Shown piece after piece: positions 1 through 64,000 of a DNA stretch of 64,000 nucleotides. The translations under genes and the position numbers were made by a program. This stretch comes from a virus. Under the pieces are notes generated by a model. The model did not search any database. It had not been told where the DNA came from and saw only the letters and a list, made by a program, of their open reading frames with translations. Positions within the stretch are counted from its first letter, which is position 1. Every line of letters begins with the position of its first letter. The DNA is taken from IMG/VR virus record IMGVR_UViG_3300045988_098681. One strand, written 5' to 3'.

Positions 1-23
1 GCTGAAAAAAGAATAGAAAATGC

Positions 24-52
24 TTGACACCACCCCAAACCTATGCTATACT
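24..52 (+). promoter_or_regulatory. sigma-70/sigma-A-type promoter (TTGACA-17-TATACT)
   Basis: TTGACA 24-29, 17-nt spacer, TATACT 47-52. It lies just upstream of the AAGGAGG RBS (61-67) and ATG 74. Confidence 0.65.
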
Positions 53-73
53 ACCCATATAAGGAGGTAGAAC

Positions 74-2416
74 ATGAAAACAAAAATTCATTGTAAAGTC
101 GTTCGTAACGTCTTTACAGACAACGATGGTACATTCTCAATTTATGGGTGTGTGCCATCAAAAAACGATTTAGATAAAATCCACCTCAACAAGTATGGGA
201 ACTTCACACTTAAAGGCAATTTGAGTCTACTTGAAGTTGGAGAGGACTATACTGTTGAGGTAGAAGAAAAAAGTGGCTCATACGGCTATGAGTATTGGTT
301 AGTAGGCTTTCCAGAGATAGAAGATTTTGACGTATCTAACGTTAAAGAAATCACAGATGACCAAGAAGCAGAAATGCTCAAATCTTTTATGACTCTTAGC
401 CAAGCAAAATACGTTCACGAAGCCTATCCGAACTTTATTCGTTTAGTGCTTATGGGTGAACAAGACAAGATTGATTACAAAAATATTCACAATGTAGCCG
501 AAATTCGACTCAAAGGATATATTAACAAAGTCAACGAAAGGTTCAAGTATTATAAACTTCATCTTGATAATCCACAATACGAATTATCTATAGGTGATTG
601 CTGGACGCTTTGTTCAACATATTCGACCATACAAGAGTCAAACTTGGCACTTGCGACCAAGCCTTACGAGGTGCTTATTGATGTACTTGGCAGAGGCTTT
701 CAAGAAGCCGACAGAATGATATGTGAGTACGATAACAAGTGGGGAGATTCCGAAGCAAGGTGCTTATACTTGACTTGTTACTTACTTGAGTGCAATGAGG
801 AAGATGGCAACACGAGAATCAATGGAGCGCAAATCGCTAACGTAATCAATCAATACAATCCGCAACTTAACAAGCACATAGTTGAGCTAGTGGAGAAAAG
901 TGATAAGGTTTACTATGATAAACAAACTAAGGACTTATCGTTAATGAAAACATACATTAGTGAGTGCAACATAGCTCAAACGATAAAGCAAAAGACTAAG
1001 AAGCCACAGGTGTGGAACATTGATATTGAAAAGTATCGAGTAAATGAAAATATCACACTTACTGATGAACAAATGGGCATTTTAGAGCTTGTATGTAACT
1101 ATGATTTTGCAATGCTTATGGGAAATAGCGGAAGCGGGAAATCAAGTTCTGTCAAAGCCCTTATCTCGCTCCTTGAGGACAATAACAAGTCTTACACCCT
1201 TCTTGCCCCAAGCGGAATTGCAGCCAAACGCCTTCGTGAAACAACAGGTCGCGAAGCAAGCACAATTCATAGACGTATCATGTCAAGCAACGATATTGAG
1301 AGCGATGTTGTAGTTATTGATGAGGTGTCTATGGTCGATGTTCATTTGTTCTCGACTTTACTCAATCAAATTGCAAGCTATGCAAAGATTATTCTCGTGT
1401 TCGATTCCGCTCAACTTGCCTCAATTCAATGTGGCAACTTAGTGCAAGATATGATGGATTCACACGTTGTTCCATGCGCAGAACTTACTAAGGTTTTCCG
1501 CTATGGTATCGGTGGAATTGCAACCGTTGGTGCAGATGCTAGGAACGGAAGAGAATACTTAACAAGTGATGGAGAACTTAATTGTGAAAATGCCGAGAAT
1601 ATTAAAGACTACGAGTTTATAGAGGTTAATGATGAACCGCTTGAACAAGTTATGAGTGCATATGCAAAGTTAAGAGAAAAGTACGATGTAAAAGATATTC
1701 TTGTGCTTACACCATATAACAAGGGCAATTTTGGTACTTACGCAATCAACCAAGCAATTCAAGAAAAGTACAATCCTGCTGACCCTGTTGACGATGTAGT
1801 ATCAAGAAAACTTCCACCATCACTAGGAGTTCCAATGAAAACCCTTAACTATCATATTGGCGATAAGGTTATTAACAAGAAAAATAACTATCATGCACTA
1901 ACAGATGAGGGGTTTGAACATTACTTGCAAGAACAAAAGTTAAGGCTCAAGATAGATGAATATAAAGTCAAGTTTGGGGCAAATGATGAAGGTGTTTTAG
2001 ACCTTGAGGATACACTTAGAATGATGGAAGAACAAGAGCCACCCGAAGCCACAATATATAATGGTGATATTGGGTTCATTAAACACATTGACGATAAAGG
2101 TAATGTATGGGTGCAATTTGATGAAGATATGATTGTGTGTCGTAAAAGCGACCTTGAAAACTTACTCCTTGCTTATGCCTGCACTAGCCATGCGAGCCAA
2201 GGTTGTGAAGCAAAGGGAGTTATTTTCTTAACCCACCCTAGTCAAAAGCGCATGTTGTCAAGGAACTTATGTTACATGTCGCTCACAAGAGCCAAAGAAC
2301 ACTTAATCGAGATTGGTGATATTTCAACTATCAATAATGCGCTCAAAGTCAATGAAACAAGATTGCGTTACACGTGGCTCAGGGAACTTTTGGAGGAAGA
2401 TAAAGATGTTAAATGA
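74..2416 (+). CDS. RecD-like SF1 DNA helicase
   Basis: 780-aa ORF with a strong RBS. Walker A 'GNSGSGKSS', Walker B 'VVVIDEVSMVD', and C-terminal 'AYACTSHASQGCEAKGVIFL' / 'SLTRAKE' motifs typical of RecD/TraA-type helicases. Confidence 0.85.
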   Translation: MKTKIHCKVVRNVFTDNDGTFSIYGCVPSKNDLDKIHLNKYGNFTLKGNLSLLEVGEDYTVEVEEKSGSYGYEYWLVGFPEIEDFDVSNVKEITDDQEAEMLKSFMTLSQAKYVHEAYPNFIRLVLMGEQDKIDYKNIHNVAEIRLKGYINKVNERFKYYKLHLDNPQYELSIGDCWTLCSTYSTIQESNLALATKPYEVLIDVLGRGFQEADRMICEYDNKWGDSEARCLYLTCYLLECNEEDGNTRINGAQIANVINQYNPQLNKHIVELVEKSDKVYYDKQTKDLSLMKTYISECNIAQTIKQKTKKPQVWNIDIEKYRVNENITLTDEQMGILELVCNYDFAMLMGNSGSGKSSSVKALISLLEDNNKSYTLLAPSGIAAKRLRETTGREASTIHRRIMSSNDIESDVVVIDEVSMVDVHLFSTLLNQIASYAKIILVFDSAQLASIQCGNLVQDMMDSHVVPCAELTKVFRYGIGGIATVGADARNGREYLTSDGELNCENAENIKDYEFIEVNDEPLEQVMSAYAKLREKYDVKDILVLTPYNKGNFGTYAINQAIQEKYNPADPVDDVVSRKLPPSLGVPMKTLNYHIGDKVINKKNNYHALTDEGFEHYLQEQKLRLKIDEYKVKFGANDEGVLDLEDTLRMMEEQEPPEATIYNGDIGFIKHIDDKGNVWVQFDEDMIVCRKSDLENLLLAYACTSHASQGCEAKGVIFLTHPSQKRMLSRNLCYMSLTRAKEHLIEIGDISTINNALKVNETRLRYTWLRELLEEDKDVK

Positions 2417-3005
2417 TAAGCAAAGAAAGTTCATAGAGGATAACATAAAACTCGTTTACAAGTTTTGCGCTAGGTACAACATTACTGACGAGGACGATAT
2501 TAGCGACTTTGTATGCAAGTTTTGCGAGCTTGTAGAAAGTGATGCTTACGATGAAGATAGAGGTAAATTCTCTACCTTCATTTGGGCATCGCTCAACAAC
2601 TACGCTCACTATCGCTATGAGGGTCAAAATGCCCTTAAACGTAACCTTGCCGAAGGTGAAAGATTCGTCTATTTAAACAAAATGATTGCTAATGGAAAAA
2701 GCGACAAAGAGGACGAAACAGAAATACAAGAATTGGTTCAAACTCGTAATGATTACTTTGACGAGGTTGACTTAGGCATAGCGATTGAAAAAATGCGTAA
2801 GGCAGCTAGAGAACGTGATAATAGAAAAAAGTGCAAAAGGCGCATATCAAACGAAAAAATGCTCGATATTGTTCTCTACTATTACAAACACGAGAACGGC
2901 GAAATGAATATTACAGAGGTCGCTCGTGCGCTTCATACTACAAAACAGACTGTATTTAACAATTTGCAAGAATTAAGAAAGTCGGCAAAGAGGTGTTTAG
3001 AATGA
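2406..3005 (+). CDS. sigma-70 family factor (region 2 + region 4)
   Basis: Internal ATG 2406 overlaps the helicase stop. 'NIKLVYKFCARY...RGKFSTFIWASL' resembles region 2, and the C-terminal 'MLDIVLYYY...NITEVARALHTTKQTVFNNLQELRK' is an HTH resembling region 4. Confidence 0.7.
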   Translation: MLNDKQRKFIEDNIKLVYKFCARYNITDEDDISDFVCKFCELVESDAYDEDRGKFSTFIWASLNNYAHYRYEGQNALKRNLAEGERFVYLNKMIANGKSDKEDETEIQELVQTRNDYFDEVDLGIAIEKMRKAARERDNRKKCKRRISNEKMLDIVLYYYKHENGEMNITEVARALHTTKQTVFNNLQELRKSAKRCLE

Positions 3006-3547
3006 CAAGCGAACAATCAAAATTTGCAGAAGAAAATATTCGCCTCATGTATCGCTATTTCAACATGCACAACATTACAAACGAGGACGATAAAGCAGAC
3101 TTGTTTGAATACTATTGTAAAGTAATTGAATGTTACGATGATAAAAAAGGAAAATTCAGCACCCTGCTCTATTTTTCCCTTGACAGATATCGTAGACATA
3201 TTTATAATTATAAGTATAATAAGTGTAGATTTTCTGATAAGCCGAGTATATCTTTAGACTCAACTTATGATGACGAAAACGATTGGCTACAAGAGCTAGT
3301 TTGTGAAAGGGACGTTGATATTGAGTTTGTGGAGTTCTTGGATATTTGTGAGCGTGTTTATGATAAACTTGCAACTAAGAAAAATAGTTACAATCGAAAA
3401 CTCGAAGATAGAGAACTCTTTACAATGCTCTTGGCAGGCTACACGAGAAAGGAGATTGGCAATATGTATAATATCTCACAACAAGCATTGTCTGTGAGGA
3501 TTAACAAAATTAAAGCAATTTTTTATAAGGAAATGGAGGAATGTTGA
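3002..3547 (+). CDS. sigma-70 family factor, paralog of the preceding gene
   Basis: 'ENIRLMYRYFNMH...KGKFSTLLYFSL' plus 'LLAGYTRKEIGNMYNISQQALSVRINKIK'. Same architecture as 2406-3005. The start is 2993 or 3002. Confidence 0.65.
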   Translation: MTSEQSKFAEENIRLMYRYFNMHNITNEDDKADLFEYYCKVIECYDDKKGKFSTLLYFSLDRYRRHIYNYKYNKCRFSDKPSISLDSTYDDENDWLQELVCERDVDIEFVEFLDICERVYDKLATKKNSYNRKLEDRELFTMLLAGYTRKEIGNMYNISQQALSVRINKIKAIFYKEMEEC

Positions 3548-4852
3548 TGAGAGTAGAAGAATGGCTTGGCGAAGATAATAAGATTGGGTTAGATATTTGG
3601 CACAAAAAGTATCAACATGGCAATGAGACATTCGATGAATGGCTTGATAGAGTAAGTGGAGGTGATAATGACCTAAGAGAACTCATTAAAAGTAAAAAGT
3701 TCTTATTTGGTGGCAGAGTGCTTGCGAATCGAGGTGTGCCAGATAGTGGGAATTTTTATAATTGCTTTTCTGCCGGATATGTAAAAGACGATTATGCAAG
3801 TATTATGGACGTATTAAAAGAAGTTGGTATTACGTTCAAGTATCAAGGTGGTCAAGGAATCTCCATGTCGAAACTTCGTCCAAAAGGAACAAAAATTGGC
3901 GATAATTATGAGTCAGATGGTATTGTTCCTTTTATTGAAATGTTCAATTCTGTCACTAAAGGTACTTCGCAAGGCGGTGCAAGAAAAGGTGCTTTGATGA
4001 TTAGCTTAGACATCAATCACAAAGAAGCCGAAACATTCATCAAGCTAAAAACTGATCTTGACGCTGTAACAAAAGCGAATCTCTCTATGGAAATAGACGA
4101 TGAGTTTATGACTGCGGTGCAAGAGTTCTACTATGATGGGACAATAAAAACATTACATAAGAGATACAACTACAATGGGCATGTTGTGGAATATGATATT
4201 ACGCCGATTGAATTGTATAAATTGATGATGGAAGTTGTATGGGACTACGGGGAGCCGGGGTGTATCTTTGTAGACGAATTTAGGAACAACAACTTTTTAG
4301 AGCTTGATAACGAGTATCAAATAGAAACTTGCAATCCATGCGGAGAACAACCATTAAAAGCTCGTACAAGCTGCTTGCTTGGCTCATTAAACTTATACGA
4401 GTTTGTTGAAAACAAGTTTACAAGTGATGTGTATTTTAACTTTGAGGAATTTGCAAAAGCTATTAAAGTAGCCTCAAATGCACTTGATAACATCATCGAA
4501 GAAAATGCTCCAAGGCTTCCTAAAGAACTGGAGCAATACAAACAAAACGCTTATGATTGGCGTAATATGGGGCTTGGTGTATTCAACTATGCACACATGC
4601 TCATGGCTATGGGGCTTAAATACGGTAGCGAAGAAGCGTTGGCTTTTACTGATACGCTATTTTACACTATGATGATAGAAGCCATTATATCAAATGACGA
4701 AAGGGGCAAAGAAAAGGGTAATTATCCAAAGTTCAAAGGCGGGTTAGTACAAAAGTCCACGATGTTTAGAAACCATGCCCCCGAAGAACTTTTACAAAAC
4801 GGTGCGCTACATGCTAGAAATTGCACGTTGTTATCTATCGCGCCAACTGGAT
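3547..4852 (+). CDS. nrdJ: class II (B12-dependent) ribonucleotide reductase, exon 1
   Basis: GGAGGA RBS at 3535-3540. RNR active-site motif 'CNPCGEQPL'. The ORF breaks right after 'LLSIAPTG', with a stop 3 codons later. Confidence 0.8.
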
Positions 4853-5155
4853 TAACACAATAGGTTCAGTATAAACTATTTTAATTGCTGGAAACCCCTT
4901 AGAGCTACTTAAACTACAACGTAGGTATGAAATAAAACCAAGCGTGAATGTCTGAAAATTAAGTAGATTGGGCAATCAGCAGCTAAGACTCGAATAGAGT
5001 AAAGTTCAACGACTATCCCGCAAGGGAGTACACAATAAGCAAGAAATGATTGTGGAAAAGGATAGATACTATTTATAGTATAAGATATAGTCTATTCTTA
5101 TAGGAAACTATAAGCAGTTATATAACGGCAAATGTCTTGCGAACATTTGTGAATG
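4853..5155 (+). ncRNA. group I self-splicing intron (ORF-less, ~303 nt)
   Basis: R-like core 'GTTCAACGACTAT' at 4994-5006 and S-like core 'AAGATATAGTC' at 5082-5092. A 7-bp P1 pairs exon ACTGGAT (4846-4852) with GTTCAGT (4864-4870), with U.G at the splice site. The intron ends on G5155 and the exons join in frame. Confidence 0.8.
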
Positions 5156-6171
5156 TAAAAACTATTGCAACGATGGTAAATGGCGCAGGAGGGGTTGAGC
5201 CTGAGTTTGCCTTATCCTACACTCGTAGAACAGACAATTTAGATGAATCCTACAAGATTGAGTCAAACATCGTAAAAGAATATCGTATAATCACAGGCAA
5301 CACAGGCGAGCTACCAGACTATTTTGTATCAAGCGCAGACATCCATTGGAGAGACAGAGTAAAAACGCAATCTGTCATTCAAAAACATATTGATACAGCA
5401 ATTAGCTCAACTGTCAACTTACCAAAGGAAACTACCAAAGAAGAAATCGAGGAACTATACTTATACGCTTGGATTTGTGGGTTAAAAGGAATTACAATCT
5501 TTAGAGATGGGTGCAAAAGACTTGGCATTCTCACAACACAAGAAGATGAAGCTACGCAAAGTGAAAAGCCTAAATCAGAACTCACTCGTGGAACCATTCT
5601 TTCTGTTTCCGACGACTTGATTGGCGCAAAAAGAAAATTGAATACAGGCTGTGGGTCTTTGCATTTTGAGGTATATTTTGATGAAGTGACAGGCGAACCA
5701 CTTGAAACCTTTGTAAACGTAGGCTCTAGTGGTGGATGTGAGAAAAACTTACAATTCATTTCTCGACTCATCTCACTTGCCCTTAGAGCAGGTGTATCAA
5801 TCGAGGATATTATCGACCAATGCAAGTCAATTAAACCTTGCCCTGCATATGTATCTAGGACTAATAAAAAACACGATACAAGCAAGGGATCAAGTTGTCC
5901 TAGTGCCATTGGATATGCGTTAGAGGATTTGTATGACAAAATCAAAGAACGATGCTTTGCGGATTTTGATTTAGAAGATGGTTATGTTGAACCATTGACA
6001 ATCAGTTCACCTGCAATCAAAGAATCAGATAAGGTTGTAAAAACAGGTGCAGATGGTCAAATGATTATTAAAAACTCTGATTGTATATGTCCTGAATGTG
6101 GAGAACCTTTAGTATTTGAGGGTGGTTGTAACCAATGCAAGGCTTGTGGTTTGTATAGTAATTGCGATTAA
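5156..6171 (+). CDS. nrdJ: class II ribonucleotide reductase, exon 2
   Basis: Continues '..(L)KTIATMVNGAGGVEPEFALSYTRR..'. C-terminal CxxC...CxxC zinc ribbon 'CPECGEPLVFEGGCNQCKACG'. Confidence 0.8.
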
Positions 6172-6180
6172 GGAGGTCAT

Positions 6181-6396
6181 ATGAAAGACGACACAAAACA
6201 AATAAATCTAAACATTGGAAGTGTAATACAAATTGTGTTTATAATCCTTAAATTAACCAATTTAATTCATTGGTCTTGGCTTTGGGTGCTGTCACCACTT
6301 TGGATATCTGCAATTATTACACTACTTGTGTATACTATATCAGCTTGCATTATCAAGGAGAAAAAGAAATATGAGAGTAACGAACATTCAAATTAA
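6181..6396 (+). CDS. small membrane protein (2 predicted TM segments)
   Basis: AGGAGG RBS at 6172-6177. Hydrophobic stretches 'VIQIVFIILKLTNLI' and 'VLSPLWISAIITLLVYTISACII'. Confidence 0.5.
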   Translation: MKDDTKQINLNIGSVIQIVFIILKLTNLIHWSWLWVLSPLWISAIITLLVYTISACIIKEKKKYESNEHSN

Positions 6397-6976
6397 AGGT
6401 TCGTGGAGCGAGGTCTTAAATGACTCTCGCTTCACCGTATCCAAACCACCACTTGACAAAAAGCCAAGCGAAAAGTTCAAAAAATCTATCATCACAGCCG
6501 AACATTCGCCAATTCGCGACTTAATCGTGCGTGTAGATTTGGAGGATATTCCAACATGGGTTGCAACACACCTTGTTCGCCATAAGTGGGAAAAATTCGT
6601 ACAAACACAACGTACAGATCGCACAGGTGTGGATAGACATACTCTACCCCAAGACGCTCCTGTGTCTATGCGATGTGAACTTAACGCTCAACACCTTATC
6701 GACACAAGCAGGAAACGTTTGTGTTTTCAAGCTAGTAAAGAAACTAGGGAACTTTGGGAAGAATTTAAGTATGAACTACACAAGGTTGAGCCTATTCTTG
6801 CCGATATGATGGTTCCAAATTGCGTTTATCGATGCGGTTGCCCAGAGTTAAGTTGTTGTGGAATGGTAGAAAAGTGGTTACCGTTTACTAAAATTGACTT
6901 GACAAATATTCAAGAACGGTATAAAATGTATAACGAATGGTTGTATAATAAGTGGAAAGAAAAAAGGGGAGAGTAA
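6371..6976 (+). CDS. ThyX-like (flavin-dependent thymidylate synthase fold) protein
   Basis: AAGGAG RBS at 6355-6360. 'AEHSPIRDLIVRVDLEDIPTWVATHLVRHKWEKFVQTQRTDR' and 'LNAQHLIDTSRKRLCFQAS' align by eye to the ThyX core blocks. The RHR..S motif is deviant (RHK...Q). Confidence 0.5.
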   Translation: MRVTNIQIKGSWSEVLNDSRFTVSKPPLDKKPSEKFKKSIITAEHSPIRDLIVRVDLEDIPTWVATHLVRHKWEKFVQTQRTDRTGVDRHTLPQDAPVSMRCELNAQHLIDTSRKRLCFQASKETRELWEEFKYELHKVEPILADMMVPNCVYRCGCPELSCCGMVEKWLPFTKIDLTNIQERYKMYNEWLYNKWKEKRGE

Positions 6977-7423
6977 ATGGGAAAATATATGGATAATGCA
7001 AAGTTATTACATGATTACCTTAAATCGATACAAGTTGGAAAGGGGAATAAGATGAAAGATAAAATTATTTACACTAAACCATTAGAAAAAACAGAATATG
7101 GAGGCACTTTATCGCCATTTTATATAAATAATACATATGGAACATTGGGCAATAAAGTATATATTGAAAAAGTCCTCTACAACAATCCTGCCACAATCGT
7201 ATTTTGGAGCGATGGAACACAAACGCGCAACATCTGCCCAAAAGAAACACTCTACAACCCAGACACAGGGCTTGCATTTTGTGTCCTTAAAAAGTTCATG
7301 GGTGGCGATGAGATGGCTAAGTTGTTCAATGATTGGGAACTCAAAGACTATCGTAGAGATAAAGGTAATTGGGTTGAGCTAAAAGATGTAAGAAAAGCGC
7401 ATAAAAAAGAAAATAATGCTTGA
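6977..7423 (+). CDS. hypothetical protein
   Basis: 148-aa ORF. Its ATG abuts the preceding stop (TAAATG). Confidence 0.5.
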   Translation: MGKYMDNAKLLHDYLKSIQVGKGNKMKDKIIYTKPLEKTEYGGTLSPFYINNTYGTLGNKVYIEKVLYNNPATIVFWSDGTQTRNICPKETLYNPDTGLAFCVLKKFMGGDEMAKLFNDWELKDYRRDKGNWVELKDVRKAHKKENNA

Positions 7424-7448
7424 CTCCTTGTAACGTTTATTGTATAAG
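7420..7448 (+). promoter_or_regulatory. sigma-70-type promoter (TTGACT-17-TATAAG)
   Basis: TTGACT 7420-7425, 17-nt spacer, TATAAG 7443-7448, followed by a GGGAGG RBS and ATG 7471. Confidence 0.55.
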
Positions 7449-7470
7449 AAGAAAAAAAGGGAGGTAAAAC

Positions 7471-7716
7471 ATGAGTTATGCACATAACAAAAGAAAAAAG
7501 AATCGTGCAAAATTTGAGGACTTGATGTGCAATACATTCGATGAGTTTTGCACCAAGCGAAATCGTCCTGCACCAATGTTACTCACAAAAGAACAATACG
7601 ACCAAGAGATGTATTTGTGGATCAACTACAAGAAATACTATAAGATGGAAATGACGATGCAAGAGAGAGCATGGGCATCTAATCATGCAAAGGAGGCTTA
7701 TAGTGCGTTGGAATAG
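7471..7716 (+). CDS. hypothetical protein
   Basis: 81-aa ORF with its own promoter and RBS. Confidence 0.55.
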   Translation: MSYAHNKRKKNRAKFEDLMCNTFDEFCTKRNRPAPMLLTKEQYDQEMYLWINYKKYYKMEMTMQERAWASNHAKEAYSALE

Positions 7717-8326
7717 GCTTATCACAGAGATAAAAGAGGGGAAAAGAAAAGTTGTCGATGATAATATTCTTGTTCTCCTTGTGGGCAAAAGTGGGGCAGG
7801 AAAAACAACCCTAGAAAATAGACTTGTTAAGAACTTTGGCTTTCGTGGCACAAAATCCTACACCACAAGACCAAGACGATTTGAAGGTGAGGATAGCCAT
7901 ATCTTTATTAGCGAAGAAGAGTTCAACGCTCTTGAAAATAAGGTTGCCTATACCGAGTTCAATGGCTATAAGTATTGTGCCACAAAAGAACAACTCGATA
8001 ATGCAAATGTCTATGTAGTTGACCCAGATGGGGTGGAAACTCTTATGAAAAACTACGATAGGAACTTTTTCATCGTATTTCTTGACGTTAATAAGCAATT
8101 ATGCGAAAAGCGTATGAAAGAGCGTGGTGACGATTCTAACGCAATTAAAACAAGGTTAGATAGTGATGAAAAAATCTTTGAAACATTCAAAGCAAAAGCA
8201 GATGTGGTTATTGACGCAAGTGGTGGCATAGATAGAATGGTGGGAGATTTCTTAGTGTACTATATTATGATGCGTCTTGAAAGCGAGGTGGTAGAGTGGG
8301 AACGTTTGAACCGAAAATTACCGTAA
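7703..8326 (+). CDS. guanylate kinase-like / dNMP kinase
   Basis: AGGAGG at 7691-7696 followed by GTG 7703. P-loop 'LVGKSGAGKTT'. 'TTRPRRFEGEDSHIFISEEEF' matches the guanylate kinase signature TTRxxRxGE. Confidence 0.7.
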   Translation: MRWNRLITEIKEGKRKVVDDNILVLLVGKSGAGKTTLENRLVKNFGFRGTKSYTTRPRRFEGEDSHIFISEEEFNALENKVAYTEFNGYKYCATKEQLDNANVYVVDPDGVETLMKNYDRNFFIVFLDVNKQLCEKRMKERGDDSNAIKTRLDSDEKIFETFKAKADVVIDASGGIDRMVGDFLVYYIMMRLESEVVEWERLNRKLP

Positions 8327-8979
8327 TGGTTGATCTTGATGACGTCCTATGGAATTTGGTTGAGCATTGGATAGATATGTATAAACATCATCGTGCCATG
8401 AGTTTTAAGTGGTGTATTTTAGACGATGCACACGATGAGGTTCTTAACTCTTCCATGGTTACATCATGGGATATTGAGTCTTGTCTTGAGCCAACAGATA
8501 AAAAACTATTTTGGTCGGTGCTTGATACTAAGGGATTTTGGGATACAATCACAGCAAATCTCGAAACAATCTATGCACTAAAAGCCATCAACGACAACCC
8601 AAACATCGACCTCATCATTTGCACCGATACTTACTATAAGTCAGCAACCGCAAAACTCACACGATTTTTCGAGTTATTCCCATTCATTGAGCCACGACAA
8701 GTTATCTGTATGAAAGAAAAATGGAGACTCGATGCAGATATTGTAATTGATGACAAACCAGAAACACTTGAAAAATTTATGTTAAAGCAAAACCCACCTG
8801 TTGCAATTATGAAAATAAACAAACCTTGGAACGAAACGACAATTTGTGACTATTCGTTCAATGAGTTTAACGATGGGATTGCTAGATTTTGTAAAGATGC
8901 TGCTCAATCATACGTTGATGTAATGAAAGAAATTAGATTAGAAGGAGGAAATTCTTATGAGAGATGTTACTACAATTAA
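8326..8979 (+). CDS. 5'(3')-deoxyribonucleotidase-like HAD phosphatase
   Basis: TAATG overlap start at 8326. HAD motif I 'VDLDDVLWN' and a late 'VIDDKPE' motif. Confidence 0.6.
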   Translation: MVDLDDVLWNLVEHWIDMYKHHRAMSFKWCILDDAHDEVLNSSMVTSWDIESCLEPTDKKLFWSVLDTKGFWDTITANLETIYALKAINDNPNIDLIICTDTYYKSATAKLTRFFELFPFIEPRQVICMKEKWRLDADIVIDDKPETLEKFMLKQNPPVAIMKINKPWNETTICDYSFNEFNDGIARFCKDAAQSYVDVMKEIRLEGGNSYERCYYN

Positions 8980-9406
8980 ATTTGCTAAACTTGTCGATAG
9001 TGCCACTATCCCAAGTGGAAGAGATGAGGACTTGGGTATTGACTTTTACGCTTATGACAAGAGAATGTTAACCGTTACGTTAAAGCCACATATTGTATAC
9101 CAATTACCGACCGGTATCATTATGGCTATGGACGAAGGCTATGGCATGATTCTTAAAGAGCGTAGTTCGCTTGGCTCAAAAGGTGTTGCCCTAAGAGCAG
9201 GAGTCATTGATAGTGGGTATCGTGGTGAAGTCATTATTTGTTTAGAGAACACAACCGACAACGATATTAACATTGACCTTACTAAAGCAATCGCACAAGG
9301 GGTACTTATCCCAAATCCTAAAAAAGTGATTGAGGAATACAAGATGGATGAGATTATGGCAATTGATAGCGAGAGAGGGGTTAGAGGATTTGGGTCAACA
9401 AATTAA
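8957..9406 (+). CDS. dut: dUTP diphosphatase
   Basis: 'GRDEDLGIDFYA', 'GVIDSGYRGEV' and C-terminal 'RGVRGFGSTN' are classic trimeric dUTPase motifs. Confidence 0.85.
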   Translation: MRDVTTIKFAKLVDSATIPSGRDEDLGIDFYAYDKRMLTVTLKPHIVYQLPTGIIMAMDEGYGMILKERSSLGSKGVALRAGVIDSGYRGEVIICLENTTDNDINIDLTKAIAQGVLIPNPKKVIEEYKMDEIMAIDSERGVRGFGSTN

Positions 9407-9665
9407 AACTTCGACTAAGCTGACAGAAAATAGTTTGTGTGACAAACTCACCACTAATACTTCAAGCAAGACACAAACCATTACTATTAACAACAATGCA
9501 GTTCTATGCAGACAATGTCGTTTATGTAAACGTGATGTTGCGATATCTGCTTATTCACCAGAAAACAGTCCATATTGCCCCGATTGTGAAAAGGCACTAA
9601 ACGAAATAATTACATGGTGGAATAGTACCGCTAGAAAGTGGTGGGTAAGCAAAAAAAGTAAATAA
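9330..9665 (+). CDS. hypothetical Cys-rich (zinc-ribbon-like) protein, start uncertain
   Basis: ORF overlaps the dut 3' end. 'CRQCRLCK...CPDCEK'. No clear RBS. Confidence 0.3.
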   Translation: MRNTRWMRLWQLIAREGLEDLGQQIKTSTKLTENSLCDKLTTNTSSKTQTITINNNAVLCRQCRLCKRDVAISAYSPENSPYCPDCEKALNEIITWWNSTARKWWVSKKSK

Positions 9666-9675
9666 ATCCGAAAAA

Positions 9676-9700
9676 AGACAGAGAATTAAATTCTCTGTCT
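9676..9700. terminator. bidirectional rho-independent terminator between convergent operons
   Basis: Perfect stem AGACAGAGAATT / AATTCTCTGTCT, flanked by an A-run (9671-9676) and a T-run (9700-9704). Confidence 0.7.
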
Positions 9701-9723
9701 TTTATTCTGTTATATATCACAAT

Positions 9724-10245
9724 TTATTGAATTTTCACGAGGTCAACTTCAACTTCTTGCGTTTTATCATTCATAATTGTTTGGCTCTTGCCTGTATAGC
9801 CATCTGCTTCGACTGTTACGCTATATTTTTCATCGAGCATAGGAAGGCAATACTTAATATAATCTTCCCCTGTTGCAATCGGGTCAACAGCAATTGAGTT
9901 CTTATCGAGGACTTGTACTGTCGCTTCTTTTGGCGTAAATTTGACGGTTAAAATATAGCCATTGTTAAATGTGGTTACATTGCCAACTTTCACAAAGAAG
10001 TTCCCATCGAGTCCAACGCCACAATTCCCCGCAATCAAGTCTACATTTTTGCCATTGTTCTTGAGAGTTACACATGGTCTGTATCCGTCAACTTTTACAA
10101 TCTTGAAAGTTTCTCCATCCCACATTTGACCGCAACCTGTGACTGCTTTTTGAACATCTACCTCTTGTGCATTTGCAAGGCAAAGAACGCCGTTAATAGT
10201 TTTAAGGCTTGCATCGAATTTGAAGCCTCCGCAAAATTTAGCCAT
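9724..10245 (-). CDS. hypothetical protein (last gene of the late operon)
   Basis: 173-aa ORF with an AGGAGGT RBS. Confidence 0.6.
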   Translation of the reverse strand: MAKFCGGFKFDASLKTINGVLCLANAQEVDVQKAVTGCGQMWDGETFKIVKVDGYRPCVTLKNNGKNVDLIAGNCGVGLDGNFFVKVGNVTTFNNGYILTVKFTPKEATVQVLDKNSIAVDPIATGEDYIKYCLPMLDEKYSVTVEADGYTGKSQTIMNDKTQEVEVDLVKIQ

Positions 10246-10255
10246 TTGTTACCTC

Positions 10256-10426
10256 CTATAAATTCGTGTAATCTACACCATATCTGTCGAAAAGTTCTTT
10301 AATTTCTTGTCTTTTTACAAGTTGTTTTCTTTGCCCTTTGTTTACATTGTCAAAGAGCGTTTGGAGAGCTGAACCTGTATCGGTCTTGGCTTGTTCAACT
10401 CTTTCTTTAAGTAATTGTTTATTCAT
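10256..10426 (-). CDS. small hypothetical protein (56 aa; below the ORF-track cutoff)
   Basis: ATG at 10426 overlaps the upstream stop. Translated by eye as MNKQLLKERVEQAKTDTGSALQTLFDNVNKGQRKQLVKRQEIKELFDRYGVDYTNL. Confidence 0.35.
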   Translation of the reverse strand: MNKQLLKERVEQAKTDTGSALQTLFDNVNKGQRKQLVKRQEIKELFDRYGVDYTNL

Positions 10427-10634
10427 TAACATTTACCCCCAATTCTGTTAGAGCAGATTTATAATCTTGCTCTGTCGCTTGGTCGGATATTGATTTTTCA
10501 CTTGGATATTGTCCAGTGATTGCGTAAAAATCCTCTTTTGTAATATTACCCCTATCATAAATTTTTTGAAGCCTATCGAGGGTAATTCGTTTACTATTAT
10601 AAAGTCTTAAAAGACTATCGTTTAAAATTGACAT
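10419..10634 (-). CDS. XkdX-like small phage protein
   Basis: '..ITLDRLQKIYDRGNITKEDFYAITG' resembles the XkdX family C-terminus. Located downstream of the fibre genes. Confidence 0.5.
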   Translation of the reverse strand: MSILNDSLLRLYNSKRITLDRLQKIYDRGNITKEDFYAITGQYPSEKSISDQATEQDYKSALTELGVNVNE

Positions 10635-10906
10635 TATAGTACCCCGCTTTCAATTAGTGATAATGTATATTTATCGTTTGCATCATCAACAAGTATTTGT
10701 GCAATTTGTGCATGATTCTCTTTGTATTCCTCATATGTATATTGACGCTCTGTGTATTCGTAAATATCTGCTTGTTCTAATAATTCATTTAGTTCATTTT
10801 TTACTTCTGCTTTTTGAACGTTTGTGTGAACATATATTGTATCAACATTCATAATAAGTGGTGCAGATGCTTCTTTTGAGCCAGTAACCTTATCTATTTT
10901 TACCAT
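10634..10906 (-). CDS. hypothetical protein
   Basis: 90-aa ORF with a GGAGGGAG RBS, translationally coupled to the next ORF. Confidence 0.5.
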   Translation of the reverse strand: MVKIDKVTGSKEASAPLIMNVDTIYVHTNVQKAEVKNELNELLEQADIYEYTERQYTYEEYKENHAQIAQILVDDANDKYTLSLIESGVL

Positions 10907-10974
10907 TTCTCTCCCTCCTTCTTGTCCTATGAGGACGGAAAATCTTAATTGTATTTTTGATAGTTTGTGTTGTT

Positions 10975-12432
10975 TTATAAGTACATTAGGCGGGAACCGA
11001 GGTACGCATACGAGACCGACGCGGAGTTAATCACACTACAGTAGAACACTCCCGCAAAGTCACCACCATTCCAATGACCGCCGACAAAAGGAAAGCTAGA
11101 CGCGTAGAGAAGAGCGTAGTCGGAGTAATATGTGGCTGAACTGCCATTCGCAACTTTTAGAACAAAACCGCCGTTATTTGCTCCTTGCGATTCTTTCATA
11201 AAACCTTCAATATTACTTGTGACATCACTACTTACATTATATTCCCATGCACTTGCGCTTGTGTCTACACTAAAATTATCAGTTGTTGTAAGTAGATTTC
11301 TATTACTATTACTATACAAACCACTAATAAACTGATACACATTTCCCCACAAGTCCTCAAGACCAAACAACTTCATTCTATCATCACCACTGTTCGGATT
11401 GCCATAACACATACCCCGTGCATTAGTTGCGCCAGTTGTTTGAGCCCGTGACGCTGAGCCGCCTATAAACCCTTTACCAAGAGCCGCTTGTGAGTTCAAG
11501 TTACCATATTTCATTACATACAATGCCTGCACATAAGTCCATTGATAAAAAGCCATAATTTCATAGCCGGAGCCACGATTATGTGCATAATTGATAAAGT
11601 CAGTGATTGATGTATTTACAAGTGGCGCAAATCCACTATTGCTACCTAACTTGCTACTTGAACCTGTGGCACTATATGCACCAAGATAAAAGTAATCTTT
11701 TTGCACATTTCCACGTTTATGTGCTAGATACTGGAAATTACTATCGTTCTTTGCGTCAGTGAGTTTAATAGTAATAACCTTATTATTATCTGTACTGATA
11801 TCCAAACCCATTCTAGGGAACTCAATCATTACGTCGTAATTTGTATCTGTAATTGGTGCGGTTGAGCCGCTTGTGTATTTTGTAAAATCATTCGGATTCA
11901 AATATCCTTGCACTACACCATCGCGCATGATACAAGGTTTATAACCAAATATATCATCCCATTCACTCGAACCCTTTGTCATACCAACAGCATCATCTGC
12001 ATAGGTACAACAAGTGAGTGGGTTAGAATTGCTTTGGTCGATTCTAATTGTATATATTTTCTCTGCAACAGGTGTAACACTTACAATCTGCGACCCATCT
12101 GTGTTAATTCCACCACTTGTAGTTTTCGGAAATACAGAAATATAATATGTAACTCCATTCGTCAATCCAGTAACTGTAAGTGGATTGCTTGCATATTGAT
12201 TTCTAGTTGTTTCAACAACTGCCACTATTCCATCTGTTGCGCTCGTTGGTGCAGAACCAGCTTTATAGCGTACAACAGTCTCTTTCCATGTATAATTGTC
12301 ACCTTGAGCCGCTGGGTCATTCCATGTTAAACTAAATTGACCACTTCCTTTTGTAACGACAATATTTGTGCATGGTGGTGGAGCGATTGATGGGTTGGCT
12401 CCTGTACAACAATTCGTCCATCCTTGTGCCAT
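10975..12432 (-). CDS. tail fibre / receptor-binding protein candidate
   Basis: 485 aa. The N-terminal part is fibronectin-III-like ('FSLTWNDPAAQGDNYTWKETVVRYKAG..GVTYYISVFP'). Last large gene of the fibre cluster. Confidence 0.5.
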   Translation of the reverse strand: MAQGWTNCCTGANPSIAPPPCTNIVVTKGSGQFSLTWNDPAAQGDNYTWKETVVRYKAGSAPTSATDGIVAVVETTRNQYASNPLTVTGLTNGVTYYISVFPKTTSGGINTDGSQIVSVTPVAEKIYTIRIDQSNSNPLTCCTYADDAVGMTKGSSEWDDIFGYKPCIMRDGVVQGYLNPNDFTKYTSGSTAPITDTNYDVMIEFPRMGLDISTDNNKVITIKLTDAKNDSNFQYLAHKRGNVQKDYFYLGAYSATGSSSKLGSNSGFAPLVNTSITDFINYAHNRGSGYEIMAFYQWTYVQALYVMKYGNLNSQAALGKGFIGGSASRAQTTGATNARGMCYGNPNSGDDRMKLFGLEDLWGNVYQFISGLYSNSNRNLLTTTDNFSVDTSASAWEYNVSSDVTSNIEGFMKESQGANNGGFVLKVANGSSATYYSDYALLYASSFPFVGGHWNGGDFAGVFYCSVINSASVSYAYLGSRLMYL

Positions 12433-12433
12433 G

Positions 12434-13537
12434 TTAATTCTCCTTTGTTAATATAATGTTCGGAATTGTAATAGTGCCACTTGGTTTGCTTTTGCACCAA
12501 ATTGTAACAATCCCATTTCCACTTGTCGCACCAATGTAATTGCCACTTTCTTGCTCTGTTGGGGCAAAGTTGACAAGTGGAATATAATCTGCTGTCGCGC
12601 CTGTTACTGTTAAATTCGCCTTAAATTGGTAGTCAGTATAGGTTGTTGTGTCGCTAACCCATGCAGAAAGAGGACAAGATATATTTGTGACAACTTTTAT
12701 GTCTGGGATAGGTGTAGTGTTTGGAATTGCGCCTACATCAGATGCGGTAAGTGTGACTGCGCCTGTTTTGTTGTTTACAGAGGTAACTGGTGATATAGGA
12801 ATTTCATCAACAGTCCACACATTATCAGGACTCAAAAGAAATAAGATCATTCTATCGGGTTTGAATGTGATAAACGCAAAAGAATTATCAATGGGGAGAA
12901 CTGATAGTCCGGTTAATTCATGGTTATCGCTAAAAAGCACTTTTTTACCTGCATTAAACGCATTTACTACTTCTTGGTACGCTGTTACGTTGTACATAGC
13001 CCAAAATATATCAAGCTTTGATTCTAAAAACTTTTTATTAACAATACCCATATCGGTAGTTGGTCCTGCGGAAACTTCGATTTTACCACTGTACAATGCT
13101 TTAATGTAAGCATTTTGTTTATATTGACCATAATAATATCCATCTTCGCCATTCAAAAAACCTAACTCTATATTTCCGCCAAGAGAACTTCCTGAAATTA
13201 CTAATTCCTCAACGTCATCATTTATCTTAGTCCATGCCGCAGGAACTGTTCCCACATTTCCAGCAGTAAGCGTAATATCTGCGCTCAGAGCTTTGCCATT
13301 TACTTTTCTAGTATTCGGCACATATGTATTTTGCAACGTTGCAACCGCACCTTTAACCGCTGTCATATCGGTTTTAAGTGCGCTTGTATCGGTCTGCAAA
13401 CTCTCAATGTCCGATTCTGCCAGAGCTATATTATCTTCGTTTGTGTTAATACGAGTGGATAATGCCGTATCAGCATCATCCACATATTCTCTTGTTGTTA
13501 AATCTTTGGGGTCTTGAATTGTTCCTAAATATTTCAT
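12434..13537 (-). CDS. tail fibre protein
   Basis: 367 aa. N-terminal coiled coil, then repeated 'LTAGNVGTVP' / 'LTASDVGAIP' fibre-type motifs. Confidence 0.55.
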   Translation of the reverse strand: MKYLGTIQDPKDLTTREYVDDADTALSTRINTNEDNIALAESDIESLQTDTSALKTDMTAVKGAVATLQNTYVPNTRKVNGKALSADITLTAGNVGTVPAAWTKINDDVEELVISGSSLGGNIELGFLNGEDGYYYGQYKQNAYIKALYSGKIEVSAGPTTDMGIVNKKFLESKLDIFWAMYNVTAYQEVVNAFNAGKKVLFSDNHELTGLSVLPIDNSFAFITFKPDRMILFLLSPDNVWTVDEIPISPVTSVNNKTGAVTLTASDVGAIPNTTPIPDIKVVTNISCPLSAWVSDTTTYTDYQFKANLTVTGATADYIPLVNFAPTEQESGNYIGATSGNGIVTIWCKSKPSGTITIPNIILTKEN

Positions 13538-13553
13538 AGGCTTGACCTCCTTT

Positions 13554-14930
13554 TTATAATGTTGTTACCACAATCTTTACTACATAAGTAACCGCTTTAG
13601 CAATCGAAGCTGTTACTTTTGAGTCTTTTATAATTGAGTCTACAACAACCTCCTCCCCTGTTGTCGCATTTGTCGCAACAATAGAGAGGACTTCTTTATC
13701 ACCAATTTGGATTGCAACGCTCGTTGCACCAACAGCAATATTACCACTAACTTTTGTAATTGCTTTTGTTTTAAGTGTCGCAATATCAACAAGCGCACTT
13801 GTAAATTTTGTGTGGTCTTCGGCACTCATAAGCCCATTCACGCTATCGGTAGCAACCGTTGAAGGAATCGTAACCTCGTGTTCGCCCGCCGCAGTTAATC
13901 TGCCATATTGGTCTACGGTAAAACTAGGGACTTTGAATGTTGTGCCAAAAGCAGGAGTTTGTGCAGTTGAATCGCCATACCCACCTGTCGTAACGCCACT
14001 ATTTTCAAGTGCGATTTCTCTAGTTGTGCCTGTGCCTGTTACACTAATTGGGCTATCGCCTGTAATGCTCGTGATTGCACCATCAATATTAGTTTGTACT
14101 ACGTCCCAGTCGGAGTTTTGATTGCCTGTACCTTTTCTTGCTACAACAGCAATCATCAAATCGCCGACTTCGCACTTTTGCCCCACATAAGTTCCTGCTG
14201 TGCCAATCATATAGAGCCAACCTATATCGTAGGTAGTTGGAATATCGTCAACAGAATTGATCGTTCCTTTATAAACAATTCCTTGACTAGCAGAGATAAT
14301 TGCGTCAACATAAGCCTTAATAACTTTATTTTGAACCGCATTGGTGCTAGTTGCAGACATTTCAGTATCAACTACCGGTTGGTCTGTTAAATCATTATAG
14401 CTACCACTAAAGTCAGATGTACCTGCTCCAATATTGGCTCTAGCTTGAGTCTTTTGTTCGTTTGTTAAAGTTTGAGCCGTATATTTAACTGCGTTTGTAG
14501 TGACTTCCCCACTTTGCCCATCTACACTCGTGACAGGCGTAATCGTGTTATTACCTAAAGTGATAACGCCACCCTCAATTTTAGCATCCACAATGCCATA
14601 GCCCGCAAGTGTAGTTGGAGTATCTAATACACCACTCCATTCAACACTATCGGCAACTCCACCGCCTGTGGTAGACAATGTACCCTCGGGGCTAATTTGT
14701 AAGCCTCCGCCTACTTTAATACCACCAAGCGTAGATGAACTTGCGATAGGAAGTTCATAAATCCCACCAACAGGCTTCCATTCTGTGCCATTGTGTTGGT
14801 ACAAAAGTTTATCGGTTGTGTTAAAATAAAGTTGACCCGCTTTTCCATTTGCAGGTGGCGCAGCAAGATTTTGGATAACCGCATTTTGTAGCTCATTTTG
14901 CACTAAATCAATAGGAACTAAAAATTTCAT
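13554..14930 (-). CDS. tail fibre protein
   Basis: 458 aa. N-terminus 'MKFLVPIDLVQNELQNAVIQNLAAPPANGKAGQLYFNT' is typical of phage fibre proteins. Also 'LAGYGIVDA'. Confidence 0.6.
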   Translation of the reverse strand: MKFLVPIDLVQNELQNAVIQNLAAPPANGKAGQLYFNTTDKLLYQHNGTEWKPVGGIYELPIASSSTLGGIKVGGGLQISPEGTLSTTGGGVADSVEWSGVLDTPTTLAGYGIVDAKIEGGVITLGNNTITPVTSVDGQSGEVTTNAVKYTAQTLTNEQKTQARANIGAGTSDFSGSYNDLTDQPVVDTEMSATSTNAVQNKVIKAYVDAIISASQGIVYKGTINSVDDIPTTYDIGWLYMIGTAGTYVGQKCEVGDLMIAVVARKGTGNQNSDWDVVQTNIDGAITSITGDSPISVTGTGTTREIALENSGVTTGGYGDSTAQTPAFGTTFKVPSFTVDQYGRLTAAGEHEVTIPSTVATDSVNGLMSAEDHTKFTSALVDIATLKTKAITKVSGNIAVGATSVAIQIGDKEVLSIVATNATTGEEVVVDSIIKDSKVTASIAKAVTYVVKIVVTTL

Positions 14931-14945
14931 AAATTTGTCCTCCTT

Positions 14946-15320
14946 CTAGTTTAAGTAGCATGTTCCAGAAAACGATGCACTAAACTGTATCGTTAAATTC
15001 TCTTTGTCTAAATATGTAACTTCGCCCATAACTTGCGTCCCCGCAGAGTCCACCACCGTACAACTTGGGAACTTGTTGAGGGGGTGTTTAATCGTCCATA
15101 AATCGAGAGGGGTTTTCTGCTCATGTATAAATGTCTCGGGATTATTTACCCCATACAAGTACAAATCTTTTGAGGTCTTATCACCGATCAATTTTACGCC
15201 ATTGATAGAAGGTTTATTGTTGAGGTCATTATAATTTGAACTATCTATTGTTTGAGCAACGTTAGGTGTAACCAAAGCAATAGAGCCATCAATCGAGGCA
15301 ATTTCCATGTTAATTTCCAT
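14946..15320 (-). CDS. hypothetical tail-module protein
   Basis: 124-aa ORF coupled to the upstream gene. Confidence 0.5.
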   Translation of the reverse strand: MEINMEIASIDGSIALVTPNVAQTIDSSNYNDLNNKPSINGVKLIGDKTSKDLYLYGVNNPETFIHEQKTPLDLWTIKHPLNKFPSCTVVDSAGTQVMGEVTYLDKENLTIQFSASFSGTCYLN

Positions 15321-15673
15321 TATATCACCTCTTTATCAATCACCCTCACAACACGAATCTCATACTCAAGTGTGCCGATTATTTTATTTGTCGATTCGTT
15401 TTTTGCGCGAAGTTGTATTGAAATATTTTTATCCATTGTGAGCGTTTGTTCTTGTGTAAAAGTACACATAATCGCACACCCACAATCAGTTTGTGTAATT
15501 GTTAAATCTTCGTTCGTTAAGACGAAGTATTTGTTGACACCTGTTTTGACCGCAATACGCACATTATAACCTTGCGATAAATCATAGTCAACATTCAAAG
15601 TTAAAACAGGAGTTGTACCTTGCACGATTACAAGTGGTTTATCGACCTTGTAGCAATCGCTTTGACATCTCAT
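15320..15673 (-). CDS. hypothetical tail-module protein
   Basis: 117-aa ORF with a GGAGG RBS. Confidence 0.5.
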   Translation of the reverse strand: MRCQSDCYKVDKPLVIVQGTTPVLTLNVDYDLSQGYNVRIAVKTGVNKYFVLTNEDLTITQTDCGCAIMCTFTQEQTLTMDKNISIQLRAKNESTNKIIGTLEYEIRVVRVIDKEVI

Positions 15674-15732
15674 ATTATACCTCCTTTCTAACTAGCTATA
15701 AAATATTATTGTCAATATATATAGTATGCAAC

Positions 15733-16059
15733 TTAAAGTATATTAGATTCTACAAGAGACAATACAAGGTTATCTCTAATTTCATTTACAATTTTTTGTG
15801 GAACACCTCTATATTCTTCAACGGGTGCATCTTCATATTCAATCGAAAATCCATCAGTTGGAGTATATTTTACAAATCCTCGTTTGCCCTCTTTTCGTTC
15901 AATAACAGGGTATGACTCTACAAGAAACCCTGTCTCTTTAAGTTGTTCCTCTGTCTTGATAGTCCCATCTTCATTTTTTATTCCATATTGTTCATCAAAT
16001 GGTCTATAATGGGTCATAACAACTCTATTTGTATCCTTATTCGTTTGTATATAAACCAT
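15733..16059 (-). CDS. hypothetical protein
   Basis: 108-aa ORF with an AGGAGGG RBS. Confidence 0.5.
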   Translation of the reverse strand: MVYIQTNKDTNRVVMTHYRPFDEQYGIKNEDGTIKTEEQLKETGFLVESYPVIERKEGKRGFVKYTPTDGFSIEYEDAPVEEYRGVPQKIVNEIRDNLVLSLVESNIL

Positions 16060-16067
16060 AAGCCCTC

Positions 16068-16352
16068 CTATCCCATTTTAAGTGCAATATATCCATTCCC
16101 TGCGTTGCCATTGATAGCTTTTACAACAACACTATCCCCAACAGCTAGTGTATCTGAACTTTTGTTTTTTAGTCCAGTGTATGGTTTATCGCCACCTGCA
16201 ATTTGGACTGTATAATTTTGCCCATTTATTGAAAGAATTGTGCCATACATAATAGTCTCAACATTATTTTCTTTTAATATTCTACTACATTCGGAAGCCG
16301 CAATTTTCTTCATTATTTTTATCAATATACTCATCTCATCTTGTGTAAACAT
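16068..16352 (-). CDS. hypothetical protein
   Basis: Internal ATG 16352 preceded by GGAGGTGG. Starts just after the stop of the upstream gene. Confidence 0.5.
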   Translation of the reverse strand: MFTQDEMSILIKIMKKIAASECSRILKENNVETIMYGTILSINGQNYTVQIAGGDKPYTGLKNKSSDTLAVGDSVVVKAINGNAGNGYIALKMG

Positions 16353-16366
16353 CTTGCCACCTCCTT

Positions 16367-17566
16367 TTAGCTTGGGTAATATGGCAATGTTGCTATATTT
16401 GTGCAATCTATTGTCATGTTTGAGTGAATAGATAATGGTATAGAAATAGATTGAATAATAAATCTATTGTCAAAGTAATTAAAGAAATCATCTGTTATCG
16501 CAATACAATTATTCACATCTAAGTGTATCATAAATGCACTACTAATTTGTACAGTTTGTTGTACGATTGATAACTTGTTTAACTCATAGTCGGCTCTATC
16601 TTGGGCAAGTGTTTGAGTGTAGATATTGCTGTCCTCTAAGTAATAATTTTTTATACCTATTAAATCTACTCTCGTTTGGCTTCTTGGATTAGTATTTTCT
16701 GACACAGCTATGTAAAGTCCACCATCAGAATTTACATTTGCGCCAACTACTGTTACTCGATTACGAACATCGGTGAAATCATAATTTATATGACCCGAAA
16801 GATACTCATACTCGGTATCTTTGAATATCCATAAGGTTGGTTTATTTACTTGTGAAATATCCTTAATACCACTCTGAATTACCAAATTACCATTTGTATT
16901 ATAATAAATATCGCAAGCAATCATATTTGCTAATTCAATTAACATATCACCGTAGGATTCATTAGCAGATTTTGACAAAGTATAAACAGTGGATTCATTG
17001 ATAAGCGATGGGTCAAAGAAAATGGTCTTCAAATCAATCGGAACACCATTCCCATTATCTTGAAGTAAGGTATCTACAATTATATTATAAATCTTCTCTC
17101 CTGCATCAATCTCATAGGTCGCATCAAGAGTTCCACCAAGAGTTCCGTCTAGTAAAGCGAACTTATCATAACATTGTATATCAATTATTTTTCTTGCGTC
17201 TTCTCTTGTTATTTGTGGTGTACCGATAACAAATATCCCCGCGCTATTCCATACAACATCTCCGTTAGCCATTTCCATACCTAAATCTAATTGAAATTTT
17301 GTATTTACCCAAATTTTACTGTTAATACCATTCGGCGTAAATACTCCGCTCTCATTGTTGAGAGTAAAATTAAGGCTTCTTCTTTGACCTTGTGCATATT
17401 GAATTTGTAAACTTCCAGATCCTTGAATAAGATACTCACTTATATCCTCTCTAAAAGATTCATCTGGATATAACAAGCTCAATCGAAATCTAGGGCGAAT
17501 AGCTTGCTCTTTTACGATTTTAATATATTGTTGTGGGGGCATTTGATTGAAATTTATATTCGCCAT
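16367..17566 (-). CDS. hypothetical tail/baseplate protein
   Basis: 399-aa ORF in a tightly coupled tail gene string. Confidence 0.55.
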   Translation of the reverse strand: MANINFNQMPPQQYIKIVKEQAIRPRFRLSLLYPDESFREDISEYLIQGSGSLQIQYAQGQRRSLNFTLNNESGVFTPNGINSKIWVNTKFQLDLGMEMANGDVVWNSAGIFVIGTPQITREDARKIIDIQCYDKFALLDGTLGGTLDATYEIDAGEKIYNIIVDTLLQDNGNGVPIDLKTIFFDPSLINESTVYTLSKSANESYGDMLIELANMIACDIYYNTNGNLVIQSGIKDISQVNKPTLWIFKDTEYEYLSGHINYDFTDVRNRVTVVGANVNSDGGLYIAVSENTNPRSQTRVDLIGIKNYYLEDSNIYTQTLAQDRADYELNKLSIVQQTVQISSAFMIHLDVNNCIAITDDFFNYFDNRFIIQSISIPLSIHSNMTIDCTNIATLPYYPS

Positions 17567-17567
17567 A

Positions 17568-18416
17568 TTACCCTCCTATTACATTAACAGATTGAATATC
17601 ATTTAATTGAACAAAATTGAATGATACTTGTGTAATTTGCTCTACGGACTCATCAATATACCGCATATTGTTACCCATCGTAGACACAACCCAACCGTTT
17701 CCTTTTCTATCTCTTAGCAGTTTCGGCGTTGGTTGGGCTATAAAATCAACAAACCTATTATATTGTTCAACTGTGTCAACATATCTACCATCTTTTATAT
17801 TGTTAAGGAATGCAGTAATAGAACTTGATAAATAATTCTTTTTCCCGCTTGAAATTTTAGGGAATTGAGTAAAATTTTCAACTATATACTTATCTATATT
17901 TTGGTCGAAGCCACTAGATGTAAGCATAGTATCGAATAACCAAATATTATCACTATCAGCATAGTATAATCCGTTTATTCCGGAATCGTTTAATCCAACA
18001 ATAGACCAATTCCACCAAGATGCTTTTACAAAGTCCTTTTGTTCGAGTGGTGCTGAAATATAGTTCTCTGTCTCTGCAAAAATTGTATATTGATATTCAT
18101 CGTTATTTAATACATTAAAATCAGATACTTTATATTGAGCCGCCGGAACCTTGGCAACAAAAGTAAAGACAGAATCATCGGGTTTTCTTTTGTATATTTG
18201 CCAAGCTATAACATTATCAGATAATCCCACTACATTTCCACCATTTATATCAGAGTTAAATGGAGCAAGCATAAGTGTTGTATCGTCCCATTGTGGCGAA
18301 TAAGTATAAGCTGACACAGTATCTATTTCAGACTGCTCTGCCACATAATTTTTTATCCAAACATAATCTACAATAGAATTGCCATAAAGAGTTGCTTTGT
18401 TATATGAAAGTTGCAT
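17568..18416 (-). CDS. hypothetical tail/baseplate protein
   Basis: 282-aa ORF. Confidence 0.55.
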   Translation of the reverse strand: MQLSYNKATLYGNSIVDYVWIKNYVAEQSEIDTVSAYTYSPQWDDTTLMLAPFNSDINGGNVVGLSDNVIAWQIYKRKPDDSVFTFVAKVPAAQYKVSDFNVLNNDEYQYTIFAETENYISAPLEQKDFVKASWWNWSIVGLNDSGINGLYYADSDNIWLFDTMLTSSGFDQNIDKYIVENFTQFPKISSGKKNYLSSSITAFLNNIKDGRYVDTVEQYNRFVDFIAQPTPKLLRDRKGNGWVVSTMGNNMRYIDESVEQITQVSFNFVQLNDIQSVNVIGG

Positions 18417-18419
18417 GTC

Positions 18420-19874
18420 TTACGCCTCCTCTATCGTTGCTGTAAAAGCGTCTGTTGTGATGGTGCGAGATGCTGTAACGGATGTATCTATAAAACGCGC
18501 AGATGATGGATATGAAGAATAATACACATGTCCATACTCGTCTAGCACATAAGCGAACATATTTTGGCACTTTAACACAATATCTTCGTTGTCGGCAGCT
18601 TTAATCTTATATATGTATCCTGCAATATTGACACTCATAGTAAATACAAATTTGTCCCAAATAAGAGTGCCAGAACTTGTACCTATTGTATATTTCTTTT
18701 GCCAAATATTTGTATCTGATACTGGTTGTATGCTTTCAGTGTGTCTAAAAATAGCAGTCCAATTTTGATTTGTATCTTGTATTGCCATTGTAAATTTTCT
18801 TGCACCAACACCAGAATATTGTACGTCATATGTTAACCCTACTATTGTAGTTGTTCCAACACTACCGCTTGTTCCATACCAAGGATAAGAATAAGTTCCT
18901 TCTGATAAAAGAGAACCATCGTTAATACTATAACTTGTTATTAAAACGCTAGAAGCATATGAATAACATAAGTAAATATTTCCAACATTTACACGTCCAT
19001 TGGTTGAATCATATGAAGTCGAATTTCTCATTATTGTGCCTTTTTCAAAGCCATGAGTTCCAGATATATTCTTTTTAAAAGCGACACTTCCTGTTTGAGT
19101 GTCTATACAAACGATAACAGGAGACCCACTTGTTAATGGTATAACAGTGAATACAATCGCACTATCATTTATGTTCTTAAAAACGTCATATTTTTGTAAT
19201 GAACCAGTTTCGTATTTTATAGCAGATAAATCTGTTCCATTTTTTATAATTACTATATAATTATCACCTTGGCTCTGGTCGGAATAATTCATTTGGGCTG
19301 TTATAATATATAATTCATCTCTACCAGCGAGATTGTTATAAATAGGTACAACATCCACACTAGTGCTCATTGTGCCGTCAGAACTTACTACAATATATTG
19401 CGATAAATCGAATGTTGCTATTATTTCGTTGCTTGTTTTATTGATGCAATATACAAGTTTATCGTCATTAACATAGCAATATACTAAAAATTTTCCAAAA
19501 TAACAATAGTTAAACGGTTCAGGATATGGTGATTCAAATGATTCTGGAGAAACTATTCCAGAAATAGCAGTTTCTTTTATTTCCAAATTACTAAAACTTG
19601 TAATCTCATATTCAATTCCATAATCATCATCAAGTAAAAAAGCAACGCTTTTATTTGCGCTCTCATCGAATGAATTAAAATTTCCATTGACATTAAAAAG
19701 TGTGGTGCCAGTCCTGATATTTGAACTAGTTAAGTTTTTATCTCCATAAATTGTTAAATCTTTATCTAATAATGTATCTTTTGGTATAATTTGATTATTT
19801 GTACTAGGAGTAATACTTTCTATATTTAATGGATTTCCACTTTGACCGCCTATCATTCCATACGCATTTGCCAT
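18420..19874 (-). CDS. hypothetical tail protein
   Basis: 484-aa ORF. Its N-terminal ~95 aa are paralogous to the preceding 97-aa ORF. Confidence 0.55.
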   Translation of the reverse strand: MANAYGMIGGQSGNPLNIESITPSTNNQIIPKDTLLDKDLTIYGDKNLTSSNIRTGTTLFNVNGNFNSFDESANKSVAFLLDDDYGIEYEITSFSNLEIKETAISGIVSPESFESPYPEPFNYCYFGKFLVYCYVNDDKLVYCINKTSNEIIATFDLSQYIVVSSDGTMSTSVDVVPIYNNLAGRDELYIITAQMNYSDQSQGDNYIVIIKNGTDLSAIKYETGSLQKYDVFKNINDSAIVFTVIPLTSGSPVIVCIDTQTGSVAFKKNISGTHGFEKGTIMRNSTSYDSTNGRVNVGNIYLCYSYASSVLITSYSINDGSLLSEGTYSYPWYGTSGSVGTTTIVGLTYDVQYSGVGARKFTMAIQDTNQNWTAIFRHTESIQPVSDTNIWQKKYTIGTSSGTLIWDKFVFTMSVNIAGYIYKIKAADNEDIVLKCQNMFAYVLDEYGHVYYSSYPSSARFIDTSVTASRTITTDAFTATIEEA

Positions 19875-19885
19875 AATATTACCTC

Positions 19886-20179
19886 CTATCTTTGAATTGA
19901 TGTTATTTTATATACAGAATAGCCTCCATCAATATATAAGTATGCAGTCCCTATTCCACCTACATTCTGAACCGCAACAGCAGAACCACTGATTCCGAAT
20001 ATTGAAATGCCCAATTTTATATTTTTAGAGACTAAATTAGCATCCCCTTTAACAATCGTTTCCTCATCAAAATATGTGTCAACAGGAATTACGATATTAT
20101 TTGTAGTAGGTATAATTGGGTTGCTCCCAGTATAATAATCTCCACCAAGACCACCTACAAGACTATAAGCATCTGCCAT
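19886..20179 (-). CDS. hypothetical protein (short paralog of the N-terminus of 18420-19874)
   Basis: MADAYSLVGG..PTTNNIVIPVDT..GDANLVSKNI aligns with MANAYGMIGG..PSTNNQIIPKDT..GDKNLTSSNI. Confidence 0.5.
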   Translation of the reverse strand: MADAYSLVGGLGGDYYTGSNPIIPTTNNIVIPVDTYFDEETIVKGDANLVSKNIKLGISIFGISGSAVAVQNVGGIGTAYLYIDGGYSVYKITSIQR

Positions 20180-20181
20180 AT

Positions 20182-20550
20182 TTATGCACCTACCTTAATC
20201 TTAATAATGTTGACAACGATATTTGTAGTAGGAGTCTTAGTACAATTAAAAGTGATAGAGTTTGTTATCGTCACATTGTTCGGATAAATACCAGCTTTTG
20301 CATATGCCTCAAAATTATTAGGACTCGGAAATGTTAAATAAACATATCCAGTTGTTTCCAATCCTACCACTTGAATTGTTTGCGTATTCCCACTCCATCT
20401 ATTAGAGGACAATGTTCCAGTTAAAATACTTGAGGTTGCATTAAATATTGCAGTATCTATTTTATCAGAATTAGAATTTATAATGTCAACACTTACAATC
20501 GAATCGCCATCTGGTTTTTCTAAATTATAATGACTCGTAAATGTAGCCAT
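20182..20550 (-). CDS. hypothetical tail protein
   Basis: 122-aa ORF with a GGAGGTG RBS. Confidence 0.5.
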   Translation of the reverse strand: MATFTSHYNLEKPDGDSIVSVDIINSNSDKIDTAIFNATSSILTGTLSSNRWSGNTQTIQVVGLETTGYVYLTFPSPNNFEAYAKAGIYPNNVTITNSITFNCTKTPTTNIVVNIIKIKVGA

Positions 20551-20561
20551 AAAATCACCTC

Positions 20562-22208
20562 CTATATCTTGTTATACCTAAGTTCATTCCAAGTATAACT
20601 CCTTAAATCATTCCAAGTATAATTTCTCAAATCGTTCCAAGTAGTAGCCATAATTTCAAGAGCTGTTATTATTACTTCGTTTGGCAATAATGCTATCTTG
20701 AACCAATAATCAGATAAATTACCGCTCAATGGTTGCATTTGAACAGTTTCTTGCTTATTTATATCTCCATTGGAAATCTCATATATAAAAGAGCCACCTT
20801 GATATGATAATTGGTATAAAGCATTGGTATAGTTTGTTGTTTCCATATCCTCATTTATATCATCCCATAGATATCTAAGGTTTGTGCCAGTGTTATTATA
20901 AATAACATCGTTTCTTGGACTTGTGCCAGTAGTATCCCATGTATTAGTTGATATGGCAGTGTAAATAAGTTTTGTTGTTGTATTGTAATATTTATCGCCT
21001 GCTGTAGCAGACACTGGTGCGCTTGTACTCATTGCAACCAAATCAATATATTCACCCTCTTGTTTATAAATTATCCCACTAAAGTTATTATCTGTAGTGT
21101 GCCAATTTATAAAAGTCGTAGATTCATATGGAACATATAAAGGTGATTGTGTTGAACCAATATTCCAAATGATATTTGTTCCATCATTTATTCTTACACT
21201 ATTGCTACCGATATAAGGTTCATTTGTGAGAAAATCATATTGTGGGGATGTTGCAGTTTCAGATACTGCTTCGCCTCTATTTATCAATAATGGAGACCAC
21301 ATCAAATCTATTGAATCATTCTCACAATTTACTCTAGCTGTCGGCGGATTATCAATTTGTGGTTGAGCATATTGAACATCGAACCATATTGTAGGTTGAT
21401 TCAAAATAACTCCATCTTGATTTTCTAATACTAAGCTGACACCATATCTTTCACTATTGATGAAGCCATCAAAAGTATATTCTATTACGCCTGCACTAAT
21501 CTCACCACTTCTATTTATAATCTCGCCCAACCGATTATAAATTATCCATTCAAAATATTTATACCCAATATTCTCATTCTGCTCATAAGTAGCTTTAAAT
21601 GTATAGGATTTGTTATCTACAATACTTGGAATTGCAGATAGAGTAAGGGTAGGATTCGTCCTAGCTTTAAAATAATAACTTGTAGAAGTTACATTGTTAT
21701 TATAGATATTATAACTTGCATTATTATTTGCATACTGATATAAAGACGGATTTGTCACAACATAAACTTTTCCATCTTCCTCACCCATATCAGTAATTAA
21801 CCCACGATATGCTCCAATCTGCATATACATACCAGTTTTTACAAATTGATTTGGTCTAATATAAATGTGTTGATTAACAGTTGTCCCAATGCCTTGGCAA
21901 GTTCCATAAGTTATCCAGATATCTGCTATTTCTGTATATAGAGTAACACTCCATAAATAATCAACTCCATTTACTAATCCTACTGTTGATGGAACAGTAA
22001 ACGATAAAATATCGCCAGAATACAATGGTTTTGATAATGTAATTACACTAGATTGATATATACTTTCTCCACTATCTGTCGTAATTACATACTTATACGA
22101 TGTAACTTTTGTTCCACCATCGGCATTTATGTAACATGAAAATTCATTCACCTTTTTTCCATCTATATCTGATAAATATGGTGATGGATAGGACGGTTGG
22201 TATAACAT
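20562..22208 (-). CDS. hypothetical tail protein (first gene after the tape measure; distal-tail position)
   Basis: 548-aa ORF. C-terminus carries 3 tandem 8-aa repeats (TWNDLRNY). Confidence 0.55.
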   Translation of the reverse strand: MLYQPSYPSPYLSDIDGKKVNEFSCYINADGGTKVTSYKYVITTDSGESIYQSSVITLSKPLYSGDILSFTVPSTVGLVNGVDYLWSVTLYTEIADIWITYGTCQGIGTTVNQHIYIRPNQFVKTGMYMQIGAYRGLITDMGEEDGKVYVVTNPSLYQYANNNASYNIYNNNVTSTSYYFKARTNPTLTLSAIPSIVDNKSYTFKATYEQNENIGYKYFEWIIYNRLGEIINRSGEISAGVIEYTFDGFINSERYGVSLVLENQDGVILNQPTIWFDVQYAQPQIDNPPTARVNCENDSIDLMWSPLLINRGEAVSETATSPQYDFLTNEPYIGSNSVRINDGTNIIWNIGSTQSPLYVPYESTTFINWHTTDNNFSGIIYKQEGEYIDLVAMSTSAPVSATAGDKYYNTTTKLIYTAISTNTWDTTGTSPRNDVIYNNTGTNLRYLWDDINEDMETTNYTNALYQLSYQGGSFIYEISNGDINKQETVQMQPLSGNLSDYWFKIALLPNEVIITALEIMATTWNDLRNYTWNDLRSYTWNELRYNKI

Positions 22209-22235
22209 ATACCATTTCCTCCTTTCTAAAAAGAA

Positions 22236-22259
22236 TATCCCCTGTCGAAACAGGGGATT
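22236..22259 (-). terminator. rho-independent terminator/attenuator after the tape measure gene
   Basis: Stem TCCCCTG / CAGGGGA with loop TCGAAA. A T-run follows on the - strand (plus-strand CTAAAAAG). Confidence 0.5.
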
Positions 22260-22264
22260 CTATA

Positions 22265-23210
22265 TTAACCCCGAACAATAGCAAGATTTTGTAATTGTCT
22301 TACAAAGTCTTTTGCGTTGTCGGATTGTACGGTAAGATTTTGAATTGTAATGGAGTGGTCGTTTGTAATCACAGACGATTGCGCACCCATTAGATTCTTT
22401 GGATTGATTCTACCCCAATCCATAAGGTTTTTCGTTAAGTCAGCAGGAATAATGCCTGTTCCCTTCTTTAGAAAATCATAGTTTCCCGTAGGAGGAATCA
22501 TAAGCTCGTCACCAAGCTCGTTGACATTATAAACACCTGTCTTTGGAAGAGAAAGCGAACCCGAAGCCTTCTTGCCTGCTTTTTTAAGTGGGTCAGCAGT
22601 GCCAGCTTTAACTTTTTTCTTTGAGGTCTTGGTACTAGAAGCTCTATAATGTAAATTACCTTGTGCATCGTACCAAACTTCTACCTCGTATCCCTCAGCA
22701 CGTCTTTGGTCGATATTGGCTTGAACTGCACGATTACGGATTTCTTGTGCCGACATGGTTTCTTGGTAATAGTAGGTTGCATCTGTTGTTTTTGTAGATG
22801 CAGGTTTCCATTCCGGAACGACCATGTTGTTTGCATTATTGAGGGCTGAATTTGCTAAATCAAGCTCCTTTTGAGCTGCATTAACAGCTTGGATTGCCGC
22901 AATAACCTCTTGTGTCCCACTAATGTACGAGTTCTTCCAATTTGTAAAGTTTTGTGTTCGACCTTGGAATATGGCTTGTTCAATAGTCATGCCAAGTTCC
23001 GCTTCAATGTTGTAGCGGTTAAGAGCCTTTGTTTGCTCATCAATTACATCTTGGTATGCTTTCTTTTCATCTTCTTTTTTCTTAATTAAATCCTCAAGAG
23101 CCTTAATTTGTTCTTGAATTGCTTGCTTTTCTTTTTCGCGCTTTCGAGCAGTATCAAAATCATCGAGTGCGGTTTGAGCATCCTTTACTTTTTTAGGGTC
23201 AGCAGTCCAT
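22265..23210 (-). CDS. tail tape measure protein, exon 2
   Basis: The reading frame is open upstream of the annotated ATG as far as 23209 ('WTADPKKVKDAQTALDDFDTARKREKEKQ...'). It joins in frame to exon 1. Confidence 0.7.
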
Positions 23211-24606
23211 CAGTCTGTTACTTTTATGACCTATAAAAATAGGCGAGCTGGCATTTCTACCAACTTCTCACATTTCATTATTTGATTATAGTGTGAGTTC
23301 GGACTATATATTAAATCTGTCTAAACAGATTAACAACTTCAATATATATGTTACCATATATATCCTGTAGTCTCTACGGATTTTAAATGTTAATAAAAAA
23401 GTTCTGATAAAATATTTTTTATATTTTTATACTCCCAATAAGGTATTTCAATAAATCTGATATTATGTTTTCTACAATATTCTCTTTTAATGTTATCTCT
23501 AATTTGTCCATTTTTAAAATTTTGTAAAGCCTCTTCTTTTGATGAGCCAAATGTTACAACCTCATAATGTTGTTGCCCCATATATTCAATTACACAATTA
23601 TACTCTGGGAGATAAAAGTCATATTCTAGTGAGTTAATATATTTACATTTATCAAGGACACATTGTTCTATATATTCTATCCCCATCTCATCTAAAAATT
23701 TAGAAACTTCTCGTTCGCCAATAGTAGCATAGCATTTTGGACATTTTCTACCTACCAACATTTTGTTTGGAATCATCTCAAATTCCTTATGGCAAATATT
23801 ACATTTACATAAAATAGGAGTAGAATTATTAATATATTCACCTAAAATCTCATAACTTTTATCTCTTCTTGCATCGTTTATCAAATCTTCTTTAGTAAAA
23901 TTCAATAAATGACAACTACACTTATTCCTCTTTGCCATTAACCTCAAAGATTGCAACATGCAAGATTGAACCCCTTTATTCTTGTGCCTTTTACAAATAT
24001 AAGAAACCCTACTTTTTCTTCTTTGATTTTTTCTATCAATACCTACATAAATCAATCCCGCATTGTCGCACAAATTATTTAATTCATTTACATTAAAAGG
24101 TTTCAATAAATTTTCATCTTCTCTCATTGCATTATATCTACATTCGTTATTGCAATATATTTTATCATATAACTTATATCTTGCCAATGAAATTCTTATA
24201 GAATTACCACAATATGAACATTTCGTAGAAATAGACTTATTGGTTATGTTTAAAAAATTATCTAAAAGAAATATAATATCATCTAAATTTTTATTGCTGT
24301 CATTTAAAACAATTTCATTCAAACATTTCTTTTGATATAATAATTGATACAATAAATCATCTAATTCGCCTATATGCCAATTAGTTTCCAATAAAACTTT
24401 TTCTACCTCTTCTTTTCTTCTATAATAAAAACTATATATCTTACAATTTTTATCTATTTTATATGGACATACAAAACACTCATATCCACAATATTGTAAC
24501 TTTTTCATAACATTTAATCTTTCCTCGGTCTACACTATCTCTAGTCTTTAACCGATATAGTTGTTTTATTCGATATATGTCTCCATATAAAGGGGCATGT
24601 TAGTCT
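23211..24606 (-). ncRNA. group I intron carrying an endonuclease ORF (~1.4 kb)
   Basis: On the - strand: P1 GGGU|AGACUAACAU GCCC, an R-like 'GGTTAAAGACTAGAG' (~24540-24553), an S-like 'TAATATATAGTCC' (23301-23313), and a final G at 23211. The ORF sits between the R and S elements. Confidence 0.7.
23390..24508 (-). CDS. intron-encoded putative homing endonuclease (zinc ribbons + Vsr/DUF559-like PD-(D/E)xK-type domain)
   Basis: 372 aa. Multiple CxxC pairs. C-terminal 'LEYDFYLPEYNCVIEYMGQQHY...RDNIKREYC' resembles the 'DF.LP...IE.DG.QH...D..K' nuclease signature. Confidence 0.5.
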   Translation of the reverse strand: MKKLQYCGYECFVCPYKIDKNCKIYSFYYRRKEEVEKVLLETNWHIGELDDLLYQLLYQKKCLNEIVLNDSNKNLDDIIFLLDNFLNITNKSISTKCSYCGNSIRISLARYKLYDKIYCNNECRYNAMREDENLLKPFNVNELNNLCDNAGLIYVGIDRKNQRRKSRVSYICKRHKNKGVQSCMLQSLRLMAKRNKCSCHLLNFTKEDLINDARRDKSYEILGEYINNSTPILCKCNICHKEFEMIPNKMLVGRKCPKCYATIGEREVSKFLDEMGIEYIEQCVLDKCKYINSLEYDFYLPEYNCVIEYMGQQHYEVVTFGSSKEEALQNFKNGQIRDNIKREYCRKHNIRFIEIPYWEYKNIKNILSELFY

Positions 24607-27600
24607 ACCCATCCTAAACTGCTGTCATATACCCTAACCGTCTTTTGCTTCTTGGCTTCTTCAAGTGCATTAACCAACTTAATACGTTCAGCCTGTTTAT
24701 CAAGAGCTTCATTTTGCTCGTCCATAAGGTCAAGTTGTTCGTTAAGTTTTGCAATTTGCTCATTATAGCCATCTATCGTTTTGTCGATAATTTCTGTTTG
24801 CTCGTCTGCATAGAATTGCAAGGCTGATATAAACGCATTGGCTCTATCTTGTCTCTTTTGAGCTTCTTCTAACTTCTTTTGAGCTGCTTCGACTGCGGCT
24901 TCGGCGGCTTCAATCGCCGCTTGTTTAAGAGCCTTGGCAACCTCGTTCTTTGCTGCATAAGCTGCATCTACAAGTGCATTACGAGTCACCTTAACCATTG
25001 ACTTGTCTAATGCACCCGACTTAACAGATTGTCTTATAGATTTTTCGGACTTCTTTTGAGCTTCGTCTACCTTCTTTTGGTATTGCTCGGCTGTTAGTTG
25101 TCCGCTTTCATATTGCTTTTTAAGATTATCAAAGAGAGCAGTGTAGCCCTTTTTAATATAATCTCGATAGCTATCAAAGTCTATTTTACCATTCTTATAG
25201 AACTTTTTAGCGTATTTCCAAAGCTCATTATAATACTTTTCGCCATCAATTTGCCCCTCTTTATAACGATATTCAATCTCGCTAAAGATGTCCTTAACAG
25301 CGGTCGTATTATATTGCTTATATGTGTCAAGCATGGATTTTGCGTCACTTGCATAATCCGAACCCATTTTCTTGAGCTTGTCGTAGTAAGATTTGCCGCG
25401 CTTTTGCACATTAGAATAATATTCAGATGCGCTTATTTCACCCTTTTGATATGCGTCCTTTTGAGCCTTTTGGTATTCCTCAAGACGTTTCTTATAGATG
25501 GAGAGGTAATCTTTCTTTTCTTTTTTACCTTTACCATCTCCGCCATCTCCGCCACCACTAACACCTTTACTATAAACCTTAATTTTACTAAGTTCAGCAA
25601 TCACCTTTTGAGATGTTGCAATTACATTCTCCCATTTATCTTTAGATTGACTTGCGACATCTTCTGCTAAGGCATCTGGGGATTTTAGCTTTGTCTTTGA
25701 GAACATATCGCTAGATACATTCTTCATCAGCTTATTTGTGGTAGGCGCAGAAACCGACATAACTTTGGCAAGTTGTTCTCTAGCTTTTATCTCATTTTCT
25801 GTTTGAGCGATTATGGATTCTGCCTCTGCAATGATTGCTTTTTGTGTTGCAATCGCAGAATCTTTTGCGGCTTGTGATACAAAATAGTATGTATCTCCAA
25901 CCTCTACAAGTTGATTCTTATAAACCTCATAAATGCTTTGTGACGATGAATAAACTCCATTTAATTTTCCAGTAGCATCACGAAGTTTTTCAACTTTACT
26001 TTTCGCTCCGTCAAGAGTGCCTTTTGCGCCATCATAAGCACCCATAAGAAGTTTAAGTTTATCATAATTTTCTTTTTGTGAGTTTGTAAGTTCCCCACCA
26101 GAGTCTATGATATTTTGAAGAGCATTATAATATTCTACAAGCGAATCAATATTCCCAACCTTATCTAAGAAATCTTGAGCCGATATTGCCCCAAGATTAT
26201 ATTGGCTAGTAACTTCTTTGAGAAGTTTTAGTTTGGTATCTAAAGCCTCTTGACCTGTTACATCTTTATAACGTGTCCCTTGTTCGCCTTCATATGCCTT
26301 TTTTGCCTCTATTAAATTTAAGTAAGCATTGGCAACCTTACCTAAATCATCAGATGTTTTAGCAATGTGTTGGTTGCGAAGCTCTTTAAACTTGCCAGTT
26401 AAAACACCGACCGCAACACCTAAGCCGAGGAATACCGCAGCATATGGTGCGATAGAAGCAAGCATTGGAATTAAAGATGCTAGAACAGGAGACAAACGAC
26501 CTAGTGCTTTTGCAAGCCCTAAAGTTTTTACTATATCATGTATGGTAGCAATTATAATAGGGAGGTCTTTAAGTATCTTTTTAGCTGCTCCAAGCACACT
26601 AACAATTTTCTTTACTACCGATAGAAATTCTTTAGCAGAGCCGATTGCACCTGTAAATAAGCTACCTGCAATTTTGAACCCCTTGATTATAAGAAGGGCT
26701 TTGGCTATTTTTGTGATTGTGCTAATAGCTTGTTCGTTTTCGGCTAAAGAACGAAGCGCAGAATTAACTTTGTCTAATAAATCTCCAATAGCTTCTGAAT
26801 TTGCAAAAGCTAAAACTAATTCAGCCCAAGAATCTTTAATTGCTTTAATCTTCTTGTTAAGATTCTCCATCGCACGAGCATTTTCATCAAGTGCAGAACC
26901 CGAAGAATTGAGGGCAATATCGTGTGCTTTAAGAACTGTATCAAAGTTTTGGAGAATGGCTGATAAATTCTGTGTCTGATTTGCGCCTGCTTGTATGTTA
27001 AGATAGTAAAGTTGTTCGTCTTTACTTAATTGATTCCAAATTTTCGATACATCTGCAAGTGTATCATATAATTTACGTTGATTGCCTTCTTGGTCTTTAA
27101 TAGCAATATTATGTTCTTTGTACCATTTAACAAGTTTCTGACCTGTAGAAGATGTTTCATCAATAGTTTGATTGTAGCGGCTTTGCACGCTTACAAGCGC
27201 ACGAGAAACTTTTGCACCAGAACGTGTAATCTCCACCCCTGCCGTCATTAAGGAGAGTACATCTTCGTATGTATTCCCACCGACAGCTAATGCAGCAGAT
27301 GCTTTTCCAATATTTGTTGCGAGGTCGGCGGAACTTACGGCTGTACGATTTGATACCTCGTTTATTGCATCTATGATGTGCATAGCATCATCAGCTGTCA
27401 TATTAAATGCCTTCATTTGGCTAATAATAAAATTAGCCGCTTCGCCAGCATTAAGTTCTTCGTCCGCGATGTTTTGGTAAAGCGACGCCACTCTTGCTAA
27501 CGTTGCAGATTCCTCTTCACCAAAACCAGATTTTACAAATTCCGTAGCGGCATCTACCATTTGCGCCCTTGATTTTCCGACCTCTTGACCCATCTTGCCA

Positions 27601-28037
27601 AGTTTTTCAGTATATTCGTCAAGAGACTCACCAGACAAATCTGAAACCTTCTTTAGTTCAGTTAAAGAATCTTCAAACTCTAACAATGGTTGTATCGCTT
27701 GACCAAAGTTTACAACTACGTTCTTTACCGCTTGAAATACACCATTTATAGACTGCAACTTTCGACCCATGGACTCAAAGTTTTCACCTAAAGTCTGTGC
27801 TCCACTTGCAGTCCTTGTAAACGTTGTGCTAAGAGTATTCCCCTCACTATCCAATTTTTTCATCTCAAGATAAGCGTTACCTGCCGTATCTTTAAGCTTT
27901 GAAAATTCTTGAGTTATCTTAGGAATCCCATTTGCATCAAATGTTATCTTTTGTGTTTTGCTGACTTCTCTAAGCTGTTTTTTTATGTCATTGACATCAA
28001 CTTGCGCCTTTATATTAAGCTTGAAATCATCAGCCAT
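24607..28037 (-). CDS. tail tape measure protein, exon 1
   Basis: 1145-aa, mostly helical A/K/E/Q-rich ORF with a central hydrophobic segment. Longest tail gene. Stop lies 2 codons after the proposed splice site. Confidence 0.75.
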
Positions 28038-28061
28038 ATTTATACCCCCTTTCTACAGAGG

Positions 28062-28682
28062 TTATCTTTTTAGTTCTTCTATAATATCCGAAAAGCCCAC
28101 TTCGTTATATTTATACTCGTCATAAATCACACTCGCTACAATGTTAATTGCATCTGCAATATCATCATCGTTTTGTTTAGAGCCAAAACTTTTCCACTCT
28201 AAATCAATGCCAAAAGCACGATTGACTAGGTCAATACTCATTTTTTTCTCATAAGCCTTAGTCTTACCTTTGAGCTTTTCTAAGTCCTTTTTATTCCACT
28301 TTAAGTCCTTTTTCGCTTGATTGTATTCTTTACTATGTGTTAGGTTGATATTTACTTTGTTCTTCCATGTTTCAACAGGAATAAATTCAACATCAACACC
28401 GAACACACCCATAACACCAAGCACAATCCCTTGCAAAGCACCAAGCGTTTTAACTGTTTGAGAATTGTTGATAATTGGTGGTACATCTTCAATATACACT
28501 TTATCAATATGGTTTTCTCGCATAATCTCGCCTAGTTTGCCTGCCATATATGTAATCCTATTACGCCAATCTTTTTCTTGTGTGCTAAGTATCTCAATAC
28601 ACCCATAGTCCACAAGCTCTTTGTCACAAAAGATTGCGTAACCAGTTTTTTGGGTAGACATATCCAACCCTAAAATCTTCAT
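28062..28682 (-). CDS. RuvC-like Holliday junction resolvase
   Basis: 'MKILGLDMSTQKTGYAIF', 'KVYIEDV' and 'DDIADAINIV' match the RuvC catalytic D/E/D/D blocks. Confidence 0.7.
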   Translation of the reverse strand: MKILGLDMSTQKTGYAIFCDKELVDYGCIEILSTQEKDWRNRITYMAGKLGEIMRENHIDKVYIEDVPPIINNSQTVKTLGALQGIVLGVMGVFGVDVEFIPVETWKNKVNINLTHSKEYNQAKKDLKWNKKDLEKLKGKTKAYEKKMSIDLVNRAFGIDLEWKSFGSKQNDDDIADAINIVASVIYDEYKYNEVGFSDIIEELKR

Positions 28683-28703
28683 CCTTTTTATTCCTTTCGT
28701 ACC

Positions 28704-29225
28704 TTAAAAAGAGAACGCAAAGCCAACTTTACTTACGTCAAGTCCTGCGCTTATACATTCTCGTTGAAAAATGTTTGTTAAATTTTCATTACACCACTTC
28801 TCGAACTCATCCCAAAATGGTCTTGCCTCGATTGCAGGAAAGTTAATATGGGACTCTGATATACCACTATTGATGATATTATCAAGTTCATTGATTGTTA
28901 AGGCTCTACCTTCGACAACTGAACCATGACTAAATGGTTGATGCCAAGTTAGGGGGAGCATTTGCATAATTGACGCTTCAACAGCACTTCCTCTTAGACC
29001 TCTTACCATCTTTGCTTTTGTCTTACCCCATGTATCGTAAAACTCATGCGTCCTGCCGAACTCGCCACCATAGCCATTCGTCCAAGTCGCATTATAAGAA
29101 TACACAGTATGTTCAATAATATCTAGCAATTTATTCAAGGCAACTTCTGTCGTGCTATCTATTGCAATTTTTAACTTATCATATATAGCCGATTTTAGTT
29201 CGGTGGTACTATTTATCGTTTCCAT
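28704..29225 (-). CDS. hypothetical protein
   Basis: 173-aa ORF overlapping the upstream gene. Confidence 0.5.
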   Translation of the reverse strand: METINSTTELKSAIYDKLKIAIDSTTEVALNKLLDIIEHTVYSYNATWTNGYGGEFGRTHEFYDTWGKTKAKMVRGLRGSAVEASIMQMLPLTWHQPFSHGSVVEGRALTINELDNIINSGISESHINFPAIEARPFWDEFEKWCNENLTNIFQRECISAGLDVSKVGFAFSF

Positions 29226-29655
29226 CTTCTTGTTTCTCGCTTTGATTTAAAAACTTCTCAGCAAGTTCAGTTAATTTTGATTCTGTTGGCATAGCTTTTG
29301 CAAGGTTATCAAGTTCATTTGTCATTTTATCGCAAAGTCTAGTAAGTGCAAAATCCATAGATTCATAAACATGAACTTTTTCTTTGATTTCAATAACATA
29401 ATCGTAAACAAGACTCAAAATATCATTCCACAAGCCACTTGTTACAACTGTATCGTAATCAACTTCTTCGTCCTCTGCAATATCGGTACAAGCCGCTAAT
29501 ACACCAAATAAAAGCACAACTTGTCTATTAAATAAATCGTCCTCGGCAAGCATAAGCTCACAAATTTTCTTTTCCTGCTCGATTGTTAAATATGGTGTAA
29601 CATTAATGTCAAACTTTTCCAAGTAAACATTCTCAGGTCTTTTTAATCCTTTCAT
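29209..29655 (-). CDS. hypothetical acidic protein (tail assembly chaperone position)
   Basis: 148 aa, acidic. ATGA overlap with the MazF-like gene. Lies upstream of the tape measure gene. Confidence 0.45.
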   Translation of the reverse strand: MKGLKRPENVYLEKFDINVTPYLTIEQEKKICELMLAEDDLFNRQVVLLFGVLAACTDIAEDEEVDYDTVVTSGLWNDILSLVYDYVIEIKEKVHVYESMDFALTRLCDKMTNELDNLAKAMPTESKLTELAEKFLNQSEKQEDGNDK

Positions 29656-30020
29656 TCCTTTTCCTCCATCTTGAAATTCTTTAGAAATGCCTCTAAAATA
29701 AACCCCTTATCCATTTCTTTTACCATGCCAAGATACTTTTGTACTTGAAGAGCAACATCTATTGTCACAACTTGCTCACAAAGTATCGTATTTTCTTCGT
29801 AATCAAAAAATGGATAGTCGGACTTTTTCAAAATATAATGGGTCGGCATTTTAGATTTGGTTTGGCTACTTGTAATTGGCACACATATCGTTGTAGTGCT
29901 ACAAGCATTACCTATTGCATTTTGCAATATAAGACAAGGGCGAACCCCATTTTGAACAGAACCGCCCTTGTCCCCCAAATCTACAATATATATCCCCCAT
30001 TGATTTACGAACTTTCTCAT
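29652..30020 (-). CDS. MazF/PemK (EndoA-like) endoribonuclease toxin
   Basis: 'WGIYIVDLGDKGGSVQNGVRPCLILQNAIGN..STTTICVPITSS..KSKMPTHYIL..ENTILCEQVVTID' aligns block by block with B. subtilis EndoA/MazF. ATG 30020 lies 1 nt after the upstream stop. Confidence 0.8.
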   Translation of the reverse strand: MRKFVNQWGIYIVDLGDKGGSVQNGVRPCLILQNAIGNACSTTTICVPITSSQTKSKMPTHYILKKSDYPFFDYEENTILCEQVVTIDVALQVQKYLGMVKEMDKGFILEAFLKNFKMEEKE

Positions 30021-30021
30021 G

Positions 30022-30339
30022 TTAAATAATTTGTAAAAGCGACCCCACAACTGCTCCACCTATACCCGAAACTGCACAAGTAATAAGTGTTTTCTTTGCA
30101 TTGTTCCAAGCCTCAACAGGTTGCATCTCTAAGGCGCGGATTCTTCCATCTTCTCTTTCTTGGGTGTCCGCTAATCTTCTTTGTTCGTGAGTCATTTGTT
30201 CCATATTAGCTGCCATAACTTCAACGGAAGTTGCCAAACGATTTACATTTTCGCCAAGCTCTTCTAGCTTATCCATTCTGTACGTGAGACTTTTTATATC
30301 TTTTTTTAATCCTTGTACGGTAACTTCCATGCTCTCCAT
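30022..30339 (-). CDS. XhlA-like protein (coiled coil + C-terminal TM)
   Basis: 105 aa. Heptad-rich N-terminus and a C-terminal 'LITCAVSGIGGAVVGSLLQII' TM segment. Confidence 0.4.
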   Translation of the reverse strand: MESMEVTVQGLKKDIKSLTYRMDKLEELGENVNRLATSVEVMAANMEQMTHEQRRLADTQEREDGRIRALEMQPVEAWNNAKKTLITCAVSGIGGAVVGSLLQII

Positions 30340-30354
30340 AATAACTACCCCCTG

Positions 30355-30669
30355 TTATACAACTTTCGCAGTACTTAAAGTTCCATCGTTGGAAACCTTA
30401 ATTTGCCACTTTGTTCCATCTGGGGAGGTAATGTAGTGAGCATCAACGTAATTTTTATTTGTAGCCTCTTTCGCATCACTAGGGTCTGGAACTACAATAC
30501 TATCTGTAACATCTAAGTGATTAATTACAGCATCGCCATCAACCTTAATGTTCTTAAATAGAACAGCGTTTTCTATCCCTTTGTTCATGGTTAATTCGCC
30601 ATTTTCGTTGATTGCAAATGAGCTAGAATCAACTGGAATTAACCCACCACAATTTCCTCTAACATTCAT
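30355..30669 (-). CDS. hypothetical protein
   Basis: ATG 30669 preceded by GGGAGGAA. Confidence 0.5.
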   Translation of the reverse strand: MNVRGNCGGLIPVDSSSFAINENGELTMNKGIENAVLFKNIKVDGDAVINHLDVTDSIVVPDPSDAKEATNKNYVDAHYITSPDGTKWQIKVSNDGTLSTAKVV

Positions 30670-31039
30670 CTTGTTTTCCTCCCTTTTTCTTTTTAGGAGT
30701 AACTTTTGGCTCAAACCCCTTTACATACCATTCGCCATCAACATTCGCAACCTCTACAAATTCCGGTGTATAGTCGTATGGGTTCTTGATGGAGTATACA
30801 AAATCGCCAATTTCAACATAAAGTTCTCCATTTATCTCAAAGCGAACTTTGTTCATTCCTGTTGGCACAACTACTTCATCCTTTCCTAGTTTACATTTAT
30901 CCATTGTATCAAGTGGCTTCCACCGATGTTCATTTTGACACCTTCTTACAAATGGGCAAGTTTCACCGCTTTTACCACAAGTACAAAATTCTTCATATTT
31001 CCCAATTTGGCAATATTTACAAAACATGTGCCACCTCAT
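30659..31039 (-). CDS. hypothetical Cys-rich protein
   Basis: 126 aa. N-terminal C..C/C..C cluster. Confidence 0.5.
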   Translation of the reverse strand: MRWHMFCKYCQIGKYEEFCTCGKSGETCPFVRRCQNEHRWKPLDTMDKCKLGKDEVVVPTGMNKVRFEINGELYVEIGDFVYSIKNPYDYTPEFVEVANVDGEWYVKGFEPKVTPKKKKGGKQDEC

Positions 31040-31047
31040 TCAAAATT

Positions 31048-31071
31048 GAGAGGACAAAAAGATGTCCTCTC
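31048..31071 (-). terminator. rho-independent terminator after the major tail gene
   Basis: 9-bp stem GAGAGGACA / TGTCCTCTC. On the - strand it is followed by AATTTTG. Confidence 0.55.
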
Positions 31072-31085
31072 AAAAGTTAATCGAA

Positions 31086-32153
31086 TTATTCAACCGTAAT
31101 ACTTGCATATCCTTCGATTGGGTTCTCGTTGCCAGCAGTATCAGTAGCAACAATCTTAATCGTTGCAGTTCCTTTTTCAGAAGCAGTAACTAAGCCCTCT
31201 GCGGAAACCGTAGCCGTAGCACTTGGAGTAACGGTATAAGTCATTTTAGTGTTGTCTAACGGCTTCGTGGATAAAGATGCACCATCATTGTATACTCCCC
31301 AAAGTTTAAGGGTAGTCGTTTCGGTTGTCTTTAATCTAATGTCAGCATTGTCTACTGCGATAGTAGTTAAACCATCATACCAATTTGTACCGTCAATAAT
31401 CTCTGTAAAGATAGCATAATTACCACCATCATTTTGGCAATCAGTAGTAGCTTTATATGGTAAAGCAGTACCAGAGAAGTTAGTGGTAGATGCTCCACCC
31501 GATGTCAACGACATATCAATAGACGGGTCTGGTAAGAATCTAGGAATCTTAACTTCAAGAGTACCAACCCTATAAGATTGAGTAAGGCTAGTTGTGCCTG
31601 CTCTAAATAGAGGATATTGAAGAATCATAGTGATTTCTTTCGGAATGATATTAGTCGGAATTACGAATTGTCTAGACGCTTCTTTATCTGCACAGAACTT
31701 AACACAAACTTCCGAACCCAATTTAAGGTTAGGAACTTTTGCTACTTTACCCTCAAATGTGAGCTTTTTCCATTCGTCTTTACCAGCATAGCTCCACCAA
31801 CCTAAAACGCCAAGTCCCTCTAAGGCAACAGGAGTTTCAGTAACCGTGATTTCATTTTCTTTTACAGTAGTGATAGATTCTAATACAATACCATTAGAAC
31901 CAACAGTAATTGCTGCGCCCATCTTTAAGGAAAGATATTCCAAAGAGAACAAGGCATCAGTTAATGTGGCATTCATAACGGAATCGTGGAAGTATTTTCC
32001 TAAAATCGGATTAGCTAATCCTCCTCTGATATCTTCACTAGTGACCTCAACACTTAACGAAGATTCAGTATAAGTGTCACCACTTACTACTAATTCGCCA
32101 GCGGAGTTGACACCCATACCAGTACCAACACCAGCCAAAATATATTTTGCCAT
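31086..32153 (-). CDS. major tail protein candidate with C-terminal Ig-like (Big_2-type) domain
   Basis: 355 aa. C-terminus 'TYTVTPSATATVSAEGLVTASEKGTATIKIVATD' is Big_2-like. A terminator follows the gene. Confidence 0.55.
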   Translation of the reverse strand: MAKYILAGVGTGMGVNSAGELVVSGDTYTESSLSVEVTSEDIRGGLANPILGKYFHDSVMNATLTDALFSLEYLSLKMGAAITVGSNGIVLESITTVKENEITVTETPVALEGLGVLGWWSYAGKDEWKKLTFEGKVAKVPNLKLGSEVCVKFCADKEASRQFVIPTNIIPKEITMILQYPLFRAGTTSLTQSYRVGTLEVKIPRFLPDPSIDMSLTSGGASTTNFSGTALPYKATTDCQNDGGNYAIFTEIIDGTNWYDGLTTIAVDNADIRLKTTETTTLKLWGVYNDGASLSTKPLDNTKMTYTVTPSATATVSAEGLVTASEKGTATIKIVATDTAGNENPIEGYASITVE

Positions 32154-32174
32154 AGTAGCTTTTCTCCTTTCATA

Positions 32175-33029
32175 TTATACAGATTGATTAGACTTTGTAA
32201 AAGACTCTGCATTTACAAAGACCTCTGAAAATCTTTCTTTGTTTGTTTTATATGCCCAATGTTCGATGTCTGGCAATTTCTTGTCCGTCATAGCATGCGC
32301 TCTATAATTATGCTCTACAACATAATCAGTTCGTCTTATTGCAATATGGAAAATTTGTTCAACACTTATCATAGTCATATTTGCAACTTGAGATTTTACA
32401 ACTCCAAGTTCTGACATAACCGATAAAACTTTTTCCTCGAACGTGGGCGGTTTTATGCCTTTGTTGCGCATAGAATAGTATTTTTCTACAATCTCTCGAA
32501 CGTCATCATTTACAAATTCATCGAAGTAATCATAAATGTTTTGGTAGTGGATATATTTATTGATTGTATCGAAATCAGAAGAATCAAGTTCGCAACCCTT
32601 TATCTTGATTTTTAACAACCCATCTATATCAATAAAGTCAATATCATATCCATTCAAATGGAAAATAAGTTCTCCATCTTTTCCGAGTTCATTCCAAAAT
32701 GCACCACGCTTTATCCTGTTGTTCTCACAATTTGTTTCTTCAACCCCAAAGCATAAGCACATAATTGTAATAAACTTTTCTCTCCACCCAATATCATTCA
32801 AAATTAACCCGAACAAGAATTGTAAATAACTCATTTGAATAATTTGTATATCTGGTATTCTATTCTTTTGTATATCAAAAACTGTTAAACTAGGCATAAA
32901 TCTATAATAATCCCTCGATTTTATGGGATAAATCAATAAATCTTTATATGGAATTGGCTCATCAAACGCTCTGTACTTTTCGATAGTTGCGTTAATATCA
33001 CATGCCACAAGTGCTATCTCCTTGTACAT
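32175..33029 (-). CDS. hypothetical protein
   Basis: ORF with ATG at 33029 (TTG at 33035 on the track). Confidence 0.5.
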   Translation of the reverse strand: MYKEIALVACDINATIEKYRAFDEPIPYKDLLIYPIKSRDYYRFMPSLTVFDIQKNRIPDIQIIQMSYLQFLFGLILNDIGWREKFITIMCLCFGVEETNCENNRIKRGAFWNELGKDGELIFHLNGYDIDFIDIDGLLKIKIKGCELDSSDFDTINKYIHYQNIYDYFDEFVNDDVREIVEKYYSMRNKGIKPPTFEEKVLSVMSELGVVKSQVANMTMISVEQIFHIAIRRTDYVVEHNYRAHAMTDKKLPDIEHWAYKTNKERFSEVFVNAESFTKSNQSV

Positions 33030-33570
33030 CAGCAATTTGTGTAGCCATAATAATTGATGTGCCTGTAAAGGTATAGTTATTTCCTATATTCAAAGTAGAG
33101 CGACAAAGCCTAGATAATTCATGATTGAATTGCAAAGTTCCGACACCTGCTACATCTGCGCCATTTAGCGTTTTCATAAGCTCCATTTCCATTACATCAA
33201 CTCTAGGGCATGGCACACCTTGATAATCCACTAGGGCATTTTTTGTTCCATATAAGATATCAAATCTATAACAAACCGTAGACAATATAGGATTGTCCGG
33301 CAGTGTATCATATCTATAAATCTTTAATATAGTCTTAGAGTCCACAAGCTCGTTTGGCTCAACATTCGTAAGGAAAACATTGTAATTGTGCATATCATCA
33401 AAATCCTTACACACCAACGAGAGCTTTTCGTCCTCCGTTAAATCATCACGATCCAAAGCATCGTATGTATTATATTTTAAGAGTTTGAAAAATTTATCGT
33501 TCTTTGCCAACTCTACAACAATTCGATAAGGAATAAATGGGAGGCTAAAGAATTTGTTAAATTTACTCAT
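32998..33570 (-). CDS. hypothetical protein
   Basis: 190-aa ORF with a GGGGGTGGG-type RBS. Confidence 0.5.
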   Translation of the reverse strand: MSKFNKFFSLPFIPYRIVVELAKNDKFFKLLKYNTYDALDRDDLTEDEKLSLVCKDFDDMHNYNVFLTNVEPNELVDSKTILKIYRYDTLPDNPILSTVCYRFDILYGTKNALVDYQGVPCPRVDVMEMELMKTLNGADVAGVGTLQFNHELSRLCRSTLNIGNNYTFTGTSIIMATQIADVQGDSTCGM

Positions 33571-33581
33571 ATTCCCACCCC

Positions 33582-34835
33582 CTAAAATGCACTAGTTAGC
33601 ATAATCTCAATAGTTTTTTCTATGTTATTGGACGTAAATGTAAGAGTGAGTGGCGTTTGTGAAATCTTCCTAGCAGACAATAACCATGTATTTTCATGCT
33701 TGTGCGCAAAACCATAAAAACTACCATCTAGTCCACTTACCACACAAGCAACCTCGTCTTTGAGCGCAACACCATCTTCATAAAGTGTCGCACTAATCGT
33801 TACTTGTTTTCCTACTCTTAATGTATTGATATTTGGCTCTACAACAATTTCATAGTATTTATCCGCCAACTCTACTATCTTAATTTCTGTAGAACCATAA
33901 ATATCCTCATTGCCCTTTATCCAACACTCGAATTTTGCGACAGAACCGACTTGACCCGTAAGTGTAAACACTCCGTTCTTGTCTATCTCCGCATTTTGAT
34001 TGCAACAATATTCTACTTGCCTATCTACGACTACGCCATTCAACTTGACAACAGGGATAAGCCTTCCAACATACCCATTAACTTGACTCTCAACACTTGG
34101 TTCAAACTCGATTGTATATTGGTACAATCCCTTGTTCGCAATATTATTCTCTATATCATCGTCTGGCTCTTCCATATCGAGGTACATATCCAAGTAGAGC
34201 AAATTGCTTGCCAAGTTAGCTTTTACTCCCTCATTGAGCATATTTTGATATGCCACCAATTTGAATGGTTGTTTGTTAAAAATAAACCTCGTGTTTTTTG
34301 GAATATATCTTGTAATATTATCACCTTGACACATAACAGTTATGTGACCATTGGCAGTAATAACTTCCTTATCTTTAAGTTGTTGAGGTGATTCTAATAC
34401 ATATTCGACAATACAAGGATACTCATATACCTTACCATTTATCTTATCAACCCAACGCATCATATTATTGCAACGCCGAATTGTAACATCATTAGATACC
34501 GAACCAAGTTCGCCTGTATTAACTACAAGCCAATAATCATCATCATATTGATACATAAGCCCTTTTGGTGCTTTATGAGTCAAATCTCGGAACGAGAAAA
34601 TCTTAAAGTCATCGTCTTGTTTAAATCCTGTTCCCATTTCAATGGCATAATCAATATGCACATCAATGTAATGGTACTTATTGCTCCCGATTCCATCTTG
34701 CTCTTGCACACAATCTAACACTTGTGTTGTATTGTCCCATTGAGAATCAACGCTTGCTTGCATGAGTCCACGATATTCCGAGTCGGGGTCTTTTGCCATA
34801 TTGTTTAGATAATTTTGATAAAACTTTAACGCCAT
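33582..34835 (-). CDS. hypothetical structural protein
   Basis: 417-aa ORF coupled (ATGA-type overlap) to the upstream gene. Confidence 0.55.
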   Translation of the reverse strand: MALKFYQNYLNNMAKDPDSEYRGLMQASVDSQWDNTTQVLDCVQEQDGIGSNKYHYIDVHIDYAIEMGTGFKQDDDFKIFSFRDLTHKAPKGLMYQYDDDYWLVVNTGELGSVSNDVTIRRCNNMMRWVDKINGKVYEYPCIVEYVLESPQQLKDKEVITANGHITVMCQGDNITRYIPKNTRFIFNKQPFKLVAYQNMLNEGVKANLASNLLYLDMYLDMEEPDDDIENNIANKGLYQYTIEFEPSVESQVNGYVGRLIPVVKLNGVVVDRQVEYCCNQNAEIDKNGVFTLTGQVGSVAKFECWIKGNEDIYGSTEIKIVELADKYYEIVVEPNINTLRVGKQVTISATLYEDGVALKDEVACVVSGLDGSFYGFAHKHENTWLLSARKISQTPLTLTFTSNNIEKTIEIMLTSAF

Positions 34836-35119
34836 TAGACCACCTCCTCTAATCTGCGCTCAATTTCATTAGTTACATGGAACACAACTTGCTTCACATC
34901 TTCATGTGTTACCTTTGCCCCCATATTTAAAAGTCCATTGAGCAAAATTAAACTATCAAGAACCGCATCGGACGATTGTTGACTTGAAAGCGCAATAATG
35001 GCTCGCTTTAGACAAGATTGGTAATCTTTAATTCCCTCTTTGCCGTCTTGGTAATTCTCATACGAGCATAGCACCTTATAGCAAGTATTTATTAAAATTT
35101 GTTTTTTTGTCCTTCTCAT
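34835..35119 (-). CDS. hypothetical protein
   Basis: 94-aa ORF. Confidence 0.5.
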   Translation of the reverse strand: MRRTKKQILINTCYKVLCSYENYQDGKEGIKDYQSCLKRAIIALSSQQSSDAVLDSLILLNGLLNMGAKVTHEDVKQVVFHVTNEIERRLEEVV

Positions 35120-35130
35120 ACCAAAGCCCC

Positions 35131-35595
35131 CTAAAGCATAAAATTTAAGGGGGAAGTTGGAATAAGGTCTATTTCATAATCAACAATATCTTGATTATAT
35201 TTTTCTCTAAGCCTATCAAGGTATTCGGACTTTTCCTTTAAGTTGTTTGCCTCTGAATGTGCCTTAAATTCTTTGTTGCTCAAATGCCCTTGGAATTGCG
35301 TCACATCATTTACTTTCTTAGCGAACCAATTATATACCATAATAGACGATAAAATATTTATTTCTTTATTGCTCAAGTCTTGGATAAAAGACATGGATTT
35401 TTCTCCATTCTCGTCCTCGATTTCGCCATAAGACAAGTCCGTATTGCAAGAAGTAAAATCTGGTACAGAACGCTCCAGTATACCTTGCAATTCTAGCAAA
35501 AAGGACTCATAGTCCTCTTGAGCCAATTTATTCAGTTTATAATCTTCGATAAGCACTAACGCTCTATCGTAAACTGCTTCAAAGGGCGTTCCCAT
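35131..35595 (-). CDS. hypothetical protein (head-tail joining position)
   Basis: 154-aa ORF. Confidence 0.5.
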   Translation of the reverse strand: MGTPFEAVYDRALVLIEDYKLNKLAQEDYESFLLELQGILERSVPDFTSCNTDLSYGEIEDENGEKSMSFIQDLSNKEINILSSIMVYNWFAKKVNDVTQFQGHLSNKEFKAHSEANNLKEKSEYLDRLREKYNQDIVDYEIDLIPTSPLNFML

Positions 35596-35616
35596 ATACT
35601 ACTTACCTCTCTGTCT

Positions 35617-36279
35617 TTATTGAGCCTCTACTTCCTCAACTTTTTCTATACCAAAATAATCAATTCCGCTGATTTTTCCAAGTTCCATTAAAATGTTTGC
35701 ATCAATTTCCAAGCCCATCAAACGACCATCGACAATCATAGAGTCGATTATCTTTTTCTGTGCGTCTGGTGCATTTTGGTAAATATCCACAACGTCTTTT
35801 GCGTTCTTTAATAAAACTGTTTTAAGTTGTCTATCATCAAGTATCGTTTGATAAGCGTCCTCTAAATCATTTTCCTCTACAAAATCGTTGTCTGCGATAT
35901 AAAAGATTCCCTCTCTTGCAGACTTAGGCATGTTGGAAATAATAATTCTAGCTTCTGAATCAGTAACACTTACACTATCGAATTGCTTATCAATACGAAT
36001 AATGCGAGAACCTTGAAGGGTTAAACCACCTGCAACTAAACTAATGATTTTAACCATCTTTTTCTTTCTCTTTGGCTCTGTTTGCTCAACACTAACATTG
36101 GCTTGCGCTCTCATAAGCACTTCGAGTTGCGCTTGTAAATTTGCAATTTGTTCAGCTTGTTCTTTAAGCTTTTGGTTATCGTTGAGTTCAATAGGAGTAA
36201 CCTCTTTTTCAACATTTTCAGTTGTAACTTTTTCGGTTGTAGTTTGCTCAATAATTTCTTTTTTTGGTCTACCTGCCAT
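35617..36279 (-). CDS. hypothetical protein
   Basis: 220-aa ORF with an N-terminal coiled coil. Confidence 0.55.
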   Translation of the reverse strand: MAGRPKKEIIEQTTTEKVTTENVEKEVTPIELNDNQKLKEQAEQIANLQAQLEVLMRAQANVSVEQTEPKRKKKMVKIISLVAGGLTLQGSRIIRIDKQFDSVSVTDSEARIIISNMPKSAREGIFYIADNDFVEENDLEDAYQTILDDRQLKTVLLKNAKDVVDIYQNAPDAQKKIIDSMIVDGRLMGLEIDANILMELGKISGIDYFGIEKVEEVEAQ

Positions 36280-36336
36280 ATCCTTTTATTCCTTTCTTAT
36301 TCCATATAGAATAGGAGAGCAGAAAAGACTGCCCTC

Positions 36337-37218
36337 CTAAATATCGTACTTCCAAATGTAGCCCTTTGCTCCAACTCCACCTTTTTTGCAACAACTATAA
36401 ATATAGCCCTTGCTAAGATTTAGTTCATTTGCTGCATCATTAGCAGTTTCGTATCTTTTGATTATAATTCCATCTAAAGATAATTGCAAAATAGGCACAT
36501 TCTTTTTGCTTTTATATCTTTTCTTTTGCAGTGGATTACCATTTTCAAATCTCCATTGATAACCGAAACAAGATTTATCTTCTAATCGGCAACATTCTGA
36601 AATTTGAGTTTTATTACAACCTAAAAAAATTGAAGCATCTGTTATTGACTTAAAAGTCCGAATAAAATTACCATCAAGGTCATATTGGCAAACACTCTTC
36701 TCTTTTGGATTTATATATGGTTTTGGTGGCTCTTCACCTTCAAATTGCCACATATATCCACCAAGAGAGTTTCTCCTATGAGAACAACAATTTGTTATGC
36801 CTCCTCTTGAAAACCCCAACTCACGTTCGGCTTCTGCCATACTGTCAAAAGTTTTAATATAATTACCATCTAAGCTATATTGACAAACTTTTTTACCCCA
36901 ACCGTTTTGACCATCTCCGCCTTTAGTCATATTATAACCACACCTAGGTTCATTAAAAGCATAACTATTATATTCCTTGATATAATATATTTCTCTTTTA
37001 TCTAGGTCTTTTGGTTGGCACTCTTCAATTATCTCAAATACAAAATTTTCAAATCCGTATTTTTGCATAGCTTTATATAATATTGTTCCTTTTGTTTTTG
37101 ATTTAAACGTTGTTTTATGTTCAATCCATCTCTTATGAATGTCTCTCGATTGCCCAATATAAACATGACCATTCATAATATTAGTAATTTTATATATGCC
37201 ACATATTTTTTTATTCAT
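36337..37218 (-). CDS. free-standing GIY-YIG homing endonuclease with three C-terminal repeats
   Basis: 'CGIYKITNIMNGHVYIGQSRDIHKRWIEHK' is the GIY-YIG motif. Three ~55-aa repeats follow ('VCQYSLDGNYIKTFDSMAEAEREL..', 'VCQYDLDGNFIRTFKSITDASIFL..', 'ILQLSLDGIIIKRYETANDAANEL..'). GGAGGAATTA RBS. Confidence 0.8.
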   Translation of the reverse strand: MNKKICGIYKITNIMNGHVYIGQSRDIHKRWIEHKTTFKSKTKGTILYKAMQKYGFENFVFEIIEECQPKDLDKREIYYIKEYNSYAFNEPRCGYNMTKGGDGQNGWGKKVCQYSLDGNYIKTFDSMAEAERELGFSRGGITNCCSHRRNSLGGYMWQFEGEEPPKPYINPKEKSVCQYDLDGNFIRTFKSITDASIFLGCNKTQISECCRLEDKSCFGYQWRFENGNPLQKKRYKSKKNVPILQLSLDGIIIKRYETANDAANELNLSKGYIYSCCKKGGVGAKGYIWKYDI

Positions 37219-37339
37219 TGTAATTCCTCCTGTCAAAAGAAATTAAACAAATAATAAAGTAATTTAAAATTTTGACAGAATTTTAAAAGGGATAGCTAGT
37301 CCTTGTCCTTTATTATTTGTTGTTTTTGTATTTTTTATT

Positions 37340-38204
37340 TTATGCAGTAATGGTATATTTACCAGCGTATCCTGCCGAGATAAACGCAAAATTCCATAAA
37401 CGGCGAAGCGTGAAATTGCTTGTGATGTCAGCATTATCATAGAACTGGTTGCCATTAGTCAGAGTCGGACTCATAACACCCTTAACAACCTTGTCTACGC
37501 TAGGAGATACAACATACAAAGTGTTGTCATCTAACAGCATACCAAAGTTATTGCCGGACGGAATTTGAGTAAGTTCGATAAGCTCATAACCATAGAAGTC
37601 TTTCATAATTCTTACAGAACCATCAGCACCTGCAACTTCCATTCTGAAACCTGCGGAATAGTCCGGAAGAACCTTAGAAAGAGCAGCAGCACTACCCATA
37701 AATACAGGTTTTGCGCCATAGTTGTATGCTTGAACTCTCTGTGCTAACTTAATAGCAGTTTGAACAGAGAATGCACCAGTTTCAATGAATTGAGTCGGAT
37801 AATTGTTAGTTGTGCTAAGACCTTCATTCAAAACCTTGATAGCATCAACAGTCATTTCTCTTTCGATAGAGATAACAGCCAATCTGATAAAGTCAGCCAA
37901 ATCTTCTTTCTTGGCGAGAACAGAAGCCATATCTACAAAAACGGTAACAAAATGTTCCTCTGGTGTGAGGATTAAGTTACCTTTATAGGATTTTTGACGG
38001 AAGCTCGTGCGTTCCCCCTGACCCCCACGCGAAATGACGTACAGAGTTCTCGGTTTAATATCAAATTTTACAGTATCGCCATAGCCAACCGTTCTAAAGT
38101 CTACGAACGGAGACAGGGAATTGGTCATATACTGCGGAATGAGGGAATTAACAACCTCGTTGACGATAGCCATAGCAGCAAATGTGTTCAAATTAAGGCG
38201 CAAC
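37340..38204 (-). CDS. major capsid protein candidate, exon 2
   Basis: No ATG at the ORF start. The frame joins exon 1 as '..QVQWV|LRLNLNTFAAMAIVNE..'. Positioned after the portal and scaffold-like genes. Confidence 0.6.
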
Positions 38205-38567
38205 CCTTAATCCAGTCTTGCCCTCGCCAAAAGGCAGACCTCTCATACTTTCATATGAGTTCAGACTATATCTGCATCTTATATTTCGATATAAGAGCCT
38301 CATTTTTCTTTCGCCATAAACTTGCGATTTTACATCCCCCTCAAGGGGCTAGTCGTTGAGCGTTCCTCTATTCGAGGCTTCGTTGCTAAACACCCATTTA
38401 CATTCACTTAGGATTTAACCTTATGAATATCTCTTTTACTTTTTTCTACTTTCGTAACATTCACGCCTAGACTTATTTCATTCTTACGTTGTAGTGAAAA
38501 GAGCTTTAGGGATTCAAAGCATTTAACGAGGAGTCTTTGCACCTCACGATACAAAGAGGGCTACGCT
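38205..38567 (-). ncRNA. group I self-splicing intron (ORF-less, ~363 nt)
   Basis: On the - strand: P1 GGGU|AGCGUA GCCC, an R-like 'CGCTCAACGACTAGCC' (~38347-38362), an S-like 'AGATATAGTCTGAAC' (~38261-38275), ending on G38205. Confidence 0.75.
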
Positions 38568-38794
38568 ACCCATTGAACTTGCGGATTTGCCATCCAAGAG
38601 TTCGGACAATCAGCTTCTTTAACGCCTGCTAATCTTTCGATTTCAGCAAAATAACCATTAGAAACCTTTTCAGCCATTTCATACATCGGAATGGACGGTG
38701 TTCTGTTGCTATTCTTGCAAGCGTAATATTCATCAAACGCAACATAGAAATCTGTGTTTCCATTTGCGAATTTCTTTAATTCATTGGTAATCAT
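38568..38794 (-). CDS. major capsid protein candidate, exon 1
   Basis: 77-aa ORF with a good RBS. Stop lies 2 codons after the proposed splice site. Confidence 0.6.
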
Positions 38795-38823
38795 TATATT
38801 TTATTCTCCTTTCCCTAGTTTAA

Positions 38824-39345
38824 TTATGCCATCAGCATGAATACATAATGAGTAATTACTTCTTGACCGTATCCTCTATCAACAGCACCAACTAACTTGA
38901 AGGAGCCACCAGTCTCAACCATCTGCAACCTACCTTCTGCTCCGATAGAAGCCAATTTGTAAGTCGGTTTGTCAACAGGAGTTGCGCCTTCTTTCAGAGC
39001 ATTTGTATCAAGTTCAACACAGTCACCCTTAACAAGTCTTTTGATACTTGCGGTCTTTCCTGCCGGAATGTAGAAGTATCTAGGGTCATCCATAATTTGT
39101 GTTTCAACATCAATACCACGAACAGGAGAATCAACGATATACTTCATATCAGAAGTTCCGTTTGCATCCGGAGTAACTTCAAAAGTATATTCATCAATTT
39201 TACCATCAGTGTTCATAATATCGCCAAGTGCAACGAAAGTACCGTTGTCTAAATCGCCTGCTTTGTAGATTCCTGCGAAATTATAGGAATCAACATCCCA
39301 GCATGCGCAATGAGTAGTATTAACTACACCATGTGTGTTTGCCAT
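38824..39345 (-). CDS. hypothetical head protein (decoration/auxiliary position)
   Basis: 173-aa ORF with an AGGAG RBS, between the scaffold-like and capsid genes. Confidence 0.45.
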   Translation of the reverse strand: MANTHGVVNTTHCACWDVDSYNFAGIYKAGDLDNGTFVALGDIMNTDGKIDEYTFEVTPDANGTSDMKYIVDSPVRGIDVETQIMDDPRYFYIPAGKTASIKRLVKGDCVELDTNALKEGATPVDKPTYKLASIGAEGRLQMVETGGSFKLVGAVDRGYGQEVITHYVFMLMA

Positions 39346-39368
39346 AATATTTAATCTCCTTTTCTTTA

Positions 39369-41081
39369 TTATAATCTATCCCATACAGAAGTTTTCTTTT
39401 CAACTGGGTTCGGGGTTGCGATTCTAAGTGTTAAGTTTTCGTCATTGTGTGACATATTTGCAAAACAAAATGCTTTTACTTTATTTTCCCAATTATCGAG
39501 AGCAGAAAACTCACATGCCACACCATCAGCCTTGAATGTATTGTAATCCTCGTTACTCAAGAATTTTTCAACTTCTTCCATAACTGAATCAATTTTATTC
39601 ATTTTTTCTTTTTCTTCGGTGTTAGCTTTAAACTCTCTAAGCTCTTCAAGTTCTTTTCCTTGCTCCATGATAATATTTTCTTTATCTTCAAGCTCTTTTA
39701 CTAAAGCATCGCACTTTGCATTAGCTTCTGCTAATTTTTCCTCATCGGTCATATCATCTTGTTTGTCATCGTCATCGTCATCGTCTGTATCGTCCTCATC
39801 ATCCGCAAACTTTGTATATTGTTCTGCACCTTCTGGGACTGCAAACTTTTCAACGGTTTCGCTCGGAACAAATTCAATTTCAACCTTTTGATATTCATCC
39901 GCAAGTGTAATACCCTCTTCTGTGTAGGAATAATCAATACGATAAATGTTGCAATCATCATCTTTTATAATTGCAAACTTCTGATTATCTTCCTCATAAA
40001 GTCCATCAATGTAAAATTTCCAACCATATTTTTCTCTGATTGCTATATAAACTCTATCCCACATATCATTGAGGTCTACAGCGGCAAATTCAATTTCTTT
40101 CAATGCCATTTCCTCCTTATTCTCTTTGTCTAAACCAAACTTGTCGTAAATCTTTTCTACCTTTGCTACAACACTATCTTCACCCTCTTGTTTTGCATAA
40201 GCAAGAGCAGCCGCAAGTCCATAGCGATTATAATAGAATGTATCGTCAACAAGTTGCATTACTGGATATTTCAAATGTTCAGAAGGAGCATCTTTCCAAC
40301 CGTCCTCAACAAGCAAATAAACCGATTTTACCAATGTAGCCTTGTTGCTTGCCTCCATGATTTTATTTCTCATTTCAGTCTTATCAACATCACCCCATGG
40401 TGTATCTTTTAATTCTTCTTTGTTGATTTTGTATTTTGTATCAGCCATACTTCTCCTCCTTTCCTCTGAAAATCTTTGCAATTCTGCAAGCGGATCATTG
40501 TGACCCTCATAAAATTTATTAGCTTTCTCGTCCGAGAATCTAATCATGTTCATGTTCGCATCAGGACAAGAGCCATGAACATCTCGCCCCAAAACCTTTC
40601 CAAGCACTGTTACTCCGACAATATTAAACTTATCAGCTGCAATATGCCCATTATCAAGTTCTTCACCACTAACAAGCATTTCTACTGAAACGTCTTTTTT
40701 CGTGTTCTCATCGCCGAACAAATTATAAAGTTGTGTAGAGTAAATCTTGGAAATAACAGCCGTAGCACTAGCTTTTAAGATATCTCCATCTTCCTCAAAC
40801 TCAACCTCTTGGTTAATTGGGAAATTGCCGAAAATTTGTTGATTGTCTGTATGAGTCATAACATCTTCATAAAACTTATCATATTCAGCAACGAGCCATT
40901 TACCCAAAACTGTGCTTGCATATTCCTTTAGCACGTCTTTAGAAATATCTATTTTGTGTGAATTTTCATTGGTAGAAAGAAAAGTGACCTTAGCCATAGC
41001 AAATTCATCATCGTTATAATCTTCCATTTCAAATTTTTCAATGGAGAAATTTACCTTTTGCTCTTTAATTGCCCTCACCAC
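39369..41081 (-). CDS. putative scaffolding / prohead-processing protein
   Basis: 570 aa. Poly-acidic run 'DDEDDTDDDDDDDKQDD' and a C-terminal coiled coil. Lies between the portal and capsid genes. Confidence 0.4.
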   Translation of the reverse strand: MVRAIKEQKVNFSIEKFEMEDYNDDEFAMAKVTFLSTNENSHKIDISKDVLKEYASTVLGKWLVAEYDKFYEDVMTHTDNQQIFGNFPINQEVEFEEDGDILKASATAVISKIYSTQLYNLFGDENTKKDVSVEMLVSGEELDNGHIAADKFNIVGVTVLGKVLGRDVHGSCPDANMNMIRFSDEKANKFYEGHNDPLAELQRFSEERRRSMADTKYKINKEELKDTPWGDVDKTEMRNKIMEASNKATLVKSVYLLVEDGWKDAPSEHLKYPVMQLVDDTFYYNRYGLAAALAYAKQEGEDSVVAKVEKIYDKFGLDKENKEEMALKEIEFAAVDLNDMWDRVYIAIREKYGWKFYIDGLYEEDNQKFAIIKDDDCNIYRIDYSYTEEGITLADEYQKVEIEFVPSETVEKFAVPEGAEQYTKFADDEDDTDDDDDDDKQDDMTDEEKLAEANAKCDALVKELEDKENIIMEQGKELEELREFKANTEEKEKMNKIDSVMEEVEKFLSNEDYNTFKADGVACEFSALDNWENKVKAFCFANMSHNDENLTLRIATPNPVEKKTSVWDRL

Positions 41082-41274
41082 CTTCCATCTCTAACACCCT
41101 AGTAAGTTCTGCTAATTTTTCATAATAGAACTTACCTTTCCACATATAGAGAGCCATAAAGCCCATAGAAGAAAGTTTAAGGTGCATATCAATATCTACT
41201 GCATAATATTCTTGTGGATTTTCTGGCTTTTGTCTAAGAATCATTCTTCGCCCTCCAATCCAACAATACCCCAA
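41065..41274 (-). CDS. hypothetical protein
   Basis: 69-aa ORF overlapping both neighbours. Confidence 0.35.
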   Translation of the reverse strand: MGYCWIGGRRMILRQKPENPQEYYAVDIDMHLKLSSMGFMALYMWKGKFYYEKLAELTRVLEMEGGEGN

Positions 41275-41750
41275 TCCTTGATTCTAAAGTCGAATGTATC
41301 AAAATCAAGTCCTTGGTCTGCCTTGTTCTTTAATGTAATAATTTGCCCAACTATCTTGTTAAATGTTCTCATAATACCCATTAAATCAGCATGTACGTTA
41401 ATATCGCCCTCTTCGAGCGCAATTTTATTTGTAAGCGTAATCATATAATAGGTTGCCTCAAATTCATCATATATGTAATCAAACATCTCTTTGAGCGAAG
41501 AATATGTTTCATCATGTTTTGGCACTTCGGGTCTAATCGAACGTTCGTCATAATTGTCCTTAATCTCGCTCACAAAGTCAGCAATTACAGGCATAGCATG
41601 GGCAAGCCGATGATGGCAAATATCGCTCGCTTGTACCATAGCCCAATCATTGAGCATAAAGCTCACAGCATTATCTAAGAGTGAGTTAAGATTAAAAAAT
41701 TGACCGTATAAGATATCTAAGGCATCACTTGTCTTTTTAGAAATCAACAT
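41241..41750 (-). CDS. hypothetical protein
   Basis: 169-aa ORF with an AGGAGG RBS. Confidence 0.5.
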   Translation of the reverse strand: MLISKKTSDALDILYGQFFNLNSLLDNAVSFMLNDWAMVQASDICHHRLAHAMPVIADFVSEIKDNYDERSIRPEVPKHDETYSSLKEMFDYIYDEFEATYYMITLTNKIALEEGDINVHADLMGIMRTFNKIVGQIITLKNKADQGLDFDTFDFRIKDWGIVGLEGEE

Positions 41751-41767
41751 AGCTTTTACCTCCTTTC

Positions 41768-43345
41768 TTATTCGGTATCGTCATATTCTCTAGCGTCGGT
41801 TTTAACCTCATCTTGTTTAGGTCTACCTGCTTTATCGCTTGCTGTATGAATAGACATAAGCTGTACTAAATTATCTGTAAAGCCACCATATTTCGCCTCT
41901 TCCATCATGCGCTCAAAATCTTGAGGCTTATAGCCGTAAGCAGCCCCAATAGCACTCGGAAGAACGATTCCGACATTAGCAAGTTCCATAACTTTCTTTT
42001 GTCGATATTCTTGCTCGAATGGGAAATTGATTCCCTCGAACTCGAATGAGAATTTATACTTTCTTGTTTTCTTATTGACATAGAAGTTTAAGAACGCATT
42101 GAATTGTGAGTACATACGTTTAATAATATTGCTATCATTGATAATCGCATTACGCACTTCTTCTTGACTCATTTTGCTCGTACTAAACAACATGTTGCCA
42201 GCACTTGCGCTGATTGAGCTTGTGTTTGTTACTTGATTACTATATGTATCTGGGTTCTTATCCTCGTATTGATAAAAATCCAAGTTACGAACAGGTAACG
42301 CTCCAACCTTGATGTGCTTATCTAATCCACTACGAACAAGATTTAACAATTTACCAAGTGTCTTAGGATTGACAGCAAACGCATCTTTTATATTACCTGA
42401 CTTTTGTTTGTCAAGCATTTCCATTTCTCCGACAAGAAGCCCATAAGCCGCCTCAATATCTTTGTCCTTTTGTAATGCTTGCATTTCCCTATCGGTAATC
42501 ATGTTAGGGAGAGCGGGTGCTAAAAATGGCACAGTGTCAAACTTAAACTCATCGAGCAGAAATACCCAAGCACCCTGTTCGGGTGATGTTTGAACCCAAT
42601 AAGAAAACGTGCCATTTCTACGATTTAATGGGTTGGTTGGCACATAATCAACCATGCTATTCTCGTCAAATATCTCTCTTGCCTTTTTTTTAAAGATAGG
42701 GTCAAAAGCATCAATATCAACGCCTGCTTGCAAGAAATAGCTCATATCAAAATCATACAGCCCACCTTGTTCAAAATAACCAGTAAGCAAGCAATAATCT
42801 TGAGGCATGGTTTGTAATGTATATTTTGGTAATTTTGTAACCTTTTCTGCCGAAACATCTTCAACGTCTTGGCTGAATGTTCCACGAGTTGTACGAAGCC
42901 AAGTAAAATCAGCTTGTTGTCTCGCACAAATATCAATAACACGGCTAAACTCTCTTTTGCAATCAAAGTTATCTAAAAATTTCCAAACTCTCTTCTTATC
43001 ATCTAAATATTCTTTACTTCTATAATCATCGCCACTTGCGTTAATACAAGTAACTTTTAGGTCGAAGGAAAGCATGTTTGCATAATAACGAATCAACCGA
43101 GCATAAAGCATATCATTATACTCAACCCATGCAGAATATTCTTGTAAGTCCTTAGCGCACTCTCTTGCCTTGTCAAGAGCCTTAATAACCTTATCATAAT
43201 CAGGCGTTTTCGTGTTTCCTGTTAATGACACAAGGTTGTAATTGTTAAGGTGTGGCGTATAGAACCCATTTGTAAGCGCACTCGCAAAGGCTACAACATC
43301 ATATACTTGCTCTTTTGTTAATCCATTCTTGTTTTTTTCTTCCAA
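41768..43345 (-). CDS. portal protein candidate
   Basis: 525-aa ORF immediately downstream of the large terminase gene. Confidence 0.6.
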   Translation of the reverse strand: MEEKNKNGLTKEQVYDVVAFASALTNGFYTPHLNNYNLVSLTGNTKTPDYDKVIKALDKARECAKDLQEYSAWVEYNDMLYARLIRYYANMLSFDLKVTCINASGDDYRSKEYLDDKKRVWKFLDNFDCKREFSRVIDICARQQADFTWLRTTRGTFSQDVEDVSAEKVTKLPKYTLQTMPQDYCLLTGYFEQGGLYDFDMSYFLQAGVDIDAFDPIFKKKAREIFDENSMVDYVPTNPLNRRNGTFSYWVQTSPEQGAWVFLLDEFKFDTVPFLAPALPNMITDREMQALQKDKDIEAAYGLLVGEMEMLDKQKSGNIKDAFAVNPKTLGKLLNLVRSGLDKHIKVGALPVRNLDFYQYEDKNPDTYSNQVTNTSSISASAGNMLFSTSKMSQEEVRNAIINDSNIIKRMYSQFNAFLNFYVNKKTRKYKFSFEFEGINFPFEQEYRQKKVMELANVGIVLPSAIGAAYGYKPQDFERMMEEAKYGGFTDNLVQLMSIHTASDKAGRPKQDEVKTDAREYDDTE

Positions 43346-43363
43346 ACTTTTTCCTCCTTTCTC

Positions 43364-45220
43364 TTATATTAAAATACCTGCAAAGTCATCTATATTAAAA
43401 TCTTCTTGATTTTGAGATATTGCATGGTTATTTTCTATTTTATCTGCTATCCAATTTGCATATTGGAGCGAACTCATACGGTCTTTATGTCCCATTCTAG
43501 GTTGCGAAAGCGACAACATACCATTATCCTTCCATGTTGCTGATAGGTTAATACCCTCACTAATCAACATACTAGTTTGAACATATGGGAGCAAATACAA
43601 CGCTCGTTGTTCAGATGTAAATTTAAAAGACTCTGGACTTTCATCAAATGTTTTCGTTGCTTGAAGTTCGTCCTCAAGCAACAACAAACTGCCGTTATTG
43701 AGCGATTTCCAAAGCGACTTCCACATATTAGAGTTCATTTCAGCGGTTGCTTTCATCGGTATCATACAAGGAATATATTCTGGGTCAACTGTACGTTGAC
43801 GAAGTTCGTTTAAAACACCCTCAGACAAAACTTGCATATTCGGCTCTTCACAAATACCAAATCCATGCGGATTCCAATTTTGTCTAGTTGGGTGTTTCCA
43901 TGGTGAAGAAAGCATCGTATAATAAAGATTACCCCCACCGTTAATATCAACGCACAAATATGTGCAACCTAAATCCCAATATAGTTCTCTGATTCTTTGG
44001 TGAACAGCTTGTTCATCGCCGCCACCCATAGACTCGATATATTCAAGCCTACGCTCTGTTGTTCCATCACTTTTACAAATAACCGATAAAACCTCTAAGG
44101 CACACCTGTCAGACTCTTCTTTTTTACCAACTGCATCTTCTGAAAATGCTAAGTCAACCGAAAGCACACGATATTCATTATCCCGCTTTTTTCGATTCTT
44201 CTTATCTATTCCAATATTAACTTCTTCATTTGTAGGTGGTTTCAAAGATTTGTTAAGAACTTGATTCTTTTGGAACATCTCAAGAGTATAATATGCACCA
44301 TCAGCCTCTCCAACCATCTCATTCAAATCTTCTATTCTAAACTCAAGCTCACCGCCTTGTTTACCTTTCATATAGTCAACTTTTGTTTTGAGTCCATGGT
44401 GCATAGCAACAAAGATATCTCCTGCAAAGAAGTTCCAATTTGCTAATCTGTCGTTATAGCAATTATTTACGCATTTTTTAAAAGACCTCCAAATCCAACT
44501 TGACTTAAACCATGCAGAAGTTAAATAAATTTCCTTACACTCTTCTACTAAGTCTGGATCGTTTTCATATTCTGGAAATTGTAAATATTCTGCTTGCCTT
44601 GGTTGGGACATTTTAGTGAATACAGAATCCCAAATAGATTTTTTAATAAGTCTAGCTTCTTCGGCAATAAGGCAAGAACTCCTTTCGCCGCGGCTCGAAT
44701 CCAACGCTGGCATAACTTTAATCCAACTACCGTTCCAAAAATCTACTTGAGCGCAATCTTTAGGATGTGTAATTGTTATCATTCCATCATCTTTCATTTG
44801 CTTTAAAATGGATGATAGCTTACCAATAAGCTCTTTATCTATTTTATTATCAACTATCTTATTTGCTTGGTCGATTGTAGAAGAAACAACAACAATTTGG
44901 CTATGTGGTCTAATCAAACAAATACATGTTGATGCAAGAGCCGTATCAAACGACTTACCAAGACCACGACTACAAATCATCCAAAAGAAATCAGATATGC
45001 CAATCAAAAATAATTTAATGTGTTGAAATGGTTTTAATCTAATCCTTAACCTTTCACTAGCATATATATTTAAGTTTCTACGATAAAAGGTACACCATTG
45101 TTTAGTGCGAATGTCCTTTTCTTCTTTTGTTTGCTTTTTCTCTTGTTTCCAACGGTTCCTTCTTGCTTTCTTTATAAAGTCATAATATTGGCTCTCTTGT
45201 AGTAAATCTTCTCTTGTCAT
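43364..45220 (-). CDS. terminase large subunit
   Basis: 618 aa. Walker A-like 'CSRGLGKS', Walker B-like 'SCLIAEEA', and a C-terminal nuclease-sized domain. 4-nt overlap with the upstream ORF. Confidence 0.7.
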   Translation of the reverse strand: MTREDLLQESQYYDFIKKARRNRWKQEKKQTKEEKDIRTKQWCTFYRRNLNIYASERLRIRLKPFQHIKLFLIGISDFFWMICSRGLGKSFDTALASTCICLIRPHSQIVVVSSTIDQANKIVDNKIDKELIGKLSSILKQMKDDGMITITHPKDCAQVDFWNGSWIKVMPALDSSRGERSSCLIAEEARLIKKSIWDSVFTKMSQPRQAEYLQFPEYENDPDLVEECKEIYLTSAWFKSSWIWRSFKKCVNNCYNDRLANWNFFAGDIFVAMHHGLKTKVDYMKGKQGGELEFRIEDLNEMVGEADGAYYTLEMFQKNQVLNKSLKPPTNEEVNIGIDKKNRKKRDNEYRVLSVDLAFSEDAVGKKEESDRCALEVLSVICKSDGTTERRLEYIESMGGGDEQAVHQRIRELYWDLGCTYLCVDINGGGNLYYTMLSSPWKHPTRQNWNPHGFGICEEPNMQVLSEGVLNELRQRTVDPEYIPCMIPMKATAEMNSNMWKSLWKSLNNGSLLLLEDELQATKTFDESPESFKFTSEQRALYLLPYVQTSMLISEGINLSATWKDNGMLSLSQPRMGHKDRMSSLQYANWIADKIENNHAISQNQEDFNIDDFAGILI

Positions 45221-46086
45221 TTTGAGCCACCATATTTACTATCTTCTGTAACCTCATAGTCCTTAGAGCCAATTACAAGATTTCTAACAGGTCTAAGAAC
45301 CCAATCAATCCAATATTTATGAATCCCCAAGAAGTCTTTATATAATTCTTTATCTTTATAATATTCAGCAGGCTCATTTTTCTCCATCATGTATATATCA
45401 TTTTCGATATATTTTTCAGCCTCTGTCTTATTTCTTTCTACTTCAAACTTATCAATACCAAGCTCTTTTGCAATAGTCGCTTTCGCTTTCATGTTTTGTT
45501 GAGCCTCATCGTTCTCTTTTATGCGCAACTCACACATACACAAATCGCGATATCGACTTGCTTGGTATTCTGTCAATTCTACACCTGTTGTATAGGTTAA
45601 AAAACGCCACTCTAAATAAGCAAGCTCGTCAACATTCAAATCATCGCCCCATGCCAATCGTAGTTTTCGCAGTTCTTCCTCTCGTTCTTCATCAAGAACC
45701 ACAGCAGTACGAATATCTCCAAATGAAGCATCGGTATCCGAAAATTCATTCCATTGTTTTGGCTTGCCACTAAAGTCTTTCATGCACTTTAGATATGTTT
45801 CCAACGGATTTGCACTTTTATTTGCGGTTAGTTTTTTCTTTGTTTGTCCCCATAAATGCTCAATAAATGGGATACCAATATCGGCACAAGTGAACCACAA
45901 CCCAGCTTCAACATCTTGGAATCTCTCATAGTGCCTTTGATATATCTCTTTACAACAATCCTTACAATATGGCATATAACCATGATGGTTAGGATTTTTA
46001 CTTGGGTAGAATTGCGTAACAGGCATTGTCTTTTGATGCTTCAAACAATAAGAGAACACCTTTTCATTTCTTTTCGTTACTGCCAT
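45217..46086 (-). CDS. hypothetical protein (small terminase position)
   Basis: 289-aa ORF coupled to the large terminase gene. N-terminal Cys/His cluster. Confidence 0.35.
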   Translation of the reverse strand: MAVTKRNEKVFSYCLKHQKTMPVTQFYPSKNPNHHGYMPYCKDCCKEIYQRHYERFQDVEAGLWFTCADIGIPFIEHLWGQTKKKLTANKSANPLETYLKCMKDFSGKPKQWNEFSDTDASFGDIRTAVVLDEEREEELRKLRLAWGDDLNVDELAYLEWRFLTYTTGVELTEYQASRYRDLCMCELRIKENDEAQQNMKAKATIAKELGIDKFEVERNKTEAEKYIENDIYMMEKNEPAEYYKDKELYKDFLGIHKYWIDWVLRPVRNLVIGSKDYEVTEDSKYGGSK

Positions 46087-46202
46087 TATCCGACCATCCT
46101 TTTATTCCTTTAGGGGAGGCACTAAGACCACCCCACAACAAATAGGAGGAGTTCTCCTTCAAAAAATATATTAAATTAAGTATAAATGTACTTAAGTGTA
46201 CA

Positions 46203-47432
46203 TCATAAAAAATAAATTTTTGAGTAACTCCAAAGTAATTTGCACTTTTTAGCATTCACCTTTTTACAGTGCTTTGTTGGGCTTTGAAAGTTCAATGCGT
46301 GTTGACATGGGTACAGTGCTGTCACATATCCCATATGAGTTTCCCCACTCTTATACGTATATTCAACCAAGTCCCTATGCCTTATACCCAGTACATTATC
46401 TGTCTTAGCTTTACTCTGTCTGCGCATTGGTTTTACAATCCATTCTTTAACATCACATGTATCAGGCAGTAAGCCTGTAATACAGATAGCATCATTAGAA
46501 TGTGATTTCTCAATGTTCCAATCAATACGTTTATTTGCTGTATCACCACCGTTGGTTAAGTGCAATTCGCCAAGACTAGACAATTTGTCTCTAAGCCAAT
46601 TCTTACCAATCATCACATGTTGTGCATAGTTTAGATTTTTATTGTCACTTGAACCCAATATGGAAAAGTACCAATCCATGAACTGTTCTTCTTTACCTTC
46701 TGTTTTTTGGTGACAATTCTTGCACAGTGTGATTAGATTGCCGAGTGTATTTGAACCATTTAATCTCCTTGGCTTAATGTGATGCACTTCAAGCCCACAA
46801 TCAGATTTTCCACATTCCATACATTTACAACCGTCTCTTAAGATAACTGCCCTACGTATGTTTTCGTCCAACCTGTTTGATTTTTGATACTGCCATTTGT
46901 ATGGTCTGTACCCATCAGTCAATGCTCTAATATCAATTGATACATCCTCAAGCCAATAACTTGTTATGTTTACCCATCTGTTAAGACAATTTATAACTCT
47001 AATTGTTGCTTGTCTCTTTTGCAGTATGCTTGGTGCAATTCTTCCTTTTCTTCTTGGGGAACTGCGATTGTTAAACCTTGCAGGTCTGTGCCTCTTGTGG
47101 TTTCTGTGATAACGTCTGTAACCACGCCTAACTTCCATCAAACGTTTTACATCGTTTCGCTGCTCGATTGTCCCCTTGAAAAGAACTTTGTTTTTCGTCT
47201 GGCACTTTTGAACAACAGATATCCCCACATGAAGTCCGCCATCATCAATGCCACATCGCATCTCATCCTTACAAACTTCATTGTCTAAAATTTTTTTCTT
47301 AAGCCGTATTACCATTGGATATTTACTCACAAGCACTGCACGTTTCTTGCGAATAAGAAACCATGCTTTTTGCTCTTTTGTTGGAGCCAATTGTTTTCCA
47401 TCAGCGTCTAACACAAAAGCATAATTTATCAT
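46203..47432 (-). CDS. iscB: IscB-like RNA-guided nuclease (split RuvC with HNH insertion)
   Basis: Motifs occur in IscB order: 'GKQLAPT' (PLMP-like), RuvC-I '[14 protein letters not shown]', Arg-rich helix '[22 protein letters not shown]', 'IAPSILQK', RuvC-II '[10 protein letters not shown]', HNH '[22 protein letters not shown]', RuvC-III '[10 protein letters not shown]'. Confidence 0.8.
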
Positions 47433-47745
47433 TTCTGATACCTTCCTTTCGGAGAATTTTTCTTCTTGCCAATGTCAAGCAGAGGACATGTGTTTCCCTG
47501 TTATCAGTGCAGGGCATTAGTACTGTTTCTTGGTTGGCACTCACAGAGCCTTAAACTGAAAATTACATTCAAGGGTGTGTTTTTACCTTACTGCTCAACG
47601 TAGTTCATATCTGCAACTCGTCTTTCGACAATAGCAGTCACTTAGGCTTGAAACCTACCATTAAGCCGTGTGTAAGAGGCTTGTGTGCCCACTCTTACAC
47701 ACGTTTGTCAATACACTTCTATGGTTTTGACAACTTAATGACTAG
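47433..47745 (-). ncRNA. putative IscB omega RNA (HEARO-type) region
   Basis: ~310-nt ORF-free region directly 5' of iscB. Contains an 11-bp stem (47668-47678/47692-47702), GGCTT/AAGCC (47645-47667), GTC-GAAA-GAC (47620-47629, GNRA only on the - strand), CCCTG/CAGGG, and a long-range TGCCAA/TTGGCA pairing. Confidence 0.5.
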
Positions 47746-47749
47746 TCCT

Positions 47750-48136
47750 CTATTCTACACTATCTCCCTTTTCTAAAATCTTCTTGAACTTTGTATATGC
47801 CTCAAACACATATTTACAAGAAGACGTTACGAAAAGTGCTAAAATAGCTAAATTACTAAAAATTTCCGCATACTCTTTTGGAATATTTAATCCGACATAG
47901 CTTGCAAACGCCGGAATTGTCGTAATAGCAATACATAATAATGCAAGACCAACAATAATAGTTGTAACTCTAATAACAGAGTCTAAAATTTTATTCTTGT
48001 CGAACTTTTCCATAAGCATACGAATATTGTAATAAAGCGAAAACGCCATATTGCTAGTATAAGCAACTAAAAATAAAGCTGCACCAATACCAACATAAGT
48101 TAAATTCTCAAGTACACCATCTAAAAAACTAGTCAT
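47750..48136 (-). CDS. holin-like membrane protein (3 TM)
   Basis: 128 aa with three hydrophobic helices and a charged C-terminus. Adjacent to the cell-wall hydrolases. Confidence 0.5.
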   Translation of the reverse strand: MTSFLDGVLENLTYVGIGAALFLVAYTSNMAFSLYYNIRMLMEKFDKNKILDSVIRVTTIIVGLALLCIAITTIPAFASYVGLNIPKEYAEIFSNLAILALFVTSSCKYVFEAYTKFKKILEKGDSVE

Positions 48137-48383
48137 CTAAATCCTCCTGCTTTCTTAATAATTTAGATGCGGCATCAGCAAGCACAATGCTTGTGCCTGT
48201 CATAATTACCCATCGCCCAGTCTTAAACACCTCAGTTGTAACCGTACTGTCTATTGCGTGGTCGTACCAAGACATAATAAAACTAAATATCGTGTAAATA
48301 ACTAAAAAAAGCAACACACCAACAAATGTCACTTTCCTAGTCCGCCATTTTTTCCATGGTCTATTTTTAATCCATTCTTTCAT
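48129..48383 (-). CDS. small membrane protein (2 TM; holin/antiholin position)
   Basis: 84 aa. 'VTFVGVLLFLVIYTIFSFIM' and 'WVIMTGTSIVLADA'. Confidence 0.45.
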   Translation of the reverse strand: MKEWIKNRPWKKWRTRKVTFVGVLLFLVIYTIFSFIMSWYDHAIDSTVTTEVFKTGRWVIMTGTSIVLADAASKLLRKQEDLDD

Positions 48384-48390
48384 GTTTCAC

Positions 48391-48843
48391 CTACTTTAAT
48401 GCGCTAAAAGGCATATTGATTTGCTTCCCACTCCTAGAATCCCAATGATAAAACACCTTGGAATATTTTATACAAGACCCTAAGTGCATGCCCCACTTAT
48501 AAAGTCCTGCTTCACCAACTACGCCATGTGCCTTACAAATTGAACGCCACTTTTTCGCATAACGAATAAAATCGTCTTTTGACAAGTTTGGATTACTCCA
48601 ATCTGTCGCACACCCACGAAGATGCGAAGAGGTTGCAGAGCCTCCAACTTTCTTATTATAATCCTTTGTACGATACCATGCGTTTATTTTCATTGATCTA
48701 CCAAGCCACTTTCTAAACTCTTCTAAGCAAGTAGCATGCAGAATAGCAGATGCATTAAGAATACATTGACCTGTCTGATTAACCGTATATTCATCGATTG
48801 AAAAATGTTCTGTCAACTTTGTAACTTTTACAGTTGCATCCAT
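48391..48843 (-). CDS. peptidase M15-type endolysin (zinc D-Ala-D-Ala carboxypeptidase fold)
   Basis: 'SSHLRGCATDW' (H..G.A.D) and a distal 'HLG' are characteristic of M15 peptidoglycan peptidases. Confidence 0.6.
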   Translation of the reverse strand: MDATVKVTKLTEHFSIDEYTVNQTGQCILNASAILHATCLEEFRKWLGRSMKINAWYRTKDYNKKVGGSATSSHLRGCATDWSNPNLSKDDFIRYAKKWRSICKAHGVVGEAGLYKWGMHLGSCIKYSKVFYHWDSRSGKQINMPFSALK

Positions 48844-48861
48844 TTAACCACTTCCTTTCTA

Positions 48862-49716
48862 TTATTTCCTGCGATATGTTGTAAATTTATCTGGCACATT
48901 ACCAACATATCCAAAAGCTATAGGGTGTCTTGCACACATTACAACCCTCTGTTCTTGTCCTGAGCCACGCACATTACCAAACGTTGTCACATCATCACCC
49001 AATCCGCTTTTGCCAAGGCAAGACGCATAGGCACTGGAACTTTCAGCAATCGTCAAAATTCCACTTTTCGATTTGTTATACACAATACCAACATGAGTTA
49101 TATATCTAAATGACGATTGTTCAAGACCATCTGTGTCTCCATCGCTCACATTATTGCTACGATAAAAAACCAAATCACCAATATCTGCTTTACTATATGG
49201 AATCTCACAGCCTAATTTATAAAGTTCTTGAGCCATAGATGCGGCGTTATCAAATGTTATAAATGCTCTATTTCCTGCATCATTTTCATATGTATTGTCT
49301 TTATAATATGTCTTATTATTCTTTTTAATACCATATGCAACTTGCGCGGCTAAAAACTCAAAATAATAACCCCAATCAAACACCTTTGTAATAACTGTTG
49401 TTGGGGTTGATTTAAAATCTTTAATATTTCTGCCCATCCAAATCATCTGCGCAAAAATACCACAATTCATAATATAATCACCTTTATACATACATCCATT
49501 AGTGGAACCATTGAGCGATGATACAGAATTCGGATAAGCATAGCTTTCTCTTCGGAAACTGCCGTCATAAACAAATTTTGATTTATTGTTAAGATAATCT
49601 GTTATAAGTGATTGCAAGGCATCTTTTTGTTTATTACTTAATGTTGGGATGGAGCTATTTGTATCATCTATTGGTAACTGAAATCTTAAAGTACCATCTA
49701 CTTCGTAATTTTTCAT
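48862..49716 (-). CDS. NlpC/P60-like cell-wall hydrolase candidate
   Basis: Candidate nucleophile 'NCGIFAQMIW'. 'GDLVFYRS...ITHVGIVYN' resembles the NlpC/P60 His block. Confidence 0.45.
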   Translation of the reverse strand: MKNYEVDGTLRFQLPIDDTNSSIPTLSNKQKDALQSLITDYLNNKSKFVYDGSFRRESYAYPNSVSSLNGSTNGCMYKGDYIMNCGIFAQMIWMGRNIKDFKSTPTTVITKVFDWGYYFEFLAAQVAYGIKKNNKTYYKDNTYENDAGNRAFITFDNAASMAQELYKLGCEIPYSKADIGDLVFYRSNNVSDGDTDGLEQSSFRYITHVGIVYNKSKSGILTIAESSSAYASCLGKSGLGDDVTTFGNVRGSGQEQRVVMCARHPIAFGYVGNVPDKFTTYRRK

Positions 49717-49735
49717 ATTTTCCTCCTAATAAAAT

Positions 49736-49760
49736 AACCCCACCGACCATCAGTGGGGTT
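49736..49760 (-). terminator. rho-independent terminator
   Basis: 8-bp stem AACCCCAC / GTGGGGTT. On the - strand it is followed by ATTTTATT. Confidence 0.55.
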
Positions 49761-49859
49761 AAGTTTGACCGACCATCAGTCATTCGCTATTTAATAGATA
49801 AGGTCAAAACATGCCATTCTAATCTAAATGGACTTATAGTTCCTTGCTAATCTAATTTT

Positions 49860-50099
49860 TTATTTAAAAGAAGATTTAAGATAAAAGTATCCGCAACTCT
49901 TGTTCGAGCCATCTTTGTTTTTAATCACGTTGCCATCTTTATCTTTTGCAAAGCCATCACATACATACACGTTATCGCCAAGTTTGGTTTTGCGTAATGT
50001 TGCTCCACACTTACGACAAGTTAATTGCTTTTCCTCTTTTGGCTCTAACGGTTTGAGATTTAATACCTCTCTCATGCTTTCAAAACTGTTTACTTTCAT
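49860..50099 (-). CDS. hypothetical zinc-ribbon protein
   Basis: ATG 50099 with a GGAGAG RBS. 'CRKCGATL...YVCDG'. Confidence 0.45.
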   Translation of the reverse strand: MKVNSFESMREVLNLKPLEPKEEKQLTCRKCGATLRKTKLGDNVYVCDGFAKDKDGNVIKNKDGSNKSCGYFYLKSSFK

Positions 50100-50239
50100 A
50101 CCCTTTCTCTCCTTTTGTTCTGTGTAATGCACAACTTTTTCACTTGTATTTATGCTGTTATTATGAGAAGCCCAAGCGCATTTTCGTATTGTGCATGATA
50201 GCCTTTTCGCTAAACGAATCCCTTGTACTTCGGGTTAAT

Positions 50240-50314
50240 TGGCATACCTACTACGAATCGAACATAGATATACGGTTTTGGAGACCGCTGTTTTCCCAAT
50301 TAAACTATAGGCAC
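50240..50314 (-). tRNA. tRNA-Trp: tRNA-Trp (anticodon CCA), CCA-encoded
   Basis: Cloverleaf folded by eye: acceptor GTGCCTA/TAGGTAT, D stem GTTT/AAAC, anticodon stem GCGGT/ACCGT with loop CTCCAAA, T arm CTATG-TTCGATT-CGTAG. Confidence 0.75.
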
Positions 50315-50377
50315 ATATCAGATGAGTTAAGTTTCTCTAACTCACCAAGTACGCATCCGAAAACACATACCCCAATT

Positions 50378-50740
50378 TTAAAATAATTCTTGTTCAGTTA
50401 TTCCAATATTTTCTTCTGTATATGGTAAAAACAAATGACCAAATCTACCACGCACTTCTCCATTATCTTTTGGAAATCTTAAAAAATGTTTGTAATCTGT
50501 TAATAGCTTAGGACAATTTTTTTCTACCCACTGTTTAGTTGCAGTAATACAATAATCCGAAGACGTATCTACAAAATTAAATACTACAAATACTACACAT
50601 AATTTATTTTCTTTTACCCAATCTTCATTGTCAAATGGAATTTTTAAATTGTCTTCAAACCATGTGATAAAAGGTTCATCATCAGGAAAATCTCTTTCTA
50701 AAAACCAATTATTTAATTCAAAATAAATTATATTTTCCAT
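50378..50740 (-). CDS. hypothetical protein
   Basis: 120-aa ORF between tRNA genes. Confidence 0.5.
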   Translation of the reverse strand: MENIIYFELNNWFLERDFPDDEPFITWFEDNLKIPFDNEDWVKENKLCVVFVVFNFVDTSSDYCITATKQWVEKNCPKLLTDYKHFLRFPKDNGEVRGRFGHLFLPYTEENIGITEQELF

Positions 50741-50770
50741 TACACCGTCCTAAACTTTCTATAAATTTAA

Positions 50771-50847
50771 TGGTGATGCCACCGAGGCTCGAACTCGGAC
50801 TTTTCAGCTTGAAAGGCTGATGTGTTAACCAGTTACACTATGGCACC
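50771..50847 (-). tRNA. tRNA-Glu: tRNA-Glu (anticodon UUC), CCA-encoded
   Basis: Acceptor GGTGCCA/TGGCATC, anticodon stem TCAGC/GCTGA with loop CTTTCAA, T arm CCGAG-TTCGAGC-CTCGG. Confidence 0.8.
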
Positions 50848-50925
50848 ATACGAAGAAAGTATAATAGATAATTTCTAAAATTTGTATTAAATCCCACAAT
50901 AAGAAATTATCAAACATAAAGGGAT

Positions 50926-51002
50926 TGGCGGGACATCTAGGATTCGAACCTAGAATCTTGCGGTTAACAGCCGCCTGCTCTAACCAGCTGAGCTAATGTC
51001 CC
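50926..51002 (-). tRNA. tRNA-Asn: tRNA-Asn (anticodon GUU), CCA-encoded
   Basis: Acceptor GGGACAT/ATGTCCC, D arm GCTC-AGCTGGTTA-GAGC, anticodon loop CTGTTAA, T arm CTAGG-TTCGAAT-CCTAG. Confidence 0.85.
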
Positions 51003-51300
51003 ATATGGATGCAGGTACTCGACACTCCCCTTAGCTAAATCAAAGGATTTTAGGTGGCGATAGTTCAATAACTTATTTGCCTAACATGTGCAAACAAGTT
51101 TATTCATGCTCAGCCACCTAGAACTTTCATTAAGAAAAATTGTTGGAAACGACAGGACTCGACGTTACGTTCAACTAAAAAAAGTTGATTCCTTATTCAT
51201 CGTGCTCTGTTTTGCCGAAGCTATTCCAGTTGGTATAGCACTCCAAAGGCTTAAATTCCCATGTAGCGATTTGGTACATATATGTAGTCACTTCTAGTTG
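51003..51300 (-). ncRNA. putative TnpB omega RNA (reRNA) / transposon right-end region
   Basis: ORF-free 3' flank of tnpB. Nested stems TAGGTGGC/GCCACCTA (51051-51058/51113-51120) and CTTATTTGC/GCAAACAAG (51072-51080/51090-51098). The single non-Watson-Crick pair is A-C on the + strand and G-U on the - strand. Confidence 0.4.
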
Positions 51301-52425
51301 TTAAACTACATATTTCATTAAATTGATTGCTGCGTTGTAATCACGATCTATTACGGGACCGCATTCTGGACAGACGTAGATTCTGTCGCTGAGCTTTAGG
51401 TTTGACTTAATCGTTCCGCAACAAGAACATGTTTTGGAAGAAGGGCAGAACCGATCTACCTGTACGAACTCGATCCCATTCCACTCACACTTGTATTTCA
51501 TCTGACGAACAAACTCATAAAAGCATTGTTCCTGAATTACTTTTGACAGGTGTTTATTCTTCATCATTCCAGACACATTAAGGTTCTCCATGACGACCCG
51601 ATATGGACGCATAAATACGAGTTTATGTGTTGCTTGATGAATATGATTTTGTCTTGTCATTGAAATGTGATAGGAAAGTTCTCGAATTTGTTCTTCGACT
51701 TTAAGAATATTAGCCGTCTTTTCAAAATTACCATTTTGATAATACTTACGAGAAACTTTACGTTGAAGGCGCTTCAATTTCTTTTGCTTTTTCTTCATGT
51801 TGGAAGTTTTGTTAATGTTCTTAATGACAATATTTTCATCGCCAAAAGCTACACTACAAAGCGCTTTGATTCCAAGGTCAATACCCATGGACTTATTTGT
51901 CAGCTCCAATACTTGGTTCTCACACTCAAAGCCAACTGTTAAAATCCATTTCTTATTGACATATGATATTCTTGGATTGTAAAATTTTGCTTCTTTTCCT
52001 AGTGGGACATTGTAGTTTGTCCGATATTTTACTTTACCGAGCTTTGGAATTGTTACAGATTCTTCGGTAAAGTAAGTTCCATCGTTTCTGATTGGATAAT
52101 TAGGTTTCGATTTCTTTTTACTTTTAAATTTAGGAAAACCTGCGCCACGAAAAAAGTTTGAATATGCTTTATCAAGGTCTCTTAATGTTGTTACCAAGCT
52201 CGCATTTAAAACTTCATTAAGCCAAGCATATTGTTCTTCTTTTTTCAATGGAGTGAGTTTCTTGATAAGATCAAAAGATGATAATTTCTTGCCGATGGAA
52301 GAGTATTCCACTTTTTGAATCTCTAATCCCCAATTCCAGATAAACCTACAACACCCAATGTGTTTCCACATCAATTCTTCCTGCTCCTTAGTTGGGAGCA
52401 GTCTGATCTTGTACGTTTTCATCAT
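51301..52425 (-). CDS. tnpB: TnpB (IS200/IS605-family RuvC-like RNA-guided nuclease); no tnpA nearby
   Basis: N-terminus 'YKIRLLPTKEQEELMWKHIGCCRFIWNWGL', RuvC D 'GIDLGIKALCSVA', E 'VVMENLNVSGM', zinc finger 'CSCCG..CPECG', final 'IDRDYNAAINL'. Strong AAGGAGGT RBS. Confidence 0.85.
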   Translation of the reverse strand: MMKTYKIRLLPTKEQEELMWKHIGCCRFIWNWGLEIQKVEYSSIGKKLSSFDLIKKLTPLKKEEQYAWLNEVLNASLVTTLRDLDKAYSNFFRGAGFPKFKSKKKSKPNYPIRNDGTYFTEESVTIPKLGKVKYRTNYNVPLGKEAKFYNPRISYVNKKWILTVGFECENQVLELTNKSMGIDLGIKALCSVAFGDENIVIKNINKTSNMKKKQKKLKRLQRKVSRKYYQNGNFEKTANILKVEEQIRELSYHISMTRQNHIHQATHKLVFMRPYRVVMENLNVSGMMKNKHLSKVIQEQCFYEFVRQMKYKCEWNGIEFVQVDRFCPSSKTCSCCGTIKSNLKLSDRIYVCPECGPVIDRDYNAAINLMKYVV

Positions 52426-53530
52426 TTACCTCCTTTTCTTTAAGATTTTATGAAAAGGAGAGTGGCGGGAACTTACCCCGCACATGCGTTTCTCTCTTGT
52501 TGAATATATGAGCGAGACTTTGGGAACCGTTTTTACCTATCGACATCAGCATAGTGGTATTCAACGTTATCGAGTATGCTCCCGCCTTGCCATCTTCCAA
52601 TGACTGAAAATCTCGCAGAAATCTTAAGTTATTTTACTAAGCTAAACAACTAAATAACATGTGCCATGAACCTTCGTTCTACCTTCCACAATCATCGTCA
52701 TATTCAACCAGTAAGTAGACAAGTCTGTGCCACAGGGAGCTACCCTATGACATCTTGCCTAGATGGAAACCATCAAATCTTACAAGGGGCTCTTTCTACC
52801 CTTAACTTTCACAAAGCATTCAGAATTATTTTCTTCAAATCTTCATCATTTGACATCATTTGACTTGTAAAATTACTACAGTCATTGCTTTTTGCTACTC
52901 GTACCTTGACCCTATCTTATACTTTGTCTTTCGACAATCTCACAGCAAACTTCCTTAGTGGCACTTCCGTACTTATGCCGCTTGCCACAGCGACACAGCC
53001 CTCGGATTCGGCTTACGCTTTTAACGCTTAGCTTCTATTGTGGAAGCGATAGGACAGTGTTTTTAACAAGGATTGCTTTAGCACACACCCCCAGAACCAT
53101 TCTATTCATAAGTGGCATCTTGCATCTCACAATGCAAGCCTTTGACCGTTACCAAAGCTATCGTTTTGGCTAGGCTATTCTTACCCGCAGGTGGGTAGTG
53201 TTCTCTGCACCATGCTCTTGGTCTACACAGAGTTATGGCACACATTATTTAGTTGTCTAAAAATGGCTACGGGATTGAGTACCGCCCTCAACAATAGTCG
53301 GGTCAAAGCCGACTGCGTTCACTTGTTCGCCATCCCGCAATATTTGGTTGGTATACGATTGAAACCATATACCAACCGTAAGGAAAAAAATATGAAAAAA
53401 GCGTTTTTCTTTTTTATTGTGGCGCACCAAATAAATTTTATGGATGTCCTTTTAGGAGGTAAAACACAAAAAACAGAAAGGTTGGTTTTAGGTGCGCCAC
53501 TCGAATATTTTGTTGTTTTCTCTCTTTACA
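52426..53530 (-). ncRNA. candidate large structured non-coding RNA (class unassigned)
   Basis: ~1.1 kb downstream of a perfect consensus promoter with no ORF >=60 aa on the transcribed strand. Many stems: 53419-53428/53491-53500 (10 bp), 53346-53355/53368-53377 (10 bp), 53296-53301/53309-53314, 53119-53125/53132-53138, 52958-52963/52983-52988, and GTC-GAAA-GAC at 52926-52935 (GNRA only on the - strand). Confidence 0.35.
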
Positions 53531-53536
53531 CTTTTC

Positions 53537-53565
53537 ATTATATAGAGATGCTTGCATTTTGTCAA
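53537..53565 (-). promoter_or_regulatory. perfect consensus sigma-70-type promoter (TTGACA-17-TATAAT) on the - strand
   Basis: Reverse complement reads TTGACA (53565-53560), then 17 nt, then TATAAT (53542-53537). It lies just downstream of the stop of gene 53581-54723. Confidence 0.7.
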
Positions 53566-53580
53566 GCAAAATTTCAAATT

Positions 53581-54723
53581 TTACAAATTTATTTTATAAG
53601 TACAAACATCATTGTCAAACACTTGTAAAACTTGATAAGGTTTTGTATTACATCTCAAGCTCATAGCAAACTCGTCAATGCCCGATATAGACCCATTGAC
53701 TACAATCTCTGTACCATTGTCATCTTTTATGTTCATGTGATGAATATGCCCAAAATAAATTCTATCCGGCACTTTACCAAGTAAATTAACAGAATGTAGT
53801 TTAATATTTGACAAAGAATCTTTATCCCCATGTGTCATAAAAACTAATTGGTCTTTTACCTTAAATGTGATCCAATCCTCTAACCCATTCATGCAAACTC
53901 TCACATTCGGCAACCTAAGTTCAATATGCTTAAAAATCAATCTTTCAAAATTTTCAGCAGGCATATTTGATTTCTTATCGGCATTTACTCTTGAGTGATT
54001 TCCAATAACTCCATAAACCTTGGCTTCTGGAATATATGCCTTGAGTCCATTGACAAAGTTAGCCAAAAGTTCTCCGACATTGATAACTTGTGTAATCAAA
54101 TCTTCTTCCGCAGCGATACGACTTTGTAAATGAATTGTGCCACTAATCAAATCACCTGCTAATCCGAGGTGTAATTTTTGTACCTTATGTAGTTGACAAT
54201 AATAGATTGTTTTCTTGAGCAAAGTTTCTAAACGTTCATTGGCAATATCTACATTGTACTCGTTTAGAACATTATCTATTAAAAGTCCATAGTGAAAGTC
54301 AGACAAGATAAGAACCGCCTCTACATTGGTAGAATTTGGTTCATGCACACTATTGAGTTTTAATGGCTCAATATCTTCAATCGCTTTTACCATTAAATCC
54401 TCTAGGTGTTCATATCTTGCACTTTCTCTAAGCAACTTGTTATACTCACGCTTTTGATCTTGCACTCTGCACTTCTCTTTATAAAGTTCTTGGCGCAAAG
54501 TTTCTAACCTAGCAGATTCCTCGCTTGTATATCCTTCTTCGAGCTTTTCAAGCATATACTTATATACTCGATAGCCACAATAGCGACCGCCAGCAAAAGA
54601 TTTCCTTAAAGAGTCAGGGTGAACATCTAGTTCAAGTTCATCTACCATCTCTTCCCAATCTTTATTCGTTGTTCCTTCTACTTTATCTACGAGCAAATCA
54701 AGCTCGTCTTGATAATTTCGCAT
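53581..54723 (-). CDS. calcineurin-like metallophosphoesterase (Mre11/SbcD-type nuclease candidate)
   Basis: Motifs in order: 'LILSDFHYG', 'GDLISG', 'GNHSR', 'THGD', 'GHIHH'. Confidence 0.7.
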   Translation of the reverse strand: MRNYQDELDLLVDKVEGTTNKDWEEMVDELELDVHPDSLRKSFAGGRYCGYRVYKYMLEKLEEGYTSEESARLETLRQELYKEKCRVQDQKREYNKLLRESARYEHLEDLMVKAIEDIEPLKLNSVHEPNSTNVEAVLILSDFHYGLLIDNVLNEYNVDIANERLETLLKKTIYYCQLHKVQKLHLGLAGDLISGTIHLQSRIAAEEDLITQVINVGELLANFVNGLKAYIPEAKVYGVIGNHSRVNADKKSNMPAENFERLIFKHIELRLPNVRVCMNGLEDWITFKVKDQLVFMTHGDKDSLSNIKLHSVNLLGKVPDRIYFGHIHHMNIKDDNGTEIVVNGSISGIDEFAMSLRCNTKPYQVLQVFDNDVCTYKINL

Positions 54724-54914
54724 TAGTTCACCTGTTCCGAGATAAACGAAACTTGCATACCTTCCATATCTCTAAGCATTTCTTCAACGCTAACAACAAT
54801 CGGTTCTTCGTCTTTCTTATCATAAACCTCTACAACAAAGTCACCGTTATCATTTCTTGTTAAGTAGCCAATAACCTTGGTGGTTGTAATGCGACTATAT
54901 GTATCCTTCATCAT
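54723..54914 (-). CDS. hypothetical protein
   Basis: 63-aa ORF coupled on both sides. Confidence 0.45.
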   Translation of the reverse strand: MMKDTYSRITTTKVIGYLTRNDNGDFVVEVYDKKDEEPIVVSVEEMLRDMEGMQVSFISEQVN

Positions 54915-55285
54915 TCATCGTCCTCCTCATAATTGTCTGGTTTAAAAAGCGGGTTCCCCCATGTTTGTTCCATCATCTCACTTCTAAATTGTTGTGAAAT
55001 TAAGAATTGTGGAATATTGTGTTCAAGACGCTCACGACTCAAACTCAACTCACCATTAAGACTTACATTTGGCATATATCTTGGTTTTTTATATGGTCTG
55101 TATTTGAGCGTAAGAGTTCCAACTTTTTGCAAGCACACCTCTCTGCCCGATAATAAACATTCCCTTATCACATGAATGTAGTTTTCTATGATTTCTCTAC
55201 ATTCCTTTTGCGAATACCCAGACAATTCAGAAACTACTCGAACGATATCACCTTGTTTCATTTTAGGTACGTTGTATCCTTTCAT
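54911..55285 (-). CDS. HU/IHF-like DNA-binding protein
   Basis: 'DIVRVVSELSGYSQKECREIIENYIHVIRECLLSGREVCLQKVGTLTLKYR' follows the HU helix-helix-beta-arm pattern. Confidence 0.5.
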   Translation of the reverse strand: MKGYNVPKMKQGDIVRVVSELSGYSQKECREIIENYIHVIRECLLSGREVCLQKVGTLTLKYRPYKKPRYMPNVSLNGELSLSRERLEHNIPQFLISQQFRSEMMEQTWGNPLFKPDNYEEDDE

Positions 55286-55511
55286 TTCTAATCCTTTTAA
55301 TCCTTTCTAATCCATACCCCACGCTGAAATAACAACGTGGGGCTTTATGCAATTCCCATACTTGTATGGCGCATTGGGTAATAGCGCACCCCTACTTGGG
55401 CAAACTGCCCTTTCCAAGATATTCTATCATATAGTAACTTATGATAAAAATTGAACAAACGTTGAAATTTCAACATTCTTAATCTTGTATGTTTTCCCAT
55501 AATTTCACATT

Positions 55512-56117
55512 TTATGTGGTTTTTTGAAAAATTTTGAGCAAATTACTAGGGTTTATTGTATATAAAGTTTTCAATAAAAGCACTTTATTCTTATCTGTTT
55601 TGGCTTTAGACTTCCTGCCATTTCCATCTAAATTTACCCTTAAATGAAAAGCTCTATCTATAAGCCAACTAAACAATCCAAGATAATCTTTTGATATATA
55701 TACTCGTTTAATATCTTCTACCATATTCTCAAAATCTTCTCGTAATATTAAATCGTCCTCAATATCATCAATCGCATTTTGGTATAACCTCAATCCATAA
55801 GCCTCTATAAACGCCTCAACTTTTTTAGATTTTCGTCTGTCCTCTTTGAGTTGGTGATGGTTGTAAAAATAACACATCGGCAAAGTTGACTCATTTGAAC
55901 GTATTTTAGGTGGTTTATAGTCAAAAAGTACATTCATAGGACATTGGAGCTTGTTGTTAATTTTATCTTTTGGTATGGCATAGTTTACATAAAGCCAAAA
56001 GCGTGGATATCCATTATGTTTTACATTAAGTTCTTGTTTTATGCGCCGTATTTCTGAGTTTAGGTCGATATCGTAAGTGCGCTTTGCATTGTCGATAGCA
56101 GCCTGCATTTGTTTTAT
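55512..56117 (-). CDS. YonO/RdRP-like polymerase candidate, exon 2 (junction approximate)
   Basis: The frame is open upstream of ATG 56108. An in-frame join '..ILSVVA|IKQMQAAIDN..' is possible. Confidence 0.45.
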   Translation of the reverse strand: MKQMQAAIDNAKRTYDIDLNSEIRRIKQELNVKHNGYPRFWLYVNYAIPKDKINNKLQCPMNVLFDYKPPKIRSNESTLPMCYFYNHHQLKEDRRKSKKVEAFIEAYGLRLYQNAIDDIEDDLILREDFENMVEDIKRVYISKDYLGLFSWLIDRAFHLRVNLDGNGRKSKAKTDKNKVLLLKTLYTINPSNLLKIFQKTT

Positions 56118-56381
56118 CTCTGGCTCTTTATCCAGAGCTTCTTTAAGTTTCCTTAAAGTATCGGACTATATCTTCACCATGCACTTTCGTGTTTAGGTGT
56201 TCAGCACTCGTGGGGGGATTATTGCTAGTTCTGCTCACCCCCTAGTCTCTGAGCCTTCCTATCTACTAAATGAACCTCGATAGGTTTGGCATATGGTTAG
56301 CATATGCTTTTGCACTTAGCTTTCCACTATTCACTGAATATTTTTTACTAAATGTTTCCACTTAGCTGACCCATTTTACTA
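56118..56381 (-). ncRNA. group I self-splicing intron (ORF-less, ~264 nt; boundaries approximate)
   Basis: On the - strand: an R-like 'GGCTCAGAGACTAG' (56242-56255), an S-like 'AAGATATAGTCC' (56163-56174), then a CTTTAAG-GAAA-CTTAAAG hairpin (P9-like) and a GCTCT..AGAGC hairpin before the proposed 3' splice site. Confidence 0.7.
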
Positions 56382-58337
56382 AGCCACTACACTCAGAATA
56401 CACACATAATCATCATACTCTTTGTCTGTAAAACTATATCCATAAGTCAACGCAAGCTGCGCAAGATTACTAGACTCACCTATTGCCATTTGTGCTTTGG
56501 CAAGGTTGTTGTCTATAACGGCGTGATTGTACATGGATAAGTCATAATGATTTTTTTCTTTTGGAATGTTGTTTACAATGGTTGGATGGTTTATGTAGCA
56601 ATATTTGGCGTAGTCGGCAATGTCATGTTGATTTGTTACAAATACTTGGTCAGAATCCCAGTCGCAGCCATTTAGTCGGTCTTGGACATCTGTGTGTTTG
56701 CAATTCATTGCAATACATTGCTCCCCAATATAAAAATATTTATCTAAAATATCGCTCTTAATATTTTTAAGTCCAATAATATTCGACTTACTATTGTGCG
56801 GGCTTCTAAATCCTGCTAAATACTCGTTTGCTCCAAACCTCTTTGTGTAACATTGAATACAATCCTGCTCTTGACCAAACGTATTGTCTTTTTCTACATC
56901 TTCACCCACACTATGTAATAACATGGCATAAGGAGAGCCAACCATTACTAAGTTATCACCCTCTTGCAACACTTTACCAAACTTTAGATTTTTTACATAA
57001 CCATCAATTATTTTTTTCTTCCTGCTCCTAAAATACTCACTTCGCACAAATTCTGAATCCTGCTCGCACAATGCGACCAAAACCTCGTAGTCATTAGAAA
57101 AGTTCTCATTGTCTCTAAGGTAGTCAAGGAACACATCATTGTCACTCTTTAGTTGTTCAACATACGATTTGCTTCTTGCAAGCACACCATCCATAATTTC
57201 AACATCAAGTGTGTTTATCATTTGGTAACTCATACGTTGAACGTCACCGTATTTGCTCTTGTGTGCAGTTTTAACTATTCCAAATTGACAATCATTCTCA
57301 TGGACTTTCTTACACCAATAGTCATACGATACGTCGAATTTTAACCACTTCATGGAATTATCTGTGGTTATCATCTTGATATCTTTTACATAGTGTTCAT
57401 TGCCCCACATATCGACAACTTTTGCACTTTTGTACTCATCGCCATACCAATCCCTAAAGAACCGTTGTATGTTCGTGTGAAAAGCAGCACACTTTGTCAT
57501 ATGATGTCTTAGTAATACATACCCCTCTCCCCACTTGGGAAAAATCGAATCGTCTATCAAGGCTTGCCCATCGAACAAGGTGTTTTTTAATTCGTAGTCT
57601 TGTATTCGCTTTGCATAACAATGTTTTTTTCCATCAATGCCAATACTCACTACTTCACGCCTAAAAAAACTATCCACATCTTTTAGTATCAATATATTTT
57701 CCGGCTCAATCCTCATGCGTCCAACTATCGTGCTTGCGATGAGTGACACATATGCACTTGCTTCTACTATCGGCGCATTATGCTTTGGAATCTTTAACCC
57801 CATATAAATAAAGTCGTGGGCTTTTTTATAGAGCCTAGAACAAATAAACATAACAGAACCTTGCTTCGCCTTGCCAGCAGAACGATAAAGCATTTTATAG
57901 TGTATTGTTTCTGTTTTCTTTATATTTCCTGCTTTGTCTTTGGTATGATATTTAATATTTATTCCATGTTCGTAATATTCAATTCGTATATCTTCTTTTC
58001 GCTTCTTGACGTACTTATCTCTATTTTCGTCTACTTTATTTAGTAAAAATTCTAATCTCTTTATTTTCTCCTCATCGTCAATTTCTTTTATCTTATTTAC
58101 AATGTTGCCCCTCGTGTCCTCATAACTCTTAGCTCCCATGTCAAAATTCAAGCATATTACATCTCTAGTGAAACCGTTCTTCGACACTTTAAGTCCATTT
58201 TCTAACAAGAAGTCTAAGAAGAGGCTATTTGTCAACATGGCATTAGTATATGGCAGATAATCTCTTGCGCCAAGATTATATTCATATAGTTGTCCTGCCG
58301 AAAAGTTCTTTATTCGTACACCATATTTATTCGTCAT
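56382..58337 (-). CDS. YonO/RdRP-like two-barrel RNA polymerase candidate, exon 1
   Basis: 'GFRSPHNSKSN...(~40 aa)...LNGCDWDSDQVFV' matches the 'RSP.H...GGD.DGD' spacing of the catalytic double-psi beta-barrel in QDE-1/YonO-type polymerases. The ATG at 58337 is preferred over the GTG at 58349. Confidence 0.5.
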
Positions 58338-58338
58338 T

Positions 58339-58509
58339 TTACCACTCACCCCATTGAAATCTTACACACTCATTATAATTAAAGTATCTATATAAAAAAT
58401 CATATTCTTGTTCTTTGTATTCTCTATTTAATCGTTCCTTTTGTGATAAAATGGGATAAACATGGTGACTCATTTCTTCCCAATAATCTTCTTTATCCCT
58501 ATACTCCAT
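58339..58509 (-). CDS. small hypothetical protein (56 aa; below the track cutoff)
   Basis: GGAGGAG RBS and ATG 58509. Stop overlaps the start of the next gene (TAAAATG). Confidence 0.4.
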   Translation of the reverse strand: MEYRDKEDYWEEMSHHVYPILSQKERLNREYKEQEYDFLYRYFNYNECVRFQWGEW

Positions 58510-58550
58510 TACTCCTCCTTTCTTGAATGAATCAATACCTTATATTGTAT

Positions 58551-58579
58551 AGTATAAAGATTCTACCACAAAATGTCAA
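58551..58579 (-). promoter_or_regulatory. sigma-70-type promoter (TTGACA-17-TATACT) on the - strand
   Basis: Reverse complement reads TTGACA (58579-58574), then 17 nt, then TATACT (58556-58551). Divergent from the + promoter 11 nt away. Confidence 0.65.
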
Positions 58580-58589
58580 TAGAATTTGC

Positions 58590-58618
58590 TTGACTTTTAA
58601 CATAACTTATTGTATAAT
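58590..58618 (+). promoter_or_regulatory. sigma-70-type promoter (TTGACT-17-TATAAT)
   Basis: TTGACT 58590-58595, 17-nt spacer, TATAAT 58613-58618, then an AGAGG RBS and ATG 58637. Confidence 0.65.
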
Positions 58619-58636
58619 AAACCAAGAGGTGTTAAA

Positions 58637-59617
58637 ATGAAAGAATTTGAGTTAAAAGAAAAGATAAAAAACCTTGAACGAAAATTGGAACAATATGAGT
58701 TAGAATCGATTGGAATCTATGCGCCAAAACATGCGCTCAATACAAGATCTGAATTTGGAGAGGCAATTAGACAAAACCTAAAAGAACAACGCGAGTGCAG
58801 CAAAGTTAAAAATTTGTTCACCACAACAGGCACAATTCAAAGTATCCTTGTGCAAAACTTTAACTTTGAGTGTTCTGAAATCATAAGAAAGCTCAACGGC
58901 TACAACTTGCAAAGCGCAAAGTTAAAAATTCAAGAAAAAGCGAATAATATGCTAGATGTATGTGACGAATATGGCATTTTAGTGAGCAATCACAATTTAT
59001 TCAACCTCAAAATTGAACAAGCCGAACTTGAAAACGACTACTTGTTATTCCAAGCAGAAGAAAGATATAGAAAGCAAGAACAAGCTCGCAAAATAGCCGA
59101 ACAACGCAAAGCCGACAAAGAATGGTTCGATAGGTTGGTGGAATTAGAGAAAAGAATCCAAGAAAGTATATCTAATGGCGATATTGAGGAAACTGAACGA
59201 TTGCAAGAAGAAGCCAATCAAACACGCCATTTACTCAAAGAAAAGAAAGCAGGTTGGGTATATATCATCAGCAACGAAGATATGCACAATGGATACTATA
59301 AAGTTGGAACAACGCGAAGAATCTCGCCCCTTGTAAGAATAGACGAACTTTCAGACGCAAGCCATGCTTTCAAGTTTAGGATTCATGCGCTCATATATTC
59401 TGAAGATTGTTTTGACTTAGAATCAAGATTGCACAGAAGATTGACAAACTATCGAGTAAACAAAGAAAATCTACATAAAGAATTCTTTGAAATTGACCTT
59501 GAAGAATTACAAATTATCTTGCTTGATGAATTTGGTATTGATGTAGAAATGAATGAAAATATTTACGAGGACGATGAAAAACTCAATGCGCTCTACTCAT
59601 TTATTTACGATAAATAG
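58637..59617 (+). CDS. DUF4041-like coiled-coil + T5orf172 (GIY-YIG superfamily) domain protein
   Basis: C-terminal 'GWVYIISNEDMHNGYYKVGTTRRISPLVRIDEL...ESRLHRRLTNYRVNKENLHKEFFEI' matches the T5orf172/MUG113 pattern. Long N-terminal coiled coil. Confidence 0.7.
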   Translation: MKEFELKEKIKNLERKLEQYELESIGIYAPKHALNTRSEFGEAIRQNLKEQRECSKVKNLFTTTGTIQSILVQNFNFECSEIIRKLNGYNLQSAKLKIQEKANNMLDVCDEYGILVSNHNLFNLKIEQAELENDYLLFQAEERYRKQEQARKIAEQRKADKEWFDRLVELEKRIQESISNGDIEETERLQEEANQTRHLLKEKKAGWVYIISNEDMHNGYYKVGTTRRISPLVRIDELSDASHAFKFRIHALIYSEDCFDLESRLHRRLTNYRVNKENLHKEFFEIDLEELQIILLDEFGIDVEMNENIYEDDEKLNALYSFIYDK

Positions 59618-59705
59618 TCAATACGAAAATTAAGATAAAAAGATTTTAAGATAGACTTGTATAGCCACTCGGTAAATTACTCGACAAACACATAAAAAAC
59701 GATAA

Positions 59706-59728
59706 GGGGGCAAATAACCCCCTTTTTT
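59706..59728. terminator. bidirectional rho-independent terminator
   Basis: GGGGG-caaataa-CCCCC followed by TTTTTT. Lies between convergent genes. Confidence 0.65.
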
Positions 59729-59733
59729 CTATT

Positions 59734-60351
59734 CTATTCACCACTAACTCTATTCGATAAGAAAGCCATATATTCTTCCCATCTGCCAATATGCCACAAA
59801 TAGTTACGAAAATCTAAACGCTCTGCTTTCATTTCCTGCTTGTAGTCACTTGGCAATCTTTCACCGAACTCTTTGTTTGCCTCAAGCACCATTCTTGCAA
59901 GTTGAATTTTTTCGCCACCAAACTTTTCGCAAGTCTTTTTATATCTTTTCAACTCGCTGTCCGGCAATATAGCTTTTCTTTTTGGCAGTGTCTTTGGTGA
60001 TAATGGTTTAATGTTTCTCCCTTTGATGCAAGCCTTACACGCCTTTGCGACCTTTTCAATCTCACTTGCAGGAAAAGTAAAGTAAACCTCACCGTCAAGA
60101 ATCTCTGTCTCTATGGCTACATCACCAACTCCCTTCAAAATGTTCATGCCCCTCTTTACGCTTGGTATATAGCAGCTAAGTGTCGAGCCAACGCCATGGC
60201 GAATTTTTATCCCATTGGCGCACTTAATGTAATAGTCATCAAAACTTGGGTCTAGTGTTCCATCAAACAAACGTGGGAAATCATTTGTGTCCTCATCGTA
60301 ATCCGCTCTTACCTCATAAGTTCCAACATAACGTCTTAAATATATTGCCAT
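59734..60351 (-). CDS. hypothetical protein
   Basis: 205-aa ORF. Confidence 0.55.
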   Translation of the reverse strand: MAIYLRRYVGTYEVRADYDEDTNDFPRLFDGTLDPSFDDYYIKCANGIKIRHGVGSTLSCYIPSVKRGMNILKGVGDVAIETEILDGEVYFTFPASEIEKVAKACKACIKGRNIKPLSPKTLPKRKAILPDSELKRYKKTCEKFGGEKIQLARMVLEANKEFGERLPSDYKQEMKAERLDFRNYLWHIGRWEEYMAFLSNRVSGE

Positions 60352-60533
60352 GATTCTTTCTCCTTTTGTTCATACGCTTGTAAAATTGCCCTTGCTCGCT
60401 CAACATATTCGAGTGTTGACTTAATGTATTGGCTATTAGTTGTGTCTGACTCAAGCATGGATTGCACATCTTTTAACATACTTAAAATTAACTTATTGTT
60501 CGTCATATTCGTCCACCTCAAAATAAACTTCAT
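60336..60533 (-). CDS. hypothetical protein
   Basis: 65-aa ORF overlapping its neighbours. Confidence 0.4.
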   Translation of the reverse strand: MKFILRWTNMTNNKLILSMLKDVQSMLESDTTNSQYIKSTLEYVERARAILQAYEQKEKESWQYI

Positions 60534-60897
60534 TCACATCGTACAAATGCCCACCTACCATAAGTCTGATTGAGTCTTTTGTAAAATACGCCCCTGTGCA
60601 TAAGCCAAGTTCGTTCCCGTCTTTATCGTAAGTAACTTTTTCGATTGCATTTGTGAGTGAAAAATTTGCGCCATTGTATTCAATGATCTTTTCTGCGTCT
60701 TTTGGTGGGTGCTGAACCCATTCGCCCTCGAGCCACGCAAGAATAACTGTGAGCGAAAAGGTGATTAGAAGATTCAAGATTGCATCTTGTAGGTTGGAAA
60801 CTTCACCTAGTTGGATTCCAACTCCAACTAATGAGGCGATTGTAAGTAAAATAACAAAAATTCTTGTCTTTGTAAAATATAAATATCTTTCTATCAT
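60493..60897 (-). CDS. hypothetical membrane-anchored protein
   Basis: 134 aa with two N-terminal hydrophobic helices. Confidence 0.5.
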   Translation of the reverse strand: MIERYLYFTKTRIFVILLTIASLVGVGIQLGEVSNLQDAILNLLITFSLTVILAWLEGEWVQHPPKDAEKIIEYNGANFSLTNAIEKVTYDKDGNELGLCTGAYFTKDSIRLMVGGHLYDVNEVYFEVDEYDEQ

Positions 60898-61343
60898 AGC
60901 TCCTCCACAATTAAATTATAGTTTGTATTGATATTGATTAAAGAATCAATCAATAGGTCAATTTTGTCTTTCTTTACACTATGCGACATATCTTGTTCTT
61001 TTGTCAGGTGTAAGATAATTTTATTGATATCAAACTTTGATTCTTCTATATCTAATAAATTATTATTAGCTGTTTTATAGTCAAATTTATGACAAATCTT
61101 ATACCAATCGCATCCAACATATTTTTTAATTGCCATTTGTATATCGTAATAAAAGGCTTTTATATCTCCACCAATTAAATCATATTTTACGGACTTAATA
61201 CTTTTAACATGATAACGATGGCACATTGCGTCTATAACTAGTTGTATTTTGTCATATTCTTCGCTACCCTTAAAAAACATCGTTATACCCATCGTTCTTA
61301 AAAAGCCTATATCCATCCTCAACTTTAATTCCATAATCATCAC
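60894..61343 (-). CDS. hypothetical protein
   Basis: 149-aa ORF; start uncertain. Confidence 0.45.
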   Translation of the reverse strand: MMIMELKLRMDIGFLRTMGITMFFKGSEEYDKIQLVIDAMCHRYHVKSIKSVKYDLIGGDIKAFYYDIQMAIKKYVGCDWYKICHKFDYKTANNNLLDIEESKFDINKIILHLTKEQDMSHSVKKDKIDLLIDSLININTNYNLIVEEL

Positions 61344-61605
61344 ATTTGCGCAGGAAAGAGTTTAAAATCGAACGAATAACAAAAGTATTTATAATTTCAA
61401 TAAATGATTTAATAGATTGTTTAGAAATATCCTTGCCCTCGGATAAAAGAACGATATATCTTTGCGAATTGTTCTTGTTGTTTAATAAAGCAAAATTTTT
61501 ATTTGCTAGTCCAAAAGTAAGTAGTAAATCATTATTGTCAAAAGATTTCTTGTTTGAACTTTTCAATAAAGCAGCAAGAATATTGTTATCAATTACTTGT
61601 TTCAT
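61270..61605 (-). CDS. hypothetical protein
   Basis: 111-aa ORF with a GGAGGGCAAATAAAA-type RBS. Confidence 0.45.
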   Translation of the reverse strand: MKQVIDNNILAALLKSSNKKSFDNNDLLLTFGLANKNFALLNNKNNSQRYIVLLSEGKDISKQSIKSFIEIINTFVIRSILNSFLRKCDDYGIKVEDGYRLFKNDGYNDVF

Positions 61606-61607
61606 TT

Positions 61608-62621
61608 TTATTTGCCCTCCTTATTCTTTAAATAATCATGCTCAAAATTATACTTAGTGTTAATATCAACCAATGCGTTTGTTAAGTTTTTAAGTCCTGT
61701 TACAGAAATATTGCTTAAAAAGACCTTATTGTTCATAACCTTGTTTTTAATCTTCTCATTCATCTTTGAAAGTAGCAGTTCATAGTTGTATTGGTATTCT
61801 ACCGACTCATGTATTGTAGCAACATAACAATCATAAAAATTAGAGTAGCGAGTTTTTTCTTTGCACTTTACCTCTCTTTTTTTATAATAATAGTTTGTAT
61901 TACCATAAAGTAAAAATACATCTCTCATATTTTTACATCTCATTTCTTTTAGGCATTGATTCGAAATTTCTGTCAAAACAGCCCCGTCTTTACTGTTTGG
62001 TCTAATATTCATTGTTGATTTATCATCACTGTTTTTAAAAACTACAATGTATCCCCTTTCTATCAATATTCGCCCATTAAGGTTTATATCTTGTATTGAT
62101 TTCAACAAAATATCTTTAAAGATGTTTGAATATAAATTCAAAACCATTTGATTCAACTCGTAATTGTTAAACTCTCCTTTATGCGCCATAATTATAGCTT
62201 TCTTTTTATCTATGTCTTTAATACCGTATTTTACAAAACTATAATTCTTGTTTGCCATTCCTGTAATATTGAACAAATCTTTTGCCGTTAAAAATATTTC
62301 ATCTTTGTTTTTATCCAACATGTATCCAATCAATAAGTTTTCAATAAGTTCGCTATATGTTAATTTTATATTCTTGGATTTTGATTGTCTTACCTCTTCA
62401 ATATTTTTCATGCCAAAGAAACAAAATATCTTTTTGCGTTTCTCAAAGTCACAAATTTGTTCAAGCTCCATAATTTGCCTCTTCTTACCGTTGCCCGTTA
62501 AAGGCTCTATATTTATTCTTTTGCAAAGTATAGCATAGGTCAGATGCTCTTTGGCACAAGCAATATTCTTAAGAGCCTCTAAGTCTATTCCATTTAAGTA
62601 GTTCTTTCTGACTTTACCCAT
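61608..62621 (-). CDS. hypothetical protein (first gene of the leftward early unit)
   Basis: ATG 62621 preceded by GGAAGGAGGTG. 337 aa from this start. Confidence 0.55.
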   Translation of the reverse strand: MGKVRKNYLNGIDLEALKNIACAKEHLTYAILCKRINIEPLTGNGKKRQIMELEQICDFEKRKKIFCFFGMKNIEEVRQSKSKNIKLTYSELIENLLIGYMLDKNKDEIFLTAKDLFNITGMANKNYSFVKYGIKDIDKKKAIIMAHKGEFNNYELNQMVLNLYSNIFKDILLKSIQDINLNGRILIERGYIVVFKNSDDKSTMNIRPNSKDGAVLTEISNQCLKEMRCKNMRDVFLLYGNTNYYYKKREVKCKEKTRYSNFYDCYVATIHESVEYQYNYELLLSKMNEKIKNKVMNNKVFLSNISVTGLKNLTNALVDINTKYNFEHDYLKNKEGK

Positions 62622-63130
62622 TTCACACCTCCTTCCACAATGGTTATTATATGTATTTCTAATCAAATTGTCAATCATTTTTTTTATTTTTATCCACTTT
62701 ACTTTGCTAAAGTTTTTGACTATTGACTAAAAATTCTCTAAGCTACTTCCGTATAGATGTTTGTAGGTTTTTTAGTCAAAACTTACAACCACCTATCGTC
62801 TTCACTCATGCCCTACATGAGCGACAAGGGTTTCCGTTCGCTACGCTTACTGCACCTTGACCAGCCACTAACGTGTCTCACTTCGCACGTTGCTTGCTTA
62901 ATCTTGCTACGCAATCTTTTCGCATCGCTGCCTTAGCTCGTTTAGCTCACTTGTTTCTACTAATTTGTTCCTTAAAGCAACTCGAACTATCATATTGTAA
63001 CTTAATGTTTCTTGGTGGCTCAATGATCTATGGCTTATTGTATATATAATAAATATAAGTTAATTGGTTATAGCCATGAGTGAGCAGGGGCTCACATTGC
63101 GCATTCCATTGCTTACGCAATTCCATGCGT

Positions 63131-63212
63131 TTGATTAAATTAAATTAAGTACCGTTCACTTACGTTCACTATCTTTCGCTACGCTCAAGATTACTTAATT
63201 TAATTTAATCAA
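63131..63212. repeat. perfect 21-bp inverted repeat with 40-nt spacer
   Basis: TTGATTAAATTAAATTAAGTA (63131-63151) and TACTTAATTTAATTTAATCAA (63192-63212). The spacer contains the direct repeat CGTTCACT x2. Confidence 0.85.
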
Positions 63213-63384
63213 TCTGGATGAACAGAAAAAGTGTGGGGAATGAAACATGACGCTCAAATAGATTGTATGATTGTATTAGTTAAGTAATACAGTTAGAATC
63301 AAAGTGATATCATGGAGAATACACACGAAAAGTGTGGGGTGGTTTCTATGTAGTTTTGAAAACTATGTAGAGTGGTTAAAGTGA

Positions 63385-63990
63385 CTAGGTGTGGTAGTTA
63401 TGGAAGCTAAATTGTGCATAAAATGTGGTGATTTTTGCAAGTGGGTGGGAAAAATTGGTGAATAGTGGTGGGGAGTGGGGAGAGATGGGAAAATTTGGTT
63501 GGGGAATTGGGGGAGTGGCGGGAAGGTTGAAATTGGTGGGGTTTGAGGTTAAGGTGGGTGGAGTGGGGGTGCTACGACGCAAACGTTTGTGGTAGGAAAT
63601 CCCATTTTTGGAAAATACCCCCACCTATGGCAGAACGTGGAAATAGGGATGTTTGGTGTTGGTAAAATATTCCATCTAATAGCATGTATAATGTGCATTA
63701 TATATGAAAAAAACTGGAAAACGTTGGAATTTCAACGTTTGTAAGCCCTTTGCACATTTGGGAGGGATTGACATTTGCCCGTTTAGATGCCTGCAAGCGT
63801 TGAAATTAAAACGTTTCGCATTAACGGGGTGAAACGTCCACCCTCCCAAAACCCAAACCACAAACCACATGCCGCCACCCCTCACATTTTCACACTTAAC
63901 CCCTCTTCCCGCTCCCATAACCCCATCACCTAGTATTCAATACTACATGCAGCACAAAAAAAATAGGGCTAACACCCACCAAAAAACACA
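63385..63990. other. mirrored strand-composition block: C-depleted G/T-rich arm, central AAACGTT palindromes, G-depleted C/A-rich arm
   Basis: 63421-63570 contains only about two C's. ~63838-63930 contains only about three G's. AAACGTT(T)-type palindromes at 63581, 63719, 63734 and 63809. Confidence 0.8.
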
Positions 63991-64000
63991 AAAAAAAAAG

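Follow-up and report, generated by a model that had tools for sequence, protein, structure and literature searches.

TnpB nucleases of the ISFba1 type are guided by an RNA of the RAGATH-18 class (Ren et al. 2024, Cell Res, PMC11061315). In IStrons, such as CdISt1, BcISt1, and CboIStron, a group I intron is combined with an IS605/IS607 element (Tourasse 2014, PMC4227781; Zedaveinyte 2023, bioRxiv 10.1101/2023.11.20.567912; review PMC13565253). Results of our analysis of a 64,000-nt stretch of phage DNA (the window) show that it contains a TnpB-reRNA cassette that is non-autonomous and belongs to the RAGATH-18-guided TnpB family, of which ISFba1 is the characterised type, and that the phage relatives of this cassette are mostly IStrons, with a group I intron followed by tnpB and then by the reRNA. 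The cassette carries the only TnpB copy of the window and is located in the ROOL-tRNA non-coding region of a SPbeta-like gut phage of about 100 kb (Table 1). The family of TnpB and guide RNA is already characterised, and the core finding is ordinary. What is new here is that the guide comes from the 3' end of a tRNA-Val-like gene, that the cassette is of IStron ancestry with loss of the intron, and that its presence and position vary among sibling phages.

Table 1. Features of the TnpB-reRNA cassette and its surroundings in the window
Feature	Positions	Strand	Description
Candidate promoter	53537..53565	-	perfect sigma-70 consensus (TTGACA-17-TATAAT) upstream of ROOL; consensus match only
ROOL RNA	52649..53256	-	RF03087, 269.5 bits, full length; directly upstream neighbour
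Cassette	51163-52642		1.48 kb; between ROOL RNA and tRNA array
Left cassette part	52499..52642	-	non-coding; missing from TnpB-less siblings
5' leader module	52426..52498	-	common to IStron relatives L071/L072 and the L142 site-2 cassette
tnpB	51301..52422	-	373 aa from second ATG; stop TAA 51301-51303
reRNA (omega RNA) scaffold	51163..51300	-	~138 nt; Rfam match, homology boundary, covariation
Scaffold 5' hairpin	51259-51274	-	
RAGATH-18 core	51189-51249	-	Rfam RF03064, 63.1 bits (gathering score 44.9)
Scaffold 3' hairpin	51172-51187	-	followed by terminal GUAACG
Pseudoknot 3' arm and scaffold end	51162..51168	-	GUAACG(U); pairs with loop UCGCUAC, 51263-51269
Predicted guide	51143..51162	-	UCGAGUCCUGUCGUUUCCAA; start uncertain by 1 nt
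Phage spacer, outside the element	51003..51142	-	present in TnpB-less siblings at 93-98% identity
tRNA-Asn (GTT)	50926..51002	-	first gene of downstream tRNA array

Judged from its sequence, tnpB is a real and intact gene. Its reading frame is open to an ATG at 52425 (374 codons, 51301..52425), and translation probably begins at the second ATG (52422), which gives a protein of 373 aa, the length seen in all homologues; the Shine-Dalgarno sequence AAGGAGG (52429-52435) lies upstream. The product contains the Pfam domains HTH_OrfB_IS605, OrfB_IS605, and Cas12f1-like_TNB (PF12323, PF01385, PF07282), each above cut-off, that is, an N-terminal HTH/WED-REC part, a split RuvC, and a zinc-ribbon TNB. 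It aligns over its full length to 8BF8 and to the ISFba1 TnpB (8IAZ), its best PDB match (E 4e-61). Catalytic residues were placed by alignment to the latter and to an ISDra2-like chain: the RuvC triad D183/E280/D360 corresponds to ISFba1 D194/E290/D371, and the zinc finger of the CxxC...CxxC type comprises C333/C336/C352/C355. An earlier note, made from the DNA letters, had described a lone, intact TnpB with RuvC blocks and zinc finger, a strong ribosome-binding site, no tnpA, and a guide RNA on the gene strand just past the stop codon. All this is borne out, including the lack of tnpA, for which there is no room between ROOL and the tRNAs. The nearest TnpB proteins are 97-73% identical to that of the window. 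The reading frame is intact in the window copy and in three related copies (L001, L073, and L143), and dN/dS is 0.24 in comparison with L073 and 0.07 in comparison with L072.

The RNA encoded past the tnpB stop codon is a reRNA of the RAGATH-18 type. A scan with covariance models gave a match to RF03064, above the gathering score, that begins 52 nt past the stop codon and spans model positions 1-71 of 71. Covariation among 25 relatives supports the structure: 90.8% of cells are paired, as compared to 33-46% with the partners slid, and compensatory changes occur in 20 of the 28 reRNA pairs, the pseudoknot included. In the window copy, all 21 nested pairs of this covariation-supported structure are Watson-Crick, and the sole irregular pair is a minus-strand C.A in the pseudoknot (51266/51165), where a private C at 51266 breaks one pair; L001, L073, and L143 do not have this change. 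The scaffold terminates with ...AACGG in about 45 relatives and with ...AACG followed by T in the window, L001, L073, L143, and L142. The earlier note's argument for the minus strand, based on a mismatch that is A-C on one strand and G-U on the other, was not reproduced in these pairs. Single-sequence folding energy was non-significant (z -1.2 for the minus and -0.9 for the plus strand) and uninformative on strand or structure, and was dropped as evidence for either. The 298 nt between tnpB and tRNA-Asn had been regarded as ORF-free and folded into nested stems. The conserved structure is confined to 51163-51300, the rest is not part of one RNA, and the plus strand has a mechanical 69-aa ORF at 51088-51297.

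Two sets of comparisons define the right end of the element. In BLAST and MAFFT alignments to seven relatives at other insertion sites, homology is lost at 51163, where the flanks of these relatives diverge. In the TnpB-less siblings L090, L091, L139, L140, L142, L144-146, and L148, which carry 50977/51013-51162 unchanged (93-98% identity), it is regained at 51162. A right end at 51163/51162 is thus common to the seven independent relatives and to the empty alleles, of which there are more than nine. It follows that the scaffold runs from 51300 to 51163 and the predicted guide from about 51162 to 51143, where the 3'-terminal part of a tRNA-Val-like gene adjoins the element. From this gene, the final 19 nt (51144-51162) contribute the 3' part of the T loop, the 3' strands of the T and acceptor stems, and the discriminator. 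The window lacks roughly 80 nt of the 5' portion of the gene, and nine TnpB-less sibling alleles have the gene intact (Rfam tRNA 36.3 bits in L091, 7175-7274). The near-repeat AGG(T)ACTCGAC, to which the earlier note had drawn attention, does exist, at a frequency not above chance (about 1.2 such matches are expected per window). Its origin is trivial: one copy corresponds to T loop/T stem sequence of the tRNA-like remnant, at the right-end junction, and the other is spacer plus a 6-nt vestige (GTACCT, 51013-51018) of the 5' end of a tRNA-Trp, which L073 and L091 carry at this place.

Empty alleles at this site read ...GGGTCGCAGGT followed by TCGAGTCCTGCCGTTTCCA, a sibling allele at the target being GGGTCGCAGGT-TCGAGTCCTGCCGTTTCCAA; with both variants, the target is GGGTCGCAGGT plus TCGAGTCCTG(C/T)CGTTTCCAA. 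At guide position 11, every known empty allele has C and the guide has T, which makes one mismatch. We did not retain this difference as the signature of an arms race, as one and two mismatches at the two sites accord with background divergence. The five nucleotides before the target in the site-1 empty alleles, CAGGT (or AGGTT), occupy the candidate TAM position, for which the second site (see below) gives TGGGC/GGGCT. The exon ends of the five closest IStrons, taken from five hand-checked 5' junctions, are GAAAT, ACGAT, GATAT, TGAAT, and TTGAT (...AT); derivation of a TAM logo from many IStron 5' junctions by a P1/internal-guide-sequence heuristic was too noisy and was abandoned. No second copy of the guide occurs in the window at up to three mismatches. 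IMG/VR contained nothing for a 19-mer of the right-end flank or a 25-mer of the left spacer and only chance matches to other junctions of right end and T loop (TGTAACGKTCGARTCC); all 13 matches to an 18-mer in JGI metagenomes were due to chance. The reading of the tRNA-Val-like 3' end as an attP was set aside, since siblings carry the whole tRNA-like gene (acceptor, D arm, and T arm) in their tRNA array and there is no adjacent integrase.

The cassette is present in some and absent from other phages that are 97-99% identical; at the window site it was found in 1 of the 10 sampled siblings. A 91%-identical intron-less cassette occupies a second site in L142 and L144, which is empty in the window (50170-50206). 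At the window site, the 5' part of the tRNA-Val-like gene gave way to the cassette and 144 nt of foreign DNA, and the limits of the replaced segment are exactly ROOL and the guide-matching sequence, as is expected for the repair of a break at the target of the guide. Between two phage backgrounds, the cassette differs at 22 of 1480 positions and the flanks at 34 of 759 (Fisher p 4e-5); constraint, and not recent transfer, could be part of the reason for this difference.

In L063, L067, L069, L071, and L072, tnpB is directly preceded by an Rfam group I intron, and of 75 related loci, at least 37 contain the intron according to nhmmer. That L069 is a spliceable insertion is indicated by P1 pairing and by the corresponding empty site (33271-33306) in the window itself. 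The intron model Intron_gpI gave no match in 49500-54000 at E<=1, and nhmmer with the intron of a relative found nothing at the window locus. There is no ORF between ROOL and tnpB, and the left part of the cassette (52499..52642) contains no group I intron, recognisable left end, or TAM junction. Neither the missing 5' half of the tRNA-like gene nor a degenerate intron was found there or elsewhere in the window. A piece of this left part (52571-52636) resembles a piece of the backbone of other ROOL phages (L092-94), and the left boundary at 52642 is a junction with mosaic phage DNA and not a conserved end. These results show that the window lineage lost the intron and the left end and has no tnpA, as expected of neither an IStron nor an autonomous IS605/IS607 element. 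The 5' leader of tnpB is 87-89% identical to that of the IStron relatives L071 and L072. It includes a GC hairpin (GCGGGG-uaaguu-CCCGC) and a second hairpin, CUCUCCUUUUC...GAAAAGGAGG, that sequesters the Shine-Dalgarno sequence, and its fold has an energy of -22.4 kcal/mol (z -3.3).

The upstream region of about 1.1 kb, described as non-coding in the earlier note, is made up of the ROOL RNA and its promoter region. ROOL is also present in L073 and L090-L096 and forms the left arm of homology to the siblings. The sigma-70 consensus upstream of it could serve to start a ROOL-tnpB-reRNA-tRNA transcript. This perfect match and the absence of a detectable minus-strand terminator down to 50100 make co-transcription of the cassette with the tRNA array plausible, but the definition of the guide does not depend on it. 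Searches of phage GenBank records returned only one near-identical, unannotated record (MT837385). An exact-protein look-up with the 380-aa neighbour gave no match, and the same look-up with the HU-like neighbour did give matches.

We consider most likely, with moderate confidence, a cassette of the homing type, which would spread by intron-less, transposase-independent homing with marker exclusion. TnpB would be translated from a transcript possibly starting at the ROOL promoter and would bind the scaffold with a guide of about 16-20 nt. In co-infection, it would cut the intact tRNA-like gene of cassette-free sibling phages, and the break would be repaired from the cassette-bearing genome with ROOL as the left crossover region and the tRNA-like 3' end or the spacer as the right one, so that the cassette would be copied in and 179 nt of the recipient replaced. 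Maintenance of the protein, as indicated by the dN/dS values and the four intact reading frames, is consistent with such a course of events, as are the presence or absence of the cassette among nearly identical phages, its occurrence at a second site, its lower divergence in comparison with the flanks, and the limits of the replaced segment. Certain observations argue against it. The candidate TAM sequences CAGGT/AGGTT match neither those of ISFba1 (AGGAG/GAGGG) nor the exon ends of the five closest IStrons, and the residue equivalent to the TAM -1 contact (ISDra2 Q80, ISFba1 K83) is Q in the IStron relatives and V in the window TnpB. The private substitution at 51266 breaks a pseudoknot pair, and the intron-less copies all end with ...AACG(T). 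All known empty alleles mismatch the guide once, and ISFba1 is reported to be sensitive to mismatches in the account of it in PMC11061315. Constraint, as mentioned above, could account for part of the low divergence of the cassette.

Some of the same observations would also fit a decaying relic, an immobile leftover of an IStron that hitch-hikes in the ROOL-tRNA region with no working or consequential nuclease; we regard this as possible, though rather doubtful. The tnpA gene, intron, left end, and TAM junction are all missing, the window copy has lost the terminal G of the scaffold and one pseudoknot pair, and Q has changed to V at the TAM-contact position; the guide mismatch in all empty alleles and the rarity of the cassette at the window site point in the same direction. 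A relic is, however, difficult to reconcile with a reading frame that is intact in four diverged copies at a dN/dS of 0.2 in the intron-less lineage (0.07 in comparison with L072), with the retention of every catalytic and zinc residue, and with helices that are intact except for the one pseudoknot pair, which is unbroken in L001, L073, and L143. The cassette is, moreover, less diverged than its flanks across backgrounds.

The guide also raises the question of host targets. Its first 19 nt are the exact 3' end of tRNA-Val(GAC/CAC) in Lachnospiraceae, Blautia, and Clostridia genomes. Three Lachnospiraceae MAGs and one Blautia MAG, in tRNA-Val(GAC), and one Clostridia MAG, in tRNA-Val(CAC), have the same GGGTCGCAGGT before the match as the phage allele. 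The 19-nt variant occurs as a tRNA in only 5 of 185,579 species representatives, Lachnospiraceae and Blautia are likely hosts, and the guide has the T of the host and not the C of the empty phage alleles. It is nevertheless improbable that the phage nuclease cuts host tRNA-Val loci during infection. Descent suffices as an explanation, the phage tRNA-like gene being derived from tRNA-Val; Lachnospiraceae and Blautia are only the likely hosts of the phage, and the TAM is only a candidate. It is not apparent what the phage would gain from a break in the chromosome, and to a temperate phage such a break would be dangerous; there is, moreover, no homology for homing into the host. We consider it equally improbable that a transposase-less, intron-less TnpB is used against the host chromosome or any competitor with that tRNA 3' end, and not only for its own homing. 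If true, an OMEGA nuclease would here have been turned, in nature, into a weapon of the phage against a tRNA gene.

Two further readings are hardly tenable. A domesticated, TldR-like, nuclease-independent RNA-guided DNA binder that regulates the tRNA/ROOL operon would agree with the position in a non-coding RNA operon, the lack of transposase, and a guide matching a tRNA-like gene. Its RuvC triad and zinc finger are, however, intact in a full-length protein, the cassette is polymorphic, occurs at two sites, and is not fixed, and where the cassette is present, the DNA that matches the guide follows the scaffold end and not the pre-target sequence of the empty alleles. The earlier note had extended the omega RNA to about 51020-51050, so that the guide would abut tRNA-Asn and RNase P would set its 3' end. 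In favour of this model, the omega RNA and the tRNA are encoded on one strand, no terminator is predicted between them, and they may share a promoter. The model fails, almost certainly, on the right end, as every comparison places the end of scaffold and element at 51163, under the RAGATH-18 layout there is no more scaffold beyond this position, and 51003-51162 is found in siblings without tnpB, its 51003-51142 part being phage backbone; the earlier note had itself named such a finding as refuting. A spacer separates the guide from the 5' end of tRNA-Asn at 51002, about 140-160 nt further downstream, and RNase P cleavage there therefore cannot set the guide 3' end.

The useful part of these results is a picture of a natural population, in which a 1.48-kb cassette is present or absent at two sites and the empty alleles are in hand. 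It makes directly testable whether RNA-guided homing and marker exclusion are by themselves enough for a TnpB to pass from phage to phage, and how IStrons decay into free-standing nuclease cassettes. The identity of a tRNA(-like) guide to a host tRNA-Val raises, in turn, the question of off-element targets.

Among characterised elements, ISFba1 (PMC11061315; PDB 8IAZ) is the most informative for comparison. Both share the protein architecture with its D/E/D triad, a reRNA that starts just past the stop codon with a 5' flank of about 50 nt before the RAGATH-18 core (51 nt here), a pseudoknot between the 5'-flank loop and the scaffold 3' end, and a guide taken from the right-end flank. While the 3' flank of ISFba1 has 64 nt and two stem-loops, that of the window has about 26 nt with one hairpin and GUAACG. 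Against the layout described for ISFba1 (about 50 nt of 5' flank, about 60 nt of 3' flank, and two pseudoknots), the window copy has one covarying pseudoknot and a short 3' flank. The TAM-contacting lysines K80/K83 of ISFba1 correspond to A75/V78 in the window TnpB, and the pre-target sequences differ, as given above. The window element, moreover, resides in a phage and has no tnpA, and its intron-bearing kin are absent from PMC11061315.

These kin, the closest relatives (73-87% TnpB identity), resemble IStrons in that a group I intron directly precedes tnpB and the guide RNA occupies the 3' end, in being inserted in sense in phage genes, and in a 3' terminus ...CGG, as in group B (IS607-type). 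They mix signatures, as the 5' exon ends with T and pairs with the internal guide sequence (group A) and the 3' end is CGG (group B), and none of the five closest has room for tnpA. The window copy differs from them in the lack of the intron and in its end, ...AACG followed by T in place of ...CGG with omega-G.

The proposed homing follows the same logic as that of ISDra2/IS605 (Meers et al. 2023, PMC10055086), where a guide from the right flank directs the cutting of the element-free allele and repair reinstates the element. The window, in contrast, has no TnpA to create empty sites, and its targets would therefore be co-infecting sibling phages ('non-restorative homing', PMC13565253); its repair tract would also replace 179 nt of non-homologous DNA. 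SegB of phage T4, as presented in the review PMC13565253, is a free-standing homing endonuclease in the T4 tRNA region that relies on protein-DNA recognition, while recognition here would be RNA-guided. In both cases a nuclease gene in a phage tRNA cluster would cut the tRNA(-like) gene of related phages and favour the inheritance of itself and of neighbouring markers, and we infer that the cassette may be an RNA-guided counterpart of SegB in a phage tRNA region.

The right end of the element was deduced from the closest TnpB proteins, fetched together with their contigs (97, 87, 80, 77, 77, 76, and 73% identity). Downstream of tnpB, the sequences of these relatives can be aligned from the stop codon as far as ...AAUCAAC-UUUUU-AGUUGAA(C/U)GUAACG(G); beyond this point they bear no relation to one another. 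Independently, BLAST homology ends at 51163 in the case of L063, L067, L069, L071, and L072 and at 51164 in the case of L070, and about 45 viral relatives that are more distant end in ...(U/C)AACGG. Since these results agree, the region can be divided into a guide RNA (reRNA) scaffold and a predicted guide, UCGAGUCCUGUCGUUUCCAA, the start of which is uncertain by 1 nt. The earlier note tentatively placed the right end near tRNA-Asn, with a guide that would abut this gene and could be cut there by RNase P. The predicted guide instead precedes the 5' end of tRNA-Asn (51002) by 140-160 nt, and the feature proposed for RNase P processing is absent.

The scaffold contains a full-length RAGATH-18 RNA (63.1 bits vs. 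the Rfam gathering score of 44.9). RNAs derived from RAGATH-18 are the reRNAs of the ISFba1-type TnpB group; the reRNA of ISFba1 starts 13 nt after the stop codon and comprises a 37-nt 5' flank, a 73-nt motif, and a 64-nt 3' flank, followed by a guide with an optimum of 20 nt (Ren et al., PMC11061315). In an alignment of 25 relatives, RNAalifold recovered the core, with compensatory changes in 12 of 14 pairs, while the loop of the 5' hairpin (UCGUUAC) pairs with the last bases of the scaffold (GUAACGG) in a pseudoknot. When the core, both the 5' and the 3' hairpin, and the pseudoknot are taken together, 90.8% of the alignment cells pair vs. 33-46% with slid partners, and the covariation score is 0.54 vs. 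0.10-0.14. As single-sequence folding energy is not significant on either strand, it is comparison and not thermodynamics that argues for the predicted gene-strand RNA. The strand argument from a G-U/A-C mismatch could not be reproduced, all nested pairs of the window copy being Watson-Crick.

Coordinates of the features in the window
Feature	Coordinates	Strand	Remarks
tRNA-Asn, tRNA-Glu, tRNA-Trp		-	tRNA search; downstream of tnpB
Site 2, empty	50170-50206	-	just downstream of tRNA-Trp; these 37 nt replaced by the cassette in L142/L144
Segment shared with L090	50977-51162		sibling alignment; L090 7439-7254
Predicted guide	~51162..51143	-	
Predicted reRNA scaffold	51300..51163	-	
RAGATH-18 RNA	51189-51249	-	
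tnpB ORF	51301..52425	-	ORF call
Leader	52426-52498	-	
Segment shared with L090	52643-59711		sibling alignment; L090 7074-1
ROOL RNA	52649-53256	-	full length, 269.5 bits; immediately upstream of the cassette
Sigma-70 consensus promoter, perfect	53565..53537	-	~280 nt upstream of ROOL
Empty site of the L069 IStron	33271-33306	-	uninterrupted ORF ...KIYRYDTLPDNPIL... corresponding to the two ORF halves around the L069 intron-tnpB element
Group I intron	4817-5114	+	resembles introns of IStron relatives
Group I intron	~38239-38552	-	resembles introns of IStron relatives
Group I intron	56141-56390	-	between ORFs 56379-58349 and 55512-56108

Sibling phages, located in IMG/VR by means of a neighbouring 380-aa phosphoesterase gene, reveal the empty state of the site. 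On either side of the site, two of them (L090 and L091) match the window at 94-99% identity, yet they lack TnpB and RAGATH-18: the 1480 nt at 51163-52642, referred to here as the cassette, are swapped for 179 unrelated nt. The right boundary is the same as that deduced from the TnpB relatives. The earlier note assigned 51003-51142 to the element, but this spacer is common to the TnpB-less phages, an outcome that the note itself had named as grounds for rejecting the assignment. The sequence at the empty-allele junction, ...AAAAAGGGTCGCAGGT|TCGAGTCCTGCCGTTTCCAACA, belongs to a tRNA-like gene, of which it makes up the T arm and the 3' strand of the acceptor. The gene has the acceptor GGAAACG/CGUUUCC, the T arm GCAGG-UUCGAGU-CCUGC, and a variable region that is long; it scores 36.3 bits with the Rfam tRNA model in L091 (7175-7274) and is detected by ARAGORN under relaxed settings only. 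As the 5' part of this gene (~80 nt) has no match anywhere in the window, the tRNA-like gene is truncated here, and its final 19 nt form the predicted guide. The near-repeat described previously does exist, although its pattern is not above chance; it consists of the T loop of the tRNA-like remnant and an unrelated spacer piece whose end is formed by the first 6 nt of the tRNA-Trp found there in L073 and L091.

The origin of the tRNA-like gene was sought by scanning one genome per bacterial species with the query TCGAGTCCTGYCGTTTCCA. Five tRNA genes have the T variant as their exact 3' end, namely, tRNA-Val(GAC) of three Lachnospiraceae MAGs and one Blautia MAG, and tRNA-Val(CAC) of one Clostridia MAG. 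Because the match is preceded in all five by GGGTCGCAGGT, as in the phage, the phage gene is predicted to descend from a tRNA-Val of likely host relatives; the guide matches these tRNA-Val genes over 19 nt.

Ten further sibling contigs, seven of them ~100 kb long, were retrieved with an HU-like neighbour protein. One (L143) carries the cassette at the site occupied in the window (site 1), two (L142 and L144) carry a 91%-identical, likewise intron-less cassette at a second site (site 2), and seven carry none. The site 2 cassette terminates in GUAACG followed by T, and its left junction falls within 9 nt of microhomology (GTTTAGCGA) to the intron 3' end of the relatives. The window and L073 differ in surrounding genes; between the two, the cassette shows 22 differences in 1480 nt vs. 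34 in 759 nt of the flanking ROOL and spacer (p 4e-5), and the flanks of the window are closer to TnpB-less L090 than to L073. The presence/absence polymorphism is bounded by ROOL and the guide-matching sequence.

The TnpB itself is intact, as the earlier note had proposed. Its start is likely the second ATG (52422), since close homologues all begin with MKTYK and have 373 aa; a Shine-Dalgarno (SD) sequence, AAGGAGG, lies 6 nt before it. The Pfam domains HTH_OrfB_IS605, OrfB_IS605, and Cas12f1-like_TNB all exceed their cut-offs. The closest solved structure is 8IAZ (E 4e-61, end-to-end alignment), followed by ISDra2 TnpB chains. The ISFba1 TnpB described by Ren et al. 2024 (PMC11061315) is the best fit for entry 8IAZ, titled just 'Transposase', as a numbering offset of 3 places D, N-N, Y, and S at the positions given there. 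Alignment confirms the RuvC residues D183/E280/D360 (ISFba1 catalytic D194/E290/D371, PMC11061315 numbering) and the zinc finger C333/C336/C352/C355. The gene is under purifying selection (dN/dS of 0.24 vs. L073, 0.20 vs. L001, and 0.07 vs. L072). A search of the whole window found no further TnpB, and an ORF scan found no transposase ORF, nor room for one, between ROOL and the tRNAs, in agreement with the reported absence of tnpA.

Relatives of the cassette are mostly IStrons. A group I intron lies directly upstream of tnpB in L063, L067, L069, L071, and L072 (Rfam), where the gap of at most 160 nt leaves no room for tnpA, and in at least 37 of 75 related loci (nhmmer, one relative's intron as query). 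Joining ...GATAT to GCTGCC... restores the ORF interrupted in L069, whose exon end pairs with the internal guide sequence (GATAT/GTATC); analogous P1 pairings occur in L063, L067, and L071. The guide of L069 is mismatched to the empty-site sequence of the window at several positions. Neither Rfam nor nhmmer detected this intron in the window cassette, L001 (MT837385.1), L073-76, or L143. All that these intron-less copies share with L071 and L072 upstream of tnpB is a leader of 73 nt, in which a hairpin sequesters the SD. Beyond the leader, the DNA is mosaic for 144 nt, and 52571-52636 within this stretch is similar to part of the backbone of other ROOL phages. In every intron-less copy, T stands in place of the terminal G of the family's ...AACGG, a base with which the intron of an IStron would end. 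The leader possibly acts as a translational switch that goes back to the IStron. In it, two hairpins compete for CUCUCC, one sequestering the tnpB SD (z -3.3), and the L071 leader has a compensatory GAGGG/CCCUC change. Three further group I introns of the window, two of them Rfam matches at 73-77 bits and one found by nhmmer only, are not associated with TnpB; those at 4817-5114 and ~38239-38552 are up to ~90% identical to introns of the IStron relatives over 62 nt.

ROOL, known near tRNAs and in prophages (PMC5737381), accounts for the upstream region previously regarded as non-coding, which the element indeed separates from the tRNAs. Transcription may start at the sigma-70 consensus upstream of ROOL. 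Given this candidate promoter and no terminator predicted between it and the tRNAs, the suggested co-transcription with the tRNAs is a reasonable idea, though the guide is not defined by it. The tRNA and tRNA-like genes that follow ROOL seem to form a recombination hot spot, and the predicted tRNA array varies among very close relatives. Compared with the window at 50851, L001 (350-486), a GenBank phage fragment nearly identical to the window, has an extra tRNA-Tyr between tRNA-Glu and tRNA-Asn. Several isolated tRNA 3' fragments (T arm and acceptor strand) were also noted downstream of ROOL in related phages (L092 7300-7420; L095 7720-7750); one L095 fragment ends in ...CGCCGTTTCCA, like that of the window, and is preceded by a radical-SAM-like ORF fragment.

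The combination observed comprises a TnpB and a conserved reRNA scaffold, both intact, a right end that falls at 51163/51162, and a guide equal to a tRNA-like 3' end. During co-infection, such a nuclease would cut the intact tRNA-like gene of cassette-free siblings. With the cassette-bearing genome as repair template and crossovers in ROOL and the downstream spacer, the cassette would then be copied in, which would explain why 179 nt of the recipient are replaced and not merely interrupted. That the cassette is instead a decaying relic is a serious rival explanation. The bases before the target (CAGGT/AGGTT at site 1, TGGGC/GGGCT at site 2, with RGGY common to both) match neither the ISFba1 TAM nor the ends of the exons in the IStron relatives. 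At the TnpB position equivalent to the TAM -1 contact (ISDra2 Q80/ISFba1 K83), the window (V78, ~52189-52191) and L073 have V and L070 has I, all of intron-less lineages, vs. Q in five of five intron-bearing relatives. Moreover, the pseudoknot pair at 51266 is broken in the window copy, and guide position 11 differs in all nine empty alleles.

Judging from sequence, the element is a RAGATH-18/ISFba1-type TnpB derived from an IStron, and its family is already known. What makes it interesting is that its guide is derived from a tRNA, that a single phage population offers clean alleles, both occupied and empty, at two sites, and that there is evidence for the decay of phage IStrons into free-standing nuclease cassettes. 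With respect to the IStron classification of PMC13565253, the phage IStrons are mixed: their 5' exon ends in T, as in group A, and their 3' terminus is ...CGG, as in group B. Homing by cleavage of the tRNA-like gene, as proposed here, would correspond to the 'non-restorative' or intron-less homing discussed in the same paper and to the homing that the Sternberg laboratory has shown for IS605/IS607.

Follow-up and report, generated by a model that had tools for sequence, protein, structure and literature searches.

A full-length ROOL RNA gene beside tRNA genes in a tailed phage of the human gut

The region at positions 52426-53565 of the 64,000-nt stretch of viral DNA analysed here (hereafter the window) contains a 617-nt ROOL RNA gene on the minus strand (52643-53259), and this core belongs to an already described RNA class and not to a new one. 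The sequence-only reading of the region had pointed to a large RNA of the GOLLD or ROOL kind, which is borne out by a full-length match to the Rfam ROOL family (RF03087) and by strong covariation among homologs; its further suggestions that the RNA extends over about 1.1 kb and may be new do not stand, as the RNA is about 617 nt long and of a known class. The flagged locus is a new, unannotated ROOL member in an ordinary phage/tRNA context, carried by a tailed phage of about 100 kb from the human gut. Taken as a whole, the explanation that this ROOL RNA is encoded in a tRNA operon, released by tRNA processing and assembled, by homology, into a nanocage appears very likely to us.

Results

The core of the region is a full-length ROOL RNA

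Scanning the whole window with Rfam 15 gave a match to RF03087 with a score of 269.5 bits (gathering threshold 99.1; E = 1.5e-60), which spans 52649-53256 (608 nt) and covers model positions 1-574 of 574 without truncation. This check against the large-RNA models, which had been proposed along with the original observation, returned ROOL alone: within 52300-53700 the only other Rfam family at E ≤ 1 was a chance match to Rev13 (E = 0.07), and GOLLD (RF01998) had no match at its gathering threshold in the window and none at E ≤ 1 in 52300-53700. A long-range inverted repeat of 25 nt (I1) pairs 52643-52667 with 53235-53259. Because this helix is P1, the closing helix of ROOL, the extent of the gene was set at 52643-53259 (617 nt). 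ROOL RNAs are large, 581 nt on average, and have a long closing helix and numerous multistem junctions (PMC5737381). The window copy shares with RF03087 the length of about 600 nt, the closing helix, the conserved cores, the GNRA hairpin, the linker and the phage/tRNA setting, and shows no family-defining difference.

In detail, the conserved ROOL cores ACAAUAGA, GUACGAGUAGC, AAUUCUGAAUG...GUGAAAGUU and GGGUAGCUCCC are all present. The hairpin TTGTC-GAAA-GACAA (52924-52937, minus strand) lies inside ROOL and aligns with the consensus hairpin Gccga-GAAA-ucggC; as had been noticed from the letters, it reads as a GNRA tetraloop on the minus strand only (52937-52924). The multistem architecture is seen in the Rfam structure line, and the minimum-energy fold agrees with it. 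The core folds with -196.7 kcal/mol on the minus strand (z = -4.2) as compared with -150.7 kcal/mol on the plus strand. An inverted-repeat scan found a perfect 10-bp pairing of 52683-52692 with 53037-53046. With regard to pseudoknots, three were drawn in the 2017 consensus (PMC5737381), and P10 and P13 are those of the solved structure (PMC12286853); the Rfam consensus pseudoknot aligns to mostly complementary bases of the window, and the covariation count given below takes all pairs together.

A variable, A/U-rich linker lies inside the gene (52828-52886, minus strand) and is left unaligned in both the Rfam and the MAFFT alignments. It carries a 10-nt tandem duplication (GTCAAATGAT twice, 52845-52864), which is specific to the window copy and absent from its close relatives. 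ROOL RNA assembles as a homo-octamer into a nanocage whose disordered linker lies inside, and the cage of ROOL env-120 determined by cryo-EM is built from RNA alone, hollow and about 280 angstroms in size, with flatly folded subunits (PMC12286853). The stretch 52828-52886 corresponds to the disordered, cage-inward linker of that structure (PMC12286853).

ROOL is conserved in position and structure among related phages

The window includes genes for a tape-measure protein, a terminase and an exonuclease. The exonuclease gene, which lies upstream of the ROOL operon (53581-54723; Metallophos and phrog_284), served as the bait for related phage genomes of about 100 kb in IMG/VR and in ENA metagenomes. 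A ROOL gene was found at the same position in all exonuclease-bearing lineages except L009, L174 and L175, with scores of 265-275 bits, and the relatives have up to eight tRNAs around it. BLAST against GenBank phages gave a sole match, MT837385, an unannotated record from human faeces with the same arrangement as the window and 98% identity. In addition, a conserved ROOL motif retrieved 13 more ROOL loci from unrelated phages, nearly all of them within tRNA arrays, in line with the known occurrence of ROOL in phages and prophages near tRNA islands (PMC12286853).

Fourteen full-length ROOL copies were aligned with MAFFT, and base pairs were predicted with RNAalifold. The results showed compensatory changes in 55 of the 68 predicted pairs, and 93.3% of the cells were paired among these 14 homologs, compared with 37-45% when the partners were slid by 1-3 columns; the observed pairing values were reached by none of 500 shuffles. 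In the closing helix P1, every pair covaries (19/19). The covariation check among homologs, also suggested at the outset, was therefore positive, and neither a lack of covariation nor a decayed protein gene is what the homologs revealed.

A conserved consensus promoter precedes a region without long minus-strand reading frames

The perfect sigma-70-type promoter claimed for the minus strand was recovered with 12 of 12 consensus positions (TTGACA-17-TATAAT, 53565-53537). Three such perfect sites occur in the 64-kb window, against 0.04 expected from dinucleotide shuffles. The promoter is conserved: it occupies the same position in every related phage lineage examined, being perfect or matching at 11 of 12 positions, and an equivalent promoter stands directly 3' of the exonuclease gene in L002-L008 and L171. 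Transcription would be expected to start near 53530.

Downstream of this promoter, the longest minus-strand reading frame within 52426-53565 encodes 57 aa, in agreement with the earlier statement that no frame reaches 60 aa on that strand. The claimed rise in G+C also holds, although it is modest: the interval has a G+C content of 0.406 and the ROOL core 0.42, compared with 0.362 in the window as a whole and 0.35-0.36 in the genes on either side. The plus strand carries a GTG-started ORF of 145 aa (53191-53628), to which the sequence-only reading had not referred, and one could take the interval for a decayed protein-coding gene whose stems have arisen by chance. This ORF has no Pfam match, a frameshift breaks it in L002, where the nucleotide identity is 97%, and neither L004 nor L007 conserves it; it was judged spurious because of the missing Pfam match and the frameshift in so close a relative. 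Moreover, each minus-strand frame holds 24-25 stops, and the substitutions among homologs preserve base pairs and not codons. We therefore give the decayed-gene explanation practically no weight.

The 5' part of the interval resembles a tRNA-operon leader

Comparison among the phages indicates that the 5' part of the interval (53260-53536, 280 nt) is the leader of a tRNA operon and separate from ROOL. The order of elements is fixed across the lineages: promoter, long-range stem, tRNA genes with spacer hairpins, and then ROOL. The long-range stem (inverted repeat I8, minus strand) is a perfect 10-bp pairing of GTGGCGCACC (53500-53491) with GGTGCGCCAC (53428-53419), and every lineage has an equally perfect stem at this position. 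In the sixth pair, the window and L004 have G-C, L007 and L170 have U-A, and L171 has A-U. The stem encloses about 62 nt of U-rich sequence, which is non-conserved and ranges from 62 to 74 nt across the lineages. It could possibly act as a processing or stabilising stem. A small peptide starting with M-A-H and encoded at the stem was also considered and rejected, as the short frames that begin in the 5' arm run for 6-24 codons and are unconserved beyond the stem; any Shine-Dalgarno-like sequence lies 20-30 nt away, which further disfavours such a peptide.

Further downstream, a spacer hairpin (GGTTGGTATA...TATACCAACC; inverted repeat I5; 53346-53377, minus strand), whose 10-bp stem is perfect, has a homolog in L171, GGTTGGTAT...ATGCCAACC, located between a tRNA-Met-like unit and a tRNA-Gln. 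L171 has the fullest version of the operon, with the promoter, the stem, the tRNA-Met-like unit, the spacer hairpin and a canonical tRNA-Gln(UUG) that ends 8 nt 5' of the Rfam ROOL match. In the window version, the tRNA-Met-like unit is absent, the spacer hairpin is kept, and a cloverleaf takes the place of the tRNA-Gln.

A tRNA-Gln-like cloverleaf abuts the ROOL gene

The minimum-energy fold and the homology to the tRNA-Gln of L171 define a 76-nt cloverleaf derived from tRNA-Gln(UUG) at 53264-53339 (minus strand), whose 3' end lies 4 nt ahead of the ROOL closing helix and 8 nt ahead of the Rfam match. In both position and sequence it is homologous to the canonical tRNA-Gln(UUG) of L171. Its stems have 7, 3-4, 5 and 5 bp, the anticodon loop is CUUUGAC with the anticodon UUG, U33 and A37, and the 3' end has the discriminator G73 and an encoded CCA. 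A comparison with three canonical tRNA-Gln copies showed that none of the four stems is lost and that nine of the 20 pairs are changed on both sides, with 94.9% of the cells pairing as against 32-54% in slid controls. With GGCGGUA as its T loop and ACAAGUGA, which has no GG, as its D loop, the cloverleaf is missing the conserved D-loop nucleotides G18-G19 and the T-loop nucleotides T54-psi55-C56/A58. ARAGORN did not call the cloverleaf on the correct strand at any setting used (default, ps90, ps80 and ps70), nor was it detected by the Rfam tRNA model on a 101-nt slice at E ≤ 10. Since the loop nucleotides are missing and neither program detected it, the element was filed as tRNA-like and not as a tRNA gene. 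T loops of the same GCG type occur in the tRNA-Met-like cloverleafs of relatives.

A question raised by these features is whether the cloverleaf functions in decoding as a tRNA-Gln(UUG) and has nothing but the operon in common with ROOL, the ROOL ends being set by other nucleases. Its exact 76-nt geometry, U33, the UUG anticodon, A37, G73, the encoded CCA, the stems held by compensatory change, and the canonical tRNA-Gln copies that relatives carry there or close by all agree with a decoding role. The T and D loops, however, offer no elbow-forming nucleotides, and both ARAGORN (down to its 70% threshold) and the Rfam tRNA model overlooked the element. We regard this alternative as possible, if rather doubtful; moreover, the two roles are not exclusive, for excision of a working tRNA by RNase P and RNase Z would still define the 5' end of ROOL. 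Our preferred reading is that the cloverleaf, with its conserved D- and T-loop nucleotides missing, is a candidate RNase P/RNase Z substrate acting as a processing handle.

In the window and in L002, L003, L169, L176, L171 and L170, the Rfam ROOL match is preceded at a distance of 5-8 nt by the end of a tRNA or tRNA-like gene; in L170 this is a tRNA-Leu, 5 nt before ROOL, which comes after six tRNAs. The nearest upstream tRNA is 70 nt away in L004-6 and 189 nt away in L007/8, and tight abutment of tRNA and ROOL is therefore not universal in this phage group.

A conserved 105-nt element follows ROOL

Between ROOL and an insertion sequence lies a conserved structured element of 105 nt (GCGAGAUUUUC...AAAGUCUCGC; 52512-52616, minus strand) with a closing stem, two hairpins and invariant loop sequences. 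Compensatory changes affect seven of its 33 predicted pairs, a count that comes from only three lineages. The element is found in L170 (91% identity, directly 3' of ROOL) and in L171, in both cases with no tnpB, and partly in L004-6 and L169; L002, L003 and L176 lack it, even though they share a ROOL of 97% identity. It had no Rfam match at E ≤ 1. Exact-pattern searches of IMG/VR returned only the L004-6 contigs for one pattern and nothing for the other, and, when run over 374 kb of fetched loci, our own covariance model found the element in this phage group alone. It is possibly a small RNA.

A TnpB insertion lies between the element and the downstream tRNAs

The tnpB gene and the three tRNA genes that had been claimed downstream on the same strand were all found, with tnpB (51301-52425, minus strand) followed by tRNA-Asn, tRNA-Glu and tRNA-Trp. 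TnpB (374 aa) matches the Pfam domains HTH_OrfB_IS605 (PF12323), OrfB_IS605 (PF01385) and Cas12f1-like_TNB (PF07282), each with a score exceeding its cut-off. The right end of the insertion sequence (51184-51249, minus strand), which finishes with ...GGAATCAAC at 51184, contains a RAGATH-18 motif (RF03064; 51189-51249, 63.1 bits) that is probably the omega-RNA scaffold, and a comparison of more than 50 TnpB loci showed nucleotide conservation as far as 51185-51189 and no further. The probable left end is 52426-52505 (minus strand), as judged from the end of the homology to L171 and L170, which stops at 52506 and 52515 of the window, respectively. A short hairpin (GGCGGGAAC.../...GUUCCCGCC) lies within 52426-52505, upstream of the tnpB start codon. 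No tnpA is present in the element. Scans of genomes and viral sequences for a second copy of TnpB gave best relatives with at most 61% amino-acid identity and no nucleotide similarity at the left end.

In the closest relatives (L002, L003 and L176), the sequence diverges from the window at 52642 and rejoins it at 51162, and a tRNA-like gene of about 100 nt takes the place of tnpB in between. A start of the insertion directly at the ROOL 3' end (52642) was considered and rejected, with 52642-52506 belonging to the phage backbone of L170, L171 and L004-6. Since L170 and L171, and in part L004-6, carry this segment without any tnpB, the insertion sequence was placed as starting near 52505. L169 retains an internally deleted remnant of the same TnpB insertion. 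These comparisons indicate that tnpB is a recent insertion, absent in the closest relatives and outside the conserved ROOL context. The insertion also explains the 3' boundary of the flagged interval. It may have altered 3' processing or read-through in this phage.

It could be asked whether the TnpB insertion has disrupted the operon and left the window ROOL copy as a functionless relic. Indeed, the insertion sequence now stands between ROOL and the tRNA array, and the insertion together with a deletion took most of the tRNA-like gene of about 100 nt that is present in L002/L003. The ROOL copy is nevertheless intact over the full model and scores like the insertion-free copies (265-275 bits), its promoter and P1 are intact, and the same arrangement recurs at 98% identity in the independent metagenome record MT837385. 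A relic is thus an improbable explanation, and an intact ROOL gene is the reading retained here.

The dissection of both flanks also bears on the view of the whole interval of about 1.1 kb as a single giant structured RNA of a new class. Such an RNA would accord with the one strong promoter, the lack of a long ORF, the stems spread along the entire interval 52426-53565 and the fold of the leader sequence alone (z = -4.3). However, 617 nt of the interval are explained by a known family over its full model length, relatives show independent variation of the flanks, tRNA genes are gained or lost in the leader, the 105-nt element is missing in L002, L003 and L176 despite a ROOL of 97% identity, and the 3' 80 nt are part of an insertion sequence that the closest relatives lack. 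The stems that had been read as parts of one RNA, including two perfect 10-bp stems, were confirmed by the inverted-repeat scan and fall into separate elements: some belong to ROOL, and others to the leader, the spacer hairpin, the cloverleaf, the 105-nt element and the end of the insertion. A single giant RNA of a new class consequently retains next to no credibility, and the interval is better described as a ROOL gene with distinct flanks.

ROOL is most likely cut from a tRNA-operon transcript

In the window and in L002, the stretch from ROOL to the tRNAs showed no same-strand terminator-like site, and in L171 the first such site follows a tRNA-Ser beyond ROOL. As no same-strand terminator separates them, ROOL is most likely cut from the transcript of the tRNA operon; co-transcription with tRNAs was already suggested by the discoverers of ROOL (PMC5737381).

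In the pathway that we propose, a single transcript would start at the consensus promoter just 3' of the exonuclease gene and would contain, in order, the leader stem, the spacer hairpin, the tRNA-Gln(UUG)-like cloverleaf, ROOL, the 105-nt element and the downstream tRNAs; in the window phage, the TnpB insertion sequence has landed between the 105-nt element and these tRNAs. The flanking tRNA and tRNA-like structures would be cut by the host RNase P and RNase Z, or by 3' trimming, and these cuts would release a ROOL RNA of about 617 nt closed by the long P1 helix. For the window sequence, we infer the use of the promoter, the transcript ends and the processing at the cloverleaf. By homology with the solved member, the released RNA would fold flat, and eight copies would assemble into a hollow, RNA-only nanocage with the variable A/U-rich linker pointing into it; this analogy is drawn to env-120, the one family member whose assembly into a cage was demonstrated and whose RNA is only distantly similar in sequence to the window copy.

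A further idea is that ROOL is one module of a dedicated tRNA-operon transcript in which the non-canonical cloverleafs and the 105-nt RNA are functional partners of the cage. We consider it speculative and rather unlikely, and the same low expectation applies to the roles that such partners might have, such as that of cargo or of an obligatory processing handle.

Discussion

The features of this locus can be placed among several known systems. GOLLD is likewise a large, ornate phage or prophage RNA found near tRNA arrays and forms an RNA-only nanocage, but its sequence and secondary structure are unrelated to those of the window RNA, and its cage is a 14-mer whereas that of ROOL is an 8-mer (PMC12286853). 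Compared with ROOL as a family, this phage group has features of its own, namely the closing helix 4 nt after a tRNA or tRNA-like gene and the upstream consensus promoter with its covarying leader stem, while the 10-nt linker duplication is particular to the window copy.

Phage tRNA operons offer a second comparison. In the tRNA cluster of phage T4, small stable RNAs are co-transcribed with tRNAs. The layout proposed here is the same, with one promoter, a terminator-free array of tRNAs and stable RNA, and release by tRNA-processing nucleases; the differences are that the non-tRNA product would be a ROOL RNA of about 617 nt and that one tRNA unit is a non-canonical cloverleaf. The insertion sequence resembles the TnpB elements of the IS200/IS605 family in its three Pfam domains, its 374-aa TnpB and a RAGATH-18 motif just 3' of the gene. 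It differs in having no tnpA and in the distance of its closest relatives (about 60% protein identity), and its ends are bracketed by comparison with the related phages.

What is known of the ROOL class is unchanged by this locus; its contribution is a further well-delimited ROOL whose promoter is clear, whose leader is conserved and whose boundaries are tRNA-defined. The features peculiar to this phage group, from the tight abutment and the covarying leader stem to the cloverleafs whose T loops are of the GCG type and the 105-nt element, count as minor leads; if the module reading were true, the 105-nt element (52512-52616) would represent a new class of small RNA. The related gut-phage genomes, some with ROOL at this site and some lacking it there, form a comparison set, in which ROOL is abutted by a tRNA or tRNA-like gene (window, L170 and L171), separated from the tRNAs (L004 and L007), absent from the site (L009, L174 and L175) or disturbed by an insertion (window and MT837385). 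For studies of ROOL function, this phage group is a reasonable natural comparison set.

Promoter, leader stem and cloverleaf upstream of ROOL

Perfect TTGACA-17-TATAAT promoters occur three times in the 64 kb, at 3180-3208 (+), 53537-53565 (-) and 62646-62674 (-), compared with 0.04 expected from shuffled sequences. The second of these would drive the ROOL RNA, and an additional site matching 11 of the 12 consensus positions was seen just upstream of it, within the end of the exonuclease gene (53618-53591, -). Directly after the ROOL promoter lies a perfect 10-bp long-range stem (53419-53500, -). Every lineage retains this stem, one position of which varies among three base-pair types, and it encloses 62-74 nt of U-rich, non-conserved sequence. 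Our guess is that this leader stem is an RNase III-type processing stem.

A non-canonical cloverleaf with a UUG anticodon follows at 53264-53339 (-), and similar cloverleafs in related gut phages carry a CAU anticodon (L004 7342-7417; L171 4837-4912). The T loops of these cloverleafs are of the GCG type (GGCGGUA, AGCGUUA) and the D loops of the AAGU type, and compensatory changes preserve the stems. The window copy was missed by the Rfam tRNA model, and the CAU copies were not among the gathering-threshold Rfam tRNA hits; ARAGORN called the CAU copies tRNA-Met and did not call the window copy.

Features within ROOL and the element at its 3' side

Within ROOL, nucleotides 52683-52692 show perfect 10-bp complementarity to 53037-53046 (CTTCCACAAT/ATTGTGGAAG), a pairing that is absent from the helices of the Rfam ROOL consensus. 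It may have arisen by chance, belong to another fold of the RNA or mediate contact between molecules. The variable linker contains a 10-nt tandem duplication (two copies of GTCAAATGAT; 52845-52864, -), which is lacking in the related loci L002 and L003.

On the 3' side of ROOL we found a conserved 105-nt element (52512-52616, -), with copies in relatives (L170 6893-7000; L171 5819-5925; L004 8449-8550). It is closed by the stem GCGAGAUUUU/AAAGUCUCGC and has two hairpins that show compensatory changes; the loop sequence UGCUGAUGUCGA is invariant. The element had no match in Rfam and was seen only in this phage group. A -10-like box is located about 7 nt upstream of it.

TnpB insertion and its remnant

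The TnpB insertion sequence, together with an adjoining tRNA-like remnant, occupies 51144-52505 (-), and the matching regions in relatives are L169 5575-5702 and L002 8150-8272. Only the window and the GenBank record MT837385 carry the insertion; an internally deleted remnant persists in L169, where the first 37 nt after ROOL are fused to the last ~29 nt of the RAGATH-18 region and followed by the same flank. L002 and L003 have an intact tRNA-like gene of ~100 nt, which in L003 scores 36 bits with the Rfam tRNA model, and the window copy is reduced to its 3' 19 nt (51162-51144, TCGAGTCCTGTCGTTTCCA).

Group I introns and other RNA motifs

Two group I introns (RF00028) were detected, at 56141-56390 (-; 77 bits) and 4817-5114 (+; 73 bits). 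The former, found at the same place in several related phages, sits between the ORFs 56379-58349 (phrog_8308) and 55512-56108, which suggests that the two ORFs are one split gene; the latter sits between the ORFs 3541-4863 and 5137-6171.

In three of the related loci (L009, L174 and L175) the exonuclease gene is not followed by a match to ROOL; L174 has an abiF RNA motif (RF03085; 4711-4742) ~70 nt after the end of that gene, scoring 38.1 bits, just above threshold. Among unrelated ROOL-carrying phages, ~90-nt segments within tRNA arrays (L010 187-276; L016 2050-2137; L018 5905-5994; L023 6152-6241) matched the 3' part of OLE RNA (model 436-595) at ~53 bits, just above threshold, and an 83-nt segment adjoining ROOL in L015 (2471-2553) matched tmRNA at 51 bits. 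Both the OLE-like and the tmRNA-like segments are probably odd tRNA-like elements.

Follow-up and report, generated by a model that had tools for sequence, protein, structure and literature searches.

The question raised by this locus is what is encoded by a minus-strand gene split into two reading frames, and which genes its product would transcribe. The locus lies in a 64,000-nt stretch of viral DNA (IMG/VR record IMGVR_UViG_3300045988_098681), here called the window. A preliminary description, made from the sequence and its open reading frames, had proposed a single-subunit polymerase related to YonO and to the cellular RNA-dependent RNA polymerases (RdRPs). Profile homology to YonO, eight active-site residues, and a predicted fold matching RDR2, QDE-1, and gp64 uphold that identity and support assigning the protein to the same branch of two-barrel RNA polymerases as YonO and QDE-1. 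YonO itself, strictly a DNA-dependent RNA polymerase, transcribes the late operon of SPbeta (PMC5467207). We consider it probable that the locus carries a YonO-family polymerase gene belonging to a phage of roughly 100 kb with human-gut Clostridia as hosts and that the enzyme is most likely a DNA-dependent polymerase for late genes, a role suggested by YonO and by gene order. This kind of enzyme is real but already known, and databases leave it unnamed or call it an "RNA-dependent" polymerase.

Pfam searches found no domain above threshold. PF05183 gave no match at E <= 1 for either exon, nor did it match a 98%-identical uninterrupted homologue (P0002), and PDB sequence searches with the single protein and with a 50-sequence profile returned nothing relevant. 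Because these searches gave nothing useful, fold and profile-profile comparison were needed. Aligned by hhalign to the authentic SPbeta YonO (AAC13036.1), the family profile scored 99.1% probability (E 4.6e-19) over 515 columns, with every catalytic motif in register. The homologue from Spbetavirus BUCT082 was matched at 99.7% probability; we rejected this 924-aa protein as a YonO orthologue, as it is only ~25% identical to the real YonO, and for that reason SPBc2 yonO was compared directly. The AlphaFold (AF2) model (pLDDT 91.3, pTM 0.88) places the motifs on two strand-rich stretches, about aa 206-288 and 456-568. All 20 Foldseek PDB matches with E <= 0.001 were two-barrel polymerases (RDR2, QDE-1, and phage gp64), which points to the predicted double-psi beta-barrels on which the proposed identity depends. 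Plant RDR2 was the top match (E 7e-14, TM 0.54). Weaker local matches were to beta'/Rpb1 barrels and an RlpA-like DPBB protein. The BFVD search also matched phage proteins named 'RdRP', 0305phi8-36, and P23-45 gp64. At 50% identity, the family falls into at least 1285 clusters, many of them from phages of roughly 100 kb that infect human-gut Clostridia.

The two motifs singled out in the preliminary description, GFRSPHNSKSN and the aspartate-rich segment that follows it, are both present, with starts 47 aa apart (Table 1). Eight residues are common to all two-barrel RNA polymerases, namely D, R/K and K, R-x-P, and DxDxD (PMC2919709), and all eight are kept in the window protein. Across 50 homologues with identities as low as 27%, D256, R277, K282, R511, P513, D559, D561, and D563 never vary, and poor conservation of the DxDxD triad, which would have told against the proposal, was thus not seen. 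In the residue list of PMC2919709, the equivalents of D256 are Qde1 D709 and Rpb2 D837, those of R277/K282 are Qde1 R738/K743 with the identical spacing of 5, and those of R511/P513 are Qde1 R962/P964 and Rpb1 R446/P448. The 3D>3N mutant of the YonO triad is inactive (PMC5467207). A fifth carboxylate is missing, as it is from YonO and QDE-1, with F255 rather than E preceding D256 and T at the YonO position; YonO-like proteins and RdRPs lack this equivalent of Rpb2-E836 (PMC2919709). The QAAIDNAKR motif sits on a long helix, modeled by AlphaFold at 640-657. Judged from the sequences, these motifs are far beyond chance.

Table 1. Features of the polymerase locus, in the direction of the gene; all coordinates are those of the window.
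Feature	Coordinates	Strand	Description and basis
Sigma-70-type promoter-like site, TTGACA-17-TATACT	58551..58579	-	11/12 match; consensus match only
56-aa ORF adjoining polymerase start	58339..58509	-	Conserved among close relatives only; found in only 3 related loci
Polymerase exon 1	56382..58337	-	aa 1-652; beta-like and beta'-like barrels; from ORF and sequence
F255-D256-G257	57567..57575	-	Metal-binding Asp of beta-like barrel; D256, G257 invariant; aligns to YonO 'TDG'
R277-HHMT-K282	57492..57509	-	Basic pair of beta-like barrel; invariant; aligns to YonO 'RlpwvK'
GFRSPHNSKSN	56781..56813	-	aa 509-519; R511-x-P513 of beta'-like barrel; R511, P513 invariant; aligns to YonO 'RSPH'
NGCDWDSDQVFV	56637..56672	-	aa 556-567; contains D559-x-D561-x-D563
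D559-W-D561-S-D563	56649..56663	-	Catalytic aspartate triad; invariant; aligns to YonO 'DnDgD'
Group I intron	56106..56381	-	276 nt, ORF-free; from RF00028 and intron-less homologues
Polymerase exon 2	55512..56105	-	aa 653-849 and stop codon; from phrog_8308 and homologue continuity
QAAIDNAKR	56079..56105	-	D657/K660 invariant; right after intron site; aligns to YonO 'IDfAK'
HU/IHF-like DNA-binding protein gene	54911..55285	-	PF00216, E 9.5e-9; counterpart of SPbeta yonN
Metallophosphatase-family gene	53581..54723	-	PF12850, E 2.8e-8; conserved downstream of polymerase and HU gene

The gene runs from an ATG at 58337..58335 to a stop codon ending at 55512, as the preliminary description had it, and this ATG coincides with the start of 849-aa homologues. 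Both exon ORFs match one PHROG family, phrog_8308. Between them lies a full-length match to the Rfam group I intron model RF00028 (77.2 bits, E 7e-18; gathering score 50). Homologues that have no intron (849 aa, 98% identity) read ...LSV[IV]A|QAAIDNAKR through the junction, where the window protein has LSVVA|QAAIDNAK and exon 2 resumes the homologue sequence at QAAIDNAKR; the intron boundaries are fixed because these homologues read straight through. U is the last base of exon 1 and G the last base of the intron (...GGCU|UAG...AAUG|CAG...), and, as read from the sequence, a P1 helix pairs UGGCU with the guide GGGUCA. A 3' splice site at G 56118, giving 853 aa (...VVA-IKQM-QAA), was considered and rejected, and we place the site after G 56106 because the four extra residues IKQM are absent from the intron-less homologues. 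The Rfam model stops at 56141, short of the 3' splice site, and the intron also takes in a hairpin (CUCUGG...CCAGAG) and ~12 nt.

Excision restores the frame, and the joined sequence is that of the intron-less homologues. The product is 849 aa and 99.3 kDa, in line with the ~850 aa and the splicing suggested earlier. A decaying pseudogene with relic motifs might also present an interrupted frame and stop codons after exon 1. Here, a complete group I intron, canonical at both boundaries, accounts for the interruption, and its removal gives the homologue sequence exactly. Every invariant residue is intact, 840 of the 849 positions of the spliced protein are identical in an uninterrupted homologue, and other intact relatives carry introns at the same site, all of which makes decay extremely improbable. 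The insertion lies at an identical position (aa 652|653) in these relatives, some of which have longer versions with GIY-YIG-like ORFs. From the sequence, we infer that the intron self-splices.

Phage genes harbor mobile group I introns, a class that includes the T4 td/nrdB and SPO1 DNA polymerase introns. As in that class, the short intron described here adjoins a coding motif that is highly conserved in an essential enzyme; unlike those examples, the gene that bears it encodes a YonO-type RNA polymerase. We found no description of introns within YonO-type polymerase genes in the literature searched; the record of phage c-st already notes a split YonO homologue. Lying beside the catalytic motifs, the introns of these genes are an independent marker of the most constrained parts of the protein.

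Comparison with YonO shows both close likeness and considerable distance. The two phage-encoded proteins are homologous over ~515 columns, have the same eight active-site residues, share an extra IDxAK motif, and are of similar size (849 aa here vs 839 aa in YonO). Like YonO, which is ~100 kDa (PMC5467207), the window protein is a single polypeptide, and it has no other Pfam-detected domain. They differ in that identity is only ~19%, with the N- and C-terminal regions unaligned, and the specificity of the window enzyme need not match that of YonO for this reason. The window gene, unlike yonO, is split by an intron, and its phage encodes sigma-like proteins in addition and has a gut clostridial rather than a Bacillus host lineage; the closest cultured relatives infect Enterocloster and Thomasclavelia. 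We considered the small upstream ORF as a YonP equivalent or conserved cofactor and rejected this, given no similarity to YonP and its rarity among related loci.

Among solved structures, the nearest are those of RNA-dependent enzymes, which counts against a DNA-dependent polymerase. The best structural matches were QDE-1 and RDR2 chains (2j7n, 5fsw, 7w82, and 7rqs; E 1e-10 to 7e-14, TM ~0.5), with the wider set of QDE-1/RDR2 matches spanning E 7e-14 to 1e-9 and TM 0.44-0.55, so that QDE-1, like YonO, bears out the relationship originally proposed. These enzymes share with the window protein a bipartite two-barrel catalytic core and a similar distance from R-x-P to DxDxD (48 aa here, from R511 to D559, vs 45 aa in Qde1). 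They differ from it in sequence (10-12% identity, and no PF05183 match for the window protein) and in function: they serve RNA silencing, with RNA or ssDNA as template, and phage dsDNA is the template expected for the window enzyme. The window enzyme might nonetheless copy RNA as they do, for example making antisense or double-stranded RNA during infection, and, besides the fold matches, both close and distant homologues carry the NCBI name 'RNA dependent RNA polymerase' and 3 of 50 family members match PF05183 (best E 2.3e-9). Those database names come from the Pfam family label and not from experiments. PDB sequence and fold searches returned no YonO chain, so eukaryotic RdRPs are the nearest matches by default. 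Among bacterial and phage members only YonO has been characterised, and it strongly prefers DNA templates (PMC5467207); QDE-1 also has DNA-dependent activity (PMC9508822). A place at the head of the late-gene array of a dsDNA phage suits DNA transcription as well, and we regard an RNA-copying role as very unlikely.

Two further phage two-barrel polymerases were compared. The non-virion gp64 of P23-45/P32 (8f72) is likewise a single-chain enzyme and matches significantly in fold (E 7e-6 in PDB, 6e-6 in BFVD, TM 0.3-0.4); it is a much smaller Thermus phage protein (~600 aa), with no sequence-level relation detected. A crAss-like RNA polymerase had been named as a further point of comparison. The two-barrel gp66 of crAss-like phage phi14:2, in the RdRP-like branch, does match, if weakly (Foldseek E 0.02, probability 0.6). 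Unlike gp66, a domain in a huge virion-packaged protein, the window gene is stand-alone and non-structural. Given the weak fold match and a gene lying upstream of structural genes, behind a host-type promoter-like site, we do not assign it to the crAss type.

The gene neighborhood is consistent with a role of the polymerase in late transcription. As in SPbeta, TR-TP1, and Perkons, the polymerase gene stands first in a co-directional array of packaging and structural genes. On the minus strand, the array continues through an HU-like gene, the metallophosphatase gene, a ROOL RNA with tRNAs, and then terminase, portal, and tail genes; as far as the terminase, portal, and tape-measure genes, its members are separated only by short gaps. 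In SPbeta, too, the HU-like gene yonN comes next after yonO, ahead of late genes on the same strand, and the order of polymerase, HU-like gene, and late or packaging genes is common to the window, SPbeta, TR-TP1, Perkons, PMBT24, BUCT082, and c-st. An HU-like gene lies downstream on the same strand as the polymerase in 64 of 80 related IMG/VR loci, as well as downstream in SPbeta, BUCT082, PMBT24, TR-TP1, Perkons, and c-st. The metallophosphatase gene is found in 60 related loci, with the same arrangement at TR-TP1 gp6. We also considered the SPbeta non-coding RNA upstream of yonK as a ROOL RNA and rejected it, as Rfam finds only a DUF3800-VIII RNA there.

The host-type promoter noted earlier is present as a promoter-like site, upstream of the 56-aa ORF adjoining the polymerase start. 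Such sites are not in excess in the region (23 found vs 27.8 expected from shuffled sequence). A search for a phage-polymerase promoter motif in 16 intergenic regions (11-mers with up to 1 mismatch, present in at least 4 regions) yielded one A/T-rich word and no motif, which counts against late transcription by the phage enzyme. The two sigma factors of the preliminary description fared less well: the interval 2313..3547 holds one or two sigma-like ORFs, one of which has a PHROG match (E 1.7e-7), the evidence otherwise consisting of sub-threshold Pfam matches. At least one sigma-like gene could direct late transcription via the host enzyme. An active DNA-dependent polymerase might serve other targets, such as middle genes, the ROOL/tRNA cluster, or primer or R-loop synthesis, with the late genes read by host polymerase redirected by phage sigma-like proteins. 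Besides the sigma-like ORFs and the lack of a polymerase-specific motif upstream of late genes, PMBT24 pairs a SigK-like sigma factor with its YonO-type polymerase, and ROOL RNA recurs shortly downstream of the polymerase gene in relatives. Against this, ROOL has its own perfect sigma-70-type promoter match, the structural and lysis genes of SPbeta are exactly those requiring YonO (PMC5467207), and the order of polymerase, HU-like gene, and terminase is kept across very distant phages. We consider a non-late role unlikely.

On the reading that we consider probable, host RNA polymerase would transcribe the gene from the sigma-70-type site (58579..58551), and the intron would splice itself from the pre-mRNA to leave the coding sequence of the full-length protein. 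The spliced enzyme would act as a rifampicin-insensitive, DNA-dependent RNA polymerase and transcribe the downstream co-directional minus-strand array, as YonO does the SPbeta late operon, probably assisted on the DNA template by the product of its conserved HU-like neighbor.

More tentatively, and with more doubt than confidence, the HU-like protein may be a dedicated partner of YonO-type polymerases, bending or untwisting promoter DNA or marking the phage template and so enabling the minimal polymerase to initiate. The two genes are paired in SPbeta (yonO-yonN) and still in gut clostridial phages, at ~19% polymerase identity, and, where paired, the HU-like gene is always downstream on the same strand. 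For the initiation factor that YonO-type enzymes are missing, this neighbor is a concrete candidate and, if the idea is true, would answer a question open since 2017, that of how YonO finds its promoter. No bacterial or phage member of the RdRP-like two-barrel branch other than YonO has been characterised, and the locus shows that the family is not confined to Bacillus. With its members left unnamed (PHROG 8308) or labeled "RNA-dependent RNA polymerase", correct naming alters the reading of gut-phage transcription programs, in which host-polymerase promoters and sigma-like factors would be combined with the phages' own, putatively rifampicin-insensitive, polymerase.

The putative polymerase gene lies on the minus strand as two ORFs of 656 aa (58349..56379) and 198 aa (56108..55512) in the ORF listing, and the approximately 270 nt between them are occupied by a complete group I intron (Rfam RF00028, 77.2 bits, E 7e-18; gathering score 50 bits). 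Both ORFs match a single PHROG profile, phrog_8308 ("unknown function", 847 positions), exon 1 over positions 115-615 and exon 2 over 641-809, and are thus parts of a single gene. Searching 5.8 billion proteins recovered many uninterrupted 849-aa homologues with 91-98% identity, together with others cut at the identical place (651-652 aa, ending in LSVVA). Aligning these homologues sets the exon junction between CILSVVA and QAAIDNAKR. The 5' splice site is preceded by a U that pairs with a G of the internal guide GGGUCA, and the last intron nucleotide is G. The spliced product has 849 aa (computed mass 99.3 kDa) and is identical to P0002, an uninterrupted close homologue, at 840 of 849 positions. 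Because the intron is precise and the invariant residues are intact, a pseudogene was ruled out.

Coordinates of the polymerase gene and other features, in the window except for the c-st locus
Feature	Coordinates	Strand	Details
Polymerase exon 1	58337..56382	-	Junction from homologue alignment
Group I intron, 276 nt	56381..56106	-	Junction from homologue alignment; matches Rfam RF00028
Polymerase exon 2	56105..55512	-	Junction from homologue alignment
Near-consensus sigma-70-type site TTGACA-17-TATACT		-	~40 nt upstream of small ORF abutting polymerase start
Polymerase stop-HU start spacer, 226 nt	55286-55511		
Metallophosphatase-family protein, 380 aa	53581-54723	-	Extra N-terminal ~130 aa
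Perfect TTGACA-17-TATAAT site	53565..53537	-	~280 nt upstream of ROOL RNA
ROOL RNA, full-length	52649-53256	-	Rfam RF03087, 269.5 bits
TnpB/IS605 OrfB-type gene	51301-52425	-	Pfam OrfB_IS605 and Cas12f1-like TNB
RAGATH-18 RNA	51189-51249	-	After TnpB gene
Three tRNA genes	50243-51002		Adjoining TnpB/RAGATH-18
Homing-endonuclease-like gene, free-standing	58610-59617	+	T5orf172/MUG113
Homing-endonuclease-like gene, free-standing	46203-47432	-	RRXRR and HNH
Homing-endonuclease-like gene, free-standing	36337-37236	-	GIY-YIG and NUMOD1 (I-TevI-like)
Second group I intron	4817-5114	+	73.5 bits
Sigma-like ORF	2993..3547	+	PHROG "RNA polymerase sigma factor" family, E 1.7e-7
Sigma-like ORF	2313..3005	+	Sub-threshold Sigma70_r2 (E 0.009) and C-terminal HTH matches only
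c-st YonO homologue	L085 5980-9913		N-terminal CST179 and C-terminal CST177 with 355-aa ORF CST178 between (annotation)

Among related polymerase loci (L075-L083, L003 [MT837385.1], L005, L068 and L079), insertions fall at two hot spots. One, between aa 652 and 653, immediately precedes the invariant IDxAK motif and receives insertions of 276-1220 nt; the other, at aa 557-562, falls within or beside the DxDxD triad and receives insertions of 281-1139 nt, and MT837385.1 is interrupted at both. Long insertions carry ORFs with GIY-YIG-like N-termini, and the short DxDxD-site insertion of L078 is a group I intron (Rfam, 93 bits). Many homologues in databases stop at aa ~557 or ~333, hinting at additional split sites. 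Because the YonO homologue of Clostridium phage c-st is also split, interrupted YonO-type genes are older and more widespread than the lineage of the window. The second group I intron of the window splits the ribonucleotide reductase large subunit (plus-strand ORFs 3541..4863 and 5137..6171, covering PF02867 positions 8-390 and 391-522, respectively). The TnpB gene and RAGATH-18 RNA point to a mobile-element nuclease carried with its RNA inside the phage.

A Pfam search of the two ORFs gave no match, and PDB sequence searches with the protein and with the family profile returned nothing relevant. Against phage genomes, tblastn matched proteins of Enterocloster phage PMBT24 and Thomasclavelia phages named "RNA-dependent RNA polymerase", Spbetavirus BUCT082, and c-st, whose record already labels the gene a YonO homologue. 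Aligned with authentic SPbeta YonO (AAC13036.1), the family profile reached 99.1% probability (E 4.6e-19, 515 columns), pairing TDG with FDG, RlpwvK with RHHMTK, RSPH with RSPH, DnDgD with DWDSD, and IDfAK with IDNAK (YonO first). The 924-aa BUCT082 protein matches the profile at 99.7% probability and is only ~25% identical to YonO, indicating that the family is deep; an exhaustive search of cluster representatives collected 1285 clusters at E <= 1e-3. The two motifs from which the preliminary description had proposed a YonO- or QDE-1-like enzyme of ~850 aa lie at aa 509-519 (GFRSPHNSKSN) and 556-567 of the spliced protein, and the predicted conservation of DxDxD is borne out. In a 50-sequence alignment with identity down to 27%, only 22 columns are invariant, among them D256-G257, R277, K282, R511, P513, D559, D561 and D563. 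Eight residues are known to be common to all two-barrel polymerases, namely one barrel aspartate, two basic residues, R-x-P and the DxDxD triad (in Qde1, D709, R738, K743, R962, P964 and D1007/1009/1011; Ruprich-Robert and Thuriaux, PMC2919709), and judged by alignment exactly this list is present within the invariant set, with the same R-to-K spacing of five as in QDE-1. YonO-like proteins lack an extra glutamate ahead of the barrel aspartate (PMC2919709); the window polymerase likewise has F255 there.

An AlphaFold2 model built with the 50-sequence alignment (mean pLDDT 91.3, pTM 0.88) supports a two-barrel fold with double-psi beta-barrels, as the preliminary description had anticipated: all 20 Foldseek matches in the PDB at E <= 0.001 are two-barrel polymerases. 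Top-ranked are the RDR2 enzymes of maize and Arabidopsis (E 7e-14 at best, TM 0.54), with QDE-1 at E 3e-12 to 1e-9, phage P32 gp64 RNA polymerase at E 7e-6, and weak bacterial beta' and short local Rpb1 matches further down. Among viral models, phage "RdRP" proteins match best (TM 0.75), then a protein of 0305phi8-36, a phage cited as carrying a YonO-like gene (PMC2919709), and then P23-45 gp64; crAss-type polymerases match weakly. NCBI and UniRef also label such proteins RNA-dependent RNA polymerases, and 3 of 50 relatives match the Pfam RdRP family. The label derives from that family and contradicts the biochemistry of the sole characterised relative; an RNA-dependent enzyme seems very improbable. 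YonO is a strictly DNA-dependent, highly processive polymerase whose aspartate triad is essential and which is needed for 37 structural and lysis genes of SPbeta (PMC5467207). The literature has described YonO homologues of Firmicute phages since 2003-2010 and the function of YonO since 2017; the window polymerase belongs to this known kind and is not a new one.

The window is part of a ~100-kb phage, and a 99.6-kb IMG/VR contig has a 99%-identical gene copy with the same intron. Enterocloster and Thomasclavelia are the hosts of related cultured phages. The plus strand carries replication and nucleotide-metabolism genes at 1-9.6 kb; between 62.7 and 9.7 kb nearly all genes are minus-strand with very short gaps, in the order polymerase, HU-like gene, metallophosphatase, ROOL RNA, TnpB, tRNAs, peptidase, large terminase, portal and tape-measure protein. 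The host-type promoter described ahead of the polymerase corresponds to a promoter-like site upstream of a small abutting ORF. Divergent from this operon, the T5orf172/MUG113 gene has its own TTGACT-17-TATAAT site. The polymerase-HU spacer holds a hairpin (CCCCACG-N11-CGTGGGG, ~55310-55345, minus strand) without a T run, comparable to the annotated stem-loop directly after yonO in SPbeta, and a doubtful 51-aa ORF seen in near-identical relatives only. Sixty related loci keep the metallophosphatase gene downstream of the polymerase and HU genes, as does Thomasclavelia phage TR-TP1, whose copy carries the annotation "exonuclease". The ROOL RNA sits between these genes and the tRNA/late genes; at least nine related loci have a ROOL-like RNA downstream of the polymerase on the same strand, starting ~250 nt after its stop codon in four.

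This order resembles that of the SPbeta record, in which yonP, yonO and yonN (an HU homologue) are followed by a non-coding RNA and the late operon from yonK. Distant phages repeat it: TR-TP1 (with the metallophosphatase) and Psychrobacillus phage Perkons both run from polymerase through an HU-like gene to terminase/late genes, and PMBT24, BUCT082 and c-st have an HU-like gene after the polymerase. Of 80 IMG/VR loci, 64 have an HU-like ORF co-directional with the polymerase and at most 6 kb downstream of it; in none does such an ORF lie upstream or on the other strand. Given YonO's role, homology, fold and conserved gene order make it most likely that the host polymerase drives early expression of the gene, that the intron splices out, and that the 99-kDa enzyme would then transcribe the long downstream late array without the host enzyme. 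The analysis establishes gene structure, homology, fold and synteny, and expression timing, splicing, template and targets are inferred. Alternatively, though less probably, the polymerase could serve a different gene set, with phage sigma-like proteins driving the late genes. Two tandem, overlapping sigma-like ORFs follow a RecD-like helicase gene; the previously claimed pair of sigma factors is plausible, if weakly supported, with a PHROG family match for 2993..3547 and matches below threshold for 2313..3005.

To the known YonO kind, this locus makes modest additions: the size of the gut-phage family, its group I introns and a stable pairing with an HU-like gene. Forrest et al. 2017 (PMC5467207) did not settle how YonO recognises its promoter, and the very stable polymerase-HU pairing suggests a possible cofactor for YonO-type enzymes.

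What the first reader, a model, noticed from the sequence alone, without database searches (positions are those of the whole stretch)
63385..64000. Mirrored G-rich / C-rich arms flanking a cluster of AAACGTT palindromes (origin- or terminus-like)
About 240 nt are almost devoid of C and rich in GG/GGG/GGGG runs. A ~200-nt core follows, with four AAACGTT(T)-type palindromic sites (63581, 63719, 63734, 63809). Then ~150 nt are almost devoid of G and rich in CCC runs, leading into the early promoter at window position 24. The arms are loosely reverse-complementary: GGGAGTGGCGGGAAGG on the left versus the reverse complement GGGAGCGGGAAGAGG on the right. Such a switch in strand composition around protein-binding palindromes is what one expects at a replication origin, a packaging or terminal region, or a G-quadruplex/R-loop-prone control region. 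It is not explained by any gene.
Basis: seen in the sequence. Interest (0 to 1): 0.65.

Follow-up and report, generated by a model that had tools for sequence, protein, structure and literature searches.

The report
Conserved strand-skewed non-coding phage DNA element
A roughly 600-base gene-free stretch of a 103-kb gut phage has an invariant AT-rich palindrome flanked by a C-free arm and a G-free arm, kept across all relatives found, so it is a real DNA control site (perhaps a replication origin) whose function is still unproven.

Summary
The G-rich arm (63439-63571) has 1 C in 133 nt. The C-rich arm runs 63839-63948. Four of the window's 20 AACGTT sites lie in the 276-nt core.

One premise is wrong. 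The window is a slice of a ~103-kb phage genome, so base 64000 does not join base 1. Past 64000 lie a terminator and another minus-strand gene.

The element sits in a 1.4-kb untranslated gap between the first leftward operon and a consensus promoter. The same layout recurs in 12 related sequences, in relatives whose neighbouring gene is only 44% identical. The shared layout is:
- a C-poor arm ending in the invariant GAGTGGGGGTGCTAC;
- an invariant AT-rich palindrome;
- hairpins;
- a G-poor arm that varies freely in sequence and length.

The AACGTT palindromes are specific to the window's sub-lineages; the most distant relatives carry other hairpins or inverted repeats there. The arms match each other only as far as composition predicts.

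My best reading is a protein-assembly and DNA-opening site, most likely a replication origin (confidence about 0.35). The rivals are a divergent G-less transcript or Rho-type insulator, a T5 iss-like DNA-end signal, and a large RNA. None is tested.

The parts
63131..63212 (.). Long hairpin or cruciform in the same untranslated region. It has a 21-bp perfect stem and a 40-nt loop carrying two copies of GTTCAC plus CGCTACGC. It lies outside the finding's coordinates.
   Evidence: I3. The stem stays perfect through compensatory changes in four sequence versions across lineages.
63345..63407 (.). Left boundary inverted repeat, ATGTAGTTTTGAAAACTA...TAGGTGTGGTAGTTATGGAAGC. It contains the palindrome TCTATGTAGTTTT-G-AAAACTATGTAGA.
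   Evidence: I1, I5, I13. Conserved in close relatives.
63439..63571 (+). G-rich, C-free arm with 11 runs of three or more G. It ends in the invariant GAGTGGGGGTGCTAC.
   Evidence: Measured in 10 of the 12 related sequences it is 132-178 nt, 41-57% G, with 1-6 C; in L354 and L371 the automatic measure returned only 49 and 88 nt because a C interrupts the arm. The end motif is invariant in 10 of 10 aligned lineages.
63562..63626 (.). Invariant stem GTGGGGGTG / TACCCCCAC. It encloses a CTAC...GTAG hairpin (which holds the AAACGTTT site at 63581) and the motif CCATTTTTGGAAAATACCCCC.
   Evidence: The pairs are invariant in 10 of 10 lineages, so covariation cannot be assessed.
63683..63713 (.). Centre of the element: the AT-rich palindrome CATGTATAATGTGCATTATATATG followed by an A7 run. 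It carries back-to-back TATAAT hexamers on the two strands, and neither has a -35 hexamer.
   Evidence: It is the most conserved block in all lineages. Two independent contigs of one lineage end exactly at its axis.
63719..63816 (.). A 28-nt inverted repeat (63719-63746 and 63789-63816) carrying three of the AACGTT sites, around a 42-nt spacer. The left arm is the 20-nt palindrome AACGTTGGAATTTCAACGTT.
   Evidence: (I2, D4). It is replaced by AAATTGTACT...AGTACAAATT in L341 and by AACTGTACTA-GCTAGA-TAGTACAGTT in L336.
63827..63843 (.). Small hairpin GGGTG-AAACGTC-CACCC at the junction of core and C arm, just after the conserved GCATTAACGG.
   Evidence: L341 has a compensatory version, GGGCG...CGCCC.
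63839..63910 (+). Hypervariable C-rich, G-poor arm, including tandem AAACCAC heptamers at 63849-63869.
   Evidence: The heptamer array is about three copies here, absent in L004 and L005, and expanded to about five in L236. Measured from just after the TAAC motif to the right boundary, the G-poor arm is 62-174 nt in the relatives and stays G-poor.
63911..63948 (.). Right boundary inverted repeat, GCTCCCATAACCCCATCACCTAGTATTCAATACTACAT. It contains the palindrome TAGTATT-C-AATACTA (63931-63945).
   Evidence: I1, I5. Conserved in all lineages that reach it.
63953..64000 (-). A-rich tail. Positions 63990-63999 are the T-run of the intrinsic terminator of the upstream minus-strand operon. Its stem lies just past the window end.
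   Evidence: L003 6325-6360, 16-pair stem followed by a T-run.
62646..62674 (-). Consensus sigma-70-type promoter (TTGACA-17-TATAAT) that restarts leftward transcription into the 337-aa gene. It marks the far end of the 1.4-kb untranslated region.
   Evidence: L003 7678-7706, 12 of 12 matches.

Best explanation
The finding is the central module of a 1.4-kb untranslated region in a ~103-kb phage, probably of gut Clostridia. This region separates the first leftward operon (eight small genes ending in a terminator) from a consensus promoter.

I read the module as a cis-acting DNA site where proteins assemble and the duplex opens, most likely a replication origin.

Proposed mechanism (inferred, not shown):
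1. The invariant AT-rich palindrome at 63683-63713 is the melting or recognition site.
2. Going outward from it, the strand that runs 5'->3' is G-free on both sides. A 5'->3' helicase or other single-strand motor leaving the centre would therefore travel on structure-free DNA.
3. The displaced strands are C-free and G-run-rich. They could fold into quadruplexes, or hold G-rich RNA as an R-loop, and so keep the bubble open.
4. The hairpins and boundary palindromes would act as architectural or protein-binding sites.

What is shown: the element exists, it is non-coding, and it is under strong selection. For the arms, that selection acts on composition rather than on sequence.
For: - The composition is far outside the rest of the window, and the arms are the only sizeable G4-prone stretches in it.
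- The architecture recurs in 12 related sequences, including relatives whose flanking 337-aa gene is only 57% and 44% identical.
- The core is nearly invariant while the neighbouring proteins diverge.
- Arm changes, indels and heptamer copy-number changes all preserve C-poverty on the left and G-poverty on the right.
- The AT-rich palindromic centre is the most conserved block.
- The element is non-coding: Rfam finds nothing, and 1-nt indels fall inside the mechanical ORFs.
- The window-type 20-nt palindrome occurs in many unrelated phages between arrays of phage-specific repeats next to replication or early genes. In some bacteria it lies between DnaA boxes.
- The adjacent 337-aa protein models as repeated helix-strand units. 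It belongs to an uncharacterised phage family, so a DNA-binding role is only a weak hint.
Against: - No known initiator gene is adjacent.
- G-runs show no helical periodicity or regular iterons.
- DnaA boxes do not exceed chance.
- Cumulative skew follows gene orientation, and the strand switch is about 3 kb away.
- The local polarity is the reverse of the usual leading-strand G excess.
- No convincing inward promoters were found for an R-loop model.
- The distant Enterocloster phages have no such element.
- The wide spread of the AACGTT hairpin is partly what any terminator-like stem would show.
Confidence: 0.35

Rival explanations
1. Divergent transcription unit or transcriptional insulator. 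The two back-to-back TATAAT hexamers in the central palindrome would fire outward. Each RNA would start with a structured segment and continue as a long G-less, C-rich tail. That tail could act as a Rho-loading (rut-like) terminator, giving lambda-style delayed-early control. Alternatively it could be a C-rich regulatory RNA that pairs with G-rich ribosome-binding sites.
For: - TATAAT on both strands is invariant in all lineages.
- Outward RNAs would be G-free for about 45-190 nt on both sides. From my own knowledge, this is the defining composition of rut sites and of the C-rich seed regions of Firmicutes small RNAs.
- The element lies between a terminator and a promoter.
- The hairpin at 63719-63740 is followed by a T-run on the minus strand.
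- Hairpin function is conserved while hairpin sequence is not.
Against: - Neither -10 box has a -35 hexamer or an extended -10, whereas the phage's clear promoters are full consensus.
- A perfect promoter already sits in front of the next gene.
- The rightward RNA would only be antisense to a terminator.
- No covariation supports structured RNA segments.
Confidence: 0.25
2. DNA-end, DNA-entry or packaging signal. Options are an injection-stop site like T5 iss, a terminal-repeat boundary, or a cleavage site at the axis of the AT palindrome. In that case the arms are sub-terminal repeats whose G-rich strand runs 5'->3' toward the end, a telomere-like polarity.
For: - The position and anatomy match T5 iss: a 1.2-1.7-kb untranslated block of nested repeats and palindromes after the first small genes, better conserved than the neighbouring ORFs (Davison, bioRxiv 10.1101/866236).
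- Two independent assemblies of the 57% lineage, a 60,481-nt scaffold and a 5,518-nt MEGAHIT contig, end at the identical base on the palindrome axis. A third ends 25 nt short.
- The G-rich strands point 5'->3' at the centre from both sides.
- A heptamer array varies in copy number.
Against: - At least 11 other contigs read straight through the site, including 100-kb contigs with different start points. This fits circular or terminally redundant assembly.
- T5 iss is defined by paired DnaA boxes, which are absent here.
- The central palindrome (24 nt, imperfect) is too short for a hairpin-telomere resolution site.
- No terminase or protelomerase gene is adjacent.
- Strain variation could also break the assemblies at this point.
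Confidence: 0.2
3. One large non-coding RNA on the plus strand. Its G-rich 5' arm and C-rich 3' arm would zip together around a structured core.
For: - Any G-rich arm pairs strongly with any C-rich arm (duplex energies of -73 to -111 kcal/mol).
- Several predicted pairs are G-U on the plus strand only.
- The plus strand folds better than the minus strand (-77 against -62 kcal/mol).
- The phage already carries ROOL and RAGATH-18 RNAs.
Against: - Arm pairing is no better than in shuffled arms.
- The C arm shrinks to a short CA-rich stretch without C runs in L354 and L371.
- No plus-strand promoter is conserved.
- The alignment folds show almost no compensatory changes.
- No Rfam family matches.
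Confidence: 0.08
4. A mobile or invertible segment bounded by the inverted repeats at 63348-63407 and 63911-63948. It would be either an inverton flipped by a recombinase or a miniature transposon.
For: - The outer boundaries are a true inverted repeat of about 40 nt, and each contains a small palindrome TAGTWTT-N-AAWACTA.
- The composition pattern is unchanged by inversion.
Against: - All 12 related sequences have the segment in the same orientation and the same genomic place.
- No recombinase was detected among the ten flanking genes scanned.
- No copies occur elsewhere in the window.
Confidence: 0.05

Closest known systems
Phage and plasmid replication origins with an AT-rich unwinding element flanked by protein-binding repeats (lambda ori, SPP1 oriL, iteron plasmids), and R-loop/G-block origins (ColE1 RNA II, T4 oriF/oriG, mitochondrial CSB II). 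Comparison from my own knowledge.
   Same: - It is non-coding, strongly conserved, and has an AT-rich centre with palindromes.
- Repeated short G-rich words (GTGGGG, GGTGGG) lie on both sides in inverted orientation.
- The G-rich non-template blocks could stabilise R-loops or quadruplexes.
   Different: - The repeats are not regularly spaced.
- One arm is conserved only in composition.
- No recognisable initiator gene, DnaA boxes or inward promoters were found.
- It does not lie at the genome's strand-switch point.
Bacteriophage T5 injection stop signal region (Repeat Region 3 of the left terminal repeat; Davison, bioRxiv 10.1101/866236)
   Same: - It is an untranslated block of 1.2-1.7 kb placed after the first small genes.
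[quoted passage not shown]
- It is better conserved than the neighbouring ORFs.
- Its function is cis-acting and still unproven.
   Different: - T5 iss is marked by eight paired DnaA boxes and lies inside a 10-kb terminal repeat of a Gram-negative phage.
- Here there are no DnaA boxes, the terminal structure is unknown, and the hallmark is mirrored strand composition.
Rho-utilisation (rut) sites and lambda-type promoter-nut-terminator modules (from my own knowledge)
   Same: - Outward RNAs would carry C-rich, G-free, unstructured tracts of 80 nt or more.
- Hairpins precede those tracts.
- The element sits between an early operon and the next block of genes.
   Different: - No promoter has been demonstrated at the centre.
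- No antiterminator has been identified.
- The symmetry would send one RNA backward into a terminator.
Intrinsic-terminator-type hairpins (for the AACGTT palindrome itself)
   Same: - The same 20-nt palindrome follows tRNA genes, with G/C clamps and a T-run, in Anaerovoracaceae-type genomes.
- Related AAACGTTG-N6-CAACGTTT hairpins follow integrase genes in streptococcal prophages.
   Different: - In the window the two copies form one 28-nt inverted repeat inside a conserved core.
- T-runs are weak on the plus strand.
- Relatives use unrelated hairpin sequences at this position.

Membership tests
Iteron-type or DnaA-type replication origin | Array of initiator-binding repeats with a conserved sequence and regular, helically phased spacing | tested here: not met
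   G-run spacings are irregular (4-23 nt) and autocorrelation is weak. Short words recur, but the right arm is conserved only in composition.
Iteron-type or DnaA-type replication origin | AT-rich unwinding element next to the repeats | tested here: met
   The invariant AT-rich palindrome plus A-run at 63683-63713 lies between the arms.
Iteron-type or DnaA-type replication origin | DnaA boxes, or an adjacent initiator gene | tested here: not met
   Only two one-mismatch DnaA boxes occur in 1.3 kb against 0.64 expected. Neighbouring proteins have no Pfam or PHROG function. The 337-aa protein has no significant PDB fold match.
Iteron-type or DnaA-type replication origin | Actual initiation of DNA synthesis at the site | not testable with these tools
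   This needs marker-frequency data, 2D gels or plasmid-replication assays.
R-loop or G-quadruplex-primed origin (ColE1, T4 oriF/G, mitochondrial CSB) | G-rich RNA-like strand downstream of a promoter that transcribes into the block | tested here: inconclusive
   The G-rich blocks have the right polarity for inward transcription. The only inward promoter-like sites either abut a terminator or are not conserved.
T5-type injection stop signal | Large untranslated repeat and palindrome block after the first genes, conserved above the neighbouring ORFs | tested here: met
   compared.
T5-type injection stop signal | Paired DnaA boxes inside inverted repeats, and a location within a long terminal repeat | tested here: not met
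   There are no DnaA-box pairs. The terminal repeat cannot be assessed from the assemblies.
Rho-dependent terminator (rut) | C-rich, G-poor, unstructured tract of about 80 nt or more in the transcript | tested here: met
   This holds for RNAs leaving the centre in either direction.
Rho-dependent terminator (rut) | The tract is transcribed, and termination depends on Rho | not testable with these tools
   No expression data are available, and no full promoter was found at the centre.
Hairpin-telomere resolution site (telRL type) | Long (about 50 bp or more), near-perfect palindrome with an adjacent protelomerase gene | tested here: not met
   The central palindrome is 24 nt and imperfect. Adjacent genes show no such domain.
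Described RNA families (Rfam 15) | A covariance-model match | tested here: not met
   Only a chance-level microRNA hit appears in the gap, at E = 0.4.
G-quadruplex-forming sequence | Four or more runs of three or more G with short loops, and a G4Hunter score of 1.5 or more | tested here: met
   There are 11 runs in 135 nt. G4Hunter reaches 1.5-2.0 on the plus strand at 63455-63577 and on the minus strand at 63897-63932. Actual folding was not tested.

The most novel reading that the evidence does not exclude
A previously undescribed kind of cis-acting phage DNA element in which the selected property is mirrored strand composition rather than sequence. Outward-running strands are kept G-free, and inward-running strands are kept C-free and quadruplex-prone, around an invariant AT palindrome. 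This compositional design would itself drive origin opening, or would mark telomere-like physical ends cut at the palindrome axis.
Probability: 0.2. Interest if true: 0.8.

Novelty: new variant of a known kind. Interest (0 to 1): 0.55.

Why it matters
Large gut phages of Clostridia are abundant, yet their replication origins, genome ends and early-to-middle switches are essentially unmapped.

This element is easy to recognise and is conserved across a whole clade. More than 90 variants of a neighbouring protein exist in public assemblies. The element therefore gives a concrete site for testing where DNA synthesis, entry or packaging is controlled.

If selection really acts on strand composition, with G-free tracks and G4-prone displaced strands, that would be a design principle not described for bacterial viruses. 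It would link phage biology to the G-rich origin and telomere elements of eukaryotes.

Tried and rejected
1. Treating the window as circular. Rejected: contigs show a methyltransferase gene before base 1, and a terminator and gene after base 64000.
2. Looking for close phages in GenBank. None match at the DNA level. Enterocloster phages are only distant relatives and lack the element.
3. Known RNA families. None match.
4. Specific pairing of the arms. It is no better than shuffles. Alignment folds show invariant stems but almost no covariation.
5. The AACGTT palindrome as a universal protein-binding site. It occurs in about 80 unrelated phage and bacterial contexts: between iterons, between DnaA boxes, and after tRNA and integrase genes. 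However, its centre varies when left free, such stems are expected among terminators, relatives of this phage replace it, and no paper contains the sequence. It therefore does not define the element.
6. Homology of the flanks of those palindromes to the window. None beyond the palindrome itself.
7. DnaA boxes and helical periodicity. Both negative.
8. Function of the neighbouring proteins by Pfam, PHROGs, structure prediction and fold search. They belong to uncharacterised families.
9. More evidence for contig ends at the palindrome axis. Two further look-ups were uninformative.

Full report
**What is there**

- Positions 63439-63571 contain one C in 133 nt at about 50% G. They include the longest and third-longest C-free runs of the whole 64-kb window.
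- Positions 63839-63990 are the mirror image, C-rich with few G.
- Over 135 nt, G minus C reaches +69 and -48 here, against +33 and -33 anywhere else.
- Apart from a 37-nt stretch near 38.0 kb, the only segments with a G4Hunter score of 1.5 or more are these two arms, on opposite strands.
- Four of the window's 20 AACGTT hexamers fall in the 276-nt core, where 0.09 are expected.

The window is not a circle.
- Contigs encoding the exact helicase of window 74-2416 show that base 1 lies in the last codons of an N6/N4 methyltransferase gene. Upstream are DNA polymerase III alpha, RecJ and other replication genes, in genomes of about 102.8 kb.
- A contig identical to the window's right end continues past 64000 into a strong intrinsic terminator on the minus strand, and then a 151-aa gene.
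- The finding therefore lies in a 1.4-kb untranslated gap (about 62622-64033) between two minus-strand transcription units.
- Upstream of the gap are eight small genes that begin at the genome's strand-switch point, about 3 kb to the right.
- Downstream of the gap is a perfect TTGACA-17-TATAAT promoter at 62646-62674, followed by a 337-aa gene.
- Large-scale GC skew simply follows gene orientation.

**Anatomy**

- The arms pair with each other no better than composition-matched shuffles do (z from -2.9 to +0.2).
- The outer edges, 63348-63407 and 63911-63948, are a genuine inverted repeat. Each edge holds a small palindrome TAGTWTT-N-AAWACTA.
- Three of the four AACGTT sites belong to one 28-nt inverted repeat (63719-63746 and 63789-63816) around a 42-nt spacer.
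- The centre is the AT-rich palindrome CATGTATAATGTGCATTATATATG plus an A-run (63683-63713).
- The end of the G arm, GTGGGGGTG, is complementary to TACCCCCAC about 50 nt further on.
- Further left in the same gap is a 21-bp perfect stem with a 40-nt loop carrying GTTCAC repeats (63131-63212).

**Relatives**

- GenBank phages hold no DNA match. Public assemblies hold many.
- Close relatives came from IMG/VR and a metagenome scan.
- More distant relatives came through homologues of the 337-aa protein, down to 44% identity, and of a 194-aa early protein with more than 90 variants.
- The layout recurs in 12 related sequences:
  1. a C-poor G-rich arm with 41-57% G and 1-6 C, 132-178 nt in 10 of the 12 (the automatic measure was cut short by an internal C in L354 and L371), ending in the invariant GAGTGGGGGTGCTAC;
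  2. CCATTTTTGGAAAnTACCCCC;
  3. the invariant AT palindrome;
  4. one or more hairpins;
  5. GCATTAACGG plus a small hairpin that shows a compensatory change;
  6. a G-poor arm;
  7. the CTAGTWTTCAATACTA palindrome;
  8. the upstream terminator.
- The core is far better conserved than the neighbouring proteins.
- The G-poor arm is free in sequence and length. Measured from just after the TAAC motif it is 62-174 nt, and its AAACCAC heptamer array is about three copies in the window, absent in L004 and L005, and expanded to about five in L236. In one lineage (L354, L371) it is only CA-rich. It stays G-poor throughout.
- The long stem at 63131-63212 stays perfect through compensatory changes in four sequence versions.
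- Single-base indels and inconsistent gene calls show that the two mechanical ORFs in the region are not genes.

**The AACGTT palindrome**

- The 20-nt palindrome AACGTTG(A/G)AATT(T/C)CAACGTT occurs exactly in 110 viral contigs and in more than 120 bacterial loci. These form about 80 unrelated contexts.
- In phages it usually sits between arrays of phage-specific repeats at module boundaries, next to replication or early genes.
- In bacteria, mostly of the Anaerovoracaceae type, it follows tRNA genes like a terminator. In several loci it lies between DnaA boxes.
- That looked like strong support for an origin. Three results weaken it:
  - With the centre left free, the same stems turn up with many AT-rich loops. 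In streptococcal prophages these lie just past the integrase stop, as terminators would.
  - In relatives of this phage the AACGTT hairpins are replaced by unrelated hairpins or inverted repeats.
  - No flanking homology links the other loci to the window.
- The palindromes are therefore lineage-specific hairpins, not the defining part of the element.
- A CG-to-TG variant also sits in this phage's divergent early region.

**Function**

Nothing here measures function. What is shown is selection on three things: the AT palindrome and adjacent motifs, hairpins as structures, and strand composition.

The composition rule can be put simply. Leaving the centre in either direction, the 5'->3' strand has no G and the opposite strand has no C.

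I rank four readings.
1. **Origin-like DNA-opening site (0.35).** It has an AT-rich centre. It offers structure-free tracks for outward 5'->3' motors. Its displaced strands are prone to quadruplexes or R-loops. It is non-coding and highly conserved. Against it: no initiator gene, no DnaA boxes, no regular iterons and no inward promoters.
2. **Divergent G-less transcripts or a Rho-type insulator (0.25).** TATAAT is invariant on both strands and the outward RNAs are rut-like. Against it: no -35 elements, whereas the phage's real promoters are full consensus.
3. **DNA-end, entry or packaging signal (0.20).** It resembles the still-unexplained T5 iss region in position, size, nested repeats and conservation. 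Two independent contigs of one lineage end at the same base on the palindrome axis. Against it: many contigs read through, and paired DnaA boxes, the hallmark of T5 iss, are absent.
4. **A large RNA (0.08), or an invertible or mobile segment (0.05).** Both have little support.

The neighbouring 337-aa protein gave a medium-confidence model (pLDDT 75) made of repeated helix-strand units. It has no significant match to any solved structure, and its only confident matches are uncharacterised phage proteins.

**Verdict**

The interpretation 'origin- or terminus-like control region' remains the leading class of explanation but is unproven. The element is unusual in that one of its main conserved properties is mirrored strand composition. 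I rate it as a new variant of a known kind (a phage cis-acting control region), of moderate to high interest, and readily testable.

Noticed in passing
window 52649-53256 (-): A full-length ROOL RNA (Rfam RF03087, 269.5 bits against a gathering score of 99). It lies next to a TnpB/IS605 OrfB gene and tRNA genes.
   Followed up: no
window 51189-51249 (-) and 51301-52425 (-): A RAGATH-18 RNA (63 bits) directly downstream of a 374-aa OrfB_IS605/Cas12f-like TnpB gene. It is probably that gene's guide-RNA end.
   Followed up: no
window 4817-5114 (+) and 56141-56390 (-): Two group I introns. The first splits the ribonucleotide reductase large-subunit gene (ORFs 3541-4863 and 5137-6171). A 65-nt piece of it (4969-5033) is the only DNA match to GenBank phages (Enterocloster phages, 89.6% identity). 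The second abuts the 656-aa ORF at 56379-58349.
   Followed up: partly
window 50240-51002 (-): Three tRNA genes (Trp, Glu, Asn) clustered beside the RNA genes.
   Followed up: no
window 63131-63212: A 21-bp perfect A/T-rich stem around a 40-nt loop with two GTTCAC copies and CGCTACGC. The stem is kept perfect by compensatory changes in four versions across lineages. CGCTACGC-like words recur at 62846, 62912 and 63176.
   Followed up: partly
L003 3140-3285 (about window-equivalent 67,070-67,210, beyond the window): The phage's divergent early region holds a variant palindrome, AACATTGAAATTTCAATGTT. It also holds the motif GCGTTTTAAGCGACTTTTTTT...TATACC, which recurs beside the AACGTT palindrome in unrelated phage and bacterial loci (L016, L073, L090, L109, L136, L159, L160). 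This may be a promoter-leader or small-RNA module.
   Followed up: partly
loci L006-L235 (IMG/VR and GTDB genomes): The exact 20-nt palindrome AACGTTG(A/G)AATT(T/C)CAACGTT is shared by about 80 unrelated contexts: between phage iterons, after tRNA genes, and between DnaA boxes in Anaerovoracaceae-type Clostridia and in Bifidobacterium. No paper in the library contains the sequence.
   Followed up: partly
L333 and L334, base 1 (57%-identity lineage): Two independent assemblies end at exactly the same nucleotide, on the axis of the central AT palindrome. A third ends 25 nt short.
   Followed up: partly
window 24-52 (+): A consensus-like promoter, TTGACA-17-TATACT, lies in front of the RecD/Dda-like helicase gene. 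Its spacer, CCACCCCAAACC, resembles the C-arm words. The promoter sits at the end of a methyltransferase gene, not next to the finding.
   Followed up: partly
window 58610-59617 (+) and 54911-55285 (-): A T5orf172/MUG113-type putative homing endonuclease sits on the opposite strand within the leftward block. An HU-like (Bac_DNA_binding) protein gene is also present. Sigma-like factors are encoded at 2313-3547.
   Followed up: no
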